Shown here: one piece after another, positions 1 to 64,000 of the stretch
Layout: each line of letters begins with the position of its first letter
How positions within the stretch are numbered: position 1 is the stretch's first letter
Origin: Thermoanaerobaculia bacterium
Lineage (GTDB): Bacteria > Acidobacteriota > Thermoanaerobaculia > Multivoradales > Multivoraceae
Direction of reading: 5' to 3'
Length of the DNA stretch: 64,000 nucleotides
Assembly: GCA_963666565.1 (NCBI GenBank)
Contig: OY762911.1
Coordinates: forward strand, 2,728,476 to 2,792,475
Notes under the pieces: generated by a model
Told to the model about the DNA's origin: nothing
Seen by the model: only the letters and a program-made list of their open reading frames with translations
Database searches by the model: none
Translations under genes and position numbers: made by a program

Positions 1-108
1 CGCCGGCCTTTACGGTCGAGGGCGTCTTCGTGGCGGCCGACGGCGTGACTCCCGCCGCTTCCGGGCGGCTACACGCTGGAACTGACGGCAGCGAACGCCG
101 GCCGGCGG

Positions 109-1731
109 GTGCTGGAGGTCTCGGGATCGGCGGGCGAGGCGCGCGACCTGGGGGTTGTCGTGGCCCCGGCGTCGGCCTGGGTGTCCGGGACCGTCGTGAG
201 TCCCGAGTACGCTCCGGTTCCCGGCGCCAGGATCTCCTACCTGCGTCCGACCGAGTTCGGCGCCTTGTTGGCCAGAGCGATGGGGGGCGTGGTGGAGATC
301 ACGGCGAATGCCGATGGCTACTTCGAGATGCACGGCCTGGAACTCGGCCCGGCGAGCCTCCGCGTGGAGGCGGAGGGATTCGCTCCGCTGGAGTTCGAGG
401 TCGAGGCCGCGGCAATCGAGTGGGTCGATGCCGGCTTCGTCGAGCTCTCGCGCGGGCGCCGGATCACTGTGCGTTCCGACGTCGACGGCGGCGGGGTGAA
501 CCTCGATCCGGGTCCCGAGCACGATCCCCTGGGGCCGATGAAGGGCAAGGTGGTCGGCGGCGAGGCCGTGTTCGAGAACGTTCCCGAGGCGCCGCTGCGG
601 GTGCGGGTCATGGACGAGGGCGTGCCGGTCTGCGAGCGCCGCGAGGAGGCCGGAACCGGCGACGAGGCGATCCGGTGCGACCGGAGCACGGTGACGGTGA
701 CCGGTCTGGTGACGGTCGGAGGGCAGCCTGGAAAGGGGAGGTTGAGTTGGCTGTCGAAGGTGGAGAACCCGCAACCCGAAGGAGTCGGGAGAATCCTCGG
801 CTCGCCGCTTGGACGGACTCTGGGCGTTTCCAGCAAGCTCGAACTGACGGCGTTCCTCGACGGCGAGGGCCGCTATCGGCTGGAGTCGATGCTCCCGGGC
901 GAGTGGAACGTGACCCTCCGGTCGGAGACTGACGGAATGCAGGAGCGGCGCGAGATCACGGTGCCGGAGGCTCCAGGCGAGGAGGTAGTCGTCGACTTCC
1001 GCTACGGCGGCGTGGCGATCGAGGGAAGCGTCGTCGATGCCGAGGGACAGCCCGTTGCTCACGCGACGGTCGACGTCTTTCCGGACCGCCAGACAGTGGG
1101 GACGGGCCGGAACGGCCGCTACGAGATCATGGATCTGGCGCCGGGCGCGTACCAGTTGCGGGCGAGGTTCCAGCACTCCCGCTCCGACTTGGTGGACGTG
1201 GAGCTCCGCGACTACAACGACCTGCAGTCCGTCCAACTGCACCTGCGCGACGATCCCCCGGACGACGAACTCGCGGTCCGGCTCGCCGGCGCCGCCGGCG
1301 GCTTCTGCTTCGTCGAGATGGAAGGCGCCGGGCAGCGGACCGTCCGGATCGATGGCGGCGCGGCGAGCACGAAACTCACTCCGCCTCTCACCGACCGGGT
1401 CCGCGTCGCCTGCCAGGCCGACGGACGCTGGGTCCTCACCGGCTGGCGGGATCTCGAACCCGCGCTGGAGCGCGGTATCGACCTCGATCCCTTCGAGTCG
1501 GATTCCTCGATCGTCCTGACCGGCGAGCCGTCGACGGCGGCGGTGCAGGTGACCGGCCCGGGCGGCTGGGATCTAGGCTCTCTCCGCATCTGGTTCGGCG
1601 GCGCGACGACGTTCCCCGTCGGCGAGACGATTCCCAACCTGCCGGAGGGCGAGTACACCCTGCGCTGGGGGAACCAGGTGCGGACCGTGTGGACGGAACG
1701 GCGGCGGACCGCCGAGGTGGAGATCGAGTAA
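109..1731 (+). CDS. Secreted protein with repeated carboxypeptidase-regulatory-like (prealbumin-fold) domains. The in-window start at 109 is probably artefactual, and the gene probably continues upstream of the window.
   Basis: 540-aa ORF with repeated Gly/Val-rich beta-sandwich-like segments (GTVVSPEYAPVPGARISY...ADGYFEMHGLELGPASLRVEAEGF; GRYEIMDLAPGAYQLRA). Frame 1 is open from nt 49. The upstream frame-3 translation (FTVEGVFVAADGVTPAAS) also looks protein-like, which suggests a frameshift or window truncation near nt 46-70. Confidence 0.45.
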   Translation: MLEVSGSAGEARDLGVVVAPASAWVSGTVVSPEYAPVPGARISYLRPTEFGALLARAMGGVVEITANADGYFEMHGLELGPASLRVEAEGFAPLEFEVEAAAIEWVDAGFVELSRGRRITVRSDVDGGGVNLDPGPEHDPLGPMKGKVVGGEAVFENVPEAPLRVRVMDEGVPVCERREEAGTGDEAIRCDRSTVTVTGLVTVGGQPGKGRLSWLSKVENPQPEGVGRILGSPLGRTLGVSSKLELTAFLDGEGRYRLESMLPGEWNVTLRSETDGMQERREITVPEAPGEEVVVDFRYGGVAIEGSVVDAEGQPVAHATVDVFPDRQTVGTGRNGRYEIMDLAPGAYQLRARFQHSRSDLVDVELRDYNDLQSVQLHLRDDPPDDELAVRLAGAAGGFCFVEMEGAGQRTVRIDGGAASTKLTPPLTDRVRVACQADGRWVLTGWRDLEPALERGIDLDPFESDSSIVLTGEPSTAAVQVTGPGGWDLGSLRIWFGGATTFPVGETIPNLPEGEYTLRWGNQVRTVWTERRRTAEVEIE

Positions 1732-1765
1732 GAGTGCGGAGCCGGCCTGACGGCCGGCCCGTTTC

Positions 1766-1812
1766 TTTGCCGCCTTCGGCGGCGGCGGGTCAGAAGACCC
1801 GCGCACCCAGTA
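1766..1812 (-). repeat. Copy A of the triple-hairpin intergenic repeat, in reverse orientation, between convergent genes.
   Basis: The reverse complement of 1768-1809 reads tgggtgcgcgggtcttctgacccgccgccgccgaaggcggcaaag. This matches the cores of the copies at 11213, 21455, 34291 and 60464. Hairpin GCGGGTC/TTCT/GACCCGC at 1785-1802. Confidence 0.8.
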
Positions 1813-1817
1813 GGCCG

Positions 1818-2636
1818 CTACTTGCCGCCGGTCACCGGCCACTTGGCCGGGTCGTGGTGCCTCAGGTAGTCCTTGCGGTCGATCCAGCCGAGGATCATCG
1901 ACCACGTCATCCAGCGCTTTTCGGGCAGGATGGCGAAGTAGACGTGGGCCACGGTGAGCGTCACCAGCACGACGCCGCCGACGCCGTGGAGGACGTAGAC
2001 CCAGCCCCAGCCGCCGTCGCCGAAGAACTTGTAGTCGTCCTGGGCCCAGAGCGGCTGCTCGATCCGCCACATCATCAGGATGCCGGTGACGATCGCGGCC
2101 ATGCCCGCCAGGGTCGCGGCGTGATGGAACATCTTCTGCGCCGCCGGGTACTTGCCGGGCTTGGCGGGCGCCTCGCCGCCGGTAACGGCCTTGCGCATCT
2201 CGCGCATCATGTCGCCGAGGTCCGAGAGCCCGACCCATACGTTCTTCAGGCTCTGGAAGAAGGTCGCGTGGACGATGTGGAAGACGATCGACGCGGTCAG
2301 GATCAGGCCGGTGATCCAGTGAATCTCGAGCCAGGCGAACTGCAGGCCGACCTTGGGCAGGAAGCCCGTGATCAGCAGCAGGATCATCGAGATCCCCATC
2401 ACGGCATGGAACAGGCGGGACGCCAGACTGTGCCGCTGGATCTTCTGCGGCAGACCCGGATCGTCGGGGGCGTTGGCGGCTGCCTTCTTCTCCTCGCCGA
2501 TCCAGCGGCGGCGGAGCGCCAGGTGGAGGATCAGGAACACGCCGCCGGCGATCAGCGCGATCCAGAACAGACTCCAGTCGATCCCCAGGAGGACGTCCTG
2601 TCCCCACGGGTTGGTGGCCCTCTGAAAGAGATTCAT
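1818..2636 (-). CDS. b-type cytochrome membrane subunit (Ni/Fe-hydrogenase / formate dehydrogenase gamma-like cytochrome b family). It is the last gene of the Mo-hydroxylase operon.
   Basis: 272 aa with multiple hydrophobic helices carrying conserved His residues (RHSLASRLFHAVMG, HWITG...FHIVH, FHHAATLAG, VLHGVGG, AHVYF). It lies 8 nt downstream of the FAD subunit on the same strand. Confidence 0.6.
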   Translation of the reverse strand: MNLFQRATNPWGQDVLLGIDWSLFWIALIAGGVFLILHLALRRRWIGEEKKAAANAPDDPGLPQKIQRHSLASRLFHAVMGISMILLLITGFLPKVGLQFAWLEIHWITGLILTASIVFHIVHATFFQSLKNVWVGLSDLGDMMREMRKAVTGGEAPAKPGKYPAAQKMFHHAATLAGMAAIVTGILMMWRIEQPLWAQDDYKFFGDGGWGWVYVLHGVGGVVLVTLTVAHVYFAILPEKRWMTWSMILGWIDRKDYLRHHDPAKWPVTGGK

Positions 2637-2643
2637 GCGGGCC

Positions 2644-3648
2644 CTAGACCGGCGCCTGTCCGCGGATGGCGCGGCGGATGAGGTTCCTCATCAGCGGCAC
2701 CTTGTAGCCGTTGTGGCGGAGCGGCTTGGCGCCGATGACGCCCAGCTCGGCGATCCGGGTGGCGACGTCTTCGCTGATCTTCTGGCCGCGCAGAAGCTCC
2801 TCGCAACGGTCCATGCGGAGCGGCACCGGCGAGACGGCGCCGACGGAGAGGCGGCAGTCCTGGACGACCCCGTCCTCGACCCGCATCGCGGAGGCGACGT
2901 TGACCAGGGGGAAGTCCCAGGCGTTCCGGTCGCGAACCTTCTCGAAGTAGAAGTCGGCGCCGGCCCAGGTGTCCGGGATGCGGACGGACTGCAGGACCTC
3001 GTTGGGCTGCAGGACGGTCATCCGCGTGATGTCGATCGCGGGGCCGACGAAGAAGTCCTCGGCGGCCACGGTCCGCTCGCCGCGGCGGCCGCGGATGACC
3101 ATCTCGGCGTCCAGCGCGATCAGCGCCGGCGCGGTGTCCGACGGCGTGACCGCGACGCAGCGCGAGGCGTCGAAGATGCAGTGCTCGCGGTTCATCGACT
3201 CCGGCGTGTCGGCGTAGCAGATGTTGCCGCCCGCCCGGTAGCAGGGCCAGCCGGCGCGGTAGTACCAGCAGCGGGTGTCCTGCACCAGGTTGCCGCCGAG
3301 CGTCCCCTGGTTGCGGATCTGCGGGGTGGCGACGGTTTCGGCGGCTTCCGCGAGGATGCCGTAGCGCTCCCGGATCAGCTCGTTGTCCACGACCTCGGTG
3401 AGCGGGGTCATGGCGCCGATCTCGATGCCCCCGTCGGTTTCGCCGATGCCGGACAGTTCCGGGATCGCGCCGAGGTCGACGACCGCTTCGGGCCGCTTCA
3501 CCCGGTCCTTGAACCAGTCGAAGGTGTCCATCCCGCCGGCGAGCACCCAAGCGCTCTCGCGGTGACGGTCGAGGACTTCGAGGGCGCCGTCCAGGCTCTC
3601 GGGCTGGTACAGCTCGAAGTCGGGGATCATGTCGTGGATGACGGCCAT
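2644..3648 (-). CDS. Molybdopterin dehydrogenase FAD-binding (medium) subunit (CoxM/XdhB/PaoB-like).
   Basis: 334 aa. FAD_binding_5-like N-terminus (LAGGMDTFDW, TLGGNL) and a CO-dehydrogenase flavoprotein C-terminal-like region. Located between the large subunit and the cytochrome b gene. Confidence 0.75.
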   Translation of the reverse strand: MAVIHDMIPDFELYQPESLDGALEVLDRHRESAWVLAGGMDTFDWFKDRVKRPEAVVDLGAIPELSGIGETDGGIEIGAMTPLTEVVDNELIRERYGILAEAAETVATPQIRNQGTLGGNLVQDTRCWYYRAGWPCYRAGGNICYADTPESMNREHCIFDASRCVAVTPSDTAPALIALDAEMVIRGRRGERTVAAEDFFVGPAIDITRMTVLQPNEVLQSVRIPDTWAGADFYFEKVRDRNAWDFPLVNVASAMRVEDGVVQDCRLSVGAVSPVPLRMDRCEELLRGQKISEDVATRIAELGVIGAKPLRHNGYKVPLMRNLIRRAIRGQAPV

Positions 3649-3693
3649 GCTGTGGTTTCCTCCTTCTGATCCGATCAGGCGTTCCGTGGCCGA

Positions 3694-6144
3694 TCAGGTG
3701 TGCGCGGCCAGGAATTCGCCGTCCTGCTCGCGGCCCTCGAGCTGGTTGATGATGTGGTCGGTCATGAGCGGCAGGTAGGCCACCGTGTCCTGCCCCAGCG
3801 CGTCCTGGATGGCGCACAGGAGCGCGGCGCAGCCGGCGCCCATCGGCGGCTCGCCGATGCCCTTGGAGCCCACCGGGTTGTTCGGGTCCGGCATGTTCAC
3901 CGCGTCCCACTCCATCTCAAGCGGCACGTCGAGGATCGTGGCCGGCCGGGCGGTGTAGAAGCGGTTGGCGAAGGGGATGCCCCACTGCGGGTCGTACACC
4001 CACTTCTGGCCGACCGCGCAGCCGAAGCCCTGGACGGCGCCGCCGTGAAGCTGGCCGCCGAGGCTCCTGGGGTTGAGGACGGTGCCGCAGTCGGTGACCG
4101 CCTTGTAGTCCGCGAGTTCGATGACGCCGGTTTCCTTGTCCAACTCGATCTCGGCGTAGGCGACGACCCAGGAGTAGACGTCGCCGGCGCGGCCGTAGTT
4201 GTCCTTGGCGGCGGCCAGCAGGCCCTTGCCCTTGAGGACGGCGGCGCCTCCGAGCGTGATCGGGCTCAGGCCCTCGTTCAGCTCGGTGCCGTCGAAGCGG
4301 CCCCCGAGTTCGATCGCCTTCCGGGCGGCCTGGGCGAAGCTCAGGCCCGCCGCGCGGTTGCCGCGCCGGTAGACGCGCTCGCCGGCGACGACGTACTGCG
4401 AGGCCGAGCCGCCGTGGACCTGGGCCGCGATCTCCTGCAGCTTCGTCTTCATGTCGGTGGCGGCGGCGTGAGTGGCGCGGGTGATTGCGTGGGTCGTCTG
4501 GCTGCCCGCCTGCACGCAGGTGTGGGGGACGCCCTTGCCGGTGTCGCCCCAGACCATGTCCACCTTCTCCCACGGCACGTCGAGCAGGTCGGCGGCGACG
4601 CGCGCGGTGTCGGAGTAGGAGTGGGTGCCGAGGTTGCCGATCCCGGTGTGGATCTCGAGCCGGCCTTCCGGCGTGATCAGCATGAGTCCGTCGAAGCCGC
4701 TTGAACCGGCGGTGTAGGTCGAACTCGCGAGGCCGACGCCGGTGATCTTCGAGCCGTTTGCCTGCCCGCTGCGGGCCTTGGCGTCGTCCCAGTCGACCAT
4801 CTCGGCCAGCCGGTTCCAGGCCTCGGCAACGTAGGCGGTGGTCACGTTGCGACCTTCCCCGTCGCCGAACTTGGCGCCGTTCTTCGCGATGTTGATCTGG
4901 CGGATCGTCAGACGGTCGATCCCCAGGTGGTCGGCGGCGCGGTCGAGCAGGGGCTCGACCATGGCGGACATCTGCACGCCGCCCGGCGCCCGCTGCGGCG
5001 CCCTCGGCGGCGTGTTCGTCGCGATGGAGAGGCCGCGGTGGCGCATGTTCTCGGGCTGGTAGGTGAGGGACACCATGTTGCCCGAGGTGCCCATGTCGCT
5101 CTGGCGGCCGTACGGGCCGTTGTCCTGGATCACCGCCCAGTCGAAGGCGGTGATGCGGCCGTCGTTCCTGAATCCGATCTTCGCCCAGCCCTGGAAGCCG
5201 GGGCGGGCGCGGCCGATGTAGTTCTCCTCGTAGCGGGTGACCCGGTGCATGACCGGCTTGCCGGTCTTCTTCGCCAGGTAGACCGGCACCGCCATGTTGC
5301 TGGTGCCGACGATCTTGCTGCCGAAGCCGCCGCCGGTGTACTCGGCATGGACGACCAGGTTCTGGGGCGGCACCCCGACCGTGCCCTGGCCCGCGAGCAG
5401 CGTGAAGGCGACGCTCTGGGTCGAGGGATAGAGGTGGCAGGTTTCGCCTTCCCAGTGGGCCATGCAGCTCCGCGGCTCCATCGGGTGGTGGGTCACGGAC
5501 TGGAAGAAGAGCGGCTCGTCGATGATGTAGTCGGCGTCGGCGAAGCCCTTCTCCAAGTCGCCGTTCGTCCACTCGTCCTGGAACACGCCCTCGGGCATCC
5601 TGCCCTTCTCGCCGTCCGAGCCCCTCCCGGCAGCGAGATCCTCGGCCTTCCACTCGACGCGCTCGACGACGGTCTCCATTCCCGTGTCGGTGCGCCGGCG
5701 GACGATGCTGTTGCCGTCCGGCAGCGAGTTCGCGCCTCCCGGGGCGATCGAATCCAGCGGATCCAGCGCGAACGGGAGCGGCTCGAAGTCGACCTGGATC
5801 TTCTCGATCGCGTCGGCGGCGATCTTCTCGCTGACGGCGGCGACGGCGAGCACGGGCTCGCCCTCGTACTTCGGATGGTTCGTCAGGGAGCGTTCGTCCA
5901 GCGGCCCCGCCTCGCCCATGTACTCGGCGAGGTCGTCCGCGGTGAGAACCGCCTCGACGCCCTCCATCTCCAGGGCGGCGGAGGCGTCGATGTTGCGCAC
6001 CCGCGCGTGGGGCATCGGCGAGAGCAACTGCTTGGCGAACAGCATGCCCTCGGCGCGCCAGTCCTCGGCGTACTTGGCGCGGCCGGTGATCTTCTCGATC
6101 AGGTCGGGTGGGGCGTAGTCGGTGCCGACGAGGGTGTTGGCCAT
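3694..6144 (-). CDS. Molybdopterin-binding large subunit of a xanthine dehydrogenase / aldehyde oxidase-family molybdenum hydroxylase.
   Basis: About 816 aa with aldehyde oxidase/xanthine dehydrogenase a/b-hammerhead and Mo-binding regions (e.g. TGGGFG, GQLHGG..QG..E). Start chosen at MANTLVGTDY (ATG at 6144) because a GGAGGA sits 8 nt upstream. This is not the upstream in-frame ATG at 6183, which would overlap the small subunit. Confidence 0.8.
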   Translation of the reverse strand: MANTLVGTDYAPPDLIEKITGRAKYAEDWRAEGMLFAKQLLSPMPHARVRNIDASAALEMEGVEAVLTADDLAEYMGEAGPLDERSLTNHPKYEGEPVLAVAAVSEKIAADAIEKIQVDFEPLPFALDPLDSIAPGGANSLPDGNSIVRRRTDTGMETVVERVEWKAEDLAAGRGSDGEKGRMPEGVFQDEWTNGDLEKGFADADYIIDEPLFFQSVTHHPMEPRSCMAHWEGETCHLYPSTQSVAFTLLAGQGTVGVPPQNLVVHAEYTGGGFGSKIVGTSNMAVPVYLAKKTGKPVMHRVTRYEENYIGRARPGFQGWAKIGFRNDGRITAFDWAVIQDNGPYGRQSDMGTSGNMVSLTYQPENMRHRGLSIATNTPPRAPQRAPGGVQMSAMVEPLLDRAADHLGIDRLTIRQINIAKNGAKFGDGEGRNVTTAYVAEAWNRLAEMVDWDDAKARSGQANGSKITGVGLASSTYTAGSSGFDGLMLITPEGRLEIHTGIGNLGTHSYSDTARVAADLLDVPWEKVDMVWGDTGKGVPHTCVQAGSQTTHAITRATHAAATDMKTKLQEIAAQVHGGSASQYVVAGERVYRRGNRAAGLSFAQAARKAIELGGRFDGTELNEGLSPITLGGAAVLKGKGLLAAAKDNYGRAGDVYSWVVAYAEIELDKETGVIELADYKAVTDCGTVLNPRSLGGQLHGGAVQGFGCAVGQKWVYDPQWGIPFANRFYTARPATILDVPLEMEWDAVNMPDPNNPVGSKGIGEPPMGAGCAALLCAIQDALGQDTVAYLPLMTDHIINQLEGREQDGEFLAAHT

Positions 6145-6160
6145 GCTCTGGTTCCTCCGC

Positions 6161-6889
6161 TCAGGCGGTGCGCGCGTTCTCAAGCGCGCGTTCGGCCGTG
6201 TTCAGGATCTTGTTGTAGTCGCCGCAGCGGCAGATGTGGCCGGCGAGCCACTTCTGGGCGTCCGCGCGGGTCGCGTTCGGGTTGGCCTTGACCAGGGCCG
6301 CCATGCTCATGATGAAGCCCGGAGCGCAGAAGGCGCACTGGAAGCCCATCTCGTCGATGACCGCCTGCTGGACCGGGTGAAGGACGCCGTCCTGTTCGAG
6401 ACCTTCCACCGTGGTGACCTCGCGTCCCCGCACCTGATGCACCAGGATCGAGCAGCCGTAGTGGGGAACGTCGTCGATCAGCACGGTGCAGGCGCCGCAC
6501 TCGGCGCGGTCGCAGCCGAGCTTGGTGCCGGTGAGGTCCAGCTTGTAGCGCAGCACCATGGCCAGGGTGTCCATCGGCTCCACATCGAGCTCGTGGCTCT
6601 CGCCGTTCACCCGGAGCTCGATCGTTCGGGCCACCGGCTCGGTCGCCGCGCGCAGCACGTCGGGCTGCAGCAGGTTGCCGCCCGCCATCGAGACGGCGGC
6701 GCCGGTGGCGACGGAACCCTGGATGAAGGTCCGCCGGCTGACGCTCGAGAGGCCGCCGCCGTCGCCCGATTCGCCCTCTTCCAGGTCGAGCCGGGCCTCC
6801 GTTTCGAGGTCGGAGTTCTCGTCTCGCAGATCCTCCAGCAGGTCGTCCTGCAGGAAGACGTCTTCTCTCAGCTCATCCATGGTCTCCAA
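6161..6889 (-). CDS. [2Fe-2S]-binding small subunit of the molybdenum hydroxylase, with a twin-arginine (TAT) signal peptide.
   Basis: 242 aa. TAT motif SRRTFIQGSVATGAAV. Both 2Fe-2S cysteine clusters are present: plant-ferredoxin-type GCDRAECGACTV and the second cluster QCAFCAPG...CRCG. It is the first gene of the operon. Confidence 0.8.
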   Translation of the reverse strand: METMDELREDVFLQDDLLEDLRDENSDLETEARLDLEEGESGDGGGLSSVSRRTFIQGSVATGAAVSMAGGNLLQPDVLRAATEPVARTIELRVNGESHELDVEPMDTLAMVLRYKLDLTGTKLGCDRAECGACTVLIDDVPHYGCSILVHQVRGREVTTVEGLEQDGVLHPVQQAVIDEMGFQCAFCAPGFIMSMAALVKANPNATRADAQKWLAGHICRCGDYNKILNTAERALENARTA

Positions 6890-7045
6890 CCTCCGTCAGG
6901 CGGGCGGTGGTCAAGGGGGCTGCCCTCTGGTCTGTTACCGGCTTCCGGCGGCGAGCATACAACATGAATCCCGGGCCGCCGAAAGGCGAACTTCCGCGGC
7001 GGCCGGGAGGACGGCGGCGCCGGTTCGCGAACCGAGGCGGCCGGG

Positions 7046-8746
7046 TCAGATCCGGCCTCCGACGATCACGTCGAGCACCCGGGGGCCGCCGGCGGCGAAG
7101 GCTTCGCGCACCGCGTCCTCGACTTCGGCCGGATCCTCGACCTTCCGGCCCGGCACGCCCATGCCCGCGGCCATCTCGACGAAGTCGAGTTCCGGCTCGG
7201 TGAGGTTCATGTGGGGGTAGGGCCGGTCCGCCGGGATGCCGAAGCGTTCCCGGTAGATGTCCATGTTGATCTTCAGGATCTTGTACTCGCGGTTGTGCAG
7301 GATCAGGAAGACGATCGGCATGTCGTAGTGGGCGGCGGTCCAGAGCGCCTGGATCGAGTACATGGCCGAGCCGTCGCCCGAGAACACGATGACCGGCCGC
7401 TCGGGGTGGGCCAGCGAGGCGCCGATGCCGCCGACGAGTCCCTGGCCGATGCCGCCGCCGCGGGTGCCGCAGTAGCGGTCCGGGTCGTCGACGGGCAGGA
7501 AGCCGAGCAGGTCGCCGCCCGCGGTGATCGACTCGTTGACCACGACGGCGTCGTCCGGCACGGCCTTGGCGACCTCGGACATGAGGCGCGCCGGCGACAT
7601 GGGCGCGTCGTCGAAGTGGGCCTTGAGCCGCTTCCGGCGCGCGGCGTGCGCGCCTTCGGCGGCCGCCCGCAGCTTGTCCATGCGCTCCGCGGCGGCCGTC
7701 CGGAAACCGGCGTCCGCGGCCGCCTCAAGCGCCTCCCGCAGCGCCGCGAGCCCGGCCCGCGGGTCGGCGAGCATTCCCGCGTCGACCGCGAAGTTGAAGG
7801 CGAGCCGGCTCGGGGCGTCCTCGATCTGGAGCACGGCCGTTTCGGCGCCGAACGGGGAGTCCGGGTCGAACCAGACCTCCTCGAAGAAGGAGCCACCGAC
7901 CAGCAGGACGACGTCGGCACCGCCAAGCGCGTGCTGGATGCCTGCGTGGTTGAGCGGCATCCGCGGCCGGAAGCAGGGATGGCTCTGCGGGAAGTTCAGG
8001 CGCTGCATCAGCCCTTCCGGGTAGACCCCCGCGCCGAGGAACTCGGCCAGCGCGACGAGTTCCCGCTGGCCGCCGCTCCTGGCGACGCCGTCGCCGATCA
8101 CGATCGCCGGCTGACGCGCCCGGCCCAGCAGCTCGGCCATGCGGGCGACCGCAGCCGCTTCCGGCTGCGGCGCCCGGTAGAGGTCGCCGAGCGGCCGTAC
8201 CGGCTCCGAGGTCTCTTCCTCCAGGACGTTGAGCGGCAGCGCGACGAACACCGGCCCCGCGGGCGGATCGTGCGCCACCTTGAAGGCGCGGTGGAGGATC
8301 GGCGCGAACTCGTCGGCGCGCTCGACCTGGACGCTCCACTTGACCAGGGGATCGGCCATCGCCACCAGGTCGTGGCCCAGCAGGGGCTCGCGGAGCCGCG
8401 ATCGGGTGTCCTGCTGGCCGGCCGTGACGACCATCGGGGTGTTCGCCTCCCAGGCGTTGTAGAGCATGCCGAGGGCGTTGCCGAGCCCCGGCGCCACGTG
8501 CAGGTTGACGACCCCGGCGATGCCGGTCGCCTGCGCGTAGTAGTGCGCCGCGCCGAGCGCCACGGACTCGTGCAGCGCCAGGACGTAGCGCAGGTCCGGG
8601 TGGTCGGAGAGCCGGTCCATCAGCGGACTCTCCGTGGTGCCGGGATTGCCGAACAGGAACGGAATGCCGTACTCGGTCAGGGCGTCGAGCAGGACGTCGC
8701 CGCCGCGTTGGGGGCTGCGCTTCGGACGGATCGCTGGCAAGCTCAT
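7046..8746 (-). CDS. Thiamine pyrophosphate-dependent enzyme, benzoylformate decarboxylase (MdlC)-like.
   Basis: 566 aa from an ATG at 8746, which is the C-terminal part of the 1325-aa artefact ORF. Motifs align with benzoylformate decarboxylase: FGNPGTTESPLM, RYVLALHE, NLHVAPGLGNALG, VVTAGQQ, LVKWS and the TPP-binding GDGSAMYSIQALWTAAHY. Confidence 0.7.
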   Translation of the reverse strand: MSLPAIRPKRSPQRGGDVLLDALTEYGIPFLFGNPGTTESPLMDRLSDHPDLRYVLALHESVALGAAHYYAQATGIAGVVNLHVAPGLGNALGMLYNAWEANTPMVVTAGQQDTRSRLREPLLGHDLVAMADPLVKWSVQVERADEFAPILHRAFKVAHDPPAGPVFVALPLNVLEEETSEPVRPLGDLYRAPQPEAAAVARMAELLGRARQPAIVIGDGVARSGGQRELVALAEFLGAGVYPEGLMQRLNFPQSHPCFRPRMPLNHAGIQHALGGADVVLLVGGSFFEEVWFDPDSPFGAETAVLQIEDAPSRLAFNFAVDAGMLADPRAGLAALREALEAAADAGFRTAAAERMDKLRAAAEGAHAARRKRLKAHFDDAPMSPARLMSEVAKAVPDDAVVVNESITAGGDLLGFLPVDDPDRYCGTRGGGIGQGLVGGIGASLAHPERPVIVFSGDGSAMYSIQALWTAAHYDMPIVFLILHNREYKILKINMDIYRERFGIPADRPYPHMNLTEPELDFVEMAAGMGVPGRKVEDPAEVEDAVREAFAAGGPRVLDVIVGGRI

Positions 8747-8872
8747 GGCGAGCGAGGCTAGCAGGAGCGGCGGGCGGTTCCCCGTCGCCCGTTTGGACGT
8801 GGCGGGCGCGGCCCTTCCGGTGCTACGGTTAGCGACTTCCGAGCCCTCTCGGGGGCACCCACAACGAGCCGG

Positions 8873-11200
8873 ATGGAGGCGACGGCAATGGCCAGCGGCG
8901 AGACAGGCAACGGAGTACTGGACGAGCAGACGCAAGCGGCGGCGGCGTTCATGGGCGCCGACCGGTTCCAGGGAATCAGGAGGCTTCACACCGCGCGCGA
9001 AGTGGCGGCGCAGCGGGGCTCGATTCCGCAGGACTACACGGTGGCGCGGGACGCCGCGGCGGCCTTCCACGCGCGGCTGAGGGACCTGTTCGACCGGAGG
9101 AAGTCGATCACCACGTTCGGCCCGTACTCGCCGGGCCAGGCGGTGGCGATGAAGCGGCGAGGGATCGAGGGCATCTACCTCGGTGGCTGGGCGACCTCGG
9201 CCAAGGGCTCGATCACCGAGGATCCGGGGCCGGATCTCGCCAGCTACCCCCTGAGCCAGGTGCCGGACGAGGCGGCGCCGATCGTCCGCGCCCTGCTGAC
9301 GGCCGACAAGAACCAGACCTTCAACCGTTCGCGGATGAGCGAGGCGGAGCGGCGGGCGAACCCGGCGACCGACTTCCGCCCGTTCATCGTCGCCGACGCG
9401 GACACCGGCCACGGCGGCGAACAGCATGTGCGCAACCTGATCCGCCGGTTCGTCGAGGTGGGCGTGCCCGGCTACCACATCGAGGACCAGAAGCCCGGGG
9501 TCAAGAAGTGCGGCCACCAGGCGGGCAAGGTCCTGGTGCCGCAGGACGAACAGAACAAGCGGCTGAACTCCGCCCGCTTCCAGTTGGACGTGATGGCGGT
9601 TGCCGGCCTCATCGTCGCCCGCACGGACTCGGAGGCCGCGACCTTCCTCGACGGCAACGGCGACGAGCGCGACCAGGCGTTCATTCTCGGCGCCACGAAC
9701 CTCGATCTGCCGAGCTGCAAGACGGCGACCCTGGCCATCCTGCGGCGGCTGAACGCCCTGGGCGCGGAAGACGTCCGCGGCCACGAGCTGTACGAGATCT
9801 CGGAAGCCGCCTACCGCCGCGCCGACCTCTGGCTGGAGGGCGCCGGCGTCTACGAGCGGCTCGAGTCCGCCTACGGCAAGGCGGCCGCGAACGGCGGCGC
9901 GGCGGTCGAGGCCGCGCTCGACGAGACGATGGCCTCCTTCCTCGACGCCTGGCAGGCGGAGGCCGGGCTCAAGACCTACCCGCAGGCCGTGGCGGAAGTC
10001 ATCGCCTTCCGGGAAGAGGAAGGCGCGGTCTTCGATCTCTCGGTGGAGGAGTGGCTGGAGTTCGCCCACTCCGTGCCGGTCGAGGAAGCGGCGGCCCGTG
10101 CGCGCAAGATGGGCATCAACCTGGTCTGGAACGCCGAGATCGCGCGCACCCCCGAGGGCTACTACCAGATCCGGGGCGGCATCGAGTACGCGATCTCGCG
10201 TTCCCTGCACGCCGCGCCCTACGCCGACCTGATCTGGATGGAGACGGCGACCGCCAACCTGAAGGACGCGCGCCGCTTCGCCGAGGCGATCCACGCCGTG
10301 TTCCCGGACCAGTTGCTGGCCTACAACCTCTCCCCCTCCTTCAACTGGGACACGACCGGCATGTCGGACGAGGAAATGAAGAAGTTCCCGGAGGAACTGG
10401 GCAGGCTCGGCTACGTCTTCAACTTCATTACCTACGGCGGCCACCAGGTCGACGGTCTGGCGGCGGAGGACTTCGCCACCGCCCTGCGCGAGGACGGCAT
10501 GTTGGCGCTGGCCCGGCTGCAGCGGAAGCTGCGTCTGGTGGGGTCGCCCTACCGGACGCCGCAGGCCCTCGTCGGCGGCGCCCGGCTCGACGGCGGGCTC
10601 TCGGCCGCGACCGGCCACACGGCGACGACCAAGGCGATGGGCAAGGGCTCGACCCACGTTCAGCACCTGGCGCAGACCGAGGTGCCGCCGCGGCTGCTCG
10701 AGGAGTGGCTCGACCTGTGGCGCGGCAAGTACGACGTCGACGAGCGCATGCGCGTGGAACTCCGGCCCCACGTCGCCGGTTCCGAGCTCCTGGAGCTCAA
10801 CGTCCTGGCTCGGAACGGACGCGACGAGTCGAAGGCGGCGAACGTCGTCTTCGCGCCCATCCGCGACCGCCGAGAGCGGATGATCCTCTCGGTGCGCGAC
10901 CAGAACACCTTCGACCTCGACCTGAGGAGGCGCCGCCTGATGGCGCTGATCCACGTGTTCCTGATCCACCGCTACGGCGCGGCGTGGGTCCACTACGTCA
11001 GTCCGACGGACGACAACCAGCACCAGACCCGGCGCATGATCGAACTCGGGATCTTCGAGACGGCGAACACCGAGGTCGGCGAGATCATCGTCGCGGCGGT
11101 CAACCGGGAACGGGTCCGCGAACTTGCGGGGCGGGATCGCGAGTCGCTGACGGCGCTGATCGAGAAGACCGAACCGGCGCCGGTGCGGGCCGCCTCGTGA
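8873..11200 (+). CDS. aceA: Isocitrate lyase, long form (about 770 aa, ICL2/AceAb-like).
   Basis: ICL catalytic signature KKCGHQAGK. Mg/substrate loop [12 protein letters not shown]. Length and central insertion typical of long-form ICLs. The alternative start MASGETG at 8888 is possible. Confidence 0.8.
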
Positions 11201-11212
11201 TCCGGGCCGCCC

Positions 11213-11293
11213 GCTGGGTGCGCGGGTCTTCTGACCCGCTGCCGCCGAAGGCGGGCAGGAGCACGCGCCGCGAAGCGGCTCCGCTTGGCGGCC
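11213..11293 (+). repeat. Copy B of the triple-hairpin intergenic repeat.
   Basis: ctgggtgcgcgggtcttctgacccgctgccgccgaaggcgggcaggagcacgcgccgcgaagcggc. Hairpins GCGGGTC-TTCT-GACCCGC, GCCGCC-GAAG-GCGG and GCCGC-GAA-GCGGC. It begins 13 nt after the ICL stop and ends 18 nt before the metalloprotease GTG start. Confidence 0.85.
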
Positions 11294-11310
11294 GGTTCCA
11301 TAGCCGCGTC

Positions 11311-13905
11311 GTGACCGCGATCTGGGCGCTGGCCTCGGTCCTCTCGATTCAGGGTCTTCAGGCGCAGGACGCCGGGGCGGAGGAGCCCCGGTCGATCTCG
11401 GAAGCCACCGGAGGCTTCGAGCATCTGCCCGGCTTTCTCGACCTGTTCTGGGACAGCCGGGGCGGCAGGCTGTTCCTCGAGATCGACTCCTTCGACGACG
11501 ACCTGCTGTACATCGAGTCGCTGTCGGCGGGCCTCGGGTCGAACGACATCGGCCTCGACCGCGGCCAGCTCGGCGGCACCCACCTGGCGCGGTTCGAGCG
11601 GGTCGGGCCGAAGGTCCTGCTGGTGCAGCAGAACACCCGTTATCGCGCGCTGAGCGACAACCCGGACGAGCGGCGCGCGGTCGCCGACGCCTTCGCGCGC
11701 TCGGTCCTCTGGGGCTTCCAGGTGGCGGCCGAGGACGAAGGCGGCGCGGTGCTGGTGGACGCGACGGACTTCGTGCTCCGGGACGCGCACGGCGTCGTGG
11801 CGCGGCTCCGGCAACGGGGGCAGGGGAGCTACCAGTTGGACGCCTCGCGCTCGGCGATTCACCGTCCCGGCGTCGCCGCCTTTCCGCGCAACTCGGAACT
11901 CGAGGGCACGCAGACCTTCACCCTGCGGCCTTCGGAGCGGGGGCCGGGCGCCTGGGTTCGCCAGGTCGCGCCTTCGCCCGAGGCGCTCACGTTGCGCGTC
12001 CGCCACTCCTTCGTCGCCCTGCCCGAACCCGGGTACGAACCCCGGCTCGCCGATCCCCGTGCCGGCTTCAACGTGACCGGTTATCTCGACTACGCGACTC
12101 CCATCGACCAGCCGATCGAGACCGTTTTCATCGACCGGCACCGCCTCGAGAAGCGTGACCCGAACGCGGAGCGAAGCGAACCGGTCGAACCGATCGTCTA
12201 CTACCTGGACCGGGGCGCGCCGGAGCCCATCCGTTCGGCGCTGCTCGACGGCGCCCGCTGGTGGAACGAGGCGTTCGAGGCCGCGGGCTACATCGACGCG
12301 TTCCGGGTCGAGCTGCTGCCGGAGGGGGCCGACCTGCTCGACGTGCGCTACAACGTGATCCAGTGGGTGCATCGGTCGACCCGCGGATGGTCCTACGGCG
12401 GCGGGGTCACCGACCCGCGCACCGGCGAGATCCTGAAGGGCCACGTGACGCTCGGTTCCCTGCGGGTGCGGCAGGACTTCCTGATCGCCCAGGGCCTCCT
12501 GTCGCCCTACGAGGACGCGGACTCGTCCACCGAGGCGCTCACCGAGATGGCGCTTGCCCGGCTGCGCCAGCTTTCGGCCCATGAAGTCGGCCACACGATC
12601 GGCCTGATGCACAACTTCGCCTCCAGCGTCGATGGACCGGACGGCCGCGAGTCGGTCATGGACTATCCGCATCCGCTGGCCAGGTTGCGCGAGGACGGCA
12701 TGATCGACCTGAGCGCGGCCTACGACGTGGGCATAGGCGAATGGGACAAGCGGGCGGTCCTCTACGGCTACGCCGACTTCCCCGACGGCGCCGACGAGGC
12801 GGCGGAACTCGACGCCATTCTGCGCGGGACGATCGACGCCGGGCTCCACTTCATCGCCGACGAGGATGCGCGGCCGGTGGGCGGTGCCCATCCGCTGGCC
12901 CACCTCTGGGACAACGGCCGTTCGGCGGCGGAAGAACTGCGGCGCATCCTGTCCGTGCGGCGCGCGGCGCTCGACCGGTTCTCCGAGCGCAGCGTCCGGG
13001 TCGGCGATCCGCTGTCCGCGCTGGAGGACGTCCTGACCCCGCTCTACCTGCTGCATCGCTACCAGATCGAGGCGGCGGCCAAGGCGGTCGGCGGGATCGA
13101 CTACAGCTACGCCGTCCGCGGCGACGGCCAGGCGCCGGTGTCGCTGCTGCCGCCGGCGATGCAGTTCGACGCGCTGGACGCGCTGCTCCGGACGGTCGAT
13201 CCGGCCGAACTCACGCTGCCCCCGGAGATCGTCGACCTGATCCCGCCGCCGTCTCCGGGTCGCGGCCGCGGGCGGGAGCAGCTTCCGTCGCGCGCCGGCC
13301 CGGCGTTCGACCCGGTGGCCGCGGCCGAGATGGCGGCCGACCTGACCTTCGGCATGATCTTCGACGGCGCGCGCGCCGCCCGGCTGGTCGATCACCGTTC
13401 CCGGGCGGGGGCGCAGCCGGGTCTCCGCGCCGTGATCGACCGGGTGCTGGCCGCTACCTGGCGCGCCGATCCGCATTCGGGCCTTGCCGGAGAAGTCGGT
13501 CGGGCCGTCGACTTCGCGGCCCTGCGGCGGCTGATGCTTCTGGCGGCCGGCGGGCGGGTCGGCGGCGGCGCGTCGGCCGCCGTTCCGACGAACTTCGACT
13601 GGCCGACCGTGCCCGAGCGGAACGGTTCGTTCCAGGCGCGGGCCGAGGCCCGGGCCGATCTGGCGGCCCTGGAGGGTTGGCTGGAAGCGAATCCGGCCGC
13701 CGACGACCCGGCGGAGGAGGCGCACCGCGGCTATGCCCGCTGGCTGATCGGGCGTTTTCTCGAGGATCCGGGCTCGGTGGAACTGCCGGCCCCGCTGCGC
13801 GCGCCCGACGGTTCGCCGATCGGCTGCAGCGTCGGCCCGGGCGGTCTGGCGTTCGCTTCGTGGAGCGCCGGGCCCGGGTGGTCTTCGGGGTCGGCGCCGC
13901 CGTGA
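11311..13905 (+). CDS. Secreted zinc-dependent metalloprotease (DUF4953 / DUF5117-type met-zincin family).
   Basis: HEVGHTIGLMHNF zincin motif plus a downstream SVMDYP. About 865 aa from a GTG at 11311, with a hydrophobic N-terminus (VTAIWALASVLSIQGLQAQ). This is the real C-terminal 2.6 kb of the 1465-aa track ORF. Start is uncertain. Confidence 0.7.
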   Translation: MTAIWALASVLSIQGLQAQDAGAEEPRSISEATGGFEHLPGFLDLFWDSRGGRLFLEIDSFDDDLLYIESLSAGLGSNDIGLDRGQLGGTHLARFERVGPKVLLVQQNTRYRALSDNPDERRAVADAFARSVLWGFQVAAEDEGGAVLVDATDFVLRDAHGVVARLRQRGQGSYQLDASRSAIHRPGVAAFPRNSELEGTQTFTLRPSERGPGAWVRQVAPSPEALTLRVRHSFVALPEPGYEPRLADPRAGFNVTGYLDYATPIDQPIETVFIDRHRLEKRDPNAERSEPVEPIVYYLDRGAPEPIRSALLDGARWWNEAFEAAGYIDAFRVELLPEGADLLDVRYNVIQWVHRSTRGWSYGGGVTDPRTGEILKGHVTLGSLRVRQDFLIAQGLLSPYEDADSSTEALTEMALARLRQLSAHEVGHTIGLMHNFASSVDGPDGRESVMDYPHPLARLREDGMIDLSAAYDVGIGEWDKRAVLYGYADFPDGADEAAELDAILRGTIDAGLHFIADEDARPVGGAHPLAHLWDNGRSAAEELRRILSVRRAALDRFSERSVRVGDPLSALEDVLTPLYLLHRYQIEAAAKAVGGIDYSYAVRGDGQAPVSLLPPAMQFDALDALLRTVDPAELTLPPEIVDLIPPPSPGRGRGREQLPSRAGPAFDPVAAAEMAADLTFGMIFDGARAARLVDHRSRAGAQPGLRAVIDRVLAATWRADPHSGLAGEVGRAVDFAALRRLMLLAAGGRVGGGASAAVPTNFDWPTVPERNGSFQARAEARADLAALEGWLEANPAADDPAEEAHRGYARWLIGRFLEDPGSVELPAPLRAPDGSPIGCSVGPGGLAFASWSAGPGWSSGSAPP

Positions 13906-15128
13906 CCGGCGCCGAAGCCGCATCGCTCCGGCTTCCGGCCGCGGTTGCCGGCATCTACAGCGCCGGCGAGGTCGCCGAACTCGTCGACTTGCGGCGGACG
14001 CTTCATGCCGACCCCGAACTCTCGCTCCAGGAAGAACGCACGGCGGCCCGGCTCGAGCGGACACTCGACGAACTCGGCATCGACGACGTCGTCCGGGTGG
14101 CCGGCACCGGCGTCGTCGGACGCATCCCCGGCCGCGATCGCGGCGCGCCGCCCGTCGCGGTGCGCGGCGACATCGACGCGCTGCCGATCCAGGAAGACAC
14201 CGGCCTGCCGTTCGCCTCGCGCAACGCAGGCGTCATGCACGCCTGCGGCCACGACGTACACGCCTCGTGGACGGTCGCTGCCGCCCGCCTGCTCCAGGCC
14301 GAGCCGGCGGCGGGCGACGTTCTGCTCGTGCTGCAGCCGGCGGAGGAGACCGGCGAGGGCGCCGCGGCGGTCCTCGCGACCGGCGTCCTGGACGAGGCGG
14401 CGGCGATTTTCGGCGCCCATGTCGACCTGACGTTCGAGGTCGGGCAGGCGATGATCCAGCCCGGCGCCGTGGGCGCCGCCGCCGACCGCTTCGAGATCGA
14501 GCTCCGCGGCAAGGGCGCGCACGGTGCGAGGCCGCACCAGGGACTCGATCCGATCATCGGCGCCGCCCAGGTCGTTTCCGCTCTGCAGACGGTGGTCTCC
14601 CGGCGGGTGCCGCCCGACCAACCGGCGGTGGTCACCGTCGGCGCCGTCGAGGCGGGCACAGCGCACAACGTGATTCCCGACCGTGCCGTGCTCAAGGGCA
14701 CCATGCGATCGCTGGCCCCGGCGGTCCGGAAGCTCCTGGCGGACGAAGTGCGGCACGTCGCCGAATCGGTCGCCGCGGCCTGCCGGCTCGAGGCCCAGGT
14801 GCGGATGCTCCAGGGCACGCCGGCCGTGCTGAACGACGAACGCGCCGCCGGCTGGGCTCGCGACGCCGCGGCTTCGGTGATCGGCGCCGAGGCGGTCAAG
14901 CCGCTGCCGGCCGCGAACATGGGCGGCGAGGACTTCGCCTTCTACCTGGAGCGGATCCCCGGATGCTTCATCCGGGTCGGCGCCCGGCGCCCTGGCGACC
15001 CCGTCGTCGGCGCCCACACGCCGTACTTCGCGCCGGCGGAGGAGGCGATCTTCGTCGGCGGGGCGTTGCTCGCCGCGGCGGCGCGGCAGGCGTCGCGGGA
15101 GCTGGCGGAGCAGGCGGCCGTCTCCTGA
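13902..15128 (+). CDS. M20-family amidohydrolase (N-acyl-L-amino acid amidohydrolase / hippurate hydrolase-like).
   Basis: Motifs MHACGHD, LQPAEE..G. and ELRGKGAHGARP are typical of the M20D peptidase/amidohydrolase family. The GTG start overlaps the metalloprotease stop (GTGA at 13902-13905). Confidence 0.7.
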   Translation: MTGAEAASLRLPAAVAGIYSAGEVAELVDLRRTLHADPELSLQEERTAARLERTLDELGIDDVVRVAGTGVVGRIPGRDRGAPPVAVRGDIDALPIQEDTGLPFASRNAGVMHACGHDVHASWTVAAARLLQAEPAAGDVLLVLQPAEETGEGAAAVLATGVLDEAAAIFGAHVDLTFEVGQAMIQPGAVGAAADRFEIELRGKGAHGARPHQGLDPIIGAAQVVSALQTVVSRRVPPDQPAVVTVGAVEAGTAHNVIPDRAVLKGTMRSLAPAVRKLLADEVRHVAESVAAACRLEAQVRMLQGTPAVLNDERAAGWARDAAASVIGAEAVKPLPAANMGGEDFAFYLERIPGCFIRVGARRPGDPVVGAHTPYFAPAEEAIFVGGALLAAAARQASRELAEQAAVS

Positions 15129-15524
15129 TCGCCGGTCCTCGCCCGTTCCATGCCGGAACCGAGGCCGCGGAAGGGGCGGAGCGACCGGTTCGGTCCACTG
15201 GGGAGGTAGTCAGTCGACGTCACGCGAGGAGGAGCGCGCCGCTCCGCCCCCGACCCGGTTTACGCACCGGCACCGGACAGGGTTTCGGCACCGGAGCCGA
15301 CCAGCCCAGTCGGGTAAGGAGGGGTCGGCGCCCAGGTGCCTCTGAACGAGCGACGGCCGACGCCTTCCCGGAAGCCGACCCCGAACCGGAGCGAGTGAAG
15401 CGTAGCAAGCGCAACCCTGCCCATCTCCTCTGGAGCGCGCGCGTCACCTGGGTGCCGACCCCTCCTGACCCAAGACGGGCGGGTGCGTCCGACGCCGCTT
15501 CGCCGCGTCTTGCGGTGCCGCCTC

Positions 15525-16388
15525 CTAACCGCCCGTCGCGTGGCGGTCCGGGTGGCGCATCGCGGTGATGTTGAACCCGGCGTCGACGAAGTGGATGCCG
15601 CCGGTGGTTCCGGCGCTCAGATCGGACAGCAGGTAGGCGGCGGTCGCGCCGACGTCGTCCACCGTGATGTTGCGGCCGAGCGGGGCCCGCTCCGGCATGA
15701 CCTTCAGCATGCCGCGCATTCCCGAGACGCCGGATGCGGCGAGCGTCCTCACCGGGCCGGCGGAGATGCCGTGAACGCGGATGTTCTTCGGACCCAGGTC
15801 GACCGCGAGGTAGCGGATCGAGGCCTCGAGCGCCGCCTTGGCGATGCCCATCACGTTGTAGTTGGGGGTCGCCTTGGTGGCGCCGTAGTAGGTCATCGCG
15901 ATGATGCTTCCGCCCTCCGTCATCAGCGGCTCGGCGGCGCGGGCGAGCCCGATCAGCGAGTAGCAACTGATGTCGAGCGCGGTGGCGAAGCCGGCGCGCG
16001 ACGTGTCGACCGTGCGGCCGAGCAGGTCCTCCCGGTTGGCGAAGGCCACGGAGTGGACGAGGAAGTCGAGGCGGCCCCAGCGCTCGGCGAGGGTGTCGAA
16101 CACGGCGTCGATCCGAGCGTCGTCCGTGACGTCGAGCGGCTCGACGATGGCGGAGCCGATGCTCGCGGCCAGCGGCCGCACGCGACGTTCGAGGGCGTCG
16201 CCCTGATACGTGAACGCGAGTTCGGCGCCTTCCTCGTGGGCGCGCCGGGCGATGCCCCAGGCCAGGGAGCGCTTGTTCGCGACGCCGACGATCAGACCGC
16301 GGCGCCCGGCCAGCAGTCCCCGGGAGGCGGCGCCGGCCGGGGACGGTTCCGACGCGGACTTCCGGGGCGATGAATCGGGCGCGGTCAC
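15525..16388 (-). CDS. fabI: Enoyl-[acyl-carrier-protein] reductase (NADH), FabI.
   Basis: Strong co-linearity with E. coli FabI ([66 protein letters not shown]). The annotated ATG may give an N-terminal extension of about 20 aa. Confidence 0.8.
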
Positions 16389-16487
16389 GAGCGCCGGGAT
16401 TGTACATGCGGGATCGCTGACGGCCCGCGCACCGGCACACTTGCCTGCCGGTCGGAGGGCGGTCGGGCCTTAGACTGACCCCGGCTC

Positions 16488-17369
16488 ATGGTCTCGTTGC
16501 TCGGCATCGCCCTGGTGGTCGGCGCGACGCTCTGTTTCGCGCTGCTCAACCTGTTGCGCAAGCTGCTCGCAGGGCGGCTGAACGCGGCTCTTCTGGTCGC
16601 GGTTCTGGCCCTGGGGGCCGTGCCGCTGTACGGCGTGTGGGCGCTGGTCCAGCCGCCCGGGGAAGTGAGCGCGGCGTATCTTTGGCCCGGTCTGGCGTCC
16701 GTCGCCTGCAACCTGGTCGCCAACTACGGCTTTCTGCGTTCGGTGCGGGTCGCCGGACTCGGCGCCGTAATCCCCCTGCTGTCGTTGACGCCGGTGTTCA
16801 CCGCGCTGCTGGCGATCCCGCTGCTCGGCGAGCTTCCCGAACCGCGCGAGTGGTTGGGGATCGCGGTGGTCGTGTGCGCGGCCCTCTCCCTGCAGATCGA
16901 CCGGGGCGGCGGCGACCAGGCCCGGCCCTGGCAACTGGGAGCGGGCGCCTGGTGGATGATCCTGGTCGCCCTGCTGTGGGCCACGGCGCTGCCACTCGAC
17001 AAGCTGGCCACGGAGGCGTCCAACGTGCCGTTCCACGGCCTGGTCCTTCACCTCGGCGTCGGCCTCTCCGGCGCGATCGTCGCGTCCCGGAGCCTTCGGG
17101 GCGCGCTCTGGCGGCGTCGCGCGGCCGGCGCCGGCCGCGGAACCTGGGTCCTGCTGCTTTCGGCGGTCGCGGTGGGCGCGGCGGCCCAGGCGTTCCAGTT
17201 GCTCTCGTTGCAACACGTATGGGTGGGTTTCGTGGAGACCGTGAAGCAGGGTCTCGGAGCGTCGCTGGCCCTGGTCCTGGGCCGCCTGTTCTTCGCCGAG
17301 CCGCTGACGCTGCGAAAGGCGGTGACGGTGGCCCTGATCGGGGTCGGCGTCGCGGTGATGCTCTGGTAG
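16488..17369 (+). CDS. EamA/DMT-superfamily transporter.
   Basis: 293 aa. 10 predicted TM helices in two EamA-like halves. Confidence 0.65.
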   Translation: MVSLLGIALVVGATLCFALLNLLRKLLAGRLNAALLVAVLALGAVPLYGVWALVQPPGEVSAAYLWPGLASVACNLVANYGFLRSVRVAGLGAVIPLLSLTPVFTALLAIPLLGELPEPREWLGIAVVVCAALSLQIDRGGGDQARPWQLGAGAWWMILVALLWATALPLDKLATEASNVPFHGLVLHLGVGLSGAIVASRSLRGALWRRRAAGAGRGTWVLLLSAVAVGAAAQAFQLLSLQHVWVGFVETVKQGLGASLALVLGRLFFAEPLTLRKAVTVALIGVGVAVMLW

Positions 17370-17380
17370 GTTGACCTGCA

Positions 17381-18973
17381 ATGGCGAGCCGTTTCCCGGC
17401 CGGTTCCGGGCGCCTCCTGGCGATCGTCCTGAGTCTCGTAGCGGTGGGGTCCGGCGCGGTTGGCGCCCAGGTGTTGCGCCTGGACCGGATCGAGCTGCCG
17501 GACGGGTTCTCGATCGGCGTCTTCGCCGACGACGTTCGGGGCGCCCGGTCGCTCGCCCAGAGCCCGGTGGGAACCGTGTTCGTCGGCAGCCGGCCGGAGG
17601 GCGTCGTCTACGCGCTGGTCGATTCGGACGACGACGGCGAGGCGGACGGGACATACCGTCTGGCGTCCGGGCTGAACTCGCCGAACGGCGTCGCCTTCCG
17701 CAACGGCGACCTCTACGTGGCCGAGATCAGCCGGATACTCCGGTACGACGGCATCGAGAGCCGGCTGGACTCGCCTCCTCGGCCGGTCGTGGTCACCGAT
17801 CGTCTCCCAAGGGACGAGCATCACGGCTGGAAGTTCATCCGCTTCGGGCCGGACGGCCGGCTCTACGTGCCGGTCGGCGCTCCCTGCAACGTCTGCGACG
17901 AGCCCGACCCCTACAACTCGATCCTGCGCCTCGCCGCGAACGGCAGCTACGAGATCGTGGCGCGGGGAGTGCGGAACACAGTCGGCTTCGACTGGCATCC
18001 GGCGACCCGCCGGCTGTGGTTCACGGACAACGGCCGCGACTGGCTGGGCGACGACAGTCCGCCGGACGAGTTGAACGTGCTGACGTCCAACGGGCAGCAC
18101 TTCGGTTACCCGTACTGCCACGGCCGCGACATCGCCGACCCGGAGTACGGCAACCGGCGTTCCTGTTCGGAGTTCCGGCCGCCGGCCCAGGCGCTCGGGC
18201 CGCACGTCGCGGCGCTCGGGATGCGGTTCTACACGGGGACCGCGTTCCCGGAGCGCTACCGGGGCCAGATCTTCATCGCCGAGCACGGGTCGTGGAACCG
18301 GACAGACCCGATCGGCTACCGGGTCATGGTGGTCCGGCTGGACGGTAGCGGCCGGGCGGCCGGCTACGAGGAGTTCGCGACCGGCTGGCTCCAGGGGCGA
18401 AGCGCGTGGGGCCGGCCGGTGGACGTGATGGTGCGCGAGGACGGTTCGCTGCTCGTGTCGGACGACCGGCAGGGGGCGATCTACCGCATCGTGCACGAGT
18501 CGGCGGCACAACCCGACCCCGACCCGGATCCCGATCCGCCGGAGCCCGACCCCGATCCTCCGCCCGAACCGGATCCCGATCCGCCGACGGAAGGCCCGTG
18601 CGAGCCGGGACCCGACACCCTTTGCCTGTTGGACGGCCGCTTCGAACTGAAGGTCCGCTGGTGGACGGCGGGCGGCGAGCCGAACCCGGGCTACGTGGCG
18701 GAGTACGGCACGGCGGATTCCGGCATGTTCTGGTTCCTGGACGCGTCCAACTGGGAGATCCTGGTCAAGGTCCTGGACGGCTGCGCCCTGAACGGCCACG
18801 TCTGGGTCTACGGCGCCTCGACGACGGACCTGGGCTACTCGATCCATGTGAGGGACACGGCGACCGGCGAGGTGAGCGGCCCGTACCGCAACGAGCCCGG
18901 CCGACCCGCCCCGGCGATCACCGACAACCGCGCGTTCAGCCAGGCCTGCACGGCGTCCGCGTCGGTCCCGTAA
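17381..18973 (+). CDS. PQQ-dependent soluble sugar (glucose/sorbosone) dehydrogenase-family beta-propeller protein with a Pro-Asp repeat linker and an extra Cys-containing C-terminal domain of about 140 aa.
   Basis: GSDH-family motifs (LNSPNGVAF, HGWKFIRFGPDGRLYVPVGAPCNVC, HFGYPYCHG). Signal peptide. Linker PDPDPDPDPPEPDPDPPPEPDPDPP at about 18510-18590. The C-terminal region is absent from the paralog. Confidence 0.7.
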   Translation: MASRFPAGSGRLLAIVLSLVAVGSGAVGAQVLRLDRIELPDGFSIGVFADDVRGARSLAQSPVGTVFVGSRPEGVVYALVDSDDDGEADGTYRLASGLNSPNGVAFRNGDLYVAEISRILRYDGIESRLDSPPRPVVVTDRLPRDEHHGWKFIRFGPDGRLYVPVGAPCNVCDEPDPYNSILRLAANGSYEIVARGVRNTVGFDWHPATRRLWFTDNGRDWLGDDSPPDELNVLTSNGQHFGYPYCHGRDIADPEYGNRRSCSEFRPPAQALGPHVAALGMRFYTGTAFPERYRGQIFIAEHGSWNRTDPIGYRVMVVRLDGSGRAAGYEEFATGWLQGRSAWGRPVDVMVREDGSLLVSDDRQGAIYRIVHESAAQPDPDPDPDPPEPDPDPPPEPDPDPPTEGPCEPGPDTLCLLDGRFELKVRWWTAGGEPNPGYVAEYGTADSGMFWFLDASNWEILVKVLDGCALNGHVWVYGASTTDLGYSIHVRDTATGEVSGPYRNEPGRPAPAITDNRAFSQACTASASVP

Positions 18974-19006
18974 GCTCCAGCCACCCAACCCAGAGGAGAA
19001 TCCGCC

Positions 19007-20176
19007 ATGCCGCGGTCCGCTTTCGCTCAACGTCTTCGCTTCGCCGCGCCCTGCGCGGCCGGTCTTCTCATCGCGCTCTCGGGGGGCGGCGTCGCTCTCG
19101 CCGCCGACGACGAGGTCCGCCTGGACCTGATCGAGCTTCCCGCCGGTTTCTCGATCGACGTCTTCGCCGCGGAGATCGACAACGCACGCTCGCTGGCCCA
19201 GAGCCCGTCCGGGACCGTCTTCGTCGGCACCGGACGCAGGGGCGGCGGCGTCGTTCATGCCGTCGTCGATTCGGACGGGGACGGAAGGGCCGACGACCGC
19301 TACCGCATCGGCGGCGACCTGAACTGGCCGAACGGCGTCGCCTTCCACGAAGGCGACCTGTACGTTGCGGAGATCAGCCGCGTACTTCGGTTCGCGGAGA
19401 TCGAGAGCCGGCTCGACTCACCGCCCGCGCCGGTCGTGGTCACTGCCGACCTGCCGGAGGAGACTCATCACGGCTGGAAGTTCATCCGTTTCGGTCCCGA
19501 CGGGCGGCTCTATGTGCCGGTGGGCGCCCCGTGCAACATCTGCGACGAAGGGGATCCCTTCGCGACGATCCTCCGGCTGGACGAGGCGGGCGGCTACGAG
19601 GTCGTCGCCCGCGGCGTGCGCAACACGGTCGGCTTCGACTGGCGTCCGAGCACGAGCGAACTGTGGTTCACGGACAACGGCCGGGACATGATGGGCGACG
19701 ACGTTCCGCCCGACGAACTGAACGTGCTGACGGAGGACGGCCAGCACTTCGGCTACCCCTACTGCCACGGTCAGGACATTCCCGACCCGGAGTTCGGCGA
19801 CCGGCGTTCCTGCGGCGAACTCGTGCCGCCGGCCATCGACCTCGGCCCGCACGTGGCGGCCGTGGGCATGCGCTTCTACCGGGGCGATGCCTTCCCTGAG
19901 CGCTACCGCGGGCAGATCTTCATCGCCGAACACGGTTCCTGGAACCGCAGCAACAAGATCGGCTACCGGGTCATGGTGGTTCACGTCGACCGGGACGGCC
20001 AGGCGACGGACTACGAGGAGTTCGCCACCGGTTGGCTCCAGGGCGAAGACTCGTGGGGCCGCCCGGTCGACGTGATGGAACGCGCCGACGGGTCGCTTCT
20101 CGTGTCGGACGACCAGCGCGGCGCGATCTACCGCATCGTCCATGACGGGTCCGCGGCCGCGGCCGCCGGAGAGTAG
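19007..20176 (+). CDS. PQQ-dependent soluble sugar dehydrogenase-family protein, a tandem paralog of the upstream gene.
   Basis: 389 aa, roughly 65-70% identical by eye to residues 1-370 of the 17381 gene (same motifs and order). Signal peptide MPRSAFAQRLRFAAPCAAGLLIALSGGGVALA. Confidence 0.75.
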   Translation: MPRSAFAQRLRFAAPCAAGLLIALSGGGVALAADDEVRLDLIELPAGFSIDVFAAEIDNARSLAQSPSGTVFVGTGRRGGGVVHAVVDSDGDGRADDRYRIGGDLNWPNGVAFHEGDLYVAEISRVLRFAEIESRLDSPPAPVVVTADLPEETHHGWKFIRFGPDGRLYVPVGAPCNICDEGDPFATILRLDEAGGYEVVARGVRNTVGFDWRPSTSELWFTDNGRDMMGDDVPPDELNVLTEDGQHFGYPYCHGQDIPDPEFGDRRSCGELVPPAIDLGPHVAAVGMRFYRGDAFPERYRGQIFIAEHGSWNRSNKIGYRVMVVHVDRDGQATDYEEFATGWLQGEDSWGRPVDVMERADGSLLVSDDQRGAIYRIVHDGSAAAAAGE

Positions 20177-20180
20177 GCGC

Positions 20181-21440
20181 GTGCCGCCGATCGATCCGAC
20201 CGTCGTCGAGGCGGCGCGAACTCGCTACGACGCGGCCCGCGCGGCCGGACTCGACCTCGACATGACCCGCGGCAAGCCGTCGCCGGAGCAGCTCGCCCGC
20301 TCTCACGGCCTGCTGCGGGCGGTCGAACGGGAGGACAGCCCCGCCGGCGACGGCACGGACTGCCGCAACTACGGCGGCGACCCGCGCGGCCTGCCGGAGA
20401 TGCGGACGATCTTCGGCGAGATCCTGGAGATCGATCCGGACCTCGTGTTCGTCGGCGGCAACGCGAGCCTGCAGTGGATGCACGACCTGGTCGTGCAGGC
20501 GATGCTGGTGGGCGTGCCGGGCGGCGATCCCTGGGGCGGACCGAGGCGCTCGACGCCGGTGAAGTTCCTCTGCCCCTGTCCCGGCTACGACCGGCACTTT
20601 GCCCTGCTCGAGCGCTTCGGCATCGAGATGCTGCCGATCGCGATGGGCGGCGACGGCCCCGACGTGGACGAGGTCGCGCGGCTGGCCGGCGAGGATCCGA
20701 ACGTCAAGGGGATGTTCTGCGTGCCGCGCTACAGCAACCCCACCGGCGTCACGTACTCGGACGACGTCGTCGAGGCGATCGCCGCCATGACGACCGCGGC
20801 GCCGGACTTCCGCGTGATTTGGGACGACGCCTACGCGCTGCACGCGTTCGAGGGCGAACCGGACCGGCTCGCCAACCTCTACGACCGCTGCGCCGCGCAC
20901 GGCAACGAGGACCGGCCCTTCCTCGTCACCTCGTTCTCGAAGGTCACCTTCGGCGGCGCCGGACTGGCCGCCGCGGCGGCGAGCCCCGCGAACGGCGACT
21001 GGATCCGGAGCTTCCGGTCGATCCAGACGATCGGGCCGAACAAGCTGAACCAGCTCGCCCACGCCCGCTTCTTCGACGGTTCCCTCTCCGCGGTGCGGGA
21101 TCACATGAAGGGGCACGCGGACCTGATCCGGCCGAAGTTCGAGACCGTGCTGCGCGTGCTCGACGAGACGCTGGGAGACCTCGGCGTGGCGACCTGGAGT
21201 CGGCCCCGGGGCGGCTACTTCGTCAGCCTGGACACGGAACCGGGCCGCGCGCGCGAAGTGGTCGAGATGGCGGGGGCCGCGGGAGTCAAGCTGACGCCCG
21301 CGGGCGCCACCTTCCCGTACGGCGTCGATCCGCAGGACCGGAACATCCGCATCGCGCCGACGCTGCCGGGCCTCTCCGAGATCGAGACCGCGACCCGGCT
21401 GCTCGCCGACTGCATCGTCCTCGCCAGCGCCAGCGGGTAA
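20181..21440 (+). CDS. PLP-dependent aminotransferase (class I/II fold).
   Basis: About 419 aa. SFSKVTFGGAGLAA (the likely PLP-lysine context). N-terminal GDPRGLPE. GTG start chosen just after the upstream stop, because the track ATG at 20142 overlaps the previous gene. Confidence 0.6.
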   Translation: MPPIDPTVVEAARTRYDAARAAGLDLDMTRGKPSPEQLARSHGLLRAVEREDSPAGDGTDCRNYGGDPRGLPEMRTIFGEILEIDPDLVFVGGNASLQWMHDLVVQAMLVGVPGGDPWGGPRRSTPVKFLCPCPGYDRHFALLERFGIEMLPIAMGGDGPDVDEVARLAGEDPNVKGMFCVPRYSNPTGVTYSDDVVEAIAAMTTAAPDFRVIWDDAYALHAFEGEPDRLANLYDRCAAHGNEDRPFLVTSFSKVTFGGAGLAAAAASPANGDWIRSFRSIQTIGPNKLNQLAHARFFDGSLSAVRDHMKGHADLIRPKFETVLRVLDETLGDLGVATWSRPRGGYFVSLDTEPGRAREVVEMAGAAGVKLTPAGATFPYGVDPQDRNIRIAPTLPGLSEIETATRLLADCIVLASASG

Positions 21441-21454
21441 CCCGCTGCCGCCGG

Positions 21455-21535
21455 GCTGGGTGCGCGGGTCTTCCGACCCGCTGCCGCCGAAGGCGGCCGG
21501 GAGAACGCCAGCCGTCGGCTCGGCGCCGTTTCGCG
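21455..21535 (+). repeat. Copy C of the triple-hairpin intergenic repeat, between convergent genes.
   Basis: ctgggtgcgcgggtcttccgacccgctgccgccgaaggcggccgggagaacgccagccgtcggctcggcgcc. First two hairpins conserved; third module variant GCCGTCGGCTCGGCGC. Confidence 0.8.
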
Positions 21536-21541
21536 ACGCTC

Positions 21542-22879
21542 CTAGTCGATGTAGCCGAGGCTCTTCAACTGGCGGACGTCCTCCTCGCTGAGGACGGTTC
21601 CGCTCTTCGCCTCGTACTTCGGCAGGTTCCGGTACCAGTTCACCAAGCGCCGGCCGAGCGGCGGCACGAGGTCGACGGGCGGCGCGGGCAGCGGCCGCTG
21701 CTCTTCCGGGTCGACCGTGAGGTCGAAGTACACCGTCCTGCGCTTCGAGAAGTCGTGGAGGACCTTGGCGCCGTCGAGTTCCATGCTGATCTGCAGGGGG
21801 TCCTCGTAGGGCGCGCTGCGGCGCGACTTCGCCATCAGGGCGCTGTGCTTGTCGCCGACGACGAAGCGGGGCCGCTCCTCGCCGCCGGGTTCTTCGCCGA
21901 CCGGCGCCAGGCTTCGCCCCTCGACGTTGGCGGGGGCCTCCCGTTCGAGCAGGTCGAGGACGGTCGGCAGCACGTCGACCACGCCGACCGCGGCCTCGAC
22001 GCGCCGGCCCGCGGGAACCCCTGGGCCCGCGAGGATCATGGGTATGCGCGCGTTGGGCCAGTGGACGTTCTTGCCGTGGCCCCAGTAGCCGTGCTCTCCC
22101 ATGCTCTCGCCGTGATCGCTCAGGAACAGGGTGTAGCGGGGGCCCGAGAGGAGCTCCTCGATCGCCTCGGACAGCCGGCCCAGCCAGTGGTCGACGTAGT
22201 TCACCTCCGACTGGTAGCGCCAGCGGCGCTGCCAACCGCTCGTGCGCTCGGCGCGGGGCGGCGGCGGGGGCGTGAAGCCGGTCCGTTCCAGGTACGGGTC
22301 GTGCGGGTCCGAGAAGTGGACCCAGAGAAAGAGCGGGCGCCCGCTCCGCTCCTCGTCGCCGGCGCGGACGCGCAGCCAGCGCTCCGCTGCCTTGGCGACG
22401 CTGTCGGCATGGCGCTCCATCACGCCGACGGCGTTGCGGGCCCGGTCGAACTCCTCGTCGTAGTGGTCGAAACCGCGGTCGAGGCCGACCAGGTCGGCCC
22501 GCAGCGTCCAGTTCGAGATGAAGGCGGCCGACTCGTAGCCCGCTTCGCCCAGGATCTCGGCCAGGACCGGGACGTCGGTTCGCATCCGCTGGGCGTTTCG
22601 CCGCGACCCGTGGGTCGGCGGGTAGAGCGACGTGAAGATCGAGGCGAAGGCGGGGCCGGTCTTGCCGATCGTCGTGTGCGCGTCCTCGAACAGCACGCCC
22701 GCCGCCGCGAGGTCGTCGATCGCGGGCGTCTCGGCGGTTTCGGCGCCGTAAGCCCCGATGGCGTCGGCGCGCAGGGTGTCCACCGAGAGCAGCACGAAGT
22801 GCGGCTCGGCCGCGGAAAGCGGGGCGCAGAACGCCGCCGCCAGCGCCGTCGCGACGAGCAGGCGTCGTGCGGCGTTCAC
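21542..22879 (-). CDS. Sulfatase / alkaline-phosphatase-superfamily enzyme with signal peptide. It may be a phospho-group transferase rather than a true sulfatase.
   Basis: 445 aa from a GTG at 22879. N-terminal FVLLSVDTLRAD metal-site motif. No obvious C/S-x-P-x-R formylglycine motif. It is the C-terminal part of the 1504-aa artefact ORF. The start overlaps the upstream stop (GTGA). Confidence 0.6.
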   Translation of the reverse strand: MNAARRLLVATALAAAFCAPLSAAEPHFVLLSVDTLRADAIGAYGAETAETPAIDDLAAAGVLFEDAHTTIGKTGPAFASIFTSLYPPTHGSRRNAQRMRTDVPVLAEILGEAGYESAAFISNWTLRADLVGLDRGFDHYDEEFDRARNAVGVMERHADSVAKAAERWLRVRAGDEERSGRPLFLWVHFSDPHDPYLERTGFTPPPPPRAERTSGWQRRWRYQSEVNYVDHWLGRLSEAIEELLSGPRYTLFLSDHGESMGEHGYWGHGKNVHWPNARIPMILAGPGVPAGRRVEAAVGVVDVLPTVLDLLEREAPANVEGRSLAPVGEEPGGEERPRFVVGDKHSALMAKSRRSAPYEDPLQISMELDGAKVLHDFSKRRTVYFDLTVDPEEQRPLPAPPVDLVPPLGRRLVNWYRNLPKYEAKSGTVLSEEDVRQLKSLGYID

Positions 22880-23811
22880 GCCGTGACGGCCCCGAAGGCG
22901 ACGGCCTCTTCCCGGGTATCGATGTCCCGTGCCAGCGACATCGCCTCGACGACCGGCATGCGCACCTTGCGCTCCGGGTGCCGGCGCCGGTGCCGGCGCT
23001 TGATGAACATGCGGCGCAGCGCCAGTTCGAGCTCGGACTGCTGGATGACCTTCTCCTTGAGGCGCCGGGCCGCCCGCGTGCCGGACAGCAGCGTGTCCCA
23101 GGTGAAGGTGGGCAGCCGGAGGTTCAGCATGTGAATGAAGTCCTGGACGAGCATGATCCATAGCAGGCGCCGGGCCATGTAGCCGCTGCGGTAGAGGATC
23201 GGCCGGTTGCGCGTGCGGTAGCCGAGGTCCATCAGCCGGTAGATGAACTTCCAGCGGAGCGCCGCGGAGTCGAACATCGCCAGGTGGCCGGGCAGCACGG
23301 GGACCGGCGCCCCGCCGCCGTCGGGCTTGACGTGGTACTGCGGCTTCCACTCCGAGGCGCCGAGATTCTCCGGATCGCGTGGCGCCCGGACCATGGGGAA
23401 GAAGAAGTCGACCGGCCCGTTGCCCCAGTAGTCCTCGACGACCGTCCGGAGTTCGTCCGGTTCGGGCACGATGTCGCAGGTCGTGACCGCCAGCGGCCCG
23501 TCGCCGTGCCGGCGGCGGGCCGCCTCCACGCCGACCTGGATGTTGCGGCCGAAGCCGCCGTCCGTGTCGACCGGGATGCCGTCCCGCAGGGAGCGGTAGG
23601 CATGGCCGGGCCCGGCGACGTAGATCGGGTCGAAGGCGTCGCTCTGGCGGATCCGCTCGATGACCACCTCGATCAGCGGCCTGCCGCCGATCTTCACGTC
23701 CACTCCCTTGATGCCGGCGAGCGGGTGCTTGGAGCGGCCTCCCGGCGGCATGTAGGCGGGCCGCCGGTCGCTGCCTCCGAGGATGACGAGGGGTACGTTC
23801 TTTCGGGTCAT
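22876..23811 (-). CDS. Nucleotidyltransferase-family protein (NTP_transferase / MobA-like GT-A fold).
   Basis: 311 aa. N-terminal PLVILGGSDRRP...HPLAGIKGV...GRPLIE resembles the sugar/alcohol-phosphate nucleotidyltransferase signature. Translationally coupled to the sulfatase-like gene. Confidence 0.5.
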   Translation of the reverse strand: MTRKNVPLVILGGSDRRPAYMPPGGRSKHPLAGIKGVDVKIGGRPLIEVVIERIRQSDAFDPIYVAGPGHAYRSLRDGIPVDTDGGFGRNIQVGVEAARRRHGDGPLAVTTCDIVPEPDELRTVVEDYWGNGPVDFFFPMVRAPRDPENLGASEWKPQYHVKPDGGGAPVPVLPGHLAMFDSAALRWKFIYRLMDLGYRTRNRPILYRSGYMARRLLWIMLVQDFIHMLNLRLPTFTWDTLLSGTRAARRLKEKVIQQSELELALRRMFIKRRHRRRHPERKVRMPVVEAMSLARDIDTREEAVAFGAVTA

Positions 23812-23941
23812 CGGTCGTCCGGTTCTCTCGCTGTCGCGGGCCGGATTGTACGCCGGAGAATCCCGGCGCCCAAGACCCCGCCGGCAAGGGCGCTAGCATC
23901 CTGTTGACGGCGGCCTCGCCCGGCCGCCGGCGCCCCGCTCG

Positions 23942-25117
23942 ATGACTCTCCCAGCCCCGCCGACGCCAGAGGTCGTGGACCGCGACGACCGGTTGACCGC
24001 TCTCGCCGAACGCTGGCTGCGGGAGACGGCGGTTGGCCTCGACACGGAGTTCGTGCGCGAGCGGACGTTCTTCGCCCAACTCGGCCTGATTCAGGTCGGC
24101 GACAGCCAGGGCTGCTACCTGGTCGACATGGTCGCCATCGAGGACCGGTCGCCGCTGCTCGCGGTCGTGCGGGCGCCGAACGTGACGAAGGTGTTCCACT
24201 CGCCGAGCGAGGACCTGGAGATCTTCCACCAGGCCTTCGGCCAGGCGCCGGCGCCCCTGTTCGATTGCCAGGTCGCGGCCACGCTGTGCGGCATGGGCCG
24301 TTCGCTGGGCTACGTTCACCTGGTCTCCCATCTCTTCGACGTCGAACTGGGGAAGGGCGTGCAGCGGTCGAACTGGCTGCGGCGGCCGCTCAGCGAGGAG
24401 CAGGTGCGTTACGCCGGTCTCGACGTGGCCTACCTCCTGCCGGCCCACGAGCGGTTGCAGGCGGCGCTCGTCGAACTCGGTCGCGAAGCCTGGGCCGAGG
24501 AGGAGTTCGGGCGGCTGCTCGGTACGGCCGAGGCGCGTCTCGACCCGGATTGGCCCTGGCGCCGCCTGCGGCGCCCCTCGATGTCGCGGCGCCAACTGGG
24601 AGCGCTCCGCGCGCTCTGCGACTGGCGCGAGCGCCGGGCCCGCCGCCGGGACTTGCCCAGGGGCTTCGTGCTGAGGGACGAGACCCTGGTCGACCTGGCG
24701 CGCCGGCTCCCGCGCTCCGCGGAGGAACTGGCGGGAGCGAAGAGTCTCGGACCGCGCCAGGCGCGGCGTTTCGGACCGGTGCTGCTCGAGCTGGTTCGCG
24801 GCGTCCGCTCGCTCCCGAAGGGCCGGCTTCCCGAGCGCACGGAACGCGCCGGCAGGGGATCGTCGAGCGGCCTGCTGGACGGATTGCGGAAACTGGTTGC
24901 GCGAGTCGCCGCCGATCTCGACGTTCCGGTCGAGTTCCTCGTGCGCCGGAAGGCGCTCGAAGCCTGGGCCTCGCGGAGCGGCGAGCGGAGAGAGTGGGCG
25001 TGGCCGGCGGAGCTGGAGGGCTGGCGCCGCTCCGTGCTCGAACCGGAGGTCGAGCGTTCCGGCCTGCTCGACACCGGGGTCGCGGGGAAACGGCGGAACG
25101 CGTCGCGGCGCCGCTGA
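23942..25117 (+). CDS. rnd: Ribonuclease D (3'-5' exonuclease plus HRDC domain).
   Basis: DEDDy exonuclease motifs (GLDTEF, YAGLDVAYLL) followed by an HRDC-like region. Confidence 0.75.
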   Translation: MTLPAPPTPEVVDRDDRLTALAERWLRETAVGLDTEFVRERTFFAQLGLIQVGDSQGCYLVDMVAIEDRSPLLAVVRAPNVTKVFHSPSEDLEIFHQAFGQAPAPLFDCQVAATLCGMGRSLGYVHLVSHLFDVELGKGVQRSNWLRRPLSEEQVRYAGLDVAYLLPAHERLQAALVELGREAWAEEEFGRLLGTAEARLDPDWPWRRLRRPSMSRRQLGALRALCDWRERRARRRDLPRGFVLRDETLVDLARRLPRSAEELAGAKSLGPRQARRFGPVLLELVRGVRSLPKGRLPERTERAGRGSSSGLLDGLRKLVARVAADLDVPVEFLVRRKALEAWASRSGERREWAWPAELEGWRRSVLEPEVERSGLLDTGVAGKRRNASRRR

Positions 25118-25171
25118 AGGGAGACCGCCTCGCGTTGGGGGGCGCGGCGACTGGCGGTAGAGTCCGCCGCC

Positions 25172-25771
25172 GTGAAAGAGGTGATCGCGCAGGCACACGA
25201 CATCGGCGACCTGTACGGCCTGTTCGGCGACCCCGCTCCCGCCGCCGTCGTCGTGCCCGAGGGTGCCGTGCCCCAGCCCCAACGCCGTCTCCTCGCTCAC
25301 GAGAGCCACATGACCGTAACCCTGGAGGCGCACCACGGGGGCGCCGTCGAGGTGGAGGTTCTGGACCGGTTCGCGCGCGACGGCCGCTACGCGCGGAAGA
25401 TCCTCCTGCGGCGCCCTGCCGGCGCCGGAAGGAGCGTGGGGCCGGGACCGGGCGCGGTGGTTCTGTTCGGGATCGTGCTGATCGACTTTCGGTTCACGAC
25501 CGAGGCGGCCCGGCGCGAGATCGTGAGCGAAATGACGCCGCTCGGCCACGTGTTGATTCGCCACAGCCGGTTGCGGCGGATCAGCACCCACTGTCTGCTC
25601 GAGATCGAGCCGGACGAGGAACTCCACCGGCACTTCGGGCTCGGCGCCCTCGCGTCTCGAAAGGACGACCGGTTGCGGGTCCATGGCCGCCTGGCGACGA
25701 TCTTCTGCGACGAGCGGCCGGCCGTCGAACTGCTGGAGGTCGTGCCGCCGGGTCCGACGGCTCAGCCGTAG
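25172..25771 (+). CDS. Chorismate pyruvate-lyase (UbiC)-like / UTRA-fold family protein.
   Basis: Weak co-linearity with UbiC (ESHMTVTLE vs EDSMTKRFE, PLGHVLI vs PLGRYLF). Low confidence. Confidence 0.35.
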   Translation: MKEVIAQAHDIGDLYGLFGDPAPAAVVVPEGAVPQPQRRLLAHESHMTVTLEAHHGGAVEVEVLDRFARDGRYARKILLRRPAGAGRSVGPGPGAVVLFGIVLIDFRFTTEAARREIVSEMTPLGHVLIRHSRLRRISTHCLLEIEPDEELHRHFGLGALASRKDDRLRVHGRLATIFCDERPAVELLEVVPPGPTAQP

Positions 25772-25874
25772 TCGGAGCGGTCGACAACCGACGCGCGACG
25801 ACCGGTCCGGCCGGGAGCGCGGGGAAGTCCCCGGTTGGCTGGCGACGTCGACCGCTTGTCCGGTCGGGTCGCGC

Positions 25875-26861
25875 TCAGGCTCGCTCGATCGGGAACGGGA
25901 CGAGTTCGTCGATGCCGTTCGCATCCAGTTCGAGTCCCAGCAAGCGGTCGAGGCCCAGGGCGACGCCGGCGCACTCGGGGAGACCGGCTTCGAGGGCGGC
26001 GAGGAAACGGTGCGGTATCGGCGGCAAGGGCCGGCCGAGTTCGCGCCTGCGGGCACGGTCGGACTCGAGTCGCTGACGCTGCTCGCGCGGGTCGACCAGT
26101 TCGCCGTAGCCGTTGGCGAGTTCGATGCCGCCGACGTAGGCCTCGAATCGCTCCGCCGTGCGCGGGTCGCTCGCGTCGATCCGCGCCATCGCGGCCTGGG
26201 AGGCCGGGTAGCCGAAGACGATCGTGACGCGGTCGGGCGCGAGCCTGGGTTCGACGCGCTCGCCGAACAGCCGCGAGAGCAGGTCGTCCCGGTCGAGGCC
26301 GCTGGTTTCGACGGGTGCGCGGGCGTCCTCGACGGCGCGCCGCAGGTCGCCCGTCGAGGCGCCGTACGGGTCGATCCCGGCGTGCCGCCGCAGGAGATCG
26401 GCGTAGCTCACGTACTCCGCCGGCTCGAGGCGGCGCGAGCCGGAGAGGAGGGTCTCGATCAGGGCCGCGACTTCACGCATCAGCCGGTGGACGTCCCAGC
26501 CGACCCGGTACCACTCCAGGATCGTGAACTCGGGGTTGTGCCAGCGCCCCCGTTCGCCGCCGCGGAACGCCTTGCACACCTGGTAGATCGAGCCGGAACC
26601 GGCGGCCAGCAGGCGCTTCATCGCCAGTTCCGGCGAGGTCTGAAGGTACATCCGCCGGCGCTCGATCCCCGGCGCGTCGACCCTGGAGCTCAGGGGTTCC
26701 AGGTGCAGGTCGAGAGTCGTCTCGGCCGAGAGCAGGGGTGTTTCGACTTCCAGGACGCGCCGTTCCGCGAAGAAGGCGCGCAGCCTGGCGAGCATCGCCG
26801 CGCGCCGCTCCAGGGCCGCTGGCCCGGCGGTGGGCCGCCAGTCCGCGGCGTGGCCGGTCAC
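25875..26861 (-). CDS. epmA: Elongation factor P--(R)-beta-lysine ligase EpmA (PoxA/GenX, LysRS class II paralog).
   Basis: Class II aaRS motifs (LQTSPELAMKRLLAAG, FRGGERGRWHNPEFTILEWY, GVALGLDRL). 3 nt downstream of efp. Confidence 0.8.
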   Translation of the reverse strand: MTGHAADWRPTAGPAALERRAAMLARLRAFFAERRVLEVETPLLSAETTLDLHLEPLSSRVDAPGIERRRMYLQTSPELAMKRLLAAGSGSIYQVCKAFRGGERGRWHNPEFTILEWYRVGWDVHRLMREVAALIETLLSGSRRLEPAEYVSYADLLRRHAGIDPYGASTGDLRRAVEDARAPVETSGLDRDDLLSRLFGERVEPRLAPDRVTIVFGYPASQAAMARIDASDPRTAERFEAYVGGIELANGYGELVDPREQRQRLESDRARRRELGRPLPPIPHRFLAALEAGLPECAGVALGLDRLLGLELDANGIDELVPFPIERA

Positions 26862-26864
26862 CGC

Positions 26865-27434
26865 TTACGTCTTGCCGCGGGAAACGTACTCGCCGGTGCG
26901 GGTGTCGACCCGGATCGACTCGCCGGTCTGGATGAAGAGCGGCACCTTGACCACCGCGCCGGTTTCGAGCTTCGCCGGCTTGCTGCCGCCGCTCGAGGTG
27001 TCTCCCTTCAGCCCGGGGTCCGTCTCGACGACCTCCCGGACGACGAAGTTCGGCGCCGCGACGAGGATCGGATGGCCGTTCCAGAGCGTCACGCTGCAGA
27101 CGTCCTCCTCCTTGATCCACTGCTCGGCGCCGCCCAGGGCCGCGGCGTCGGCCTCGACCTGGTCGTAGGTGTCGGGGTTCATGAAGAACCAGTGCCCGCC
27201 GTCCGCGTAGAGGTACTGCATCGAGGTCTCGATCACGTCGGCGCCCTCGAGCAGGTCGCCCGGCTTGTAGGTCTTCTCGTTGACCCGTCCGTTCAGGAGG
27301 TTGCGCATCTTGACCCGGGTGAACGCCTGACCCTTGCCGGGCTTGATGAAGTCGCACGAGATGATGACGTTCGGCTCGCCGCTCTCGAGCACCTTGAGCC
27401 CGGTGCGGACCTGGTTCATGTTGTAGCTGGCCAT
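26865..27434 (-). CDS. efp: Elongation factor P.
   Basis: 189 aa from the ATG at 27434. Contains the [10 protein letters not shown] loop with the modifiable Lys. Confidence 0.85.
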
Positions 27435-27575
27435 CGATCCCGAACGCCCTCCGGCGACGCTGCCGTTGCCGCGAACCCTAGCAGTCGGCGCCGCGGTGAA
27501 ACTCGCGGCCTTCCTGCTCCGTTGTAAGGCGACAGGGAGGGAACACCATTCCCCGGAACCCACAGGGAGAACGCG

Positions 27576-28781
27576 ATGACCGACCAACCTTCGATCCCCG
27601 CTCCGGCTTCCAACGCTCCGATCCGCCGCCGCGGACCGCGACTCCCGCGTTGCGGCCTCGCGATCGCGACGCTGGCCGCGGCCGCGTTGCTCGCGGCGCC
27701 CGCTTCCGCCGAGTTCGACGAGAGCCACCGCTTCGACGCCCGTTCGTTGCAGGTCACCAACCTGATCGGCAAGGTGACGATCGGACAGGCGACCGGCGAC
27801 GAGTTCGAGGTCGCCGTCTCCGTGCGCGGCGCCGATGGCCTGCCGCGGAACATCGCGATCGAGCAGGAGCGCGGCTCGCGCGCCCGGCTGGACGTCGTCT
27901 TCCCGGTCGACGACGAGCGCCGTTTCGTCTACCCGGAGTTCAGCCGCCGGCGCGCCCAGCTCTGGTTCCGGGAAGGCCGCTCACGCAGCCTGCTGGGGGA
28001 GATCCTGCGGTCCGTTTCGGGCCGCCGGATCCGGGTCGAACGGAGGGGCAGCGGCATGGAAGTCTGGGCCGACGTGACGATCCTCGTGCCCGCCGGCGCG
28101 TCGCTGAAGCTCGAGCACGGCGCCGGCGACGTGGAGATCGAAGGCGTCGCGGCCGACCTCGACGTGGACGTGAAGGCCGGCGCGATGGAGGCGGCCGGGC
28201 TGGACGGCCAGGTCGGGCTCAGAGTCGGCAGCGGCCGGCTGAACGTGAGCGACGCGCGTGGCGAGCTGAATCTCGACACGGGCAGCGGCGGGGTTTCGCT
28301 GGACGGCTTCGAGGGCGGCGCGCTCGAGATCGACACGGGCAGCGGGTCCGTCGAAGTGGCGGAAGCGACCGCGGAGACCGTGGAGATCGACACGGGCAGC
28401 GGCGGCGTGAGAGTGAACGGGGCCGAGGCCGAGATGCTCGCGATCGACACGGGCAGCGGCAGCGTCCGGGTCGCCGCCGCCGCGGTCGACGCCGCGGAGA
28501 TCGACACCGGGAGCGGCAGTGTCCGTCTCGCGCTCGACCGGATGGGCGGCGGGAACTTCGACATCGACACCGGCTCGGGCGGCATCTCCGTGCTCGTTCC
28601 CGAGGACGTGTCCGCCCGGTTCGACATCGACGTCGGCTCCGGCGGCATCGAGGTCGACGTGCCGATCGCCAGAACGCTGCACAAGAGCCGGGGCGAGATG
28701 CGGTTCGTGGCCGGCGATGGCGACGCGAACGTGGTTCTGGACACCGGCTCCGGCGGCGTCCGGATCGCGACCGTGGACTGA
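27576..28781 (+). CDS. DUF4097-family repeat protein (putative adhesin-like / beta-helical) with signal peptide.
   Basis: 401 aa. At least 8 tandem units of about 19-20 aa with consensus (E/D)IDTGSG(G/S)V.V. Signal peptide [20 protein letters not shown]. Confidence 0.65.
28250..28770 (+). repeat. Intragenic tandem repeats of about 57-60 nt encoding the DTGSG units.
   Basis: atcgacacgggcagcggc, or variants of it, recurs at about 28265, 28328, 28385, 28442, 28499, 28558, 28623 and 28736. Confidence 0.7.
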
Positions 28782-28827
28782 CCGATCCGGCGCGGGCCGT
28801 CGGGCCGGGCGCCCGGCCGTGAGCCTG

Positions 28828-29307
28828 CTACGCGGGCAGGCCGGCCATCGAGCAGACGATGCGCCACTCCCGTTCCGTCACCGGCTGCACGGAGAGCCGC
28901 TGGCCCCGGCGGAGCAGGGCCATTCCCTCCAGGTCGGGCCGCTGCCGCAGTTCGGCCAGGGTGACGGGCTCGTCGAACTTCCGCTCGAACTCGATGTCCA
29001 CCAGGTACCACCGGGGGTTCTCCGGGTCCGACTTCGGGTCGTAGTGGGAGTCGTCCGGGTCGAACTGGGTCGGATCCGGGTACGACTCGCTGCACACCCG
29101 CGCCAGGCCGACCACCGCCGTCGGCTTGGCGTTCGAGTGGTAGTAGAGAACCCCGTCGCCGACCCGCATCCGGTCCCGCATCAGATTGCGGGCCTGGTAG
29201 TTCCGCACGCCGTCCCAGTACGTCTTGCCGTCGCGGGCCAGGTCGTCGATCGAGTACTCGCCCGGTTCGCTCTTCATCAGCCAGTACTGGCGGGATTCGT
29301 CCGTCAT
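28828..29307 (-). CDS. EVE-domain (PUA-like) protein.
   Basis: YWLMKSEPGEYSIDDL...WDGVRNYQARNLMR..GDGVLYYHS is typical of EVE/DUF55. Confidence 0.75.
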   Translation of the reverse strand: MTDESRQYWLMKSEPGEYSIDDLARDGKTYWDGVRNYQARNLMRDRMRVGDGVLYYHSNAKPTAVVGLARVCSESYPDPTQFDPDDSHYDPKSDPENPRWYLVDIEFERKFDEPVTLAELRQRPDLEGMALLRRGQRLSVQPVTEREWRIVCSMAGLPA

Positions 29308-29326
29308 GGGGGCCTCCTTGTCGTGG

Positions 29327-30237
29327 CTACAGGATGCTCCGTCCGAAGAGGGAGCAGAGCAGATCGAGGGCGAGCTTTGCCGTCCGGTTCCGGGTGTCGA
29401 GGATCGGATTCACTTCGACCACGTCGACCGAGCCGAGACGGCCGTGTTCGGCGATCAGCTCCATCAGCAGGTGGCCCTCGCGGTAGCTCAGGCCGCCGGG
29501 CGCCTGGGTGCCGACGCCGGGGGCCTCGCGCGGATCGATGCAGTCGAGGTCGAGCGAGACGTGGATGCGGTCGACATCGTCGAGACGCTCGAGGGCTTCG
29601 GCGGCGAGCGGCGCCAGGCCACGCTCGTCGATCTGCCGCATCGTGTAGGCGGCGACGCCGGCCGAGTGGATCAGTTCCTGCTCGCCGGGGTCGAGATCCC
29701 GCACGCCGAACAGGACGACGTCTTCGGTTCGCAGCTTGGCGCCGGGCCGGCCCACGTTGACGAGTTGCGGTGCGCCGTGGCCGCAGAGCGCGGCCAGGGG
29801 CATGCCGTGGAGGTTGCCGCTCGGCGAGGTTTCGGGCGTGTTGAAGTCGCCGTGGGCGTCGATCCACAGATCCACAGGACGCCGGTGCGCCGCTCGTGCG
29901 TGACGCCGCCGATCGTGCCGACGGCGATCGAGTGGTCGCCGCCGAGCACGAGCGGCAGGGCGCCGTCGGCCACCGCCTGCCGGCTCGCCTCGTAGATGCG
30001 CTCGCAGGCGTCGACGACGGGCGGCAGGAAGCCCAGGCCCGGTTCTTCGGCCAGCGCGTCCCGCTCGACGGTCTCGATGTTGCCCCGATCCTCGACGCGG
30101 TAGCCGAGCCGGGTCAGGGCCGACTTGAGGCCGGCGTAGCGGAGAGCGGTGGGGCCGAGGTCCACGCCGCGGCGGGACTGCCCGAGGTCCAGCGGCGCGC
30201 CGACGACGCGGATCGTGGTCCGGGCGGGGCTGGGCAT
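29327..30237 (-). pseudogene. rocF: Arginase (ureohydrolase family) disrupted by an 8-bp tandem duplication that causes a frameshift.
   Basis: The N-terminal 123 aa (MPSPARTT...GGDHS...GVLWI) read in one frame from the ATG at 30237. The C-terminal 180 aa (DLWIDAHGD...SLDLDCIDP...DVVEVNP) read in another frame, ending at 29327. The + strand has atccacag atccacag at 29862-29877. Deleting one copy restores a continuous roughly 300-aa arginase with all canonical motifs. Confidence 0.75.
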
Positions 30238-30273
30238 GGGCGGGAAGTTAGCAACTAGGATGCGAAGCCAGAA

Positions 30274-32064
30274 ATGTCCGTTCGCAACTTCTGCATCATC
30301 GCCCACATCGACCACGGCAAGTCGACGCTGGCCGACCGTCTGATCCAGCACTGCGGGGCGGTCGAGGACCGCCAGTTCCGCGACCAGATCCTCGACTCGA
30401 TGGACATCGAGCGGGAGCGGGGCATCACGATCAAGAGCAACACGGTGACCCTCCGGCACCAGGACGCCGAGGGCCGGCCCTGCCGCCTGAACCTGATCGA
30501 CACGCCGGGCCACGTCGACTTCTCGCACGAGGTGCGGCGCTCGCTCATGTCCTGCGAGGGGGCGCTGCTCCTGATCGACGCGTCGCAGGGCGTCGAGGCG
30601 CAGACGGTCGCGAACCTCTACCTGGCGCTGGAGTACGACCTGACGATCATCCCGGTGATCAACAAGATCGACCTGCCGTCGGCCGACGTGGACCGGGTGC
30701 GCGAGGAGATCGACAGCGACCTGGGGCTCGATCCGTTCGAGGCGGTGCTGTGCTCGGCGAAGACGGGCGAGGGCGTCGAGGACGTGCTCGACGCGATCGT
30801 GACCCGGTTGCCGGCGCCGGAGGAGGACTCGTCGGCCCCGCTCCGGGCGCTCGTGTTCGATGCCCAGTACGACCCCTACCGCGGCGTCGTCCTGCTGGTG
30901 CGGGTGCGCGAAGGATCGCTCCGGCCGAAGCAGAAGATCCGCCTGATGCACACGGGCAGCGAGCACGACGTGGAGGAGCTCGGCACTTTGCTGCTCAAGC
31001 GCCGGCGGAGCGAGTCGCTCGAGGCCGGCTCGGTGGGCTACGTGATCGCCGGCATCCGCAACATCTCCGAGATCGACATCGGCGACACGATCACGAGCGC
31101 CGCGGGCGGCGCGGCCGAGCCGATCCCCGGCTACCGCGAGGCCAAGCCGGTCGTCTTCTCGTCGATGTACCCGGTGTCGAGCCACGACTACGAGGACCTG
31201 ACGCGGGCGCTCGAAAAGCTCGCGTTGAACGACGCTTCGCTGACCTTCGAGAAGGACTCGTCGTCGGCGCTCGGCTTCGGCTTCCGCTGCGGGTTCCTCG
31301 GGCTCCTGCACCTGGACGTGGTGCAGGAGCGCCTGGAACGTGAGTACGGGCTGTCGCTCGTGCTCTCCGCGCCGTCGGTGCGCTACCGGGTGGAGATGTC
31401 GGACGGCGCCGAGAGGCGGATCGACAACCCGGCCGCCTACCCGGACCCGTCCGAGATCGAGAGCGTCGCCGAGCCGTACATCAAGGCGGCGATCATGTTG
31501 CCGGAGCGCTACCTCGGGGCGGTCATGGAACTCTGCCTGGAGCGCCGCGGCGGCAAGACGAACATCCACTACCTGGCGGTGGGCCGGGTCGAACTGACCT
31601 GCGAGCTGCCGCTCGCCGAGGTGCTGTTCGACTTCTACGACCGGCTGAAGACGGTGACCCAGGGCTACGGCTCGTTCGACTACGAGCTGATCGGCCTGCG
31701 GCCGACGGATCTCGTCAAGGTCGACATCCTGGTCAACGGCGAGCGGGTCGACGCGCTGTCCCAGCTCGTCCACCGCGAAAAGGCGCGCCCGCGGGCGCTC
31801 CGCTACTGCGAGCGGCTCAAGGACACGATCCCGCGCCAGCAGTTCAAGATCGCCATCCAGGGCGCCATCGGCGGCCAGATCATCGCCCGCACGACGATCG
31901 GCGCCTTCCGCAAGGACGTCACCGCCAAGTGCTACGGCGGCGACATCACCCGCAAGCGCAAGCTGCTGGAGAAGCAACGCGAGGGCAAGAAGCGGATGAA
32001 GCGCGTCGGCTCGGTGGACATCCCGCAGGAGGCGTTCGTGTCCGTGTTGCGCAGCGACGGGTAG
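30274..32064 (+). CDS. lepA: Elongation factor 4 (LepA).
   Basis: N-terminal IRNFCIIAHIDHGKSTLADRL G-domain and LepA-specific C-terminus. Confidence 0.9.
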   Translation: MSVRNFCIIAHIDHGKSTLADRLIQHCGAVEDRQFRDQILDSMDIERERGITIKSNTVTLRHQDAEGRPCRLNLIDTPGHVDFSHEVRRSLMSCEGALLLIDASQGVEAQTVANLYLALEYDLTIIPVINKIDLPSADVDRVREEIDSDLGLDPFEAVLCSAKTGEGVEDVLDAIVTRLPAPEEDSSAPLRALVFDAQYDPYRGVVLLVRVREGSLRPKQKIRLMHTGSEHDVEELGTLLLKRRRSESLEAGSVGYVIAGIRNISEIDIGDTITSAAGGAAEPIPGYREAKPVVFSSMYPVSSHDYEDLTRALEKLALNDASLTFEKDSSSALGFGFRCGFLGLLHLDVVQERLEREYGLSLVLSAPSVRYRVEMSDGAERRIDNPAAYPDPSEIESVAEPYIKAAIMLPERYLGAVMELCLERRGGKTNIHYLAVGRVELTCELPLAEVLFDFYDRLKTVTQGYGSFDYELIGLRPTDLVKVDILVNGERVDALSQLVHREKARPRALRYCERLKDTIPRQQFKIAIQGAIGGQIIARTTIGAFRKDVTAKCYGGDITRKRKLLEKQREGKKRMKRVGSVDIPQEAFVSVLRSDG

Positions 32065-32251
32065 CACCCCCGCAGCCCCGACGGGCTGGACGGCGTCGGT
32101 TGGCGGAGACGGGCGCCGACCCAAGCGGATTGCCGGGTGCGTGGCCCGGTTAGGCGGACTCGCCGGTGTAGAAAGGCGACTGTGCGAAGTGCGGCCTCCG
32201 AATCGAGCGGCGCCGACTTCGCGCACCGCGCCGCGACGCGATCCGAAGCGC

Positions 32252-34177
32252 CTACTCCGGCGTGTACCAGATCGGCGACGACCAGGCGCGTTCCTGGATC
32301 GTCGGCGCCACGTCGTGGCGGGGTTCGACGCCTTCGCGCAGGGCGTCCCAGGTGGACCAGCGGCAGGTCGGGTTCTCGAGCACGCGCACGTAGTAGAAGG
32401 CGCGCTTCGAGGCGTCGAAGTCGGGGTCGGTCCAGACCGCCTTGAGTTCATCCGCGCCGGAGTCGGCGCTGATCCCGCATGTGGCGAGGTCGACCGTGGC
32501 GCCGTTGCCGGGGCAGCGGTTGGTGGCCGGATCGACCTCGGCGCCGTCGGAGCAGGCGACGTCGTAGACCGTCTCGGCGCCCTCGCCGTCGCTGGACCAG
32601 CCCTTGACGACCTGCACGCGGTCGAGCGGCGCGGCCATCGAGTCGCGCATCGCCCAGACGGCGAAGGTCGGCGCGGCGCCGGCTTCCGCGGGCAGCAGAT
32701 CGCCGCCCATCGGCACGCCCTCGGCGTACGCCGTCGTCAGGAAGTCGGGGTCGTCCAGGTCGCCGTCCGCGAAATCGCCGGCGAAGAAGCGGACCTTCAT
32801 CCGGGGACCGGAGGTGGCGAAGGTCTCCTTGTTCCGCATGGCGTCGAAGATCGCCTCGCGGGTGTTCTCCTCGGCCCAGACGCCGGCCAGGCCGGAGGCG
32901 CCCCAGGTGTAGTAGTAGGTGTCGCGAAAGGTGCGACCCGAGCCGTCGTCGGTTCGGATCGAGGAGTCCGACTCCTGGGCCGGGTCGCCGGTGCTCTGGT
33001 TGACGCCCGTGCCGGGGACCGAGCCGCGAAGATGCGCTTCGGCGTCGAGAAGGCCGACCTTCGACCAGTAGTCGCTCTCCAGGAAGGCGCCGGCGGAGAC
33101 GTGCGTGTCGCTGGCGCCGATCAGGCCGAACTTGTACGGATTCGTCAGGCCGCCGTCGGCGAGCCGGAGGCCCCGGATGAACGCGTCGCGGACGTAGCTT
33201 CCTTCCGGTTCGCTGACGATCGTCGTCGCGATCTTGTAGGGCATGATCTCGAAGTCGGCCCACTCGTCGTTGGGAGAGAGCGCCGGGTGGGTGTCCGAGG
33301 TGCCCTTGACCTGGGTCATCTCGACGATCGGCTCGTTCCGGGTCCGCACGTCGACGTAGTCCTCGTCGAGGGGATCGCCGTAGAACTTCTCCATCTCGAA
33401 CATGCGGCCGCCGGAGCCGTTCGGGTTGTGCGGGATGGCGAGCGCGTCGATGCCCTGCGACCGCCACTCGTCCATCGCGGCCCAGAGGTCCTCGGGGTTC
33501 TGGGAGTCGATCCGGCTGAACGGCGCGTCCGGGGCTTCGGAACCGCGGAAGACCACGTTGCGGTGCAGGTTGTCCCGCTCGTAGCCGGAGGACGTGTACT
33601 CGTAGGCGATGAAGGTCGTGAAGTTGCCGGGGTCGTTGTGCGCCTCGGCCGCCTCGACGATCTTCGACCAGGCGCCCCGCACGACGTCCATGTCGAGGTG
33701 TTCGTCCTCGCCCGCGCGGGCGCCCAGGTAGGGACGCATGCCGACGAAGATGCCGCGGCGCTCGTCCGCCTCCTCGGCGGCGCGCAGGTCGGCGGCGATC
33801 GGGTGGTCGTAGGCGGCGGAACCCTCCTCGGTCATCGCGGGCAGCATGCCGAGGTACATGCCGTGGTCGGTCACGCCCTGGAAGTCGAGCGGCCGGTCGA
33901 GTTTCATGTCGAAGCCGGCGGGGTGCTCGATCGTTCCGCCCTTGGCGAACTCGTAGGCGTCGTTCGGATCGGTCGTCGTGCCGAAGATGAAGGCGTCGAA
34001 CGAGTAGCGGGTGTGGACGTGCAGGTCGCCGAAGTAGGCGTTCTTCGTCGGGTTCGGCGCCTCGGCGGTCCCGGCTGCCGGCTCGGCGCCGCCGGGGTCG
34101 CCGTCGCCAGGAGCGCAGGCGGCCATCGGGAGTACGGAGCACGCGGCCAGCGCCGCGACCGTCGTCAGCTTCTTCAT
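32252..34177 (-). CDS. DUF3604-domain lipoprotein (PHP/amidohydrolase-like metal-dependent hydrolase fold).
   Basis: Lipobox MKKLTTVAALAACSVLPMAAC. YFGDLHVHTRYSFDAF His-rich motif typical of DUF3604. Confidence 0.65.
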   Translation of the reverse strand: MKKLTTVAALAACSVLPMAACAPGDGDPGGAEPAAGTAEAPNPTKNAYFGDLHVHTRYSFDAFIFGTTTDPNDAYEFAKGGTIEHPAGFDMKLDRPLDFQGVTDHGMYLGMLPAMTEEGSAAYDHPIAADLRAAEEADERRGIFVGMRPYLGARAGEDEHLDMDVVRGAWSKIVEAAEAHNDPGNFTTFIAYEYTSSGYERDNLHRNVVFRGSEAPDAPFSRIDSQNPEDLWAAMDEWRSQGIDALAIPHNPNGSGGRMFEMEKFYGDPLDEDYVDVRTRNEPIVEMTQVKGTSDTHPALSPNDEWADFEIMPYKIATTIVSEPEGSYVRDAFIRGLRLADGGLTNPYKFGLIGASDTHVSAGAFLESDYWSKVGLLDAEAHLRGSVPGTGVNQSTGDPAQESDSSIRTDDGSGRTFRDTYYYTWGASGLAGVWAEENTREAIFDAMRNKETFATSGPRMKVRFFAGDFADGDLDDPDFLTTAYAEGVPMGGDLLPAEAGAAPTFAVWAMRDSMAAPLDRVQVVKGWSSDGEGAETVYDVACSDGAEVDPATNRCPGNGATVDLATCGISADSGADELKAVWTDPDFDASKRAFYYVRVLENPTCRWSTWDALREGVEPRHDVAPTIQERAWSSPIWYTPE

Positions 34178-34290
34178 CGGCTTCTCCTTGAGAGCGTGTC
34201 GGGTCAGTCTACTATTGGCCTCTCATGGAAGTGGTCGGCAAGAGCGGTATCGGCTTGACGGCGGGCCGGCGCGATGTTCCGGCCGCCCTG

Positions 34291-34356
34291 TCGGTGCGCC
34301 GGTCTTCCGACCCGCCGCCGAAGGCGGCGAGGACTTCGCACCGCGAAGCGGCGCCC
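34291..34356 (+). repeat. Copy D of the triple-hairpin intergenic repeat, between divergent DUF3604 genes.
   Basis: tcggtgcgccggtcttccgacccgccgccgaaggcggcgaggacttcgcaccgcgaagcggcgcc. Its 3' flank supplies GAGGAGG 6 nt upstream of the GTG start at 34371. Confidence 0.8.
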
Positions 34357-34370
34357 GAGGAGGACTCGTT

Positions 34371-36956
34371 GTGAGGAAACTGACGGACGGACTCGTTCTC
34401 GCTGTCGCGGGAGTGCTGGCGGCGGCGCCGCCGGCCATGGGCTACGAGTTGGAGCCCGCTCTCAGGGCCCGCGTCGACGGCCTGATCGCGGAGGTCGCCG
34501 AGTCCCCGACCACCGGCGCCAGCGTCGCCGAACGGATCCCGGTTCTGTGGGACTGGGCGAACGCCGTTTCGCTGCAGGGCGGGTTCGTGCCGAAGAATCT
34601 CCCGCTGGTCGCGTACTTCGTGCCGTTTCCCCGGCCCGGAGCGGAACCGGCGAGGAACCAGATCGAGGCGGTGGACGACTACGTGCGGCAGCTCGCCTGG
34701 CTGGACGAGGACCCGGGCGCGCTCGGCACGGTGACGCGAACCGGTTCCGATGTCTTCGAGGCCAGGACCTGGGCGACGATCGAGGTCGTCTACACCGTCG
34801 GTTCGCTCGGCATGAAGGAGGGCGGCGGCATCGTCGTTTCCTCGCAGGGCATGGGAGGCTACGGCCGCGCGCAGACGACGGACGCCGCCGCCGACCGGTA
34901 CGTCTCGGCGCGAGTCAGCCGGCCGGGCATCCGTCTCGAGCAGGACACGCACCCGATCTGGGGCCCCTACGGCGGCTTCCGCGGACCGGCCGGCTTTCCC
35001 ATGTTCCGCGTTCGCGGCGGAGATCTCGAAGCCGGCGACACGATCGCCCTCACCTACGGCGACACGTCGGGCGGCGGGCGCGGTCTCCGGCTCGGCCAGT
35101 TCAGCAACGACCGGATCGCGCTGCCGATTCACGTCGACCCCGGCGATGGCAGGGTCTACGAGATGCCTCCCGCGACGTTCGAGGTCGTGGGCGGCGCGGC
35201 GGAGCGGGTCCACGGCTTCGCGCCGTCGATCGTCGGCACGGGCGAACCGTTCGTCATCTCGGTGCGGGCCGAGGACCGCGCCTACAACCGGGCGACCCGG
35301 GGAATTCCGGCCCTCCATGTGCTGCTCGACGGCGAGCAGGTGGCCGAACTGCCGGCCGGGCAGGCGATCCACCTGGTCGAGCTTGTCGCCGGCGCGGAGG
35401 GCGTCCATCGCTACACCTTCCGCAGCCCGGACGGCGAGGTCACGGGCGCCGCCAATCCAGTCTGGGTGCGGGCGGACCCCGAGCAGCGCCTCTACTGGGG
35501 CGAGACGCACGGGCACTCCGGCTTCGCCGAGGGTCAGGGCACTCCGGAGGGCTACTTCGCGTTCGCCCGCGACGACGCCCGTCTCGACTTCGTCACGATG
35601 AGCGAGCACGACATCTGGTTGACGGACGGACTCTGGGAAGAGCTGAACGAGGCGGTCCGGAAGTTCCACCGGGAGGGCGAACTGCTGGTCTTCGCCGGCT
35701 ACGAGTGGACGTCGCCCCGCCAGCGCGGCGGTCACCACAACGTGTTCTTCCGAAACGTCGGCATGCAGCGGGTGGGCGTGCAGTCGGCGCCGAACCTGTC
35801 GGACCTCTATCGCGGCCTGCGCGCCGAGTACGACACGGACGACGTACTGATCATCCCGCACGCCCATCAGAACGGGGACTGGCGGCAGAACGACTTCCAG
35901 ATGGAGAACCTGATCGAGATCATGTCCGGCCACGGCACCTTCGAGTGGTTCGGCAGCCGCTACCTGGAGCAGGGCTTCCGGGTCGGCTTCGTGTCCGCGT
36001 CGGACGACCACCTGGGGCACCCGGGTTACTCGCCGGGTCACCAGGCCGGCGCTTCCGGCCGGCGGTCGAACATCTTCCAGTTCGGCGGTCTGGCGGCCGC
36101 CTGGGCGCCGGCGCGCACCACGGATGCGGTGTTCGGCGCGCTCAAATCCCGGCACGCCTACGCGACGACCGGCGCACAGCGGATCGTGCTCGACGCTCGC
36201 CTGAACGGAGAGCCGATGGGCAGCGAACTGGACCTGACCGACCGCCGGGCGCTCGAGGGACGGGCGATCGGCACGGGGCCGATCCGGCGGGTCGACCTGA
36301 TCCGCAGCGGCGAAGTCGCGGCGACGTTCGACACGCGCGGCGCCGGCGGGGCGGCGCTGCCGGAGGGCCAGTTCGAGGCCCTGGTCAGCTTCTTCTCGGA
36401 AACCTGGGTCGACATCCGGGACAACCCGCGCGGGCAGCGGCCGTGGCGGGGCAGCGTGACGGTGGAAGGGGCGAAGCTGGTTGGCGGCCGTCTGACCGGC
36501 CCGCCGCTGCCGTCGGATCGCTTCGCGGTCGACGGCAACGCGGCCAGCTTCGACTTCACGACCCGGGGCTCGCGGCGTTCCTTTGCGCTGGTGCTGGAGG
36601 GCGATCCGGCGGCGGTGCGGCTCGACCTCGAAATCGAGGCCGCCGTCGAATACGGCACGGCGCCGACCCAGGTGCGCACCCCGCAGCGGTTCGCCGCCGC
36701 CGAGTTCACGCTGGCGCTGCCGGCGGCGCCGGGCACGTCGGCGGGCGCCCGCGGCGGCAACGAGCACGTCTTCCACGAAGGCGACTACCGCGACAGCGTC
36801 CGCGCCGACTTCATCGAGGGACTCCGCGACGACGTGACCTTCCGCTTCACCGACTTCGGCGAAGAGGAGGACTGGTACTACCTCCGCGTCGAGCAGATCG
36901 ACGGCCACCTCGCCTGGTCGAGCCCCTGGTGGGTCGGCGGCGAGAAGCCGCGCTAG
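34371..36956 (+). CDS. DUF3604-domain protein of about 861 aa with signal peptide and an N-terminal extension.
   Basis: WGETHGHSGFAEG...TMSEHD and PHAHQNGDW His-rich motifs related to the upstream DUF3604 gene. GTG start with SD. It is the real part of the 922-aa track ORF. Confidence 0.6.
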   Translation: MRKLTDGLVLAVAGVLAAAPPAMGYELEPALRARVDGLIAEVAESPTTGASVAERIPVLWDWANAVSLQGGFVPKNLPLVAYFVPFPRPGAEPARNQIEAVDDYVRQLAWLDEDPGALGTVTRTGSDVFEARTWATIEVVYTVGSLGMKEGGGIVVSSQGMGGYGRAQTTDAAADRYVSARVSRPGIRLEQDTHPIWGPYGGFRGPAGFPMFRVRGGDLEAGDTIALTYGDTSGGGRGLRLGQFSNDRIALPIHVDPGDGRVYEMPPATFEVVGGAAERVHGFAPSIVGTGEPFVISVRAEDRAYNRATRGIPALHVLLDGEQVAELPAGQAIHLVELVAGAEGVHRYTFRSPDGEVTGAANPVWVRADPEQRLYWGETHGHSGFAEGQGTPEGYFAFARDDARLDFVTMSEHDIWLTDGLWEELNEAVRKFHREGELLVFAGYEWTSPRQRGGHHNVFFRNVGMQRVGVQSAPNLSDLYRGLRAEYDTDDVLIIPHAHQNGDWRQNDFQMENLIEIMSGHGTFEWFGSRYLEQGFRVGFVSASDDHLGHPGYSPGHQAGASGRRSNIFQFGGLAAAWAPARTTDAVFGALKSRHAYATTGAQRIVLDARLNGEPMGSELDLTDRRALEGRAIGTGPIRRVDLIRSGEVAATFDTRGAGGAALPEGQFEALVSFFSETWVDIRDNPRGQRPWRGSVTVEGAKLVGGRLTGPPLPSDRFAVDGNAASFDFTTRGSRRSFALVLEGDPAAVRLDLEIEAAVEYGTAPTQVRTPQRFAAAEFTLALPAAPGTSAGARGGNEHVFHEGDYRDSVRADFIEGLRDDVTFRFTDFGEEEDWYYLRVEQIDGHLAWSSPWWVGGEKPR

Positions 36957-37256
36957 CGCTGGAGGTGGCACCCGCCGGCCCGGGGCCTGAGGGGGAGGGC
37001 CCAGCGGACGTTCGCGCTTTCGGAGTTTGGGGGACGACTGCGCTCACTCCGCTTCACTCGCTCCGGTCGGGCGTCGGTTGGGGGAATGACGTCGGGCGTC
37101 GCTCGTTCAGAGGCCGCTGGGACCCTCCGCCTCAGACCCCGGACCGGCTGCACGTCGTCAGCCCCGGACCGGCTGGACGTCGTCGGGCGGTCGGACCGAA
37201 CGCCGGCTGGCACGAACGAGAGGACGGAGGTGCTGGTGGGCGATTTGGGACGTTCC

Positions 37257-37325
37257 ACACTGGGTGCGCAGGCGTCCTCGCCGGCTGCCGCCGGAGGCGG
37301 CCAGTAGACGGGCCGCGAAGCGGCC
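37257..37325 (+). repeat. Copy F of the triple-hairpin intergenic repeat. It is diverged in hairpin 1.
   Basis: ctgggtgcgcaggcgtcctcgccggctgccgccggaggcggccagtagacgggccgcgaagcggcc. Hairpins 2 and 3 are intact. Confidence 0.65.
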
Positions 37326-37379
37326 ACGATCTCCGCCAGATGGCTCAACGAAACGTGATTCAACCGTAGAGGCTACGTC

Positions 37380-38654
37380 TTGTCCAAGGAGCCGAGGCGT
37401 GGGCAAGGGATGGTTCCGGCGGAGGCGGCCGGGCTCTACGTCCACATCCCCTTTTGCTCGGCGATCTGTCCCTACTGCGACTTTGCGGTGGCGCGGGGTG
37501 GCGAGGCGGATGGGGAGCGGTTTGTTGATGCCTTGGTTGGAGAGATCGATTCCTTCGGCTGCAGGGGGCGAGAGCGGAATCGGACTGGCGAGGCTGAGAG
37601 GTTCGGTACCGGCGGGTTCGACACTGTGTACTTCGGCGGAGGTACTCCCTCGGCGCTGGGCCTGGAGCAGCTTGGGGCGATTCGGCGGCGATTGGTCGGG
37701 ACGTTCCTGATCGATCCCGAGGCCGAGTGGACGATCGAGGTGAACCCGGAGGATGCGTCGCCCGAGGCGCTGTCGGGCTGGCGGGAACTCGGTTTCGACC
37801 GGGTCAGTCTGGGCCTGCAGGCGTTGGACGATCGGGCGTTGCGCTTTCTCGGGCGGCGGCACGATGCGGCGGCGGCGCGTGCGAGCGTCGAAGGGGCACG
37901 TGCCGCGGGTTTCCGGTCGGTGTCGGTCGACCTGATCTACTCGTTGCCCGGATTCGACGGCGGCTGGTGGCTTCGGACGCTGGACGAGGCGGCGGCGCTC
38001 GGGCCGGACCACGTCTCCTGCTACGAACTGACGATCCACGACGGGACGCCGTTCGGCCGGCGGCGGGACGCGGGCAGGCTGCGGGACACCGGCGAAGACG
38101 AGCGGGCCGCCAACTTCGTCGCCACGCATCGGCGGCTCGCGAAGCTCGGCTACGAGGGCTACGAGGTCTCGAACTTCGCCCGCCGCGTGGCGGACCGGAG
38201 CCGCCACAACCGGAAGTACTGGCGGCACCGGCCCTATCTGGGGCTGGGGCCTTCGTCGCACTCCTTCGCCGGGCGCAGTCGGTGGTGGAACGTGGCTCCG
38301 TGGAAGGACTGGAGCGCCGCGGTGGCGAGCGGTGAATCTCCGGTCGCCGGTCGCGAGGAACTGACCGACGACCAACTGCTGCTGGAAGCGGTGATGATGG
38401 GACTCCGCCAGCGATCCGGCATCGACTGCGCCGCGCTGGAGCGGCGTTTCGGCATCGATCCGTCCGCCGGCAACGCCGGGCGAATCGAAGCCTGGGAGAA
38501 GGCGGGCTGGCTCCGGGTCGTTGGCCGGCGACTGACGCCGACCCTCGAAGGCATGGCCCGGGCCGATCGCCTTGCGGGGGAGTGGATCCTCCCGGCCGGC
38601 GGTAGCCGGCGCCGCCGGAGGCGCGCGGCCTCGTCGTCGCCCGTGAGCGGGTAG
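37380..38654 (+). CDS. hemW: Radical SAM heme chaperone HemW / HemN-like coproporphyrinogen III oxidase family protein.
   Basis: CSAICPYC radical-SAM Cys triad near the N-terminus. HemN C-terminal-like domain. Confidence 0.75.
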   Translation: MSKEPRRGQGMVPAEAAGLYVHIPFCSAICPYCDFAVARGGEADGERFVDALVGEIDSFGCRGRERNRTGEAERFGTGGFDTVYFGGGTPSALGLEQLGAIRRRLVGTFLIDPEAEWTIEVNPEDASPEALSGWRELGFDRVSLGLQALDDRALRFLGRRHDAAAARASVEGARAAGFRSVSVDLIYSLPGFDGGWWLRTLDEAAALGPDHVSCYELTIHDGTPFGRRRDAGRLRDTGEDERAANFVATHRRLAKLGYEGYEVSNFARRVADRSRHNRKYWRHRPYLGLGPSSHSFAGRSRWWNVAPWKDWSAAVASGESPVAGREELTDDQLLLEAVMMGLRQRSGIDCAALERRFGIDPSAGNAGRIEAWEKAGWLRVVGRRLTPTLEGMARADRLAGEWILPAGGSRRRRRRAASSSPVSG

Positions 38655-38667
38655 TCTGACCTCGACG

Positions 38668-39201
38668 ATGAGACGCCCGCCCGCAGGAGCGGAGAAGGTG
38701 CGCGCCCTGATGCGGCGCCTGGGCGGTGCGGCCCGCAGTCCCGGGCGGATCTATCTGGTGGGGGGCGCCTCCGCCGTCCTCGTCGGCTGGCGGGAGACGA
38801 CGATCGATGTCGACCTCAAGCTCGATCCGGAGCCGGAGGGCGTCTTCGCCGCGATCGCCGGGGCGAAGGAGGCGCTTCGGGTGAACGTGGAACTCGCGGC
38901 GCCCGACGACTTCCTGCCCGCGCTGCCCGGGTGGCGCGACCGCAGTCCGTTCGTCGCGCGTCACGGGGTTGTCGATTTCTTTCACTACGACTTCCACGCC
39001 CAGGCTCTCGCGAAGATCGAACGGGCCCACGCCCAGGACCTGGCCGACGTGGAGGCGATGCTGGAGCGCGGCCTGGTCACGGCGCCGCGGCTCCTGGATC
39101 TGTTTCGACGGATCGAGCCTGAACTGGAACGCTATCCGGCAGTCGAGCCCAGGTGTCTTCGCCTGAGGGTGCTTCGCTACGCCGGCGAGGACGGGGCATG
39201 A
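38668..39201 (+). CDS. Hypothetical protein with a nucleotidyltransferase-fold-like N-terminus.
   Basis: 177 aa. GGASAVLVGWRETTIDVDL resembles the hG[GS]...DhD NTase signature. Family not recognised. Confidence 0.35.
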   Translation: MRRPPAGAEKVRALMRRLGGAARSPGRIYLVGGASAVLVGWRETTIDVDLKLDPEPEGVFAAIAGAKEALRVNVELAAPDDFLPALPGWRDRSPFVARHGVVDFFHYDFHAQALAKIERAHAQDLADVEAMLERGLVTAPRLLDLFRRIEPELERYPAVEPRCLRLRVLRYAGEDGA

Positions 39202-39605
39202 CCGGGCCGGAAACGGCTGCGCTCGACCGCGTGCCGGCGACGCTCCCGGGCGCGGATCTCGTGGCGGCGGGGATCGAGGCGCTGCGGCGGGGAGAGACGA
39301 CGGAGGAGGCTCTGCTGGTTCTGATCGGCGCCTGGCGGCTCCGCGCCGCCGGTCTGGATGTTCCGGCGGCGCCGGACCTCGAGACGTCGCCCGAGATCGC
39401 CCTCTACGGGATGATCGCCGCCAGGCGCTCGGCCGACGCGCACTCCCGTTACAACGCGCTTGTCCGTCGCCTGGTCAGCTTCGAGCGCGCGTTGGAGAGC
39501 CGGCCTTCGGCCGGCGCGTCTTTCCGGCCGCCTTCGGCGGCAGCCGGCGAGGACGCCGGCGCACCCAGTGTGCGGCCCCGTTCCCCGCGCGACAGCGCAG
39601 CCTGA
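39198..39605 (+). CDS. Hypothetical protein, translationally coupled to the upstream gene.
   Basis: 135 aa from the ATG at 39198. ATGA overlap with the upstream stop. No recognisable motif. Confidence 0.3.
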   Translation: MTGPETAALDRVPATLPGADLVAAGIEALRRGETTEEALLVLIGAWRLRAAGLDVPAAPDLETSPEIALYGMIAARRSADAHSRYNALVRRLVSFERALESRPSAGASFRPPSAAAGEDAGAPSVRPRSPRDSAA

Positions 39606-39620
39606 CGGCTGCGAACACTC

Positions 39621-41282
39621 CTAGCGGAAGACGGACGCTTCGAGCTCGACGTCGGCGCTCTGCCACGCCTTCGCCAGGCGCTCTTCCACTGCATCCGCTT
39701 CCTGCTTCCGGTCCTGCGCGCGCAGTGCCTCCGCCAGGCCGTACAGGGACCAGCCGTTGTGCGGGTTGTGCTCCAGGTCGCGGCGGTAGGCGGCTTCGGC
39801 CTCGGCGGCGCGGCCGGCTTCAAGCAGGACGGCGCCGAGGGACTGGCGCACGGGGTAGTGGAAGGACGGCGGCTCCGCGTAACGGAGGCTGTCCTGGAGC
39901 GCCACGGCCGAGCGCATCTCGGCGATCGCCCGCGGCAGCCGGCCCCTGGCCGCCTGGATCTCGCCAGCGAGCAGGTGTTCGGTCAGGCGCACCAGATCGG
40001 CGCCTCGGGCGAACGAGATGCGGAGTTCCGAGAGTTCCGGGCGCCGCCGGAGCTTGCCGAGCGCCTTGAGGTGGCGTCTGGCGCCGCGCGGGTCGCCCGC
40101 GGCCGCCGCGGCCAGGCCCTGGGCGTAGCGCCACATCGCGGTCTGGAAGGTCTGGCCGGCCGGCGGCGCCGGGGTATCGCGGATCTCCTGCCAGCGGCCG
40201 AACCGGACGCGGGCGAAAAGCGGCGTCGCCAGGTAGTTCTGGAGGAAGGCAAGCGTCGAGGCCATCGCGAGCGGTACTTCCGCCGCCAGCCTGTCGGCGG
40301 TCTCGATCGCCAGTTCCGAGCGGCCGCCGAAGGTGGCGGCGGCCCACAGGAAGTGGATGTTGTGGGGGTAGTAGCCGACCGCGTATAGCCCCTGGGCGTT
40401 GCATTGCGCGAGGTAGTCGAGGTCGGCGGCGATCGCGCGCTGGTTCGAGGTCACCGCGTCGTCGTAGCGGCCGACCCGGATGTAGATGTGCGCCGGCATG
40501 TGGACCAGGTGGCCGGCGGAGGGCATCAGCTTGCCCAGGGCGTCGGCGCTGGGCTCGGCGAGATGGGGTTCGCGCGCCTCCATCAGGTGGATGTAGTAGT
40601 GGTGCGCGCCCGGGTGGTCGGGGTGCGCCGCAATCACCCGCTCCAGCGCTGCCTTCGCCTCGACGGTTCCCGGTTGCGGTTGGCCGCCGCGCCAGTAGTC
40701 CCAGGGCATCGTGTTCATGATCGCCGCGGCGTGCAGCGTCGCCGGTTCCGGGTCGTCCGGGAAGCGCTTCGCGACGGCGGCGATGGCGTCGACCCACGCC
40801 GCGTCGAAGGCGGCCCGGTCGGCCTCTTCTTCGGCGGAGTAGCGGCTCGCGAGCGCCTCGATCAGGGCCTGCTCGCGCTCGTCGCCGTTGGCGCGCCGTT
40901 CGCGCGCCAGCTCCAGGCTGGCCAGCGCCTGCAGCTCGCGCTCCCGCGGCATCGAGTCGTTCAGGTTGCGGCCCAGGGCCAGCGCCTTGCCCCAGTGTGG
41001 CATCGGCGCTTCCGGGTCGAGCCGCGCCGCTTCCTCGAAGGCCCGAATGGCCTCGGCGTGGTTGAACGCGTAGACGAGCCGCAGCCCCTGGTCGAAGAAG
41101 CGCTGCGCCGCTTCGGACGAGGTGGTGATCGGGTAGTGCAGGTCGCCCAGGCCCTCCAGCGTCGGCGCCAGAGGTTGGCCGGCGTCGTTGGCGCTGGCGT
41201 CAGCCGGGGAGGCGCTCAGCAGAGCGGCCGCCCAGGCGGCGGCGAGGATCGCCGGGATGCGTCCCGGTCCGCTGTCTCTCAT
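39621..41282 (-). CDS. Secreted TPR-repeat protein.
   Basis: 553 aa from the ATG at 41282. Signal peptide AILAAAWAAALLSASPADA. Multiple TPR-like A/L-rich repeats. It is the real C-terminal part of the 734-aa track ORF. Confidence 0.55.
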   Translation of the reverse strand: MRDSGPGRIPAILAAAWAAALLSASPADASANDAGQPLAPTLEGLGDLHYPITTSSEAAQRFFDQGLRLVYAFNHAEAIRAFEEAARLDPEAPMPHWGKALALGRNLNDSMPRERELQALASLELARERRANGDEREQALIEALASRYSAEEEADRAAFDAAWVDAIAAVAKRFPDDPEPATLHAAAIMNTMPWDYWRGGQPQPGTVEAKAALERVIAAHPDHPGAHHYYIHLMEAREPHLAEPSADALGKLMPSAGHLVHMPAHIYIRVGRYDDAVTSNQRAIAADLDYLAQCNAQGLYAVGYYPHNIHFLWAAATFGGRSELAIETADRLAAEVPLAMASTLAFLQNYLATPLFARVRFGRWQEIRDTPAPPAGQTFQTAMWRYAQGLAAAAAGDPRGARRHLKALGKLRRRPELSELRISFARGADLVRLTEHLLAGEIQAARGRLPRAIAEMRSAVALQDSLRYAEPPSFHYPVRQSLGAVLLEAGRAAEAEAAYRRDLEHNPHNGWSLYGLAEALRAQDRKQEADAVEERLAKAWQSADVELEASVFR

Positions 41283-41418
41283 GCGGTCAGGGTAACAGCG
41301 TCGGCGGAGCGGGATTCGCGGCACGCGCTTGCGGTGCGGCGGGGTCGAGGCCGAACACGGCGCCGGCAATGGTCCGCGAGCGCCGGTCGGCGTTAGCATC
41401 GCCCTCGATGGGTGGTCC

Positions 41419-42441
41419 GTGGCGCGCATAGCGGTCCTGACCGGAGGCTCGACGCCGGAGAGAACGGTCGCCCTGGCCGGAGCGGCCAAGGTGTCGGCCG
41501 CGTTGCGGACCCGCGGCCACGAGGTCGCCGTGTTCGACACAATCGAACCGGGACCCCTGGACGCGGAACAGGAGCGTCGGCGCCTGGGCCGAGCCGTCGG
41601 CGCCCGCCCGCCGTCGCTGGCCGAGCTGCGCGAACTGGAAGCGCGGGAAGACCTGCCCGCCCTGGTCGCGGGCGAACTCGCCGGCCACGACGCCGTCTTC
41701 CTCGTCCTCCACGGCCGCCAGGGCGAGGGCGGGGAAGTGCAGGAGCTGCTGGAGGCCGCCGGCATCGCCTTCACCGGCAGCGACTCCCGCGGCAGCCGTC
41801 TGGCGATGGACAAGGACGAGAGCAAGCGCCGCTTCCGCGATGCCGGTATCCCGACTCCCGACTGGCTGACCTGGCCGGCCCGTCAGTCCGACATCGAAGA
41901 GCTCGGCCTGCCCCTGATCGTCAAGCCGTCACGGGTCGGCTCGACGGTCGGCCTGACCCTCATGCGGGATCTCGACGGCCTCGACTCGGCGGTCGGCAAG
42001 GCCTTGACGTTCGACGACCACGTGATCCTGGAGCCGTTCCTGCCCGGGCGGGAGTACACCGTGGGAGTCCTCGAGGACTGCGCACTGGGCGTCGGCGAGA
42101 TCATCTCGCCGGGCACGATCTTCGACTTCCACAGCAAGTACACCCCGGGGCGTGCCCGGGAAGTGTTTCCAGCCGACATCGACGAGGACCTCCGGAAGCG
42201 TCTCCGCGAACTTGCCCTCGCCGCCCACGAGGCGCTGGCCCTCCGCGACTTCTCCCGCGTCGACTTCCGTCTCGACGCCGAGGGCGCCCCTCACTGCCTG
42301 GAGGTCAACACCCTGCCGGGCATGACGCCCACCAGCCTCCTCCCGCAATCCGCCGCGGTCTTCGGCATCTCCTTCGAAGACCTCTGCGACCGCATGATCC
42401 GTCTGGCTCTGGGCCGCAACGCTCCTGACCTCGCTCCGTGA
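41419..42441 (+). CDS. ddl: D-alanine--D-alanine ligase.
   Basis: ATP-grasp motifs. N-terminus IAVLTGGSTPERTVAL resembles Ddl. GTG start inferred, uncertain. Confidence 0.7.
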   Translation: MARIAVLTGGSTPERTVALAGAAKVSAALRTRGHEVAVFDTIEPGPLDAEQERRRLGRAVGARPPSLAELRELEAREDLPALVAGELAGHDAVFLVLHGRQGEGGEVQELLEAAGIAFTGSDSRGSRLAMDKDESKRRFRDAGIPTPDWLTWPARQSDIEELGLPLIVKPSRVGSTVGLTLMRDLDGLDSAVGKALTFDDHVILEPFLPGREYTVGVLEDCALGVGEIISPGTIFDFHSKYTPGRAREVFPADIDEDLRKRLRELALAAHEALALRDFSRVDFRLDAEGAPHCLEVNTLPGMTPTSLLPQSAAVFGISFEDLCDRMIRLALGRNAPDLAP

Positions 42442-42510
42442 ACCCTCCGCACTCCCGTGCGACTCAGTAGCCGGACCAATCCTCGGACCATCGAGCCAGA
42501 CGACGACGTC

Positions 42511-42700
42511 CCGCCCGAGCCGGGCCGGGGGGCGGGGTCCCGGGGGGTCGGAGGCAAGTGACTCCCGGCGCCCTTCCGGCAACCGACGCCGAGCAGGAAC
42601 GCAGCCGACAACAGCGAGCCCACCCCTTCCGTCCTCTGCCTTGAGGGCGAGCGTCCCCCGGGACCCTCCCCCCGGCCCGGATCGGGCGGGTTCGCGCCCC
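42511..42700. repeat. Long imperfect inverted repeat with arms of about 38 nt flanking a spacer of about 115 nt. It lies in a convergent intergenic region.
   Basis: Left arm ccgcccgagccgggccggggggcggggtcccgggggg (42511-42548). Right arm cccccgggaccctccccccggcccggatcgggcgg (42665-42700). The reverse complement of the right arm matches the left arm except for a few mismatches. Confidence 0.7.
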
Positions 42701-42704
42701 GGCG

Positions 42705-43886
42705 CTACGCCGTAGCCGACCGCGGCCGGTTCACCACCCGGTCGAGCGCGCCGCGCAGGTCGGCGACCAGGTCTTCCCCGTTCTCGATTCCGATCGAGAG
42801 CCGCAGGAGCCGGTCGCCGATGCCGGCCGCGGCCCTTGCCTCCGCCGTCATCGAGGCGTGGGACATGGTGGCCGGGTGGGAGATCAGGCTCTCGACGCCG
42901 CCAAGGGACTCGGCGAACGAGAAGCACGTCAGGTTCGAGACCAGGTGGGCCACGTCGCCGGCGTCGCCCCGGAGGTCGAAGCTCGCCATGGCGCCGAAGC
43001 CGTCCTGCTGGCGCCTGGCGATCTCGTGGCCGGGATGGTCCGGCAGGCTCGGGTGGTAGACCCGTTCGACGGCCGGATGCTCGCGGAGCATCTCGACGAC
43101 CGCCAGCGCGTTCTCCTCGTGGCAGCGCAGGCGGCTGTGCAGGGTGCGCAGCCCGCGCAGCGTCAGGTAGCTGTCGAAGGGAGCGCCGGCCACGCCCATC
43201 ATGTTCGCCCACTCCTCGAAGAACTCGTGGAGTTCCGGCGTCGCGGCGACGACGGCGCCGCCGACCACGTCGCTGTGGCCGTTCAGGTACTTCGTCGTCG
43301 AGTGGATGACCGCGTCGGCCCCCCGTTCGATGGGCCGCTGAAACGCCGGCGACATGAACGTGTTGTCGGCCACGACCAGCGCGCCGGCCTGCTTCGCGTG
43401 TCGGCAGACGGCTTCCAGATCGGTGATGCGAAGCAGCGGGTTGCTCGGCGTCTCGACCAGAACCAGCCTCGGTCCCGAGGCGAGAGCCGTCGCCGCGGCC
43501 TGCCGGTCCGTCAGGTCGGCGAACTCGACCTCCAGCAGGCCGCGCTGCCGGAGGCGGTCGAAGAGGCGGAACGTGCCGCCGTAGCAGTCGTGGGCGGCGA
43601 CGATCCGGTCGCCGGGGTCGACCAGTTGGCAGACCAGGGTCACCGCCGCCATGCCGGAAGCGGTGACGACGGCGCCGTGGCCGCCCTCGGCCTCGGCCAG
43701 CGCTTCGGCGAGGGCGGATCGCGTCGGGTTGCCGGAGCGCGTGTAGTCGTACGGCCGCTTGCCGTCCAGGCCGGCGAACGTGAAGTTGGCCGAGAGATGC
43801 AGCGGCGGAACGACCGCTCCGTGGTGTTCGTCGGTAGCGAGCGCCGCGCGGACGGCGCGGGTTGCCGGGTCGTGGTTCTTTGTCAT
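42705..43886 (-). CDS. Cystathionine gamma-synthase / beta-lyase family PLP enzyme (Cys/Met metabolism).
   Basis: HSTTKYLNGHSDVVGG PLP-lysine motif. N-terminal NPTR. Confidence 0.8.
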   Translation of the reverse strand: MTKNHDPATRAVRAALATDEHHGAVVPPLHLSANFTFAGLDGKRPYDYTRSGNPTRSALAEALAEAEGGHGAVVTASGMAAVTLVCQLVDPGDRIVAAHDCYGGTFRLFDRLRQRGLLEVEFADLTDRQAAATALASGPRLVLVETPSNPLLRITDLEAVCRHAKQAGALVVADNTFMSPAFQRPIERGADAVIHSTTKYLNGHSDVVGGAVVAATPELHEFFEEWANMMGVAGAPFDSYLTLRGLRTLHSRLRCHEENALAVVEMLREHPAVERVYHPSLPDHPGHEIARRQQDGFGAMASFDLRGDAGDVAHLVSNLTCFSFAESLGGVESLISHPATMSHASMTAEARAAAGIGDRLLRLSIGIENGEDLVADLRGALDRVVNRPRSATA

Positions 43887-44332
43887 GTGAGTCTCCGGTC
43901 GAAAGGAGGTTGGGCGGTCCCGCTTGCGCGGAACGGGTTCAACGCTCTCCCGAGAAGACTTCTACGGAGAGTGACCGGAGGTGGCGTCGAAACCGCGTTC
44001 ATGCGGCTCTTGACTCATCTCTCGGCAAGCCCCGTCCGAGGACGGAACTCCCGTAGGAGTTGGCACCTTCCCCAGGGTTGCGAAGCCCCGGTGGTTGCCC
44101 CGGCGTCGACGGGCCTGTCCCTCAGCCGGTCTCGATGAGTTGCTCCGGCCACGGGGAACCGCGCCGAAGCGGACGGATCGTAGCAGACGGTCGCGCGCCC
44201 GGCGGCGAAGCCGCCGGTGCTATGCTGATCGGCAGTTCCGTTGACCCTCTCCGGGCGACGCGTGTCGTCCTGGTTCGCTTTTCGGTAACGCCGCATCCCG
44301 CCGTCGGGATGGGCATTGAAGGGAGGTCCCTG

Positions 44333-47300
44333 ATGAGGAAGCTGGCTGGTTGGACTCGGGGGACTGCGGTCGGCGCGGTCGCGATCGTGTTCTGTGCGAC
44401 GGGCGCCTGGGCGCAGGCGACCGGACAGTTGAGCGGCTTCGTCACGGACAACGAAGGCGACGCCCTGCCGGGCGTCAGCGTCACGGTGACGAACGTCGCC
44501 ACGAACCAGTCCCGGCTGGTGATGACGGGACAGGACGGCTACTTCGCGGCGCCGCTGCTGGCGCCGGGCGACTACAACGTCACGGCTGCGCTCGATGGCT
44601 TCGTCCAGTTGAGCCGCGAAGGCGTCCGGGTCACGGCGGCGGAGACCGCGAGGATCGCCATGGCGCTCACGGTCGGCGAGTTCTCGGAGACGATGACGGT
44701 CACCGGCGAGACGCCCCTGATCGAGACATCGAACGCCACCCTGGGCGTGGTCGTCGACGAGGTGCAGATCGTCCAATTGCCGCTCAACGGCCGGAACTTC
44801 ACCCAGCTGGGCACTCTCATCCCGGGCGTGGTCGAGCCGCCCGCCCGTCTCGGCGGCGCGCGCGGCGACGCCGACGCCGCCATTCACGGCTTCGGCGCCG
44901 CGACCGCGGGCTTCAGCGTCAACGGCGTGCGCAACCAGTCGAACAACTTCCTGCTCGACGGCGCCGCCAACAACGACACGTTCAACACCGGCTTCGTCGT
45001 GCGGCCGCCTCCGGACGCGATCGAGGAGTTCAAGATCCTGACCCACTCCTACACCGCGGAGTTCGGCCGCAATGCCGGCTCGATCGTCAACGTGGTGACG
45101 AAGTCGGGCGGCAACAGCCTGCAGGGGAGCATCTGGGAGTTCAACCGCGACGATTCGCTGGAGTCCCGGAACTACTTCTCGCCGCCCGACCAGGAGAAGC
45201 CGACGCTCGCGCAGGATCAGTTCGGCGGGACGATCGGCGGCCCGATGATCACCGACCGGCTGTTCGGCTTCGGCTACTACGAGGGCTTCCGCAACACCCG
45301 CGGCACGACCCAGAACATCGCGGTGATGTCCGCCGCCGAGCGGATGGGCGACTTCTCGGGCGGCGGCACGATCGTCGACCCGATGACCGGCGAGCCCTTC
45401 CCGGGCAACGTGATTCCGTCCGACCGCCTGAGCCCGATAGCGAGCAGGTTGATCGACGAGTTCATGCCGCTCCCGAACGTGGGCGGCCGCTACATCGCGT
45501 CGCCCGACGTGACGGACGACCGCGACCAGTTCGGGCTGCGCCTGGACTACCGGATCACGGACTCGCAGAACGTGCTGGCGCGCGCTCTCAGAAGCGCGTC
45601 CGACCGCTTCGAGCCGCCGACGGTGCGGCCGATCGGCAACACGGCGGCGTCCACGCTCGAGGACTACATGCTCTCCCACACGGCCACGTTCGGATCGAAC
45701 GTCTTCAACCAGGTGCGGTACCTGAGCAGCGCGATCGACGCGGAGCCGGTGGTCACCAGCGGGCTCACCAACTCCGAGTACGGCATCAACCTGCCGAACA
45801 TCAACGACCTGGCGGTCGGCCTGCCGCAGTTCTCGATCTCGGGCTTCCCGAGCATGGGCGACCGCAACCAGCCGTTCGTCAAGCGGGAGAACGAAGTCGA
45901 GCAGTTCACGGAGGATCTCACCGTTCTGCGCGGCCGCCACACGATCAAGGCGGGAATCGACTACCGGAACGAGAAGATGTTCATCGGCTTCATCAACCGG
46001 CCGAACGGCGACTTCGTGTTCCGGGGCACCCACACCGGCAGTGCCGCGGCCGACTTCCTGCTGGGGCTGCCCTCGCTCTTCCGCACCGCGGTGCCGGGCG
46101 CCGACTCGATCAACGAGGGCGACGGCTCGCTGTACGCCGCGTACATCCAGGACGAGTTCCGGATCTCGCCGCGGCTGACGTTGAATCTCGGTCTCCGGTA
46201 CGAGGTGGCCGAGCCCTTCGAGGATACGGGCGATGCGCTGAACAGCTTCCGGCCGGGTCAGCAGTCGACGCGATTCCCCGACGCGCCCACCGGCCTGGTC
46301 TATCCGGGAGATGCGGGAGTGCCGGCGGGGACCTACGACACGGACTCGAACAACTTCGCGCCGCGGCTCGCGATGGTATGGGACCCCGAAGGCGATGGCC
46401 GGTCCAGCCTTCGCCTCGGCTGGGGCCTGTTCCACGACAGCCTGCCGGGCCAGGGCGACTTCTTCCAGAACTCGGTTCTGGCGCCGCCCTTCAACCCGCT
46501 GGTCCAGCTCAACGCGCCGCCCACGGCGATGACGCTTGCCGATCCGCTCGCCAACCTGACGGGCGGGCCGACCAGGTTCCCGCCGGGGATCATCTTCATC
46601 GGCTGGGGCAGCGAGTTCACGACGCCGAACTACCAGCACTACAACCTGACCTACCAGCGTCAGCTCGGCCAGAACATCGGGCTCGAGGTCGGTTGGGTCG
46701 GCTCGCGCGGCCGCAACCTGCCGATCTTCATGGAGGTCAACCCGCGGGTCGTCGAGCCCGGCCAGACCACGCTGGGGCCGCGCCTGTACCCGGCCTTCAG
46801 CCTCGTGCGGCCGACCTTCACGGTGGCGAAGTCCTGGTACGACGCGTTCCAGGCCAGCGTCCGCATGCGGCCGACGCGCGGGCTCAACTTCCTCTTCTCG
46901 TACACCTACGGCGAGGCGGAAGATCACGTCTCCGGCCTCAACATCGGCGGCGAGGAGCGGCCGATCGTTCCGGTCGACCTGGCGCGGTTGAGTTCCATCG
47001 ACAAGGCGCTCGAGCGGGAGCGCGGTCCGGCGCTCTTCGATGTGGAGCACAGGCTCGTGCTCAGCTTCGGCTACGACCTGCCTTCGCTCGAAGGGCGGAG
47101 CGGGTTCGTGCGCGGGGTGTTCGGCAACTGGCAGTTGAACGGCATCCTGCAGTACCAGACGGGCTATCCGTTCCCGATCCGGGTTCGCGGCGACGACATC
47201 CGCGGCCTGACGTCGCGGCCGGACCAGGTCTGCGACCCGAACAGCGGCGCGCCGAAGACGGTCGAGCAGTGGTTCAACACGGAGTGCTTCGTGTTTCGGA

Positions 47301-47572
47301 CTCTGGCGGAGACCGCCGAGCGGCGCGGCAACGCAGGCCGCAACCCGATTCGCGGTCCGGACTTCGAACGGATCGACCTGTCGCTGATCAAGCACATTCC
47401 GCTTGGCGGCGGCGACCGCTCGCTGCAACTCCGGGTCGAGGCGTTCAATGTCTTCGACCGGGTCAACTTCGCCCAGCCGGGCAACCGGATCGGCGACCGC
47501 AACTACGGAGTCATCACGGCGACGAACGGCGACGGCCGGATCGTGCAGCTCGGAGTCAAGTACAGCTTCTGA
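44333..47572 (+). CDS. Large outer-membrane TonB-dependent receptor-like protein with an N-terminal carboxypeptidase-regulatory-like domain.
   Basis: 1079 aa from the ATG at 44333 (GGGAGG SD). Signal peptide. GFVTDNEGDALPGVSVTVTN...DGYF CarbopepD domain. C-terminal beta-barrel ending in an aromatic residue (…LGVKYSF). Confidence 0.7.
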   Translation: MRKLAGWTRGTAVGAVAIVFCATGAWAQATGQLSGFVTDNEGDALPGVSVTVTNVATNQSRLVMTGQDGYFAAPLLAPGDYNVTAALDGFVQLSREGVRVTAAETARIAMALTVGEFSETMTVTGETPLIETSNATLGVVVDEVQIVQLPLNGRNFTQLGTLIPGVVEPPARLGGARGDADAAIHGFGAATAGFSVNGVRNQSNNFLLDGAANNDTFNTGFVVRPPPDAIEEFKILTHSYTAEFGRNAGSIVNVVTKSGGNSLQGSIWEFNRDDSLESRNYFSPPDQEKPTLAQDQFGGTIGGPMITDRLFGFGYYEGFRNTRGTTQNIAVMSAAERMGDFSGGGTIVDPMTGEPFPGNVIPSDRLSPIASRLIDEFMPLPNVGGRYIASPDVTDDRDQFGLRLDYRITDSQNVLARALRSASDRFEPPTVRPIGNTAASTLEDYMLSHTATFGSNVFNQVRYLSSAIDAEPVVTSGLTNSEYGINLPNINDLAVGLPQFSISGFPSMGDRNQPFVKRENEVEQFTEDLTVLRGRHTIKAGIDYRNEKMFIGFINRPNGDFVFRGTHTGSAAADFLLGLPSLFRTAVPGADSINEGDGSLYAAYIQDEFRISPRLTLNLGLRYEVAEPFEDTGDALNSFRPGQQSTRFPDAPTGLVYPGDAGVPAGTYDTDSNNFAPRLAMVWDPEGDGRSSLRLGWGLFHDSLPGQGDFFQNSVLAPPFNPLVQLNAPPTAMTLADPLANLTGGPTRFPPGIIFIGWGSEFTTPNYQHYNLTYQRQLGQNIGLEVGWVGSRGRNLPIFMEVNPRVVEPGQTTLGPRLYPAFSLVRPTFTVAKSWYDAFQASVRMRPTRGLNFLFSYTYGEAEDHVSGLNIGGEERPIVPVDLARLSSIDKALERERGPALFDVEHRLVLSFGYDLPSLEGRSGFVRGVFGNWQLNGILQYQTGYPFPIRVRGDDIRGLTSRPDQVCDPNSGAPKTVEQWFNTECFVFRTLAETAERRGNAGRNPIRGPDFERIDLSLIKHIPLGGGDRSLQLRVEAFNVFDRVNFAQPGNRIGDRNYGVITATNGDGRIVQLGVKYSF

Positions 47573-47614
47573 CGAGTTGCTGTCGGGCCGGCGGTGGCCG
47601 CCGTGAGCTTGGGT

Positions 47615-47899
47615 TCAGTCCGTTCCGGCTGCCCCTTGCCGGTGCACGAACCAGAGGTTGCGGGAGTAGACGAGGATGCCGAAGCTCTGGCCCAGGATGA
47701 AGACCGGATCCTGCCGCCACACGGCGTAGGTGAAGAGAATCAGGCCGCCGCCCAGGCTCAGGTACCAGAACGCGGTTGGAACGACGCTCTGGCGGTGCCG
47801 TTCCGTGGCGATCCACTGGACGAGGAAGCGGCAGGCGAAGAGGGCCTGTCCGCCAAGCCCGAGGGCTATCCAGAGGTGTTCGGGCGCGATTGCTGGCAT
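47615..47899 (-). CDS. Lipid-A-disaccharide synthase N-terminal-domain (LAB_N) small membrane protein.
   Basis: 94 aa, 3 TM helices, QWIATERHRQSVVPTAFWYLSLGGG motif. Overlaps the upstream GT2 gene by 34 nt. Confidence 0.6.
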   Translation of the reverse strand: MPAIAPEHLWIALGLGGQALFACRFLVQWIATERHRQSVVPTAFWYLSLGGGLILFTYAVWRQDPVFILGQSFGILVYSRNLWFVHRQGAAGTD

Positions 47900-48618
47900 G
47901 GTGGGCTCTCCAGGGCATGGGCGGTGGTGAGGACGGAGCGGCGGCGATACCAGGAGACGCCGAGCAGGTCGAGGACTCCGCGCAGAAAGCGGCCACGGAT
48001 GTTGTACTTGCTCGTGCCGTGCTTGCGGGGCCGGTGTCCGACGGGGATCTCCGCATACGCGCCGCCGTGTCTCAGCGCCAGGACCGGCAGGAAACGGTGA
48101 AGCCCGTCGAAGGGCGGCAGGTCGTCGAGGGCGGCGGTTCGGTAGCCCTTGAGCGCGCAGCCGATGTCGGTGCAGGGGTCGCCGAGGACGAGCCGCCGGA
48201 CGCGGTTCGAGATGCGGCTCGCAAGCCGTCGCAAGAGCGTGTCGATGCGTTTCGCGCGAACGCCCGAGACGACGTCGTGGTCGTCGAGCAGGGCGACGAT
48301 GGCCGGAATGTCGGCGGGTTCGTTCTGCAAGTCGGCGTCCATGGTGACGACCAGGGGCGCCTGGGCGGCGCGGATCCCGGCCAGCAACGCGGCCGACTGG
48401 CCGGAGTGGCGTTCGAGACTCAGAGCGCGCACGGTGGCGTCGCTTGCCGCCAGGGCGGCGAGTTCCTCGCGGCTGCCGTCCGTGCTGCGGTCGTCGACGA
48501 GGATGAACTCGTACCTGAAACCGGCGGCGGCCATCGCCGCGGCGGTCTCGGCGGCCAGTCGTTCCAGGTTGCCCGCCTCGTTGTACACCGGGGCGACGAT
48601 CGAAAGCTGCGGCGGCAT
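47866..48618 (-). CDS. Family 2 glycosyltransferase (polyprenyl-phosphate sugar transferase, ArnC/GtrB/DPM1-like).
   Basis: SIVAPVYNE...LVDDRSTDGS...TMDADLQ motifs. Confidence 0.8.
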   Translation of the reverse strand: MPPQLSIVAPVYNEAGNLERLAAETAAAMAAAGFRYEFILVDDRSTDGSREELAALAASDATVRALSLERHSGQSAALLAGIRAAQAPLVVTMDADLQNEPADIPAIVALLDDHDVVSGVRAKRIDTLLRRLASRISNRVRRLVLGDPCTDIGCALKGYRTAALDDLPPFDGLHRFLPVLALRHGGAYAEIPVGHRPRKHGTSKYNIRGRFLRGVLDLLGVSWYRRRSVLTTAHALESPPCQQSRPNTSG

Positions 48619-48716
48619 GACGGGCTGTTCGGTCCTCGGGGCTTGCGCCGTGGAACGCTACGGCGTGAGTCTACGGCGCAAGCTCCCGGGTGAGGACGGC
48701 GTTGATACCCTCGCCC

Positions 48717-49339
48717 CCGTGCTGCTCATCGTGCGCCACGGCGAGACCGCCGCGAATGCCGCCCGGATCGTCCAGGTGCCGGAAACGCCGCTCAACGAGC
48801 GCGGGACGGCGCAGGCGGAGCGGCTGGCGGGCCGGCTGGCAAGGCACCATCGGCAGCGCCCGATCGGCTGTGTCGTCGCCAGCGACCTGCGCCGGGCGGA
48901 GATGACGGCGGCGCCGGTGGCCGTGGCAGTCGGACTGCCCGTGCTCGTCGAGCCGCTGCTCGCCGAGCGCAACTTCGGCGACCTGCGCGGACGGGCCTAC
49001 GCCGACATCGGCCTCGACATCATGGCGCCCGGCTACTCGCCTCCGGGCGGTGAGGACTGGGATGCGTTCCACCTCCGGGTGGACGAGGCCTGGGCCAGGA
49101 TCCGGCAACTGGCGGAGGAGACGGCGGGCGACAGCGTCTTCGTTACCCACGGCCTGGTCTGCCATTCGCTGGCTCACCGACACCTGCGCCTCGGCGACGG
49201 CATCGAGCCGCCGGCCCGTTGGGGCAACACCTCCGTCACGCAGGTGGAGAGCCGGTCGCCCTGGACGGCGACGCTCGTCAACTGTTGCGAGCACCTCGAT
49301 GCCGCCACCGCGGACGGCGGCCGGATGTCCGGCATCTGA
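48717..49339 (+). CDS. Histidine phosphatase family protein (phosphoglycerate-mutase-like). Start is uncertain.
   Basis: LLIVRHGETAANA catalytic RHG motif. Possible starts are ATG 48617, which overlaps the divergent GT2 start, or GTG 48717. Confidence 0.55.
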
Positions 49340-49481
49340 CCCGGCGCGGGGCCGGCCCGCGCTCTCGGGGCGTGGCGGACGGCTCGGATAAAGTCCGGAA
49401 GTCCCCGCGGGTCTGCGGGAAGAACCCGGGCGGCGTCCGGGTTGTGAGACTTCAGGGAAACGCCCCTGCGGATCGACCGAG

Positions 49482-50549
<1,068 letters not shown>

Positions 50550-50568
50550 AACCGCGCCAGGGGAGCAG

Positions 50569-51501
50569 ATGTTCTTCGCGAGAAGAGAACGGAGCGAGGC
50601 CCCCGAGCAGGAGACGGCGACCCTGTCGCCCGAACTGCTGGCGCGGATCAAGGCCATCCAGATCCGCACCCAGCGCCTGGTGACCGACGCGCTGGCCGGC
50701 GAGTACCACAGCGCCTTCAAGGGACGCGGCATGGAGTTCGAGCAGGTGCGCGAGTACGCGCCCGGCGACGACATCCGCCACATCGACTGGAACGTAACGG
50801 CGCGCATGTCGAGCCCCTTCGTCAAGGAGCACCGCGAGGAGCGCGAACTGACGGTGATGCTGATCGTCGACGTGAGTTCCTCGGGCGCGTTCGGCACTTC
50901 GGGCAAGCAGAAGCGGGAAGTCGTCGCCGAACTGGCCGCGGTGCTCGCCTACCTCGCGATCCAGAACAACGACCGAGTGGGGACGATCGTCTTCTCCGAC
51001 CGGATCGAGCGGTTCATTCCCCCGAAGAAGGGGCGCGCGCACGTCTGGCGCGTCATCCGGGAAGTGCTGAGCTTCCGGCCGGCGGGGCGCGGCACGGACC
51101 TGGACGGCGCGCTCGACTACCTGGGCCGGGTCGTGCGGCGCCGGTCGGTGGGGTTCGTCATCTCGGACTTCCTGGACACGGGCTTCGCGGAGCGCCTGCG
51201 GGTGGCGGCGCGGCGTCACGACCTGACGGCCATCCGCGTACTCGACCGGCGGGAGGCCGGCCTGCCACGGATGGGGCTCGTCGAGCTCGAGGACGCGGAG
51301 ACCGGGCGGACGGCGGTGATCGACACGGCGAACCGGCGGGTCTCGGAGAGTTTCGCCCGGCTGGCCCGGGAGGATATGGAGCGCCGCACGGAGCAGTTTC
51401 GCCAGGCCGGCGTGGGCGAGATCCGGGTCTGGGCCGACCGGCCGTGGATCGAGCCCCTGGTGCGGTACATGAGGGCGCGCGAGCAGTCGGTGCGGGTGTA
51501 G
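50569..51501 (+). CDS. DUF58 protein (vWA-like, MoxR-associated).
   Basis: DUF58 core motif (YAPGDDIRHIDWNVTAR). Confidence 0.75.
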   Translation: MFFARRERSEAPEQETATLSPELLARIKAIQIRTQRLVTDALAGEYHSAFKGRGMEFEQVREYAPGDDIRHIDWNVTARMSSPFVKEHREERELTVMLIVDVSSSGAFGTSGKQKREVVAELAAVLAYLAIQNNDRVGTIVFSDRIERFIPPKKGRAHVWRVIREVLSFRPAGRGTDLDGALDYLGRVVRRRSVGFVISDFLDTGFAERLRVAARRHDLTAIRVLDRREAGLPRMGLVELEDAETGRTAVIDTANRRVSESFARLAREDMERRTEQFRQAGVGEIRVWADRPWIEPLVRYMRAREQSVRV

Positions 51502-51503
51502 GG

Positions 51504-52556
51504 ATGTCGCGTCGGAGCATCGGGCCCGGGGTCGTCGCGGCGCTTGCCGCTGCGACCCTCGTTCTGGGCTGCGCCGCCGGCCAGCCGCCCGGCGAGGCCG
51601 AAGCGGGGCCGCCGGCCGAACTCCGGGCCTCGGTCGACCGCGCCGTCGCCACCACGGGCGACCTGATCGTCTACACCGTGGAAGTCGAGCGCCACCCGGA
51701 GGTGGAAGTGGCGCTGAACGAGCCGGGCACCGACATCGCCGGCTTCCGCATCGTCGATCTCGGCCGGGCGCCCGCCGAGACCCTGCCTTCCGGCCGGATC
51801 CTCGAACGGCGCTGGTACGAGCTCCGGGCCGACCTCGTCGGCGCCTACGTCCTGCCGTCGCCGACGGCGACGTACGCCGGGCCGTCCGGCGACGGCGGCG
51901 ACCTGGAGGCGGCGGAGATCTCCGTCGAGGTCGAGTCCGTTCTGCCGGGCGACGGCAGCGAAGCGACGGACATTCGCGACATCAAGCCGCTCCGCCGACT
52001 CGACGCCGCCGCGTCGTGGCTGCTGTGGACGGGCCTGGCGCTGGCCGTCGCGCTCGTGGCGCTGGCGGCGTGGTGGTGGCGGCGCCGTCGCCGGCAGGAT
52101 GGCGGCGCGCCGGAAGCGCCGCAGATCCCGCCCTGGGACCTGGCGATCCGGGAGCTGGAGCGGTTGCGCCGCACGGATTTCTCCAACCTGCGGGAGCTCC
52201 GGCGCTACTACTTCGCCGTGTCGTCCGTGGTCAGGGCCTACGTCGAGGGCCGCTTCGGGCTGAACGCGACCGACCTGACGACGGAGGAGATCCTGGGCCG
52301 TCTGGGAGAGGTGGCGCGGCTCGAGCCGCCGCAGGCGAAGCGTCTGCAGCGGTTCCTCGTCGCTACCGACCGGGTCAAGTTCGCGGCCCACCTGCCGGCT
52401 TCCGAGGAGATCGAACGCACGTACGAGCAGGCCCTGGGCTTCGTCGAGGCGACCCGGCCCCGGGATGACGCGGAGGACGCGGAAGGAGAAGGCGAGAACG
52501 CGGAAGGCGGCGACGGTCCGGCGGCCGCCGCCGGCCGGACGGGGAAGGCGGCATGA
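51504..52556 (+). CDS. Bat-operon lipoprotein / membrane protein (DUF4381-like), with one internal TM helix.
   Basis: Lipobox LVLGCAAG. TM WLLWTGLALAVALVALAAWWW followed by RRRRRQ. Sits between DUF58 and the first VWA gene. Confidence 0.5.
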   Translation: MSRRSIGPGVVAALAAATLVLGCAAGQPPGEAEAGPPAELRASVDRAVATTGDLIVYTVEVERHPEVEVALNEPGTDIAGFRIVDLGRAPAETLPSGRILERRWYELRADLVGAYVLPSPTATYAGPSGDGGDLEAAEISVEVESVLPGDGSEATDIRDIKPLRRLDAAASWLLWTGLALAVALVALAAWWWRRRRRQDGGAPEAPQIPPWDLAIRELERLRRTDFSNLRELRRYYFAVSSVVRAYVEGRFGLNATDLTTEEILGRLGEVARLEPPQAKRLQRFLVATDRVKFAAHLPASEEIERTYEQALGFVEATRPRDDAEDAEGEGENAEGGDGPAAAAGRTGKAA

Positions 52557-53629
52557 CGGAACAGCTCGTCTTCGCCGACGCGCGCTGGCTCTGGGCGCTG
52601 CTGCCGCTGTACGCGGTCTGGGCGCTCCTGTGGTGGCTGGGGCCGCGCCTGCGCCGGTTCGTCACGGCGCGGCGGGGCGCCCGCGACGAGCGGGCCGGCG
52701 GCGACGCGGCGGCGGTGGCCTACTCCTCGCTCGCCCATGTCTTGCGGACCCCGCGCTCCGGCGCGCTGACGGCGCGGCGGGTGATCTCGGCCCTGCGGCT
52801 CGTCGTCGTCGCCCTCGTCCTGCTCGCCGCGATGCGGCCGCAGACCGGGCGCGCGTTGACCGAGGTGACCACCGAAGGCATCGACATCGTGCTCGTGATC
52901 GACACGTCCGGCTCGATGCGCGCGCTCGACCTGGACGCGCACGAGCGCTCGCTGAGCCGGCGGCGGGACCGGCTGGAGGTTGCGAAGGGCGTCGTCGAGA
53001 CGTTCATCGCCGCCCGGCCCAACGATCGCATCGGCCTGGTCGTGTTCGGCGAGGAGGCCTTCACCCAGTGTCCGCTGACGCTCGATCACGGGGTCGCGGC
53101 CACCTTCCTCGATCAACTGGAGATCGGCATGGCGGGCGATGCCACGGCGATCGGATCGGCGGTCGGCGTCGCCGCCAAGCGCCTGAAGGACTCGGACGCC
53201 GAGTCGAAGGTGGCGATCCTGCTGACGGACGGCCGGAGCAACGCCGGCGCCCTCTCGCCGTTGCGCGCGGCGGAAGCGGCGGCGGCGCTGGGGGTCAGGC
53301 TCTACGCGATCGGCGTCGGCACGCGGGGCCAGGCGCCCTTCGTGGTGGAGTCCGCGTTCGGTCCGCGCGTCGTCTACCAGGACGTGGAGATCGACGAGGA
53401 GGCGCTGCGCCGGATGGCGGACGTCACGGGCGGCGCCTACTACCGCGCCGAGGACGAGGCGGGCCTGGAGCAGATCTACGAGCGGATCGACGAGCTCGAG
53501 AAGACGGAGATCAGCCAGGAGTCCTACATGGAGTACGAGGAGCGGTTCGCCTGGCTGGTGGCGCCGGCCGTGTTGCTGCTGCTGCTCGAGGTCGTGCTGC
53601 TCGATACCCGCCTGAGGAAGCTGCCGTGA
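52553..53629 (+). CDS. batA: VWA-domain membrane protein BatA.
   Basis: N-terminal TM helices. MIDAS motif DTSGSM. Confidence 0.75.
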   Translation: MTEQLVFADARWLWALLPLYAVWALLWWLGPRLRRFVTARRGARDERAGGDAAAVAYSSLAHVLRTPRSGALTARRVISALRLVVVALVLLAAMRPQTGRALTEVTTEGIDIVLVIDTSGSMRALDLDAHERSLSRRRDRLEVAKGVVETFIAARPNDRIGLVVFGEEAFTQCPLTLDHGVAATFLDQLEIGMAGDATAIGSAVGVAAKRLKDSDAESKVAILLTDGRSNAGALSPLRAAEAAAALGVRLYAIGVGTRGQAPFVVESAFGPRVVYQDVEIDEEALRRMADVTGGAYYRAEDEAGLEQIYERIDELEKTEISQESYMEYEERFAWLVAPAVLLLLLEVVLLDTRLRKLP

Positions 53630-54795
53630 CCGGCTGGCACGCACGCCGGGACGACGGGTCGGGCGGCGCCGGCCCGCGCCGCCGCCGGGAAGTGCTGGCG
53701 CTGGTGCCGGTCCTGCTGTTCGTCGCCGGCTGCGAGGTACGCACGGGCCGGCCGGACGCGCTCTGGCTGCTGTGGCTCGGCCCGGCGCTGCTGCTGTTCT
53801 ACGTCTACGCCTTTCGCGCCCGCGCGCGCCTGCTGGGCCGCTTCGCCTCCCGCGAGATGCTGCCGGGGCTGACCGCCGGCGTCAGCCGGCCGAGACGGCG
53901 GCTGAAGGCGTTCCTCGTGCTGGTCGCGGTGCTGGCGCTGGTCGCTTCGCTCGCCCAGCCGCGTTGGGGCTTCGTGTGGGAGGAGATCCACCGCGAGGGC
54001 GTCGACATCGTCGTCGCTCTCGACGTCTCGGACTCCATGCTCGTCCGCGACGCGGAGGCGGGCGGCGAACTGAGCCGTCTCGAACGGGCCAGACGCGAAA
54101 TCGCCGACCTGCTGCAGCGGCTGGAGGGCGACCGAATCGCCCTGGTCGCCTTCGCCGGCAGCGCTTTCCTGGAACTGCCCCTGACCCTGGACTACTCGGC
54201 CGCTGCGCTGTTTCTGGAGGCGATGGCGCCGGACCTGATCCCGGTCAAGGGCACGGCGATCGGAGAGGCGCTCCGCGTCTCGCTCGAGGCGTTCGACCGG
54301 GTGGCCCGGACGGGATCGCGCAAGTCGCGGGCGATCATCCTGATTACCGACGGCGAGGATCACCTGGGCGAGGCGCAGGAGGCCGCCGAGGCCGCGGCCG
54401 AGGCGGGGGTGCGCATCTTTGCGATCGGCATCGGACGGGACGAGGGCGCGCCCATTCCCAGGGAGGGAGGCGGCTTCCGCACCGACCGTCGGGGCGAGAT
54501 CGTCCTGAGCCGGCTCGACGAAGCGGCGTTGCAGCGGATCGCCCTGACCTCGGGCGGCCGTTACGTCCGCTCGGTCACCGGCGACGTGGACCTCGAGCAG
54601 ATCTACGCCCAGGGCATCAAGGCGCAGTTGGAGGACCAGGAGCTGGGCTCGAGCCGCCAGCAGCGCTGGGAGGAGCGGTTCCAGTGGCTGCTGGTCGTGG
54701 CGCTCGCGGCGCTGATGCTGGAGCCGCTGATCGGCGAGCGCCTGGGCCGCCGTGGCCCCGGCCGGGAGGGAAGGGACCATGCCGCGGCCGCGTGA
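53626..54795 (+). CDS. batB: VWA-domain protein BatB.
   Basis: GTG start overlapping the batA stop (GTGA). MIDAS DVSDSM. Confidence 0.7.
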   Translation: MTGWHARRDDGSGGAGPRRRREVLALVPVLLFVAGCEVRTGRPDALWLLWLGPALLLFYVYAFRARARLLGRFASREMLPGLTAGVSRPRRRLKAFLVLVAVLALVASLAQPRWGFVWEEIHREGVDIVVALDVSDSMLVRDAEAGGELSRLERARREIADLLQRLEGDRIALVAFAGSAFLELPLTLDYSAAALFLEAMAPDLIPVKGTAIGEALRVSLEAFDRVARTGSRKSRAIILITDGEDHLGEAQEAAEAAAEAGVRIFAIGIGRDEGAPIPREGGGFRTDRRGEIVLSRLDEAALQRIALTSGGRYVRSVTGDVDLEQIYAQGIKAQLEDQELGSSRQQRWEERFQWLLVVALAALMLEPLIGERLGRRGPGREGRDHAAAA

Positions 54796-55756
54796 GGCGG
54801 CGAGTCGGCGTCGGCGCCGGGGCCCTGGCGCAGCCTGGCTGCCGGGACTTGGGTTGCTCCTCCTTCCGGTTGCCGTTGCGTCGCAGGCGCCGGAGGAGGC
54901 GCCGCCTCCTGGCTCCGCGAACGGCGAGGCGGATGCCGGCCAGAGAGCCGGCGCACCGACAGGCGAGGCGGAAACTCCGGAGAGTCCCCCGGTCGAGTAC
55001 TCGTCCCCCTACGCCGCCTGGGACGCCGGCGCCTACGACCAGGCCCTGCGGGGATTCGCGGACCGGCAGACCCGGCGGCCGGACGACCCGGAACTGAACC
55101 TGAACGTCGGCGCGGCCCACTACAAGCTGGAGGACTTCGAGGCGGCGGCCGGCGAGTTCTACCGGGCGGCGGCGATCGGCGACGACGAGCTGCGCGCCCA
55201 GGCGCTCTACAACCTGGGGAACAGCGCCTACCGTCAGGGCAAGCTGAAAGACGCAGTCGACTTCTACAGGTCGTCCCTCGAGGCGAACCCCGACGATCTC
55301 GACGCGAAGTTCAACCTGGAGTTCGTGCGGGAGGAGATGACGCAGCGCCAGCAGCAGAACCAGGGCGGCCAGGACCAGGAGCAGAACCAGGACCAGCAGC
55401 AGGACCAGGGCCAGGAACAGGGAGAGAGCGGGCAGCAGCAGGACGATGCCGATCGGGGGCAGGCAGAGCAGCCCTCCGACGAGCAGCAGGAGCAGGGCGA
55501 CCAGGGCCGGGACGAACAGCCGCAAGGCGGCGAGGGTCCGCAGGACAGTGAGGGAGACGACGTACCGGACGCGGCGGATCCCGACTCGCCGGCCGACGGG
55601 CCGGAGAGCGACGACCGGGGCGGCCCCGGGGAGCTGCCTCCGGGCATGACGCCGGAGGAGGCCGAGCGCTACCTGCAGGCGCTGGAAGAGGGGCGGCCGG
55701 ACCCGACGCGGCGCGGGCAGCGCGGTCGCCGGAGCCGTCAGGCGAAGGACTGGTAG
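54779..55756 (+). CDS. batC: TPR-repeat protein BatC with a Q/E/D-rich low-complexity tail.
   Basis: TPR-like repeats (AAHYKLEDFEAAAGEFYRAAA, LYNLGNSAYRQGKLKDAVDFYRSSLEANP), then QQQNQGGQDQEQNQDQQQDQGQEQGESGQQQDD... Confidence 0.65.
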   Translation: MPRPREAASRRRRRGPGAAWLPGLGLLLLPVAVASQAPEEAPPPGSANGEADAGQRAGAPTGEAETPESPPVEYSSPYAAWDAGAYDQALRGFADRQTRRPDDPELNLNVGAAHYKLEDFEAAAGEFYRAAAIGDDELRAQALYNLGNSAYRQGKLKDAVDFYRSSLEANPDDLDAKFNLEFVREEMTQRQQQNQGGQDQEQNQDQQQDQGQEQGESGQQQDDADRGQAEQPSDEQQEQGDQGRDEQPQGGEGPQDSEGDDVPDAADPDSPADGPESDDRGGPGELPPGMTPEEAERYLQALEEGRPDPTRRGQRGRRSRQAKDW

Positions 55757-55760
55757 CGCG

Positions 55761-57590
55761 ATGGAACGCCGGATGCGAGGGTCACGCCTTGCCCGCGGGC
55801 GCGGGATCGCTGCTGTGGCAGCCTTGCTTCCGCTGCTGGGAGCGGTCGCGGCGAACGCGCAGCAGCCGGACCCGATCCAGGTCACCGTCGACCGCAACCA
55901 GGTCGCGCTGGGCGATCAGATCTACCTGACGATCCGGATCGAGGGATCGCCCGACGCGCCGCCGAGGCTGCCCGAGCTGCCGGACTTCCGGGTCGTGTCG
56001 CGCGGCCAGCACCGCAGCACGCAGATCGAGAACTTCCGGGTCAGCAACAGCACGTCGTACAACTACCTGCTGATCCCTACCCGGGCCGGCGCCTTCGAGA
56101 TCGGTCCGGCGGTCGCCACGATCGACGGCGCCGAGGTCCGGAGCCGGCCGTTCACGATCCAGGTCGCCTCCGCCGAGGAACGGGACGACGAGCAGAACCG
56201 GGACCTCTTCGTCGTCGCGACCGTGTCGACGGATCGGCCGTGGCAGGGGCAGCAGGTCGTCTACACCTGGCGCTTCTACAGCCGGGTGCCGGTGGGTCAG
56301 GGGTCCATCGAGTCGATGGAGTTCGGCAACGACGTCGTGGCCGAGGATCTGGGCGAGGTGCGCCAGTTCTCGACCCTGATCGACGGCGTCCAGTACTCGG
56401 TGAACGAGGTCCGCAAGGCGCTCTTTCCTCAGCGTCCGGGCGAGATCGTCCTGCCGCAGACCCAGCTCCGGGTGGAGGTGCAGGGCGAGGCGCCGCGCCG
56501 GCCGAGCCGGGTGCGCAGCATCTTCGACGACTTCGACAGTCTGCTCGGAACGGGAGGCCGCTGGACGACGAAGTACCTGCTCACGGAGCCCCTGACGCTT
56601 GCCGTGCGGCCGCTGCCGCCGCCTCCCGACGGTTGGAACGGCCTCGTCGGCGAGTTCGCCATCCGGGCGGAGCTTCGCCGGCGCGAGCTGCAGGTGGGGC
56701 AGTCGGCCACGCTGGAGGTCGAGGTCGGCGGCGCCGGCAACGTGCAGCTCCTGTCCGAGCCCGGCTTCCCGGAAATGCCGGCGTTCAAGGTCTATCCGGA
56801 CCAGCCGGACGCGAGCATCGACCGCACGGGCCGGCTGCTCGCCGGACGCAAGGTGTTCCGGCGGGCGCTGGTGCCGCTGGTGGCCGGCCCCCTCGACGTC
56901 CCGCCGATCGATCTCGTCTACTTCGATCCCGAGCTCGGCGAGTACGCGACCCGGTCGACGGACCGCATCGACCTGGAGGTCGCACCGGCGGAGGGCGAAG
57001 AGGAACTCATGCTGACCGAGTCTCTCGCGCCGACCACCGGCAAGGTCGCGGTGAGAATCCTCGCCGACGACATCCTGCCGATTCGACGCGCCGCGGCGGG
57101 CATCGTCTCGGCGGCGCCGGAGGGCTGGCGCCAGTGGGCCTGGATCGCCTGCGGCGTGGCGCCGCCCCTCGCGTACCTCGCCTTGTTGGCGCACTACCGG
57201 CGGGAACGCCGCTACGCCGCCGACAGCACGCTGCGGCGGCGCCAGCGGGCGCTGCGAGGCGCTCTGTCCGCCGCGAGGGGGCTCCGTTCCGGTACGGGAC
57301 CGGCCGCCGCGGCGGAGGCCTCCCGGATCGTGCGCCGCTACGTCGGCGACAAGCTGGGTCTCGAGGGCGCCGCCCTGACGCCGCCGGAGGCGGAGGCCGC
57401 GATGATCCGGGCCGGCGTGAATGCGGACCTCGCGGCGCGCTGCCGGTCGCAGCTCGAGCAGCTCGAAGCCGCGCAGTACGGATGGGCGCCGGTGGCGGGC
57501 GCCGGCGGCCTGGCGGCGGAGAGCAGCACCGAAAGCCTGAACGATCTGATCAGGAGCCTCGACAGGCAGCTCCGGAGACGGAGGACATGA
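55761..57590 (+). CDS. batD: BatD oxygen-tolerance protein.
   Basis: 609 aa. Signal peptide. C-terminal TM segment WAWIACGVAPPLAYLALLAHYRRERR. Confidence 0.65.
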   Translation: MERRMRGSRLARGRGIAAVAALLPLLGAVAANAQQPDPIQVTVDRNQVALGDQIYLTIRIEGSPDAPPRLPELPDFRVVSRGQHRSTQIENFRVSNSTSYNYLLIPTRAGAFEIGPAVATIDGAEVRSRPFTIQVASAEERDDEQNRDLFVVATVSTDRPWQGQQVVYTWRFYSRVPVGQGSIESMEFGNDVVAEDLGEVRQFSTLIDGVQYSVNEVRKALFPQRPGEIVLPQTQLRVEVQGEAPRRPSRVRSIFDDFDSLLGTGGRWTTKYLLTEPLTLAVRPLPPPPDGWNGLVGEFAIRAELRRRELQVGQSATLEVEVGGAGNVQLLSEPGFPEMPAFKVYPDQPDASIDRTGRLLAGRKVFRRALVPLVAGPLDVPPIDLVYFDPELGEYATRSTDRIDLEVAPAEGEEELMLTESLAPTTGKVAVRILADDILPIRRAAAGIVSAAPEGWRQWAWIACGVAPPLAYLALLAHYRRERRYAADSTLRRRQRALRGALSAARGLRSGTGPAAAAEASRIVRRYVGDKLGLEGAALTPPEAEAAMIRAGVNADLAARCRSQLEQLEAAQYGWAPVAGAGGLAAESSTESLNDLIRSLDRQLRRRRT

Positions 57591-58393
57591 GACGCGCCGC
57601 GCTCTTCGTCGCGTTCGGCGCGGCCGCGGCCTTCCCGGCGCTGCCCCAGGACGAGGAGGCGCCCGCGTTCGGCCAGGTTCAGGCGGTCGACGGCGCCCCG
57701 GCGGCCCCGGAGCCGGCCGAACTCTGGGTGAACGGCAACGCCGCCTACGAGGCGGGCGACTTCGAGCGGGCGGTCGCCCTCTACGGCGCGATGCGCGAGA
57801 TGGGGGTCGACAACGGCCACCTGCATTACAACCTGGGCAACGCCTACCTGCGCGCCGGCGAACTGGGGCGCTCGATCGCCTCCTACCGCCGCTCGCTGAG
57901 GCTCCTGCCGCGCGACGAAGACGCCGCCGCGAACCTGGCCTTCGCCCGCCGGAGCGCGCGGGACGAGATCGCGCCGCCGGCGCCGCCCGCGCTCGTCCGC
58001 ACCGTGCTGTTCTGGCACTACGGCCTGGCGCCGGCCGAGGTCCTGAGAAGCGCGGCGCTGGCCGGTCTCGGCTTCTGGATCGTGCTCGCGCTCCGGCTCT
58101 ACCGGCCGGCGTCCGAGGTGCTTCGCTGGTCCGCCGTCTGCCTGCTGGCGGTCGGTCTTGCGCTGGGCGGCTCGCTCGTGGCGCACGCCGCCTTCAGCTC
58201 TCCGGTCGCCGTCGTCCTGCCGCAGGAGATCGATCTCCACGCCGCGGCCGGCGAAGGCTCGGTGGTCCGGTTCCGGCTTCACGCCGGCACCGAGGTCCGG
58301 GTCGTCGAGCGGCGTCCCGAATGGACCCGGATCGAGTTGCCCGAAGGGCAGCGGGGCTGGTCGAAGCGGGAGTACCTGGAGATCGTCGAGTAG
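57587..58393 (+). CDS. batE: BatE-like TPR plus SH3b-domain protein.
   Basis: ATGA overlap with batD. TPR-like repeats (HYNLGNAYLRAGELGRSIASYRRSL). TM segments. C-terminal SH3b-like region (GWSKREYLEIV). Confidence 0.6.
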   Translation: MRRAALFVAFGAAAAFPALPQDEEAPAFGQVQAVDGAPAAPEPAELWVNGNAAYEAGDFERAVALYGAMREMGVDNGHLHYNLGNAYLRAGELGRSIASYRRSLRLLPRDEDAAANLAFARRSARDEIAPPAPPALVRTVLFWHYGLAPAEVLRSAALAGLGFWIVLALRLYRPASEVLRWSAVCLLAVGLALGGSLVAHAAFSSPVAVVLPQEIDLHAAAGEGSVVRFRLHAGTEVRVVERRPEWTRIELPEGQRGWSKREYLEIVE

Positions 58394-58469
58394 CCCGCCG
58401 TTCCGCGGGCGCCGTGCCCGGCGCCGCGTCAGCTTGCCCGGATTCGGCTCGAAGCCCTGCTCTCCGGAG

Positions 58470-59069
58470 CTATCCGGCCCCGGCGAAACGCCGCCCGAGA
58501 ACGTCGAAGAAGCCGGCCATGAAGCGGTAGGTCAGGCCCCAGACGATGTGCCGTTCGGGATCGCCCACCACGACGCCCGGGAAGCTCACTTCCGGGTAGG
58601 GCGGGTGCCGATAGTCGATGGCCCGGGAAGGCTCCTCGAACCAGGCCAGGGGCGCCCAGAGCGCTTCGGCGACTTCGTAGTTCGGCGTGAGGTCGTTTCC
58701 GGCGCCGGCGTCCACTTCGTAGACGAAGGCCGCGATGCGGAGTTGCCTTCCCTGGCCGGCGCGCTGGCCGGTCTGGTCGTCGAGCCGGCCGATCGGGCGC
58801 GCGCCCTCGAGCGAGAGGCCGACCTCCTCCTCGGTCTCTCGCTCGGCGGTGTGCCGGAGGTCCCGATCCGTGTCGTCGTGCCGGCCCCCGGGGAACGCCA
58901 TCTGGCCGGACCACGGGTCCCGCGGCTTCTTCGATCGCTCGATGAACAGAGCTTCCGGTCCGGCCGCCGACGGGCGCAACACCATCGCGACGCTCGCCTC
59001 GAACGCGGCCGGCGGCAGGATCTTCGGCTCGTGCGCCGCGAGCCGTCGCCGGATCCCGGCGATGTCCAT
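58470..59069 (-). CDS. NUDIX hydrolase (CoA pyrophosphatase NudL-like).
   Basis: Nudix box GGRHDDTDRDLRHTAERETEEEVGL. Start taken at MDIAGIRRRL. The track ORF extends to 59159. Confidence 0.7.
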   Translation of the reverse strand: MDIAGIRRRLAAHEPKILPPAAFEASVAMVLRPSAAGPEALFIERSKKPRDPWSGQMAFPGGRHDDTDRDLRHTAERETEEEVGLSLEGARPIGRLDDQTGQRAGQGRQLRIAAFVYEVDAGAGNDLTPNYEVAEALWAPLAWFEEPSRAIDYRHPPYPEVSFPGVVVGDPERHIVWGLTYRFMAGFFDVLGRRFAGAG

Positions 59070-59274
59070 GACGGGCGGCGGCGAGGCGGCCGTATCGTCG
59101 TCGGCGGCTGCCTGCGCACCCCGATCGGATGTCGAACGATGTCGTGCCGCGACCCGCATGGGGCCGGTACCTTCTCACATTCCGTAGTGGAGTGCGCGGC
59201 CGGTTCCGGGTCAGGGATCGCTACGATCAATGCTACGATCAGCCGAGCATGAAGCAAACCCGGAGGACGACACG

Positions 59275-59583
59275 ATGGCGATCAACATCGCGCACCGGCC
59301 GGATCTCGACAAACGGGTCGAGTACCTTGCGAAGGTGATGTACGGGGGCGTGCGGGGCAGCAAGGTGAAGGTGATCGAGAAGGCGATCGACGCGCTCGAG
59401 GAGAAGCGAGGCAGCCGGAAGTGCAGTCCGGAGGAGATCCGGACGACCCTCAACAGGTTCCTCAAGAACGGTCCGCGCCTGAGGGCGGAGGCTCTGGCTG
59501 CCGATCCGACCCTCGACCCGAGCCGTCCGCTGTCCGAGACGCTCTTCGAGAAGCTCTACGATGAGCGGGGCCTGCCACGGTGA
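59275..59583 (+). CDS. vapB: Type II toxin-antitoxin system VapB-family antitoxin.
   Basis: 102 aa from the ATG at 59275 with GGAGGA 8 nt upstream. Immediately precedes and overlaps a PIN-domain gene. Confidence 0.55.
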   Translation: MAINIAHRPDLDKRVEYLAKVMYGGVRGSKVKVIEKAIDALEEKRGSRKCSPEEIRTTLNRFLKNGPRLRAEALAADPTLDPSRPLSETLFEKLYDERGLPR

Positions 59584-59987
59584 TCGCGGTCGATTCGTCG
59601 GCGGTCGTGGCGATCCTTCATGAGGAGCCGGAGTGCAAGAGCTTCGTTGAGTGCATCCTGCGGGCTGGCGGCGCGGTCGTCTCGGCCGCCTCCATTGTCG
59701 AGCTGGCCGCGGTCACCGCCGGCAAGAAGCTGGCCTCGCGCGCGCTCGACGAGTTTCTCCTGACTCCTTTCGTTCAGATCGAGCCGGTCGACGTCGAGCA
59801 GGCGCTGATCGGCGTCGAGGCGTATCGCCGCTTCGGCCGGGGGCAACACCCCGCGCGCCTGAACCTGGGAGATGCGTTCGCCTACGCTCTCGCGCGCCGG
59901 AAGAACCTGCCGCTGCTGTTCAAGGGCGACGACTTCGCGAAGACGGACATCGAGCCGGCCTTGCCGGCGGAGTCGCGGACCGATTGA
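59580..59987 (+). CDS. vapC: PIN-domain ribonuclease toxin VapC.
   Basis: VIAVDSSAVVAIL with conserved acidic residues. GTG start overlapping the vapB stop (GTGA). Confidence 0.65.
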   Translation: MIAVDSSAVVAILHEEPECKSFVECILRAGGAVVSAASIVELAAVTAGKKLASRALDEFLLTPFVQIEPVDVEQALIGVEAYRRFGRGQHPARLNLGDAFAYALARRKNLPLLFKGDDFAKTDIEPALPAESRTD

Positions 59988-60151
59988 CGTGCGGAACGCC
60001 CTCGTGGCGCCGCGGGCGACGGGCGCGTGTCGATCCAACGGGCTACGCGCCGAACGTCCCCTTGAGCCAGTCGATCGGCACCCGGTCGAACTCCTCGGGC
60101 TTCTCCTGCTGGGTCCAGTGGCCCGCACCCCCTGCTAGCCTGCGTTCCGCG

Positions 60152-60484
60152 ATGAAGCGCTTCTACCTCCTACTCTGCGTCTTGGGCACGGTGCTGCCGT
60201 ACTGGCAGTTCCTGCGGTTCTTCCTGGGCGACGCCGGGTTCGACCTGCCCGGCTTCATCGGCGCGGCGACGGCCAATCCGGTAGCGGCCGGCTTCAGCAT
60301 CGACCTCGTCGTGTCGTCCGCCGCGTTCTGGGTCTTCCTGTTCACGGACGGCCGCCGACACCGTATCGGCCATCTGTGGGTGTACGTCGCGGCGAACCTG
60401 CTGGTCGGCCTGTCGCTGGCGCTGCCGCTCTACCTCTACCGCCGCGCGGCGGCGATCGAACCACTGGGTACGCGTGTCTTCTGA
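60152..60484 (+). CDS. Small membrane protein (DUF2834-like).
   Basis: 110 aa from the ATG at 60152, 3-4 TM helices. Its stop codon lies inside hairpin 1 of repeat copy E. Confidence 0.45.
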   Translation: MKRFYLLLCVLGTVLPYWQFLRFFLGDAGFDLPGFIGAATANPVAAGFSIDLVVSSAAFWVFLFTDGRRHRIGHLWVYVAANLLVGLSLALPLYLYRRAAAIEPLGTRVF

Positions 60485-60533
60485 CCCGCTGCCGCCGCCA
60501 GGCGGCCGGGAGACGCCGCCGCGAAGCGGCGAC
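60464..60533 (+). repeat. Copy E of the triple-hairpin intergenic repeat.
   Basis: ctgggtacgcgtgtcttctgacccgctgccgccgccaggcggccgggagacgccgccgcgaagcggcgacc. Confidence 0.8.
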
Positions 60534-60605
60534 CTGCCGCCGTGCCCGGGCCGCCCGCGGACGGCGCGGGCCGCGACGGCCTGAGCTGGCTGGAGTTTCC
60601 TCGAT

Positions 60606-61142
60606 TCAGGACGTCGCGTCCGGCGGCCACGGCTTGGTGCGGATGACACGACCGACGTCGCCCGGCTCGGCAATCGCGCGCTGCTTCGAGAGCACCTCGC
60701 TCATCCGCTCGTGAATCTCGGGCGGAAAGAGAGTGCTGCGCCGCGTGTCCAGGTCGATATGGATGCTCAGCAGCTCGTGCGTCGCGGCGACGTAGCCTTC
60801 CTCGGCGTGCAGCATGCGCATGAAGGTGTGGTACTTCTTGTCGTCGAAGCCCAGAAGCTCCGCTTCGACCATGATCGGCGCGCCCTCCGGCAGTTCCCTC
60901 AGCCAGGTGAGATGGCTGTCGATGGAGAACGTGGAGCGCCGGTGCGAGCGGCGGTAGGTCCGGTCGATGCCCAGGAACGCGGTCCAGGGGCCCGTCGCGT
61001 CGTCGAACGCGACCAGGTAGTAGCCGGCGTTCATGTGGCCGTTGTGGTCGATCCACTCCGGCAGGACCGTAGCGGTCCAGATCTGCTGCGGGTCGGTCAA
61101 GTGGGGGTCCAGGAGCTTGCGCCGGAATGCGCAGCGTAGCAA
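60606..61142 (-). CDS. Hotdog-fold acyl-CoA thioesterase (4HBT/YbgC-like). Start is uncertain.
   Basis: HNGHMNAGYY...H.DL 4HBT-like region. No in-frame ATG near the domain start. Candidate TTG starts at 61142 or 61100. The upstream part of the 475-aa track ORF looks non-coding (Arg-rich). Confidence 0.5.
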   Translation of the reverse strand: MLRCAFRRKLLDPHLTDPQQIWTATVLPEWIDHNGHMNAGYYLVAFDDATGPWTAFLGIDRTYRRSHRRSTFSIDSHLTWLRELPEGAPIMVEAELLGFDDKKYHTFMRMLHAEEGYVAATHELLSIHIDLDTRRSTLFPPEIHERMSEVLSKQRAIAEPGDVGRVIRTKPWPPDATS

Positions 61143-61292
61143 GTCCGCGGCGCAAGCTCCTGGACGAGGACGGGATGGGCCGAAGCGCCGAGCCTGCGAG
61201 GAGCTTCGAGGCGGCAACTGGAAGCGGCTCTTGCGCCTGGAACACCTTGCTACGATCCCGCGCCGGACACGGCCACCACAGGAGTCCCTCGC

Positions 61293-62132
61293 ATGAGAGT
61301 CGGCATCTCGCTCCCCGTCCGCGAACTGAAGGACGATCTCGGCGCGGTCAAGGCGTTCGCGCAGGCCGCCGATGAACTCGGCTACACCCACCTGCGCGTG
61401 CCGGACCTGGTCGCCCGGCCGAAGAGCGGGCACCTTCATGAGCCCCTCGTCCTGCTGGCATACGTCGCCGCGACGGTGGTGAACATCGAACTCGTACCCT
61501 CGGTCATCGTCACCCCGTCGCGCCAGACGGTGCTGCTGGCGAAGCAACTGGCGACACTCGAACGGCTGTCGGGGGGCGGCGTGCGTCTCGGCGTCGGCGT
61601 CGGCGGCAGCGAGGCCGAGTACCGGGCGCTGGGGCAGGACTTCCGTACCCGCGGCGCGCGCTGCGAAGAACAACTGGAGCTGCTGCGGCGCCTGTGGACG
61701 GAGCCGAACGTCGACTTCGAGGGCCGCTGGGACGTGGTCCAGGGCACGGGCATCGATCCCTTGCCGTCTCGTGCGATCCCGATCTGGATCGGCGCGCGCG
61801 GGTTGCCGGTGCCTCGCATACGCCGCCGCATCGGCCGGCAGGCGGACGGCTGGTTCGTCCTGTGCTCGCCGGAGGACTTCGACGATCTCTCGTCCGACAT
61901 TCACGTCGCGGCGCGGGCCGCAGGCCGGGAACCGGCGGCCATCGGCACGGAGGCTGGTGTCGCGGTGGTGGGGCCGCGCGAGCACGAGTGGCAGGATCGC
62001 GTCCGGGGCTGGCGGGAGAAGGGGTTGACCCACCTGTGCCTACGCACCTTGGGAGGCGGTCTGGGCGGGGACGCGGACGCGCACATCGCGAAGGCAAGAC
62101 AGGCCTTCGAGGAGCTGCAGGAGCTGTTCTGA
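61293..62132 (+). CDS. LLM-class (luciferase-like) F420-dependent oxidoreductase family protein.
   Basis: 279 aa with the TIM-barrel luciferase-like signature (GISLPVREL...[10 protein letters not shown]..., [15 protein letters not shown]). Confidence 0.65.
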
Positions 62133-62177
62133 CGCCTGTCGAGCATCGCCCGGCTTCACCGTTCGCCTTGACACGCC

Positions 62178-62206
62178 GGCGCTCAGCGAGCACAATCCCC
62201 GTTTCC
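62178..62206 (+). promoter_or_regulatory. Candidate sigma70-type promoter upstream of the homocitrate synthase-like gene.
   Basis: TTGACA, a 17-nt spacer, then CACAAT. It sits 170 nt upstream of the ATG at 62377 and is followed by a 30-codon small ORF (62207-62299). Confidence 0.35.
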
Positions 62207-62376
62207 ATGACTCAATCGACGATCACACCGTCTCTGGTCAAGCCGCTGCACAAGCGGGGCGTGAAGCCCCGACTTCAGGACTGGGTGCCCATCGCCTAGA
62301 AACCCGCAGCGACACTTCTCGGCCGGCCATCCAGTTCAAGGATGCGCCGGCTTTCTTGTATCCGGAGGATCCCTCC

Positions 62377-63537
62377 ATGCCTTCCCATCCAGCCATCATC
62401 GAGTCGACCCTGCGCGAGGGTGAGCAGTTCGCCAACGCCTTCTTCGACAGCGACCAGAAGGTGGAGATCGCGCGCCTGCTGGACGCGTTCGGGGTCGAGT
62501 ACCTCGAGTTGACCTCGCCAGCCGCGAGCCGCGGCAGCCGGCAGGACTGTCAGCGGGTGGCGAGCCTGGGGCTCCGCGCCAAGGTACTGACCCACACCCG
62601 CTGCCATCTGGACGACGCGAGGCTGGCGCTCGAAACCGGCGTCGACGGGATCGACGTCGTCTTCGGCACCTCCCGCTACCTGCGGGAGTACTCCCACGGC
62701 AAGAGCATGGAGCAGGTGATCGAGACGGCGGTCGAAGTGGTCGAGTACATCCGGTCGCACGATGTCGAGGTTCGCTTCAGCACGGAGGACTCCTTCCGCA
62801 GCGATCCGGACGATCTGATCCGGGCCTACCGCGCGGTGAACGAGGTCGGCGTGAACCGGGTCGGCGTCGCCGACACCGTGGGCGTGGCGAGTCCGCGTCA
62901 GGTCTACGACCTGGTGCGTCAACTCCGCGAGGAAGTCGACTGCGACATCGAGTTCCACGGCCACAACGACACCGGCTGCGCGGTCGCCAACGCCTTCTGC
63001 GCGCTGGAGGCGGGTGCGACCCACGTCGACACGTCGGTGCTCGGAATCGGCGAGCGGAACGGCATCACGCCGCTCGGCGGCCTGGTCGCGCGGCTCTACG
63101 CCGAGGATCCCGAAGGCGTTCGGTCGCGCTACGACCTGCCGCTGCTGCGCGAGATCGAGAACTACGTCGCTTCCCTCGTCGAGGTCGACGTGCCGTTCAA
63201 CAACTACATCACCGGCTACACGGCGTTCACGCACAAGGCGGGCATCCACGCCAAGGCGATCCTGAACGACCCGTCGACCTACGAGATCCTCGATCCGGCC
63301 GACTTCGGTCTCGACCGCTACGTCCACGTCGCGCATCGCCTCACCGGCTGGAACGCGATCAAGTCCCGCGTCGAGCAGTTGCGGCTTGAACTGAGCGATG
63401 CGCAGATCAAGGACATCACGGCCCACATCAAGGCGCTGGCCGATGAAAAGCCGCTCAGCCTGTCGGACGTCGACGCCCTGCTGCGCGAGTACCACACGGC
63501 GGAGTTGCTGCCGGCGGTGGCGGGAGCGGCCGGGTGA
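62377..63537 (+). CDS. Homocitrate synthase / 2-isopropylmalate synthase-family enzyme (LYS20/LysS-like short form).
   Basis: [12 protein letters not shown] and [17 protein letters not shown]-like motifs. No LeuA C-terminal regulatory domain (386 aa). ATG with GGAGGA 7 nt upstream. Confidence 0.75.
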
Positions 63538-64000
63538 CCGGGCCGGGTCGGCTGGCCGACACCGCGCGGACGTTCGCCCAGAAGGCCCTCGCTCGCGCCG
63601 GCGGGCAGGCGGCCGCGGCGGTGGGCGAGATCGTGGACGCGCGGCCGGACATCGTGCTCAGCCACGACAACACGGCGCCCATTGCCGAGACTTGGCGGCA
63701 GTTCGGTCAGGAGCGGGTCGCGATCCCGGAACGGATGGCGGTCACGCTCGACCACGCCGTGCCGGCGCCGACGGTACGGCACGCCCGGAACCACGCCGAG
63801 GTTCGCGCGTTCGTCGCCGAGCAGGGAGTCGAGCACTTCTTCGAGGTCGGGCGCGGCATCTGCCACCAGGTGCTGAGCGAGGAGGCGGTCGTGCTGCCGG
63901 GCGACACGATCCTCGGTTCCGATTCCCACACGCCGCACTTCGGCTGGCTGGGGGCGTTCGGCGCCGGCGTCGGCCGCAGCGAGATGGCGGTGCTCTGGGC
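63534..64000 (+). CDS. Aconitase-family large subunit (homoaconitase LysT / 3-isopropylmalate dehydratase LeuC), 3' partial at the window end.
   Basis: GTG start overlapping the upstream stop (GTGA). IVLSHDNT and GSDSHT aconitase-family motifs. Confidence 0.7.

Follow-up and report, generated by a model that had tools for sequence, protein, structure and literature searches.

Genes for a molybdenum hydroxylase with a predicted twin-arginine signal adjoin a gene for an FdnI-like cytochrome b in a Thermoanaerobaculia bacterium

Known redox partners of xanthine oxidase family enzymes include NAD+, O2, cytochrome c, pseudoazurin and ferredoxin. At one locus of a Thermoanaerobaculia bacterium, genes for a predicted hydroxylase of this family are closely followed by a gene for a membrane cytochrome b, raising the question of whether these genes specify a single enzyme and what the cytochrome contributes to it. 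A search of the non-subscription literature yielded no paper on a xanthine oxidase family enzyme with a cytochrome b subunit, and no curated model of this architecture was found.

Organization and conservation of the gene cluster

Four closely packed open reading frames, in the order S-L-M-B, were found on the minus strand of the window, the 64,000-nt stretch of DNA that was analysed. Their coordinates agreed with those of the original prediction, and their Pfam domains, counted when above the gathering score, fit the 2Fe-2S, Mo-cofactor, FAD and cytochrome b subunits that it had proposed. The features of the locus are as follows:

6881..7045, no strand assigned: intergenic region upstream of S, 165 nt
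6161..6880, minus strand: S subunit, 2Fe-2S protein with Tat signal, 239 aa; Pfam Fer2 and Fer2_2
6740..6880, minus strand: n-region of S, 47 aa, long and strongly acidic, specific to the Ca. Multivorans clade
6719..6739, minus strand: twin-arginine motif of S, S48-R-R-T-F-I-Q54
3694..6144, minus strand: L subunit, Mo-cofactor protein, 816 aa; Pfam Ald_Xan_dh_C, MoCoBD_1 and MoCoBD_2
2644..3648, minus strand: M subunit, FAD-binding protein, 334 aa; Pfam FAD_binding_5 and CO_deh_flav_C
3157..3270, minus strand: Cys-rich insert of M (C127, C136, C144, C164), predicted [4Fe-4S] site
1818..2636, minus strand: B subunit, five-helix membrane cytochrome b, 272 aa; Pfam PF01292 (Ni_hydr_CYTB)
2472..2636, minus strand: N-terminal module of B, residues 1-55, predicted beta-hairpin (NPWGQ and SWDL-type motifs) plus helix TM0
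1818..2444, minus strand: FdnI-like core of B (four helices, residues 65-272) that includes the four haem-ligand His
1735..1817, minus strand: 3' hairpin element, immediately downstream of the stop codon of B

Start codons were refined from the sequence. S begins at ATG 6880, preceded by GGAGG, and not at TTG 6889, while L begins at ATG 6144, preceded by GGAGGA, and not at TTG 6183. Because of these refinements, the S/L, L/M and M/B gaps measure 16, 45 and 7 nt, compared with the 8 to 45 nt given previously. A scan of the operon strand detected no terminator-like hairpin between any of the four genes. The possibility, raised with the original prediction, that the cytochrome b gene has a promoter or terminator of its own found no backing, as the 7-nt M-B gap contained neither a promoter-like site nor a terminator-like site on the minus strand.

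The operon end is marked by the 3' hairpin element, which folds as RNA into three to four GC hairpins (-56 kcal/mol, z = -4.6) and has a 25-nt core that occurs in 5 copies in the window versus 0 expected. It also contains a terminator-like hairpin (1741-1758), but this was scored for the plus strand, where it follows the convergent gene. The promoter presumably lies within 6881..7045, a stretch that gave no sigma-70-like site. The upstream gene, for a ThDP enzyme, is followed by a weak terminator-like hairpin (6984-6969), and an Rfam search of window positions 1-12000 gave no match. The ThDP enzyme scored best as benzoylformate decarboxylase (382 bits versus a cut-off of 493). We rejected it as a substrate clue or conserved context, because its adjacency is confined to the Ca. 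Multivorans clade and is not seen in other lineages.

In each of the 80 species genomes retrieved, from Acidobacteriota, Gemmatimonadota and Entotheonella, the cytochrome b gene lies immediately 3' of the gene for the FAD subunit, and the cluster is also present in further metagenome contigs. The same linkage of cytochrome b to hydroxylase genes was observed in a sister clade from Proteobacteria; a plasmid collection held no relative of the proteobacterial cytochrome b. At every locus the neighbours of the cytochrome b gene are xanthine oxidase family genes, and the flanking genes are unrelated among linked loci from several phyla. The co-conservation anticipated for these genes thus held across phyla, and synteny excludes a chance association of the four. 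Three arrangements were found (S-L-M-B, L-S-M-small ORF-B and S-M-B), in each of which M immediately precedes B or the pair of small ORF and B, a constancy that fits the [4Fe-4S]-bearing M as the docking partner. Elsewhere the module comprises five or six genes, of which the window holds a reduced version.

These observations bear on the idea that the cytochrome b gene is a mere neighbour with an unrelated function, for example as a stand-alone cytochrome b561. The names in public records would allow it, as they label the protein only as "cytochrome b/b6 domain-containing" or "formate dehydrogenase gamma". We consider it highly improbable and close to refuted, given that B adjoins M in each of the 80 species genomes, across several phyla and amid unrelated flanks, that the M-B gap is 7 nt and that the proteobacterial sister clade shows a like linkage.

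Cofactor sites and relatives of the hydroxylase subunits

From their domains and motifs, S, L and M are assigned to the xanthine oxidase (Mo-hydroxylase) family, three-subunit bacterial type. The Pfam matches of L cover the hammerhead and the two MoCo-binding domains expected of a large subunit. In L, Q243 (the Gln near Mo), GGGFGSK (271-277) and E765 (the catalytic Glu, in GIGEPP) are invariant among 51 family members and align with the corresponding motifs of rat xanthine dehydrogenase (XDH), PaoC and 4-hydroxybenzoyl-CoA reductase (4-HBCR). The alpha subunit of 4-HBCR was the best PDB match of L (E = 1.8e-56). The active-site check suggested with the original prediction showed that these family motifs are kept and that the signatures of CoxL, xanthine dehydrogenase and PaoC are absent. 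Opposite the CoxL loop VAYRCSFR, which carries the Cu-binding Cys, L has TNTPPRAPQRAPGG, without Cys, and the NCBIfam model CO_dehy_Mo_lg scored 169.6 versus a cut-off of 991; aerobic CO dehydrogenase (form I CoxL) was rejected on both counts. In mammalian numbering, the residues by which xanthine dehydrogenase binds purines are Glu802 and Arg880. When L is aligned with rat XDH, the segment GGGFGGKE is matched by GGGFGSKI of L, which places Ile278 at the Glu802 position, and R880 stands opposite Thr, so that this enzyme was also rejected.

The active-site Arg of PaoC (GFRNN motif), presumably R440, aligned with S475-T476-Y477 of L, with Thr at the Arg position. L and PaoC are 26% identical, M and its PaoABC counterpart 32%, and the equivalog models NF008514 and NF041671 were missed (PaoA, 141.4 versus 322; PaoC, 188.7 versus 1180). 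A true PaoABC orthologue was therefore rejected on the Thr and the missed cut-offs. The resemblance to E. coli PaoABC (YagTSR, PDB 5G5G) is one of architecture: both are heterotrimers of the xanthine oxidase family whose 2Fe-2S subunit carries a Tat signal (a predicted one in S), whose FAD subunit has the [4Fe-4S] insert with four Cys and whose large subunit keeps the catalytic Glu. PaoABC has no cytochrome b, as had been stated, but has a different gene order, which corrects the earlier comparison of the two trios: the E. coli genes run S-M-L (paoA-paoB-paoC) and are followed by paoD, whereas the window has S-L-M-B and no XdhC/PaoD gene was found.

M matched FAD_binding_5 (163 bits) and CO_deh_flav_C (54 bits), both above their cut-offs. 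Its Cys-rich insert breaks the FAD_binding_5 profile, spreading 217 residues over 168 profile positions. The four insert Cys align with Cys of PaoB and of 5y6q_B and are retained by 98% of the 57 family members compared, pointing to a predicted extra [4Fe-4S] site like that of PaoB and 4-HBCR. The best PDB matches of M were 5y6q_B, CutM, 4-HBCR beta and PaoB. The first of these is from the aldehyde oxidase of Methylobacillus sp. KY4400 (5Y6Q), the best solved match of M (2e-45), with a large subunit that matches L at 2.6e-42. In contrast to the system studied here, 5Y6Q is a soluble three-subunit enzyme, and no cytochrome b chain was present among the PDB matches for 5Y6Q.

In S, all 8 Cys are conserved in 100% of 47 family members and account for two [2Fe-2S] domains. 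The Tat signal predicted for this subunit is supported by a twin-arginine motif, conserved as SRRxFIKG across homologous loci, with borderline profile scores: TIGR01409 was passed narrowly (17.1 versus 16.7) and Pfam TAT_signal was narrowly missed (22.3 versus 22.7). Neither a signal peptide nor a transmembrane segment was found in L or M. The n-region of S is atypical for a Tat signal, with 18 D/E versus 3 K/R in its first 46 residues, and counts against the proposed complex. No in-frame ATG, GTG or TTG lies between 6880 and the RR codons, and homologues outside the Ca. Multivorans clade have n-regions of mostly about 14 aa.

The membrane-bound aldehyde dehydrogenase of acetic acid bacteria (8GY3) also belongs to the xanthine oxidase family, and from the periplasmic face of the membrane it supplies the quinone pool with electrons. 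L has a weak PDB match (1.1e-18) in the large subunit of this enzyme. As noted previously, the enzyme differs in using a cytochrome c subunit and in lacking an FAD subunit.

An FdnI-like cytochrome b

B matched PF01292 with 65.4 bits (cut-off, 30.1). It has five hydrophobic peaks, and the positive-inside rule places its N-terminus outside and its C-terminus inside. An AF2 model of B (pLDDT 92.7) had a single significant PDB fold match, FdnI, the gamma subunit of E. coli formate dehydrogenase-N (1KQF chain C; TM-score 0.74). H77, H106, H217 and H231 of B align with FdnI H18, H57, H155 and H169, and all four are invariant. The predicted topology puts H106 and H217 at the periplasmic side. The formate dehydrogenase gamma equivalog TIGR01583 scored 44.7 versus a cut-off of 115.85. 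The fold model and the aligned ligands thus identify B as a dihaem cytochrome b of the FdnI type, with predicted haem binding, and not specifically of the hydrogenase type. The original description of a Ni/Fe-hydrogenase-type cytochrome b holds for the b-type membrane protein and its Pfam family but not for the type, and the prediction of membrane helices and haem ligands that it called for gave five helices and all four FdnI ligands.

B and FdnI share the four-helix dihaem fold, the four ligand His and a cytoplasmic C-terminus. They differ in their partners, which are a xanthine oxidase family enzyme for B and Mo-bisPGD formate dehydrogenase with FdnH for FdnI. B also has an extra N-terminal hairpin and transmembrane helix with an invariant His. 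The secondary structure of this module was taken from the AF2 model; 120 sequences show no variation at P10, W11, G12, W21 and H38, and H38 sits on helix TM0. In Proteobacteria the counterpart of this single-helix module of about 50 aa is a separate ORF of 47-51 aa. Altogether, B has five invariant His beyond the ligands, all on the cytoplasmic side (H38, H69, H120, H171 and H261).

One alternative is an aldehyde oxidase of the PaoABC kind that serves in detoxification and has O2 as its main acceptor; the cytochrome would then chiefly anchor the enzyme in the membrane or be a minor outlet for electrons. PaoABC detoxifies a broad spectrum of aldehydes, and its terminal acceptor was stated to be unidentified (PMC3958847). 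The Tat signal on S and the [4Fe-4S]-FAD subunit give the window's enzyme the same architecture. However, PaoABC itself reacts very slowly with O2 (PMC3958847), L is 26% identical to PaoC with Thr in place of its active-site Arg, and the four invariant haem ligands and strict gene linkage argue for a redox role. We therefore judge an O2-reducing oxidase improbable.

The additional His are also relevant to a different role, in which the cytochrome would serve as a transmembrane wire between the periplasmic enzyme and a cytoplasmic partner or an extra cofactor site, and not as a quinone reductase. They cluster towards the cytoplasm, H38 being part of the single-helix module, and a partner encoded elsewhere could be the product of a fifth gene. 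In the canonical cluster, this unannotated gene encodes a four-helix bundle of about 135 aa without a signal peptide, and at every divergent locus it comes after the cytochrome b gene. The protein has at least 8000 database relatives and gave no match in Pfam, NCBIfam, PHROGs or a PDB sequence search; the model obtained for it, which is of high confidence, shows a generic bundle of four helices without a significant fold match. No function could be assigned to it from profile, sequence or fold searches, which counts against the wire, as do the FdnI fold and ligands, which are compatible with a quinone site. Moreover, the window's clade lacks the fifth gene, yet its four-gene operon is strongly conserved. 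We judge a transmembrane wire improbable. The five extra His and the conservation of the fifth gene elsewhere are nevertheless unexplained by a simple FdnI-type scheme and count against it.

A proposed route of electrons to quinone

We think it probable that all four gene products form a single periplasmic oxidoreductase, anchored in the membrane and reducing quinone. The core of the original prediction, export of an FAD-containing Mo hydroxylase by the Tat system and its connection to a b-type cytochrome, is supported by the predicted domains, the Tat motif and the gene linkage. The Tat system would export the cofactor-loaded S-L-M trimer through the signal of S, with L and M carried along, and the trimer would dock to the cytochrome on the periplasmic face. 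The substrate, for which an aldehyde, an aromatic or a heterocyclic compound is the most plausible candidate, would be hydroxylated at the Mo centre of L. Its electrons would pass through the two [2Fe-2S] clusters of S and the FAD and extra [4Fe-4S] cluster of M to the periplasmic-side haem (H106/H217), then to the cytoplasmic-side haem (H77/H231) and on to quinone near the cytoplasmic face, as in formate dehydrogenase-N. Since protons would be released outside and taken up inside, this redox loop could conserve energy. We infer the docking, the direction of electron flow, quinone as the acceptor, and the substrate. The absence nearby of an XdhC/PaoD-type maturation chaperone, for which tblastn with E. 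coli PaoD gave no match in the window or in 84 related loci, counts against the proposed complex.

The direction of flow must be weighed against the relatives of the trio. L and M score best against 4-HBCR, the one member of the family known to run in reverse, which also counts against the proposal. The 4-HBCR of Thauera aromatica (HcrABC, 1RM6) is the best solved relative of L, its subunits are the top NCBIfam matches of L and M, and its beta subunit has the [4Fe-4S] insert. In a reverse complex, electrons would go from quinol through cytochrome b to [4Fe-4S], FAD and [2Fe-2S] and reach Mo, where a periplasmic substrate would be reduced or dehydroxylated, by analogy with MsrPQ or with the inverted electron flow of 4-HBCR. 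The scores, however, fall far below the equivalog cut-offs (alpha, 325 versus 994.6; beta, 177.7 versus 404.6; gamma, 143.5 versus 257.8). HcrABC is a cytoplasmic reductase that is driven by low-potential ferredoxin and acts on a CoA thioester; it has neither a Tat signal nor a cytochrome, while the Tat signal of S points to the periplasm. Quinols are too weak as reductants for reductions of the Mo-hydroxylase type, and PaoB and the Methylobacillus aldehyde oxidase, which have the same cluster, belong to oxidative enzymes. We therefore regard a reverse complex as unlikely.

More broadly, and tentatively, the quinone-reducing complex may represent an undescribed, environmentally abundant class of respiratory complexes, built from a hydroxylase of the xanthine oxidase family seated on an FdnI-like cytochrome b, a single-helix subunit that bears a His and, in most cases, a dedicated four-helix-bundle protein. 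Such a class would link hydroxylation in the periplasm to the reduction of quinone in a proton-motive redox loop. The [4Fe-4S] surface cluster of PaoABC-type enzymes would then be the exit to a membrane haem protein, and a third haem may sit at the additional invariant His.

The present analysis also corrects the label "formate dehydrogenase gamma subunit" that is commonly, and wrongly, given to these cytochromes. Acidobacteriota, Gemmatimonadota and marine Proteobacteria are the dominant groups of soils, sediments and sponge microbiomes. Should the complex function in the proposed way, it would flag two unannotated small proteins, one transmembrane (about 50 aa) and one helical (about 135 aa), as parts of a redox system, would provide a testable answer to the question of what takes electrons from [4Fe-4S]-bearing PaoABC-type enzymes, and would constitute a new electron entry point to the respiratory chain in these three groups.

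Operon layout and 3' end

In the window, which has a G+C content of ~70%, four consecutive ORFs occupy positions 1818-6889 of the minus strand and encode the 2Fe-2S (S), Mo-cofactor (L), FAD (M) and cytochrome b (B) subunits. The operon and its upstream neighbour include the following features.

7046-8746, minus strand: ThDP enzyme gene, upstream on the operon strand
6880, minus strand: ATG of S, preceded by GGAGG; most likely start, from the DNA read directly
6740-6880, minus strand: Tat n-region of S, 47 aa before the RR
6144, minus strand: ATG of L, preceded by GGAGGA
3648, minus strand: ATG of M, preceded by AAGGAGGA
2636, minus strand: ATG of B, 7 nt past the M stop codon

The S-L-M-B order given in the original prediction was borne out; however, the gaps after refinement of the starts are 16, 45 and 7 nt, rather than 8-45 nt. 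A site scan found no promoter-like sites and no minus-strand terminator-like sites between the four genes, including any that would serve the cytochrome b gene separately. Just past the B stop codon, several GC hairpins of high stability are predicted to form in the transcript (-56 kcal/mol, z = -4.6). An intergenic element of ~70 nt that recurs in the window has a 25-nt core, TGGGTGCGCGGGTCTTCTGACCCGC, with additional short GC hairpins behind it. Five copies of the core are present in the window, versus 0 expected.

1785-1809, minus strand: 25-nt core
11215-11239, plus strand: 25-nt core
21457-21481, plus strand: 25-nt core
34291-34315, plus strand: 25-nt core
60465-60489, plus strand: 25-nt core

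Because at least three copies begin 9-17 nt past a stop codon on the coding strand, the element resembles 3'-end elements of the REP or terminator type. An Rfam search of window positions 1-12000 gave no match, the repeated element included. A convergent gene (109-1731, plus strand) encodes a 540-aa protein with carboxypeptidase-regulatory-like (CarboxypepD_reg) repeats; since its counterpart on a 96%-related contig is called as 968 aa, the window edge may cut this ORF short.

Hydroxylase subunits, export and a fifth gene

Pfam searches identified Fer2 and Fer2_2 ([2Fe-2S] domains) plus a TAT_signal match in S, Ald_Xan_dh_C, MoCoBD_1 and MoCoBD_2 in L, and FAD_binding_5 and CO_deh_flav_C in M. 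All named NCBIfam equivalogs (among them PaoABC, XdhABC, 4-hydroxybenzoyl-CoA reductase, glyceraldehyde dehydrogenase, CO dehydrogenase and formate dehydrogenase gamma) were sub-threshold. The enzyme is therefore a xanthine-oxidase-family member that falls outside every curated subfamily. The family alignment showed eight invariant Cys in S; in L, the Gln of the STQ motif, GGGFGSK and the catalytic Glu (GIGEPP) are invariant. M has an insert of ~48 residues inside its FAD_binding_5 domain. The insert holds C127, C136, C144 and C164, for which E. coli PaoB and the medium subunit of the Methylobacillus aldehyde oxidase have Cys at the aligned positions; the four Cys are retained by 98% of 57 family members. 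The four-Cys insert binds a [4Fe-4S] cluster in PaoB and in the beta subunit of 4-hydroxybenzoyl-CoA reductase. PMC3958847 lists the structure paper on the latter enzyme by title.

The closest solved relative of L in a PDB search was the alpha subunit of 4-hydroxybenzoyl-CoA reductase (1.8e-56), and the large subunit of the membrane aldehyde dehydrogenase 8GY3 was a weak match. Three identities were ruled out for L, in which the CoxL-type loop and the xanthine and PaoC signatures are all absent: it is 26% identical to PaoC and has Thr at the PaoC active-site Arg position, it has Ile and Thr at the purine-binding Glu and Arg positions of xanthine dehydrogenase, and it is without Cys in the segment matching the CO-dehydrogenase loop.

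Consistent with the predicted Tat signal, S contains the motif S48-R-R-T-F-I-Q54, and SRRxFIKG is kept in essentially all homologues; the TIGR01409 model was narrowly passed and Pfam TAT_signal narrowly missed. L and M have no signal peptide and no hydrophobic segment, and would therefore need to be co-exported with S, as for other Tat-dependent multi-subunit enzymes. The S n-region, unusual in its length and charge, contains no other in-frame start codon and has 18 D/E versus 3 K/R in its first 46 residues. Only the Ca. Multivorans clade, the sponge-associated Acidobacteriota group that includes the window, conserves this long acidic form; outside it, the n-region is typically ~14 aa, often with a D/E-x-E-I/V-I pattern.

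The same clade lacks a fifth gene. At every divergent locus with enough downstream sequence, an ORF of ~135 aa lies downstream of the cytochrome gene, from a few to a few hundred nt away, as at most of the related loci L024-L089 and at those listed here in locus coordinates.

L003, 8887-9348: fifth gene
L004, 8952-9362: fifth gene
L087, 7609-8028: fifth gene
L090, 6001-6423: fifth gene

It is missing from the position downstream of B throughout the Ca. Multivorans clade, window included, and no match was found anywhere in the 64-kb window. The protein, with motifs YEFxLAYAAQG and SSQLIDNLNASIHLRALLTDLF, had no match in Pfam, NCBIfam, PHROGs or PDB sequences; its database relatives number at least 8000, and among the 120 listed, all with a name are labelled hypothetical. 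Its model is a confident four-helix bundle with no significant structural neighbour in the PDB. One possibility is that it acts as a cytoplasmic chaperone for assembly or for the Tat pathway, no longer needed where S has the acidic extension.

Cytochrome b and its linkage to the hydroxylase

B matches Ni_hydr_CYTB (PF01292) and, as anticipated for a membrane cytochrome, has five hydrophobic segments. Based on the distribution of K+R (6, 6 and 7 on three predicted cytoplasmic segments versus 1, 0 and 1 on the others), its N-terminus is predicted to lie outside and its C-terminus inside. The AlphaFold model, built from 120 homologues (pLDDT 92.7), had a sole significant PDB fold match, FdnI, the gamma subunit of formate dehydrogenase-N (E = 1.1e-5; TM-score 0.74 normalised to FdnI). 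Pairwise and profile alignments equated H77, H106, H217 and H231 of B, all four invariant, with the FdnI haem ligands H18, H57, H155 and H169. Their positions fit two putative haems: H106/H217 would hold one near the periplasm, and H77/H231 the other near the cytoplasm. A spacing of 14 residues separates H106 from H120 on helix 2 and H217 from H231 on helix 4. Five more His (H38, H69, H120, H171 and H261), invariant or near-invariant and all on the cytoplasmic side, exceed the needs of two haems and may belong to a third haem or to a special site for quinone or metal. In public records, the cytochrome has a generic name or is listed as 'formate dehydrogenase gamma'.

The first ~55 residues of B are extra relative to FdnI and comprise a predicted beta-hairpin, then a transmembrane helix, with invariant P10-W11-G12 (NPWGQ motif), W21 and, on the helix, His38. 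In the proteobacterial clade this part is a separate ORF of 47-51 aa between M and the cytochrome gene, which keeps the motifs and the conserved His and is uncalled in two of three records; thus, B of the window is a fusion of a small single-helix subunit and an FdnI-like core.

L087, 6839-6994: separate small ORF, Proteobacteria
L088, 6845-6997: separate small ORF, Proteobacteria
L089, 6853-6996: separate small ORF, Proteobacteria

B shares 96-98% identity with proteins from MAGs of sponge-associated Acidobacteriota, recorded as Candidatus Multivorans, Thermoanaerobaculia or Holophagales. Scanning one genome per species, we found a relative in at least 599 genomes and analysed the best 80, which span Acidobacteriota (Thermoanaerobaculia, Vicinamibacteria and others), Gemmatimonadota (Longimicrobiales, Gemmatimonadales) and Entotheonella. 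In all 80, tblastn placed the cytochrome b gene directly behind the FAD-subunit gene, and nearly all with enough sequence have the order S-L-M-B; flanking genes differ between lineages and are unrelated. In a sister clade of shorter cytochromes (~208-218 aa, 35-40% identity) from Gammaproteobacteria and other Pseudomonadota, the cytochrome gene lies with the same trio of hydroxylase genes, ordered S-L-M, L-S-M or S-M. In all gene orders, M is next to B or to the small ORF that precedes it. The adjacency might be read as coincidental, and a lack of co-conservation was the main ground for doubt named in the original prediction; the 80 genomes and the pseudomonadotal sister clade clearly contradict both. 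Three loci (L043, L044 and L046) and the proteobacterial L088 have S-M-B, plus the fifth gene, with no L gene within 7 kb, and the catalytic subunit for this electron-transfer module may be encoded elsewhere.

Proposed electron path, hints at the substrate, and novelty

The evidence best supports a periplasmic hydroxylase that is anchored to the membrane and delivers its electrons to quinone via B. If the subunits make contact, electrons would flow from Mo through two [2Fe-2S] clusters, FAD, the [4Fe-4S] cluster, the periplasmic haem and the cytoplasmic haem to quinone. The domains, cofactor-binding residues, Tat motif, topology, FdnI-type fold and ligands of B, and M-B linkage agree with the quinone-linked periplasmic oxidoreductase originally proposed, in which quinone is the probable acceptor; alternatively, B could be a transmembrane wire to a cytoplasmic partner. 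The same complex could also run as a quinol-driven reductase. The oxidative direction is favoured because quinols are poor reductants for Mo-hydroxylase chemistry and because PaoB-type enzymes with the same cluster are oxidative. It is also favoured because the terminal acceptor of PaoABC, the E. coli periplasmic aldehyde oxidoreductase, is stated to be unidentified and its reactivity with O2 is very slow (PMC3958847), a property that also speaks against a competing reading as a merely anchored, O2-reducing detoxifier.

The upstream ThDP enzyme scored best against benzoylformate decarboxylase (382 bits, below the cut-off of 493) and is next to the operon only in the Ca. Multivorans clade; it is at most a weak hint at aromatic aldehydes. 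Divergent from it is a gene for a long-form isocitrate lyase (775 aa; 8873-11200, plus strand). Downstream of the proteobacterial cluster at L089 (8119-14627) are a cytochrome c' gene and aromatic ring meta-cleavage genes (LigA/LigB, CHMI, aldehyde dehydrogenase and FAA hydrolase), and this single neighbourhood is only a hint at aromatic substrates.

To our knowledge, those xanthine-oxidase-family enzymes known from the periplasm or the membrane rely on cytochrome c or on small soluble carriers. Here, a PaoABC-like hydroxylase and an FdnI-like cytochrome b are known parts in a pairing that we did not find described: a full-text literature search returned no description of an architecture joining a xanthine-oxidase-family enzyme to a cytochrome b, and no curated NCBIfam model covers it. 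The system is real, widespread and uncharacterised, and its mechanistic logic is familiar.

Follow-up and report, generated by a model that had tools for sequence, protein, structure and literature searches.

A REP/BIME-like tagged hairpin repeat family at gene boundaries in Thermoanaerobaculia (Acidobacteriota)

The gaps between genes in a Thermoanaerobaculia genome carry a tagged hairpin repeat that displays the population behavior of REP and BIME elements. A stretch of 64,000 nt from this genome, hereafter the window, holds seven clear copies and one degenerate copy, and related loci hold many more. The palindromic unit of 26–28 nt, within the 20–40 bp expected of such units, its high copy number, its extragenic location, its bias toward gene 3′ ends, and its inverted dimers are all characteristic of repetitive extragenic palindromes in general. 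We place at about 0.6 the probability of the joint explanation that the copies form a REP/BIME-like family which is mobile via a RAYT-like enzyme and has a secondary role at gene 3′ ends. An earlier note on this DNA had suggested a REP/BIME-like family, and that suggestion is borne out by copy number, intergenic placement, 3′-end bias, occurrence in both orientations, dimers, mosaics, compensation, and turnover.

Read along its own strand, the element consists of a box, CTGGGTGCGC, a first hairpin (H1), one base, a second hairpin (H2), a spacer, a third hairpin (H3), and a tail, with the last GC of the box already forming the start of H1. The box is preceded by two to four weakly conserved bases, frequently CA or CACA. 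H1 has a 7-bp stem and a 4-nt YYCY loop, spanning 26–28 nt together with the box, and its stem comes in discrete, self-complementary versions (GCGGGTC/GACCCGC, GCCGGCG/CGCCGGC, GCGGACC/GGTCCGC, GCGGGCC/GGCCCGC, and GCCGACG/CGTCGGC). H2 reads GCCGCC-GNA-GGCGGC, where the middle base of the loop is free (GAA in 40, GCA in 26, GGA in 11, and GTA in 5 of 86 copies). Since the complementary strand reads T-N-C in the same loop, the G-N-A triloop signature belongs to the box strand. Both C-GNA-G and GCGAAGC are known as exceptionally stable DNA mini-hairpin motifs (PMC13037366; PMC3201870). A purine-rich spacer of ~10 nt that ends in ACG leads to H3, a GC hairpin of variable sequence with a GAA loop or a tetraloop most frequently, directly preceded by ATCGTC in one subfamily, and the tail that follows is usually (T/A)CC. 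All three hairpins fold on both strands, as RNA and as single-stranded DNA. The earlier note had described three stem-loops with conserved loops. Three hairpins are indeed present, but the loop that it read as GAAG is a G-N-A triloop closed by a C-G pair, and the third stem-loop, although a hairpin in most copies, is not conserved in sequence.

The copy that first drew attention, copy 2 (11213–11279, plus strand; nhmmer E 2.5e-15; 74.3 bits), displays the complete order of box, H1, H2, spacer, and H3. Its box CTGGGTGCGC lies at 11214–11223(+), with the first 8 nt unpaired and the final GC forming the base of H1, which follows at 11222–11239(+) as GCGGGTC-TTCT-GACCCGC, in which the YYCY loop caps a stem of 7 bp. 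H2 at 11241–11255(+), GCCGCC-GAA-GGCGGG, has a G-N-A triloop and a mismatched outermost pair, and H3 at 11267–11279(+), GCCGC-GAA-GCGGC, has the GCGAAGC mini-hairpin motif within it. The copy sits between an isocitrate-lyase-family gene (8873–11200, +), whose stop codon is 13 nt upstream, and a Met-zincin gene (11311–13905, +). It further belongs to a "long form", amounting to ~10–15% of copies, in which the element is bracketed by GCATGGAACYGGCCGCC and GGCGGCCRGTTCCATGC. Copy 2 possesses the 3′ outer arm, GGCGGCCGGTTCCAT at 11287–11301(+), and part of the 5′ arm, at ~11200–11211. Strong outer pairing is seen in about 10 of 86 copies, copy 2 among them. As a general part of the element the outer palindrome was rejected, as it pairs overall no better than cross-paired controls (p = 0.18, 86 copies). 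The recurrent arm GGCGGCCRGTTCCATGC never occurs without an adjoining core, and thus marks a "long form" subfamily.

Within the window, whose G+C content is ~70%, a repeat search recovered the family at the coordinates first reported, together with an additional minus-strand copy near 39.5 kb. A profile HMM built from 88 copies and run with nhmmer yielded exactly seven matches, whose E-values range from 1.5e-9 to 2.3e-17; no other candidate falls below E = 0.1. A covariance model that includes all three hairpins returned the same seven at 42–88 bits and a degenerate eighth at 23.6 bits, the remaining matches (at most 19 bits) being noise. The exact 10-mer box occurs five times, each time within a copy; a box-like match at 29504 is a chance occurrence inside a coding region. 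Both profile and covariance model thereby confirm all six copies listed in the earlier note, which had overlooked a seventh at 39497–39568(−).

The individual copies occupy a variety of genomic settings. Copy 1 (1739–1811, minus strand; E 6.9e-17; 87.1 bits) fills the convergent gap between a gene at 109–1731(+) and a cytochrome b561 gene at 1818–2636(−), leaving 7 nt on each side; its previous assignment to 1766–1812 had captured a real copy but omitted H3, with which the element extends down to 1739. Copy 3 (21456–21517, +; E 3.6e-14; 69.4 bits) also lies in a convergent gap, between an aspartate aminotransferase gene (20142–21440, +) and a sulfatase gene (21542–22873, −). Copy 4 (34290–34351, +; E 1.5e-9; 42.3 bits), which has the less common box GTCGGTGCGC and lacks 3 nt ahead of H2, occupies a divergent gap, and the gene at 34361–36956(+) probably starts 9 nt downstream of it. 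Copy 5 (37259–37325, +; E 4.7e-13; 67.5 bits), with an H1 of the class B type, is found in the co-directional gap beyond that gene, 303 nt past its end and 54 nt ahead of a HemN-like gene (37380–38654). A copy of a second repeat family occupies 36950–37170, immediately upstream of copy 5. Copy 6 (39497–39569, −), the top match in the window (E 2.3e-17; 87.9 bits), has the class B H1 GCCGGCG-TCCT-CGCCGGC and lies 52 nt past the stop of a TPR gene (39621–41825, −). Copy 7 (60463–60532, +; E 1.9e-11; 52.8 bits), in a convergent gap, overlaps a gene: its first 21 nt, namely the box and the 5′ half of H1, constitute the last seven codons and the TGA of a DUF2834 gene (59651–60484, +), which terminates at the TGA inside the H1 loop. 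In this protein of 277 residues, the Pfam domain reaches as far as residue 266. The degenerate eighth copy (54864–54966, −; covariance model 23.6 bits, E ~2e-4; nhmmer E 0.11) combines the box variant GTCGGTGCGC with an H1 of CCGGC-TCTCT-GGCCGG.

With window genes called from codon-position G+C and Pfam, all copies are located in intergenic gaps, the sole partial exception being the 5′ end of copy 7. Because gaps account for ~7.6% of the window, the placement of all seven copies in gaps has P ~1e-8, in agreement with the earlier claim that copies sit exclusively at gene boundaries. The flanking genes are metabolic and housekeeping genes unrelated to one another, and the family is therefore tied to no particular pathway.

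Beyond the window, a scan of one genome per species for the box followed, after 14 unconstrained bases, by the beginning of H2 found at least 113 stretches. Among the matches listed, 70 stretches bear genuine copies, all from ~20 Acidobacteriota metagenome-assembled genomes (MAGs) labelled Thermoanaerobaculia, Candidatus Multivorans (order Multivoradales), or "Holophagales"; the other stretches listed are chance matches in genes of unrelated bacteria. Chromosomes that bear the element include OZ242353.1, OZ246956.1, OZ242040.1, and OZ244786.1. Likewise, 10 of 10 pattern matches on viral contigs were scored as chance by the covariance model. In 594 kb of selected loci, the covariance model has 151 matches. 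Each box position is conserved in 144–150 of 150 such matches (≥96%), an invariance that, like that of H2, partly reflects ascertainment, as the search patterns and the model required both. The H2 stem is likewise invariant in alignment A1, which the search pattern partly imposed.

The stems of H1 and H3 vary in sequence, and do so in a compensated manner. When 88 copies are aligned with MAFFT, pairing extends to 92.6% of the cells in the three helices, versus 20–54% when the 3′ partners are slid, and the covariation score was reached in none of 500 shuffles. A structure-guided alignment of 150 matches gives 97.2% paired cells versus 20–48% with slid partners, and double changes in 15 of 20 pairs, including all seven pairs of H3, figures that are somewhat favorable because such an alignment leans toward the model. 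H1 by itself has double compensatory changes in four of its seven pairs and 99% of cells paired over the 150 copies. The comparison of aligned copies that had been recommended at the outset has in this way uncovered strong compensatory variation in both H1 and H3.

The position of the copies relative to genes is far from uniform. With flanking genes classed by codon-position G+C, copies among the matches listed in the genome and metagenome samples fall into 61 convergent, 20 divergent, and 95 co-directional gaps, a distribution that departs from the window background of 11, 11, and 28 (22%, 22%, and 56%; p = 1.7e-5). The excess of convergent over divergent gaps (61 vs. 20, p = 6e-6) amounts to a strong 3′-end bias. 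In the genome loci, the box frequently lies 0–30 nt past a stop codon, and in three cases the TGA in the H1 loop itself ends the gene. Orientation relative to transcription is mixed, as a check proposed in the earlier note has established: in co-directional gaps, 26 copies are sense and 16 antisense in the genome loci, and 31 and 22, respectively, in an independent metagenome sample. The combined 57 versus 38 (p = 0.064) allow for a possible mild sense bias of 60:40.

Such positions invite comparison with intrinsic (Rho-independent) terminators, which are likewise GC-rich hairpins right past stop codons. Intrinsic terminators however have a U-tract, whereas the elements have none on their own strand and possess instead a conserved unpaired 5′ box, a sequence common to hundreds of sites, and a presence in divergent gaps as well. 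The previously reported lack of U-tracts holds for the element strand of every copy, but on the opposite strand of copy 1 H3 is followed by CCGTTTCTTT. In keeping with this, a terminator scanner calls none of the seven copies on its own strand, and calls the antisense strand of copy 1 alone. Classical sites made of a hairpin plus a U-tract are not enriched in the window (12 vs. ~19 expected). The copies could be envisaged as U-tract-less terminators or mRNA 3′-end protectors, retained mainly for that function in a high-GC lineage devoid of classical terminators and similar to one another through duplication or gene conversion, with no dedicated transposase. This would accommodate the 3′-end bias, the proximity of the box to stop codons, the filling of whole convergent gaps by copies, and the lack of enrichment of classical terminators, and, as the stems are true palindromes, they would fold in either orientation. 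What it leaves unexplained is substantial: an unpaired box of 10 nt that is conserved in ≥96% of matches across many genomes, composites with inverted ends and tandem arrays of bare units, the presence of some copies, copy 4 for instance, in divergent gaps or 5′ leaders, and differing versions of the element at one orthologous gap. We consider it an unlikely principal explanation, though it is compatible with the REP explanation as a secondary role.

The modular makeup of the family becomes apparent when the search is relaxed. A metagenome scan requiring the box and H1 only found at least 120 stretches, and 161 of the 178 box–H1 units among the matches listed on metagenome contigs are without a following H2, with other modules in its stead. 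One such module is ATCCGGCGC-GAA-GCGCCGG, again a GNA-triloop hairpin, often bracketed by an outer palindrome of its own (GCGCGGCAGAA / TTCTGCCGCGC). A second form lacks H2 and reads TTCTGAG..ACG-CGCCGC-GAA-GCGGCG; it is found on metagenome contigs and also in loci L071 and L045. Bare units additionally form tandem arrays on metagenome contigs, with periods of 33 and 47 nt. As other modules replace H2 in these contigs, the box and H1 are the shared core, which one lineage has elaborated into the three-hairpin form. The triple-hairpin module put forward in the earlier note as the repeating unit thus exists in Thermoanaerobaculia, but the basic unit is the box with H1, to which H2 and H3 are accessory. 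Nor is the family specific to this lineage, as had been supposed: the box–H1 unit extends beyond it, on metagenome contigs.

The constancy of the box amid changing surroundings would also be expected of a binding site for a host chromosomal protein, such as a nucleoid-associated protein or a topoisomerase, that is kept for chromosome organization. The BIMEs of E. coli, which bind IHF, gyrase, and Pol I, offer a precedent. They are likewise mosaics of a palindromic unit and short motifs, in variable combination, orientation, and cluster size at gene 3′ ends, albeit unrelated in sequence to the present elements, whose accessory modules are GNA-triloop hairpins. The far greater conservation of the unpaired box than of the stems, and the pairing of one box with different accessory modules in different lineages, are consistent with such a site. 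Yet no candidate protein has been identified, the spacing of the copies is irregular, and neither the 3′-end bias nor the turnover is specifically predicted, which together make a purely architectural role rather improbable.

The copies are also organized among themselves. The 171 box–H1 units among the matches listed in 594 kb comprise 105 singletons, 31 inverted pairs, and 6 tandem pairs, the inverted pairs being divided into 16 that face outward, with a spacing of ~125–166 nt, and 15 that face inward. None of the outward-facing dimers lies in the window. These outward pairs are composites of ~150 nt, which run from box, H1, H2, (ATCGTC), and H3 through a further GC-rich segment to H1′ and box′, a layout that places an inverted box–H1 at both ends. 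The inverted repeat of the composites continues 2–6 nt past the box, with no sign of a target-site duplication (mean longest direct repeat 1.04 vs. 1.16 in controls).

Individual sites turn over, in that orthologous positions are filled, empty, inverted, or occupied by another class between genomes 83–96% identical. The ortholog of the copy 3 gap in locus L071, with flanks 83% identical, has an inverted copy of the other H1 class without H2, and the same locus has a full copy at a site that is empty in the window. Elsewhere, a full copy in L045 corresponds to the box alone in L106, and a composite in L075 to a single inverted copy in L080, with the box at the same position. Sorted by flank identity, and with the numbers small throughout, same-orientation, inverted, and absent counterparts number 8, 1, and 3 at ≥92%; 4, 2, and 2 at 86–92%; and 0, 2, and 2 below 86%. 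Among syntenic locus pairs there is no clean filled-versus-empty site with exact ends, as the gaps differ by more than a simple insertion.

A length of ~70–160 nt, the lack of coding capacity, and an intergenic location are traits shared with MITEs, and both the ~150-nt composites and the "long forms" display terminal inverted repeats. An origin as deletion derivatives of insertion sequences, moved by a DDE transposase through such repeats, is nonetheless very doubtful, given that the target-site duplication typical of MITEs is absent even where the ends are inverted, most units are singletons with a single "end", no related autonomous insertion sequence occurs in the sampled DNA, and no transposase gene recurs among 807 ORFs of element-bearing loci.

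Equally remote is a structured RNA that acts on one strand, be it a 3′-UTR element, a small RNA as the earlier note had suggested, or a protein-binding RNA. Strong covariation in H1 and H3, a strand-specific G-N-A loop signature, the mild sense bias, and good RNA folds for several copies (z down to −5) all conform to an RNA. The remaining evidence runs the other way. Of the copies that lie in co-directional gaps, some 40% have the antisense orientation. Among ~2790 stem pairs, ~97% of them Watson–Crick, the mismatches include 19 G·T and 27 A·C, so that wobble pairs are not favored and the stems are kept as true palindromes, readable from both strands. Modules are freely lost, swapped, inverted, and arrayed. 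The closing helix seen in some single-sequence folds, in which the box pairs with sequence 3′ of H3 to form a four-way junction, is unsupported by RNAalifold over 88 copies. The recommended search of Rfam produced no match to any copy at gathering or permissive thresholds: the only match in the window at the gathering threshold is a SAM riboswitch at 44012–44141, and five copy-bearing loci have none at E up to 1. A one-strand RNA function is therefore disfavored by orientation, wobble counts, and free reshuffling of modules.

We return to the reading of the family as REP/BIME-like palindromes with a mobilizing enzyme. A conserved unpaired box next to a stem that changes only by compensation would be expected where a protein recognizes both the sequence and the structure of its site, and the absence of target-site duplication, the strand-specific loop, and the independence from transcription fit recognition on single-stranded DNA, as practiced by HUH enzymes of the RAYT/IS200 type (PMC3733652; PMC6006769). 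The proposed enzyme would read box and hairpin on single-stranded DNA, on the box strand, and would spread or maintain the units; it is most likely a RAYT-like HUH/Y1 transposase, which would make no target-site duplication. Recombination between copies may then reshuffle the modules. The stable GC hairpins, once in place, may simply be tolerated, or may be recruited as mRNA 3′-end barriers or U-tract-less terminators, which would account for their accumulation in convergent gaps and past stop codons. Given this bias in position and the lack of classical terminators, a secondary host role as terminator or stabilizer at mRNA 3′ ends is plausible.

The search for this enzyme has so far been negative within its scope. 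Motif regular expressions taken from PMC6006769 detected no HUH/Y1 transposase in the ~1.4 Mb of DNA (594 kb + 805 kb) that bears the element, and tblastn over the same DNA with RAYT and IS200 queries gave no match. Clustering of the 807 ORFs revealed no recurrent transposase gene, and the genes between clustered copies in loci L013, L094, and L015 encode only unrelated metabolic or repeat proteins. As ~1.4 Mb is thin per genome and a RAYT is typically single-copy, with an estimate of well under one or two matches expected, this absence is weak counter-evidence. The orientation of copies shows no significant replication-strand bias (39 vs. 29, with GC skew as a crude proxy), where strand-specific HUH insertion might predict a bias. 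A further point against the explanation is that the tag differs from both REP tags described to date, GTAG and CGTC.

Published REPs consist of a tagged stem-loop, form head-to-head and tail-to-tail dimers, and occupy co-directional and convergent gaps, where they follow ORFs (PMC3733652). The REP/REPIN–RAYT systems of Pseudomonas and Enterobacteria (PMC3116915; PMC3337134; PMC3733652) have much in common with the present family: short, GC-rich hairpins flanked at one end by an unpaired tag that is conserved; apparent copy numbers in the hundreds per genome, extrapolated here from 7–8 per 64 kb; an extragenic location, chiefly in gaps of the co-directional and convergent types past the ends of ORFs; inverted dimers that far outnumber tandem pairs; no target-site duplication; compensated stems; and persistence across related species, with local turnover. 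Several features set the two apart. The REP/REPIN tag is the tetranucleotide GTAG, versus 8–10 nt here (CTGGGTGC/GC), with an optional CA ahead, hence (CA)CTGGGTGC. Stems are perfect in this family, whereas classical REPs are imperfect palindromes. REPINs are symmetric doublets, whereas these units are mostly singletons with accessory hairpins, although the 16 outward-facing dimers carry a box and H1 at both ends. REPINs come with a single-copy RAYT gene that the repeats flank, whereas none was found in the ~1.4 Mb that bear this family. Finally, the host phylum lies outside those reported to have tagged REPs.

Other known systems resemble the family less closely. The CGTC-tagged REP superfamily (PMC3733652) likewise pairs a tagged stem-loop with a short pyrimidine-rich tail and has no identified dedicated transposase, but its stems of 8–9 bp start with A-T pairs and its loops are of 4–5 nt (PMC3733652), while the tag adjoining H1 is CTGGGTGC here and CGTC occurs only ahead of H3 in one subfamily. 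Integron attC sites were also considered and rejected, there being no GTTRRRY or RYYYAAC core sites at the ends of the copies, which lie in both orientations beside unrelated housekeeping genes and not in arrays of same-direction cassettes next to intI.

Published surveys report no tagged REPs in Acidobacteria, from which RAYT-like genes flanked by long inverted repeats are on record (PMC3733652), together with a rare Y1 enzyme of class 3 that has atypical hairpins on its flanks (PMC6006769). Both would be obvious candidates for the enzyme that reads the box. More tentatively, we entertain the possibility that the CTGGGTGCGC-tagged hairpin represents, beside GTAG and CGTC, a third superfamily among tagged REPs, present in several uncultured lineages of high G+C, namely Thermoanaerobaculia and the hosts of the metagenome contigs, and kept by a single-copy, unrecognized nuclease, which would be either of an unusual Y1/HUH class (class 3 or TIR-associated) or a non-HUH enzyme. 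A search of the literature returned no description of the box in a relevant context, of "Candidatus Multivorans", or of such REPs in Acidobacteria. The family is a new one of an established type of element, REP/BIME-like and distinguished by the unusual length of its tag and by accessory hairpins with GNA triloops, and leaves the established knowledge of such repeats unchanged.

What the family provides is a marker of gene boundaries in an Acidobacteriota class that has received little study and is so far represented by MAGs only. As its copies supply stop codons and C-terminal codons to some genes, they affect gene calling and the assembly of MAGs, and ignoring them leads to false ORFs. Possible uses include strain typing and the study of element persistence in these genomes. 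The main interest resides in which enzyme reads the box, for which the long, near-invariant tag offers a clean handle. Should that enzyme be RAYT-like, REPIN–RAYT biology would gain a new phylum and a new class of tag; should the reading as a third superfamily be true, the family would represent a long-lived partnership of the REPIN–RAYT kind outside Proteobacteria, with a much longer tag and GNA-triloop hairpins.

Distinct from the three-hairpin element, a repeat of about 70 nt that resembles REP/BIME sequences, is another family of intergenic repeats, each some 200 nt long. Its two members in the window lie at 15275-15515 (+) and 36950-37170 (-), and four more were found among the element-bearing stretches of related Acidobacteriota genomes or metagenome contigs, designated by L-numbers (L051 7757-7995, L005 6690-6935, L033 2940-3155, and L014 4085-4280). 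These six sequences share a long outer stem of about 35 bp in which 14 pairs exhibit compensatory changes; the core within this stem, CTCTGAACGAGCGACG ... ACCGGAGCGAGTGAAGCGGAG..AGCGC, is strongly conserved. The family has no match in Rfam, and could represent either a structured RNA or a MITE. In four of the six cases, a three-hairpin copy is located 45-95 nt from the same end of the repeat.

Two further repeats of inverted or palindromic character are present in the window. The first, an inverted-repeat element at 42504-42689 with arms at 42510-42545 and 42655-42690, is 77% identical to L102 3769-3958, where the counterpart directly adjoins a three-hairpin copy. The second is a 62-nt repeat whose two copies (48638-48699 and 61112-61173; 73% identical) contain an internal palindrome, GCTTGCGCCG...CGGCGCAAGC, and are both situated close to gene boundaries. 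Other features of the window include a SAM riboswitch (RF00162, 72.2 bits) at 44012-44141 (-), upstream of the gene at 42705-43886 (-); two adjacent paralogous genes, 17381-18973 and 19007-20176, with several stretches of 75-84% identity offset by about 1647 nt; and a gene, 27576-28781, that contains a 114-nt tandem duplication (28273-28500) in addition to further 42-nt repeats.

Outside the window, the basic unit of the three-hairpin element, namely, the box and its adjoining first hairpin (H1), occurs bare in tandem arrays that repeat every 33 or 47 nt (L172 8211-8335, L138 116-235, and L150 967-1253), some of which sit in contigs of lower GC content. At a site shared by two genomes (L003 6667-7274 and L094 6982-7109), the flanks are about 96% identical; one genome carries an inverted dimer of the element, and the other an insert of about 600 nt with two small ORFs, which, judged by eye from their translation, look like a HicB/HicA toxin-antitoxin pair.

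The last seven codons and the stop codon of the DUF2834 gene at 59651-60484 are supplied by the three-hairpin element (60464-60484), and the TGA in the H1 loop also ends two more genes at other loci. Two three-hairpin copies in L015 (3696-4952) face each other with a WD40-repeat gene exactly between them. A 150-aa ORF at 39153-39605 (+) crosses copy 6 (39497-39568) on the opposite strand; it displays a coding-like periodicity in third-position G+C, has no match in Pfam, and is probably spurious. Lastly, a sigma-70-like promoter match (TTGAGA-16-TACTAT) is found at 34188-34215 (+), and copy 4 (34290-34351) begins roughly 75 nt downstream of it. If this promoter is real, copy 4 would reside within the 5′ leader of the gene at 34361-36956.

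Follow-up and report, generated by a model that had tools for sequence, protein, structure and literature searches.

Two long intergenic regions of the window, by which we mean the whole 64-kb stretch of DNA analysed here, appear to share a block of sequence in inverted orientation. The question raised by this locus is whether the two regions are plain spacers that look alike or whether they carry copies of a repeated element, and, in the latter case, what kind of element it is. The sequence-only reading of the window had matched the block at 15316-15400 with the reverse complement of 37030-37125 at about 75% identity. This match was borne out, and it extends further than had been noted. Gapped blastn aligned 15331-15486 with 37121-36968 at 73.6% identity over 159 nt (E 5.6e-18), and in a repeat search no inverted pair of the window was longer than that of the arms 15302-15422 and 37030-37150 (121 nt, 73% complementary). 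In addition, each of the two 18-mers GCCTCTGAACGAGCGACG and ACCGGAGCGAGTGAAGCG occurred exactly twice in the 64-kb window, once in each spacer.

The similarity of the two spacers might be explained by a chance resemblance of G+C-rich low-complexity intergenic DNA, since the G+C content of the genome is 70.7% and the repeat search returned many weak pairs with about 70% identity in the window. The match, however, is not limited to low-complexity GC strings. It is colinear over 159 nt (blastn E 6e-18) and contains specific motifs, including the two exact 18-mers common to both spacers, and the element was found in dozens of other genomes with profile E values down to 1e-59. The blastn, motif and profile matches already refute the chance explanation, to which we give practically no weight.

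A family profile (nhmmer) was made from 48 members and was used on the window and on the DNA fetched from other genomes. The profile search showed three copies within the 64-kb window. Copy 1, a hairpin repeat of the canonical form that we call type A, is located at 15286..15497 on the plus strand (profile match 15296-15488, E 3e-51), between the stop codons of the M20 peptidase gene (15128) and the FabI gene (15525), as assigned by Pfam. Copy 2, which has a stem of type B, is located at 36968..37159 on the minus strand (nhmmer E 6e-40), 11 nt past the stop codon of a DUF3604 gene and upstream of a HemN-like gene (Pfam), and by synteny four related genomes (L027, L087, L077 and L035) have its orthologue at this position. 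Copy 3, at 42501..42693 on the plus strand (nhmmer E 1.6e-8), is degenerate and had been overlooked in the sequence-only reading; it had already given a weak blastn match at about 42.5 kb. This copy lies between the stop codons of the Ddl gene (42441) and a Cys/Met PLP enzyme gene (42705; Pfam). The earlier idea that these regions are non-coding repeated elements and not plain spacers was thus upheld, while the size of the unit had to be corrected from 250-400 nt to about 200 nt.

The element, with a length of 194-210 nt, is a long imperfect G+C-rich hairpin in which about 30 bp, arranged in three helical segments, close a C-rich interior of about 106 nt. All three copies in the window adopt the same fold. 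On the strand shown, the fold of copy 1 had a free energy of -110.8 kcal/mol and a z score of -4.2 (RNAfold), the z score of copy 2 was -5.3, and the values of copy 3 were -132 kcal/mol and -5.4. The stem of copy 3 is nearly perfect, and its interior motifs have decayed. In copy 1, the 5' arm (15286..15338, plus strand) pairs with the 3' arm (15445..15497, plus strand) over 53 nt with 74% complementarity, and the pairing shows covariation throughout the family. The sequence-only reading had described a hairpin module starting with ctgggtgc in both spacers. The module at 37257-37325 is real. The segment at 15436-15500, on the other hand, did not fold by itself (z +0.13) and did not match the pattern of the small repeat, and because the two arms of copy 1 pair with each other, we assign this segment to the 3' arm of the copy 1 hairpin rather than to a separate module.

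The interior contains two motifs and a small inner hairpin. Its order is invariant CCTCTGAACGAGCGACG, a variable segment of about 30 nt and invariant CCGGAGCGAGTGAAGCG, and no helix is supported in its first 65 nt or so. In the window, motif A (GCCTCTGAACGAGCGACG; 15338..15355, plus strand) and motif B (ACCGGAGCGAGTGAAGCG; 15385..15402, plus strand) are exact in copies 1 and 2. The string CTGAACGAGCGACG was nearly invariant in the 48 family members, which had not been selected on it. That is, the invariance of CCTCTGAACGAGCGACG is independent of the search key, whereas the family-wide invariance of motif B, and so of CCGGAGCGAGTGAAGCG, arises by ascertainment, because motif B served as the search key. 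The conserved motifs are direct, not inverted, copies in relation to each other, and a GAGYGAG-like core occurs three times within the interior. The interior motif sequences CCTCTGAACGAGCGACG and CCGGAGCGAGTGAAGCGGAGTGAGCGC are candidate recognition sites for a protein. The inner hairpin (15405..15442, plus strand; helix 4 of the alignment) consists of GCAAGCGC, a pyrimidine-rich loop of 22 nt and GCGCGCGC; its columns 130/169 contain UA in 29 members and CG in 18. Taken as a whole, the interior consists of 38% C and 27% G. Pyrimidines make up 75% of the inner loop, in which there is on average about one G. In many type A copies the 5' side is extended by 45-60 nt, which include the small hairpin GTCGGTGC...GCACCGAC. 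Two strings of the interior, AACGAGCG and GAGCGCAACCC, are similar to AACGAGCGCAACCC, which we take to be a segment of 16S rRNA; an Rfam search with E values up to 10 gave no match to an rRNA model in either spacer. A small ORF in the interior was also considered and was rejected from the invariance at all three codon positions.

RNAalifold predicted a consensus fold composed of the long outer stem and the inner hairpin from the alignment of the 48 sequences. We counted the covariation of a 38-pair structure on this alignment, using 500 column shuffles as the control. The proportion of paired cells was 92.9%, compared with 85.1% in the column shuffles and 36-52% with slid partners. Changes on both sides were found in 22 pairs and 131 cells, the covariation score was 0.219 against 0.082, and none of the 500 shuffles matched any of the observed covariation values. 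In one stem column pair, for example, the counts were AU 28, CG 11, UA 3 and GC 2, and in another they were AU 21, GC 18, CG 2 and UA 1. The arms differ between copies by compensated changes, as seen in types A and B, and the best-conserved sequence is that of the interior.

We also compared the mismatches in the two helices. In the outer stem there were 24 G-T and 18 A-C mismatches, and these counts do not say which strand is selected, or whether selection acts on DNA or RNA. In the inner helix, tandem G.A/A.G was present in half of the copies (48 cells, against 1 cell with C.T/T.C). Such pairs are stable only on the strand shown, and they may derive from a small number of events.

The distribution of the family was examined with the 17-mer CCGGAGCGAGTGAAGCG as the search key in one genome per species, and at least 113 loci matched. 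In at least 58 of these cases GAACGAGCGACG, a motif independent of the search key, was found upstream at the expected spacing, and the remaining matches listed were scattered chance matches. The profile search of the fetched DNA gave at least 55 full-length copies, which correspond to at least 30 independent sites after grouping by flanks. Among the matches listed, the carriers are about 25 genomes from Thermoanaerobaculia, 'Ca. Multivorans' and acidobacterial MAGs associated with sponges or corals. All the listed carriers of CCGGAGCGAGTGAAGCG together with GAACGAGCGACG belong to Acidobacteriota, with 'Holophagales' and 'Acidobacteria' among the labels of the sponge and coral MAGs, and on these matches the family is confined to one clade of Thermoanaerobaculia within this phylum. 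In IMG/VR we found no viral copies, the scan with the 17-mer giving only four chance matches. The metagenome scan for M20|fabI spacers beside FabI relatives, which gave more distant Acidobacteriota (at most 73% identity), did not detect the element.

The search for structured RNA with the covariance models of Rfam 15 gave no relevant match in either spacer. Over the whole window, the SAM riboswitch was the only hit at the gathering threshold, and in the two spacers an E value of up to 10 returned only chance matches to microRNA and snoRNA models below 19 bits. A known Rfam 15 family was therefore rejected, as no covariance model matched either spacer near its gathering score, and 6S, SRP and Y RNAs were rejected because there is no Rfam match and the element is multi-copy. 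A retron ncRNA was rejected since no reverse transcriptase is nearby, and an integron attC since there are neither core sites nor a cassette array. We found no description of the repeat family in the literature searched or in Rfam. Thus, a large structured repeat family of Thermoanaerobaculia and 'Ca. Multivorans'-type Acidobacteriota is apparently defined here for the first time.

We next describe the gain and loss of the copies. The window has synteny with five of the fetched loci, at a nucleotide identity of 83-89%, and from this we take it to belong to a 'Ca. Multivorans'-like genome. Every syntenic locus that extends over the 37-kb site has the copy there. The window and L035 both have the copy at 42.5 kb; L077 and L087 lack it, and in these two genomes 9 nt separate the stop codons. 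Similarly, a copy downstream of ruvB is absent in L112. A third polymorphic site is found downstream of lepA, where L108 has a full copy and the window has only what may be a collapsed stub, the small hairpin CAGCCC-CGAC-GGGCTG at 32066..32098 on the minus strand, whose profile match (E 2.8) is not significant by itself. Target-site duplications were not found at the filled and empty sites between ddl and the PLP-enzyme gene and downstream of ruvB, the flanks of which are poorly alignable, so that a duplication of very few nucleotides may have been missed.

The copies that are kept are well conserved. The identity between orthologous copies was 76-86%, whereas that of the third codon positions of ruvB was 60-80% and the adjacent spacer could hardly be aligned at all (31-55%). 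At the 37-kb site, the conservation of the element was likewise above that of the neighbouring synonymous sites (84% against 77%). The paralogues within OZ245033, however, are 91-96% identical, which is equal to or above the identity of orthologues, and we therefore think that recent spread or gene conversion contributes to the conservation. Gene conversion may account for the conservation just as much as function does. Between the two good copies in the window the identity is 73.6%, whereas copy 1 shares 91% identity with a copy from another genome that is not its orthologue. Since many copies are stably orthologous across species, the mobility of the element, if any, is slow.

We then analyzed the positions of the copies relative to genes, using Pfam for the window and a crude GC3-based gene caller elsewhere. 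Among the sites listed, 12 were located between convergent genes, 8 between co-directional (tandem) genes and 2 between divergent genes, and the rest were unassigned. The placement was strictly intergenic among the sites classified, and the 3' end of the element, according to the same gene caller, was usually 1-75 nt from a stop codon. The same distribution has been described for REP sequences, which are extragenic and lie mostly between convergent or co-directional genes near stop codons (PMC3733652). In other genomes, copies flank single housekeeping genes, such as ruvB (ruvA|copy|ruvB|copy) and an aminotransferase gene. The copies on either side of ruvB are inverted with respect to each other, ruvA|(-)|ruvB|(+), and at the informative tandem sites the orientations were 5 against 3. 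We thus rejected the view, suggested by a count of 40/49, that the orientation to the adjacent gene is constant; this appearance is an artefact, because convergent sites are uninformative and orthologues were counted repeatedly. A scan for sigma-70-like promoters and intrinsic terminators detected neither in the two spacers. An independent sRNA gene was rejected from this result and from the mixed orientation in tandem contexts.

The element is itself a frequent site of insertion and duplication. The same 66-nt palindromic insert was found in three loci at one internal position (profile position about 152), and partial tandem duplications of arms or halves were frequent. The 25-nt tandem duplication noted earlier in the 37-kb spacer was confirmed by TRF (37132..37184, period 25, 2.1 copies, 92% matches). 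It repeats the outer 5' arm of copy 2 (profile positions 3-29), as indicated by a weak profile match at 37185-37159. Furthermore, in three genomes an island of about 4.2 kb interrupts the element at its 9-bp core GGAGTGAGC. The island starts with a gene for a tyrosine integrase (Arm-DNA-bind_3, Phage_int_M, Phage_integrase).

These findings bear on the earlier suggestion that the element is mobile or recombinogenic. The suggestion is reasonable, because copies are gained and lost between relatives, partial tandem duplications occur and an integrase uses the element as an attachment site. Mobility of the transposon type is not demonstrated by these data, because terminal inverted repeats conserved in sequence, target-site duplications and a transposase were looked for, and none of them was found. 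The all-vs-all clustering of ORFs at 56 element-bearing loci detected no recurrent transposase or RAYT beside the copies, only syntenic housekeeping genes, and no recurrent non-syntenic ORF family that might represent a parent IS with the ends of the element.

The strong covariation in two helices raises the possibility that the element is a structured ncRNA or a cis-acting RNA module, transcribed as part of the 3' UTR of the upstream gene or, in antisense, from the side of the convergent gene. Its conserved single-stranded interior would then be displayed by the covarying stem to a protein or RNA partner. In one version of this reading, the C-rich and G-poor interior, with its nearly G-free inner loop, would load Rho and stop antisense transcription into the neighbouring gene. 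This explanation accords with the invariance of the unpaired motifs across about 25 species-level genomes among the matches listed, with the conservation above the neighbouring synonymous sites, with the tandem G.A/A.G pairs that are stable on one strand only, and with the usual position of the 3' end close to a stop codon. P4-type integrases usually target RNA genes, and one integrase of this type targets the element. However, there was no Rfam match even at E values up to 10, and neither spacer contained a sigma-70-like promoter or an intrinsic terminator. Both orientations occur at co-directional sites, and the ruvB copies are opposite, which would be intolerable for a strand-specific RNA. 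The long stem shows no strand preference between G-U and A-C, copy 3 has retained the stem and lost the motifs, and the copy number, estimated at about 100 per genome, is what one expects for a dispersed repeat rather than an RNA gene. We therefore regard an RNA family as rather unlikely.

The orientation data suggest another explanation, in which the element is a DNA binding platform for a host chromosomal protein. The motifs containing GAGCGA would be the sites of binding, and the palindrome would favour a cruciform or bending of the DNA. The BIMEs of E. coli are known to bind gyrase, IHF or Pol I. The motifs are retained whatever the orientation to transcription, the GAGYGAG-like core is repeated three times, the placement is strictly intergenic, and the mismatch statistics of the stem are symmetric between the strands, all of which is in line with such a platform. 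But the compensatory 30-bp stem is explained no better than by models of a single-strand hairpin, and copy 3 has no motifs. We consider this explanation very unlikely.

Compared with these alternatives, we think it probable that the element represents a new family of interspersed hairpin repeats like ERIC, REPIN and BIME, namely a non-coding and non-autonomous DNA that is gained and lost and is a hot spot for insertions and slippage. The copies may have spread as non-autonomous DNA to the 3' ends of many genes, and the near-identical copies within some genomes may result from homogenisation or recent amplification. The trait that is maintained would be the ability of one strand to fold back on itself, either when the DNA is single-stranded in the course of mobilisation or replication, or in the RNA made by read-through from the upstream gene. 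REPINs are also hairpins in which compensatory changes are common (PMC3116915). The interior motifs may be the recognition site for a trans-acting protein, such as a mobilising enzyme or a DNA- or RNA-binding protein of the host, since they are retained whichever way the element lies relative to transcription. When present in a 3' UTR, the hairpin might also serve the upstream mRNA, incidentally or usefully, as a barrier or insulator at its 3' end, a role that has been reported for REP and ERIC.

A further speculation, which in our judgement is distinctly unlikely, is that the element is not selfish DNA but a clade-wide, multi-copy functional module whose stem displays the invariant single-stranded motifs to a dedicated partner. 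It might be, for example, a portable and orientation-dependent site for Rho loading or RNA-protein docking that insulates the 3' ends of genes. This speculation presupposes very G+C-rich genomes without canonical intrinsic terminators. If it were true, the family would represent a class of structured regulatory RNA/DNA modules not described before, which spread by duplication.

To place the family of interspersed hairpin repeats that we favour, we compared it with known systems. ERIC sequences (also called IRU), the enterobacterial repetitive intergenic consensus, are imperfect palindromes of about 127 bp. They have a consensus common to different species, lie in intergenic regions at the transcribed ends of genes in either orientation, vary in copy number and carry internal insertions at fixed positions. 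The present element resembles them as a long imperfect palindrome with a cross-species consensus, located between genes at gene ends in either orientation, and its nested 66-nt insert recalls the internal-insertion variants of ERIC. The two differ in that they have no sequence relationship, belong to different phyla and differ in size (about 200 nt for our element); moreover, the most conserved parts of our element are the unpaired interior motifs, whereas its arms vary with compensation. We thus place the element in the ERIC-like class, which is a functional class and does not imply homology, and in this comparison co-transcription is presumed by analogy.

The likeness to REP, BIME and REPIN sequences lies in the extragenic position near stop codons, the compensated hairpin, the mosaics with small repeats and the tandem or nested clusters. 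A REPIN, however, consists of two inverted and conserved REPs of 20-40 nt tagged with GTAG or CGTC, whereas the motifs of our element are interior and direct, and it is not a textbook REPIN. In REP-RAYT systems, a single-copy RAYT gene encoding a Y1 transposase is flanked by the repeats, and no RAYT was found beside any copy of the element examined. The window contained no RAYT either; the single candidate, an ORF with inverted REP-like copies on both sides (38668-39201), proved to be DUF6036 and not Y1_Tnp, and was rejected.

The element also resembles MITEs such as Correia/NEMIS of Neisseria, which measure 100-300 bp, in its inverted arms, high copy number, intergenic position, presence/absence polymorphism and, by analogy, presumed co-transcription with the neighbouring genes. 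It is small (about 200 nt), occurs at no fewer than 30 sites, and was gained or lost at three sites. In MITEs the terminal inverted repeats, to which the transposase binds, are conserved in sequence and match those of the parent IS, and the insertion is flanked by a duplicated target site, which is TA in the case of Correia. In contrast, the arms of our element are not conserved in sequence, and no target-site duplication was found, so that it is not a textbook MITE. Finally, as in the multi-copy RNA candidates of the Rfam type, covarying helices enclose conserved single-stranded segments. Our element differs from these candidates in the absence of an Rfam 15 match, a promoter and a terminator, in the occurrence of both orientations and in the copy number of a dispersed repeat.

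The family accounts for several of the long spacers in these genomes. It can serve as a lineage marker and a typing target, flags a ready-made attachment site for integrase islands, and will cause breaks in short-read assemblies of the MAGs. A dispersed repeat having both heavy covariation of the stem and invariant unpaired motifs is a clean case, and the old question of ERIC and REP, that is, whether they are selfish DNA or RNA/DNA structures useful to the host, is made directly testable by this family.

A separate small repeat accompanies the element at some sites. The unit consists of CTGGGTGCGC-GGGTC-TTCT-GACCC-GC followed by GCCGCC-GAAG-GCGGC, which form two adjacent short hairpins, and 9-10 copies of this REP-like family are present in the window (10 pattern matches, compared with 0.6 expected). 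One of them, CTGGGTGCGC...GCCGCCGGAGGCGGC at 37259..37312 on the plus strand, forms a mosaic with copy 2. The elements had been described earlier as composite, and this holds for the 37-kb spacer; no such module is present at the 15-kb copy. Among 50 copies, 15 had the small module within 200 nt on the 5' side and only 1 had it on the other side. Because the module is beside 15/50 copies only, the composite exists but is optional. Insertion of the element into a pre-existing small REP tagged with CGTC was considered and rejected, as the palindrome in question is not repeated in the window and is missing from the empty sites. The small palindrome CAGCCCNNNNGGGCTG gave 1 match in the window against 0.44 expected and is not a repeat family. 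CGTCC is present near both ends of the element. The small CTGGGTGCGC two-hairpin family is a better analogue of REP than the element of about 200 nt, and on the 5' side its module keeps a fixed orientation relative to the element.

In three loci from other genomes (L109, L068 and L063), the hairpin repeat, an interspersed intergenic family of about 200 nt, was found to harbour an island of about 4.2 kb, which interrupts it at a 9-bp core, GGAGTGAGC. In L109 the island junctions lie at 1357 and at about 5480-5580 (reverse strand coordinates). The first gene of the island encodes a tyrosine integrase of the P4 type, with the domains Arm-DNA-bind_3, Phage_int_M and Phage_integrase. The usual attB is a tRNA or tmRNA gene. 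Since the junction between the island and the hairpin repeat is the same in the three genomes, these results indicate that here the dispersed repeat, and not a tRNA or tmRNA gene, acts as attB.

The hairpin repeat also carries a 66-nt insert in three other loci (L008 5005-5070, L015 4275-4339 and L029 4617-4681), in each case at one shared internal site, at about position 152 of the 48-sequence profile of the repeat. The insert is composed of two short palindromes, GTGGCGCG-ATCC-GCGCCAC and CCGTGCGCCC-GTCA-GCGGGCGCACGG, and represents another nested small repeat family. Furthermore, the gap between the repeat and the adjacent stop codon is occupied by short arrays of tandem units (period about 13-27 nt) that derive from the sequence at the 3' end of the repeat; in one example, GGCGGGTGCAGCGCAACGCCA recurs about 6 times. 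Such arrays are located at L104 5043-5200 and in the 3' flanks of L013, L071/L075, L084 and L090. In the interior of the repeat, the strings AACGAGCG (window 15350-15358) and GAGCGCAACCC (15407-15417), which also occur in the family consensus, together resemble the conserved 16S rRNA segment AACGAGCGCAACCC. This likeness is probably coincidental, because no rRNA model matched either of the two spacers that carry the first two window copies of the repeat (15129-15524 and 36957-37379).

A small REP-like family, with a unit of about 50 nt, is distinct from the hairpin repeat. Its unit consists, in order, of CTGGGTGCGC, the hairpin GGGTC-TTCT-GACCC and the hairpin GCCGCC-GAAG-GCGGC. A pattern search of the window gave 10 matches against 0.6 expected, among them 11214-11239, 21456-21481, 26311-26336, 34290-34315, 37260-37285 and 60464-60489 on the plus strand and 1785-1810, 39543-39568 and 54935-54960 on the minus strand. 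On our reading of crude gene calls, the clearer solo copies in the window lie directly 3' of a stop codon and are co-directional with the upstream gene. The HemN-like gene and a DUF6036 ORF are enclosed by two copies (37256-37302 and 39526-39572) that show 96% complementarity to each other.

This DUF6036 nucleotidyltransferase-like ORF (177 aa, 38668-39201) lies within a segment of about 1 kb (38587-39620) that is missing from the same position in the syntenic loci L077, L035 and L087. The segment terminates at the small REP-like copy 39527-39576 and looks like a small inserted cassette. In relatives (L108 3115-5431, L027 1-658), the lepA-like gene and the gene that follows it are separated by an SRPBCC/AHSA1-like gene, and in L108 also by a full hairpin repeat, whereas the window counterpart (32065-32251) is only 187 nt long and contains a stub hairpin, CAGCCC-CGAC-GGGCTG.

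Two further pairs of similar segments were found in the window. The neighbouring coding segments 17464-17899 and 19105-19546, spaced by about 1645 nt, are paralogous and 75-82% identical across several hundred nt, a similarity that suggests a tandem gene duplication. A 62-nt direct repeat (48638-48699 and 61112-61173, 73% identical) contains the palindrome GCTTGCGCCG...CGGCGCAAGC, and these two copies may represent yet another intergenic hairpin family. In addition, the third window copy of the hairpin repeat adjoins the 3' end of a minus-strand gene (42705-43886) for a PLP enzyme of Cys/Met metabolism, and a SAM (S-box) riboswitch (44012-44141, minus strand, 72 bits) lies upstream of this gene.

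Follow-up and report, generated by a model that had tools for sequence, protein, structure and literature searches.

Organization of the arginase locus

A stretch of 64,000 nucleotides from a Thermoanaerobaculia (Acidobacteriota) genome, here called the window, was analysed. On its minus strand it carries a rocF-type arginase gene whose coding sequence is divided over two reading frames by a short exact tandem duplication. The following features were assigned to the locus:

29327..30237, minus strand: whole rocF-type arginase gene, frameshifted (PF00491, TIGR01229 and structure matches of the repaired protein)
29869..30237, minus strand: native N-terminal coding part, residues 1-123 (tblastn HSP; PF00491 profile positions 3-117)
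29671..29868, minus strand: out-of-frame tail of the N-terminal ORF, 65 codons and the stop at 29671-29673 (translation)
29327..29875, minus strand: C-terminal ORF of 182 aa with the motifs DAHGD, SLDLD and EVNP (PF00491 profile positions 115-279)
29862..29877, no strand: exact 8-bp tandem duplication, ATCCACAG twice on the plus strand and CTGTGGAT twice on the coding strand
29855..29883, no strand: perfect 6-bp inverted repeat GGCGTC/GACGCC flanking the octamers (inverted-repeat search)

The plus-strand octamer at 29862-29869 is repeated exactly at 29870-29877, and reading of the sequence confirmed the first-pass annotation in placing this pair within an arginase gene of the minus strand. The period-8 identity covers 17 bases (29861-29877), which leaves the junction of the duplication ambiguous by one base. 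As written, from 30237 to 29327, the gene measures 911 nt, which is 2 mod 3; with one octamer deleted it measures 903 nt, corresponding to 300 aa and a stop codon. A tblastn comparison of the repaired protein with the window gave two segments of 100% identity: frame -2 encodes residues 1-123 (30237-29869), and frame -1 encodes residues 121-300 (29869-29330). This agrees exactly with the 123 codons in one frame and 180 codons in another that had been proposed earlier. The C-terminal ORF starts at a GTG (29875) located within the duplicated octamers.

Taken simply as a repeat, the octamer pair does not exceed chance expectation, with two exact 8-mer tandem loci in the window versus a mean of 2.37 in composition-matched simulations. 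The duplication is significant because the orthologues carry a single copy, the extra copy lies inside an invariant motif and the frame is broken.

Some other features of the window were recorded as well. The DUF4097 gene (27576-28781) contains a tandem repeat with a 57-bp period at 28378-28525 on the plus strand (2.6 copies, 72% matches), corresponding to internal 'IDTGSGSV...' repeats of the protein. In the gap near 44 kb, a SAM riboswitch (RF00162) was found at 44012-44141 on the minus strand with 72.2 bits (gathering score 44.4). It is situated directly upstream of the minus-strand gene 42705-43886 for a PLP-dependent enzyme of Cys/Met metabolism (PF01053, 446 bits), which is the standard S-box arrangement. 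A second frameshift was considered for two overlapping plus-strand ORFs at 38668-39201 and 39153-39605, and was rejected for want of evidence of a split family: the first ORF (177 aa) gave a marginal match to the DUF6036 nucleotidyltransferases (23.8 bits, cutoff 23.6), and the second (150 aa) matched no family. The two ORFs may form a small pair of accessory or toxin-antitoxin-like genes, or else belong to a gene that has degraded.

Identity of the gene and predicted fate of its product

The repaired protein matched PF00491 with 253.9 bits (cutoff 22) and spanned the profile end to end (3-279 of 280 positions), the two fragments adjoining each other on it (3-117 and 115-279). It also gave a full-length match to the rocF arginase equivalog TIGR01229 of NCBIfam with 305.5 bits, above the cutoff of 227.6, and scored far under the cutoffs of the agmatinase and formimidoylglutamase models. 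The best structure matches were the arginases 2EIV and 2EF4 of Thermus thermophilus and 1CEV of Bacillus caldovelox (E ~1e-91). In the repaired protein the motifs GGDHS, DAHGD, SLDLD and EVNP are located at residues 99, 124, 225 and 272, respectively, and the first Mn-ligand His is residue 102, within GGDHS. The expectation that removal of one copy restores an arginase of about 300 aa with all Mn-binding motifs was thus borne out, the restored protein having 300 aa and passing TIGR01229. No arginase paralogue was found within the window.

In arginases, the binuclear Mn centre is held by one His, a D-x-H-x-D motif and a D-x-D motif. In the gene as written, the six ligands (His of GGDHS; Asp, His and Asp of DAHGD; two Asp of SLDLD) do not occur together in one polypeptide. 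Translation from the normal ATG departs from the native frame after Ile123, continues for 65 unrelated residues and terminates at 29671-29673. The truncated product of 188 aa (123 native and 65 out-of-frame residues) retains one of the six Mn ligands, the GGDHS His, and is devoid of DAHGD, the SLDLD ligands and the EVNP glutamate; the 182-aa C-terminal ORF is devoid of GGDHS. Because five of the six Mn ligands are missing, the 188-aa product should be inactive. The frame split, together with the comparative data given below, supports the proposal that the 8-bp tandem duplication inactivates the arginase gene, the loss of activity itself being predicted from the missing ligands.

The gene could still be functional if a -1 ribosomal frameshift joined both parts into one protein with three additional residues, or if the two fragments were made separately and associated with each other. 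Both fragments keep intact family sequence, and the duplication itself supplies the in-frame GTG at 29875 that heads the 182-aa ORF. However, no Shine-Dalgarno-like sequence is visible upstream of this internal GTG, and no slippery heptamer of the type X XXY YYZ was found in frame upstream of, at or just past the site. None of the relatives carries a split gene or a two-frame arrangement; all are read in a single frame. In addition, the break directly precedes Asp124, the first ligand of the invariant DAHGD, where, judging from the structures 1CEV and 2EF4, three inserted residues or a chain break would be expected to disrupt the Mn site. With no slippery site, no ribosome-binding site and no conservation, recoding and a split enzyme were both rejected, and a gene that still works is hardly credible.

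The 182-aa C-terminal ORF is identical to P0121, a protein that NCBI and ENA list as an entry of its own and that clusters with full-length arginases. P0121 and the LepA protein of the window (P0124) are each recorded on just one contig, of 4,786,144 bp, so the window comes from a chromosome-scale MAG in which the fragment had been annotated as a gene. P0121 may mislead metabolic reconstructions of this MAG into counting arginase as present; should the lesion be an artefact, an absence call may in turn be the wrong one.

Comparison with related genomes

Among the matches listed, the closest genomes were Acidobacteriota MAGs labelled Thermoanaerobaculia, Holophagales or 'Candidatus Multivorans', and the arginases of these listed MAGs, with lengths of 300-303 aa, were intact and shared 83-88% identity with the repaired protein. 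The relatives have a common gene order consisting of lepA (divergent), arginase, an EVE-domain gene, DUF4097 and efp. This order is kept even at one locus with just 64% arginase identity, and the genes are therefore positional orthologues. In all 16 positional orthologues (L081, L084, L001-L013 and L019) the octamer is present in a single copy, and the motif, which opens with G[VI] and continues for another 12 residues, is invariant among them.

The contigs L081 and L084 belong to one ENA metagenome assembly, ERZ21830300, and match the window in the arginase region with 94-97% DNA identity. L081 (~97% in this region) encodes an intact arginase of 301 aa (P0001), and L084 an intact arginase of 300 aa (P0123) that differs from the repaired window protein in five residues. 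Both showed a clean 8-bp gap at the exact site of the duplication, with the frame read straight through. Two further metagenome contigs (L082 and L083), ~76% identical to the window, were single-copy as well. These two were the only matches of a scan of the metagenome collection with a junction pattern tolerating 0-8 extra bases, which gave no second sighting of the two-copy allele. Because all relatives compared are single-copy, the two-copy state is taken to be derived and unique to the source of the window.

The neighbourhood of the gene varies between relatives. An ENA relative with 76% identity (contig of 35,666 bp) encodes a protein of 448 aa (P0050) with both an Arginase domain (PF00491) and an EVE domain (PF01878); either the arginase and EVE genes are fused there, or the intervening stop codon was lost or misread. 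The window has 19 nt between its arginase and EVE genes, which are separate there, and EVE is preceded by a ribosome-binding site of its own, AAGGAGG. On L084, the closest intact relative, arginase and EVE are separated by two additional genes, one for a RES-domain (toxin-like) protein and the other for a protein of 399 aa that matches no family, and a gene for an ankyrin-repeat protein adjoins lepA (L084 positions 10948-12856 and 7273-8292); all three genes are absent from the window and from L081. Compared with the window, L084 also has uncompensated single-G insertions at 15615, 15753, 2102, 3824, 4073, 4654 and 4719. They split efp (192 aa, with the C-terminal domain missing) and two DUF3604 genes, which are intact in the window, and have the appearance of either homopolymer errors from long reads at low coverage or real decay of that contig.

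Age of the lesion

Changes on the branch leading to the window arginase were counted with L081 as sister and 13 outgroups. Approximately 12 synonymous and 6 nonsynonymous changes were found on this branch, the latter being either conservative (V/I, I/V, T/S) or located within the variable N-terminus. In pairwise comparison with L081, the repaired arginase showed a dN/dS of 0.18, and seven intact neighbouring genes gave values of 0.04-0.24. The GC3 of the repaired gene (0.923) falls among those of the intact orthologues (0.865-0.930), and no second stop codon or indel was found in the repaired arginase. The gene thus carries a single lesion, its constraint is not relaxed and its orthologues in close relatives are intact, as in a recent pseudogene that has not yet decayed.

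These data support purifying selection on the arginase until essentially the present and a lesion that would be very recent. Of the origins offered by the first-pass annotation, the very recent event is the one that gained support, from a dN/dS similar to that of the neighbours, a normal GC3 and the absence of a second lesion.

Authenticity of the duplication

The duplication may also have arisen outside the cell, in which case the actual chromosome would carry a single octamer and an intact, functional arginase. Polymerase slippage during library amplification, consensus calling or polishing could each have introduced the extra copy. The two-copy allele is known from a single contig only, every relative compared is single-copy, and an independent assembly of the strain, or one with the two-copy allele, was not found in the collections searched. 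An otherwise flawless gene showing no relaxed constraint is also what an artefact would give.

The sequence around the site speaks against an artefact, in particular one of the long-read homopolymer type. Residual indels in long-read consensus sequences concentrate in homopolymers (PMC9262707); no homopolymer is present at the site, the octamer having no run of one base longer than two, and no other broken gene was found in the window. Over ~16 kb aligned to L081, the 8 additional bases of the arginase gene are the sole net frame-breaking coding indel, and all other in-gene gaps are either compensated +1/-1 pairs a few bases apart or sum to a multiple of three. The window is tiled by ORFs of high GC3; essentially full-length Pfam matches were obtained for eight of the ten neighbouring genes tested, and HemN is intact at 37380-38654. 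The window also reads intact at the sites where single-G insertions disrupt efp and DUF3604 on L084. Finally, the source is a single contig of 4.79 Mb, which suggests good coverage. On this evidence a sequencing, consensus or library artefact is unlikely, if far from negligible, and the sequence data lean to a duplication that is real and probably present in the cells.

Is the duplication a phase-variable switch?

Collapse of the two octamers to one by slippage, at an appreciable rate, would restore the gene, and the two-copy state could then be one phase of a reversible switch in a mixed population of arginase-ON and arginase-OFF cells. In favour of such a switch, perfect tandem duplications can revert precisely, and in-ORF tandem duplications in phcA of Ralstonia solanacearum revert according to Poussier (2003), as cited in bioRxiv 10.1101/2023.04.27.538605. 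Furthermore, at least two related strains with an intact arginase coexist in sample ERZ21830300. However, these coexisting strains differ by 3-7% in DNA and are therefore not switch variants of the window strain. An in-ORF duplication in agrA of S. aureus never reverted in a reported screen (PMC6686034).

The structure of the site does not resemble that of a contingency locus, in which a pre-existing multi-unit tract varies among relatives. The window has two copies of the 8-mer and no multi-unit tract, and one unit is found in the 16 orthologues as well as in L082 and L083; single copies in 16 of 16 relatives imply that a conserved contingency tract does not exist here. The target is, moreover, a metabolic enzyme of housekeeping type. 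The phase-variable slipped-strand option raised in the first-pass annotation accordingly found no support in the copy number, in the relatives or in the kind of gene affected. A reversible on/off switch is improbable, and equally improbable is its more specific form, a slippage-driven arginase switch with the two-copy state as one of its phases in an uncultured, possibly host-associated acidobacterial population. Were it true, the cells would show heritable cell-to-cell heterogeneity in the flux from arginine to ornithine and urea.

Proposed origin and significance

The data are best explained by a real null mutation that struck a conserved rocF-type arginase very recently in evolutionary terms; we assign this explanation a probability of roughly 0.6. 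A slippage-type replication event in the lineage leading to this MAG, a chromosome-scale Thermoanaerobaculia (Acidobacteriota) assembly, would have copied CTGTGGAT in tandem, placing the duplication within codons 121-123 of the arginase gene. Ribosomes would then leave the native frame after Ile123 and read 65 unrelated codons up to a stop. Without Asp124, His126, Asp128, the SLDLD aspartates and the EVNP glutamate, the resulting 188-aa product is predicted to be incapable of assembling the binuclear Mn centre, and hence to be inactive.

A one-base microhomology (G...G) bounds the tandem copy and is consistent with replication slippage. Slippage promoted by a hairpin was also considered, in view of the inverted repeat flanking the octamers. 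The hairpin of the single-copy DNA has a predicted stability of -6.4 kcal/mol, which is no higher than that of shuffled sequence (z = 0.38 versus shuffles), and this candidate was rejected.

The lesion is an ordinary loss-of-function mutation, with assembly error less likely, and it is no new kind of system. If it is real, one uncultured Thermoanaerobaculia strain has just lost an arginase that is kept at the same position in the relatives examined. This would be a small example of strain-level metabolic loss before any decay, with little importance beyond bookkeeping. A search of the literature on Thermoanaerobaculia, sponges and arginase returned nothing specific.

Comparison with known systems

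Compared with the bacterial arginase RocF (TIGR01229; structures 2EF4/2EIV and 1CEV), the repaired window sequence aligns end to end and has the same four motifs. In contrast to RocF, the window gene as written has 8 additional bases that divide it over two frames, and none of its ORFs holds all metal ligands. The intact orthologues (P0123 on L084, P0001 on L081, and those of L001-L013 and L019) share gene order and motif with the window at 83-98% protein identity, and differ from it in having one octamer and an uninterrupted ORF of 300-303 aa.

With regard to the type of mutation, the duplication in the window resembles that in phcA of Ralstonia solanacearum, where a short perfect in-ORF tandem duplication likewise produces a frameshift null allele. 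In the pneumococcal gene cap3A, too, a short in-ORF tandem duplication inactivates the gene. For phcA and cap3A reversion was shown experimentally and the phenotypes concern the surface or virulence, whereas the window gene encodes a metabolic enzyme and shows no sign of reversion. The phase variation of glpK in M. tuberculosis through homopolymers or SSRs (PMC10334774) also involves a frameshift by strand slippage, like the one proposed for the window. At homopolymer and SSR loci such as glpK, however, a tract with many units pre-exists and is conserved from strain to strain, whereas the ancestor of the window had a single, non-repetitive octamer.
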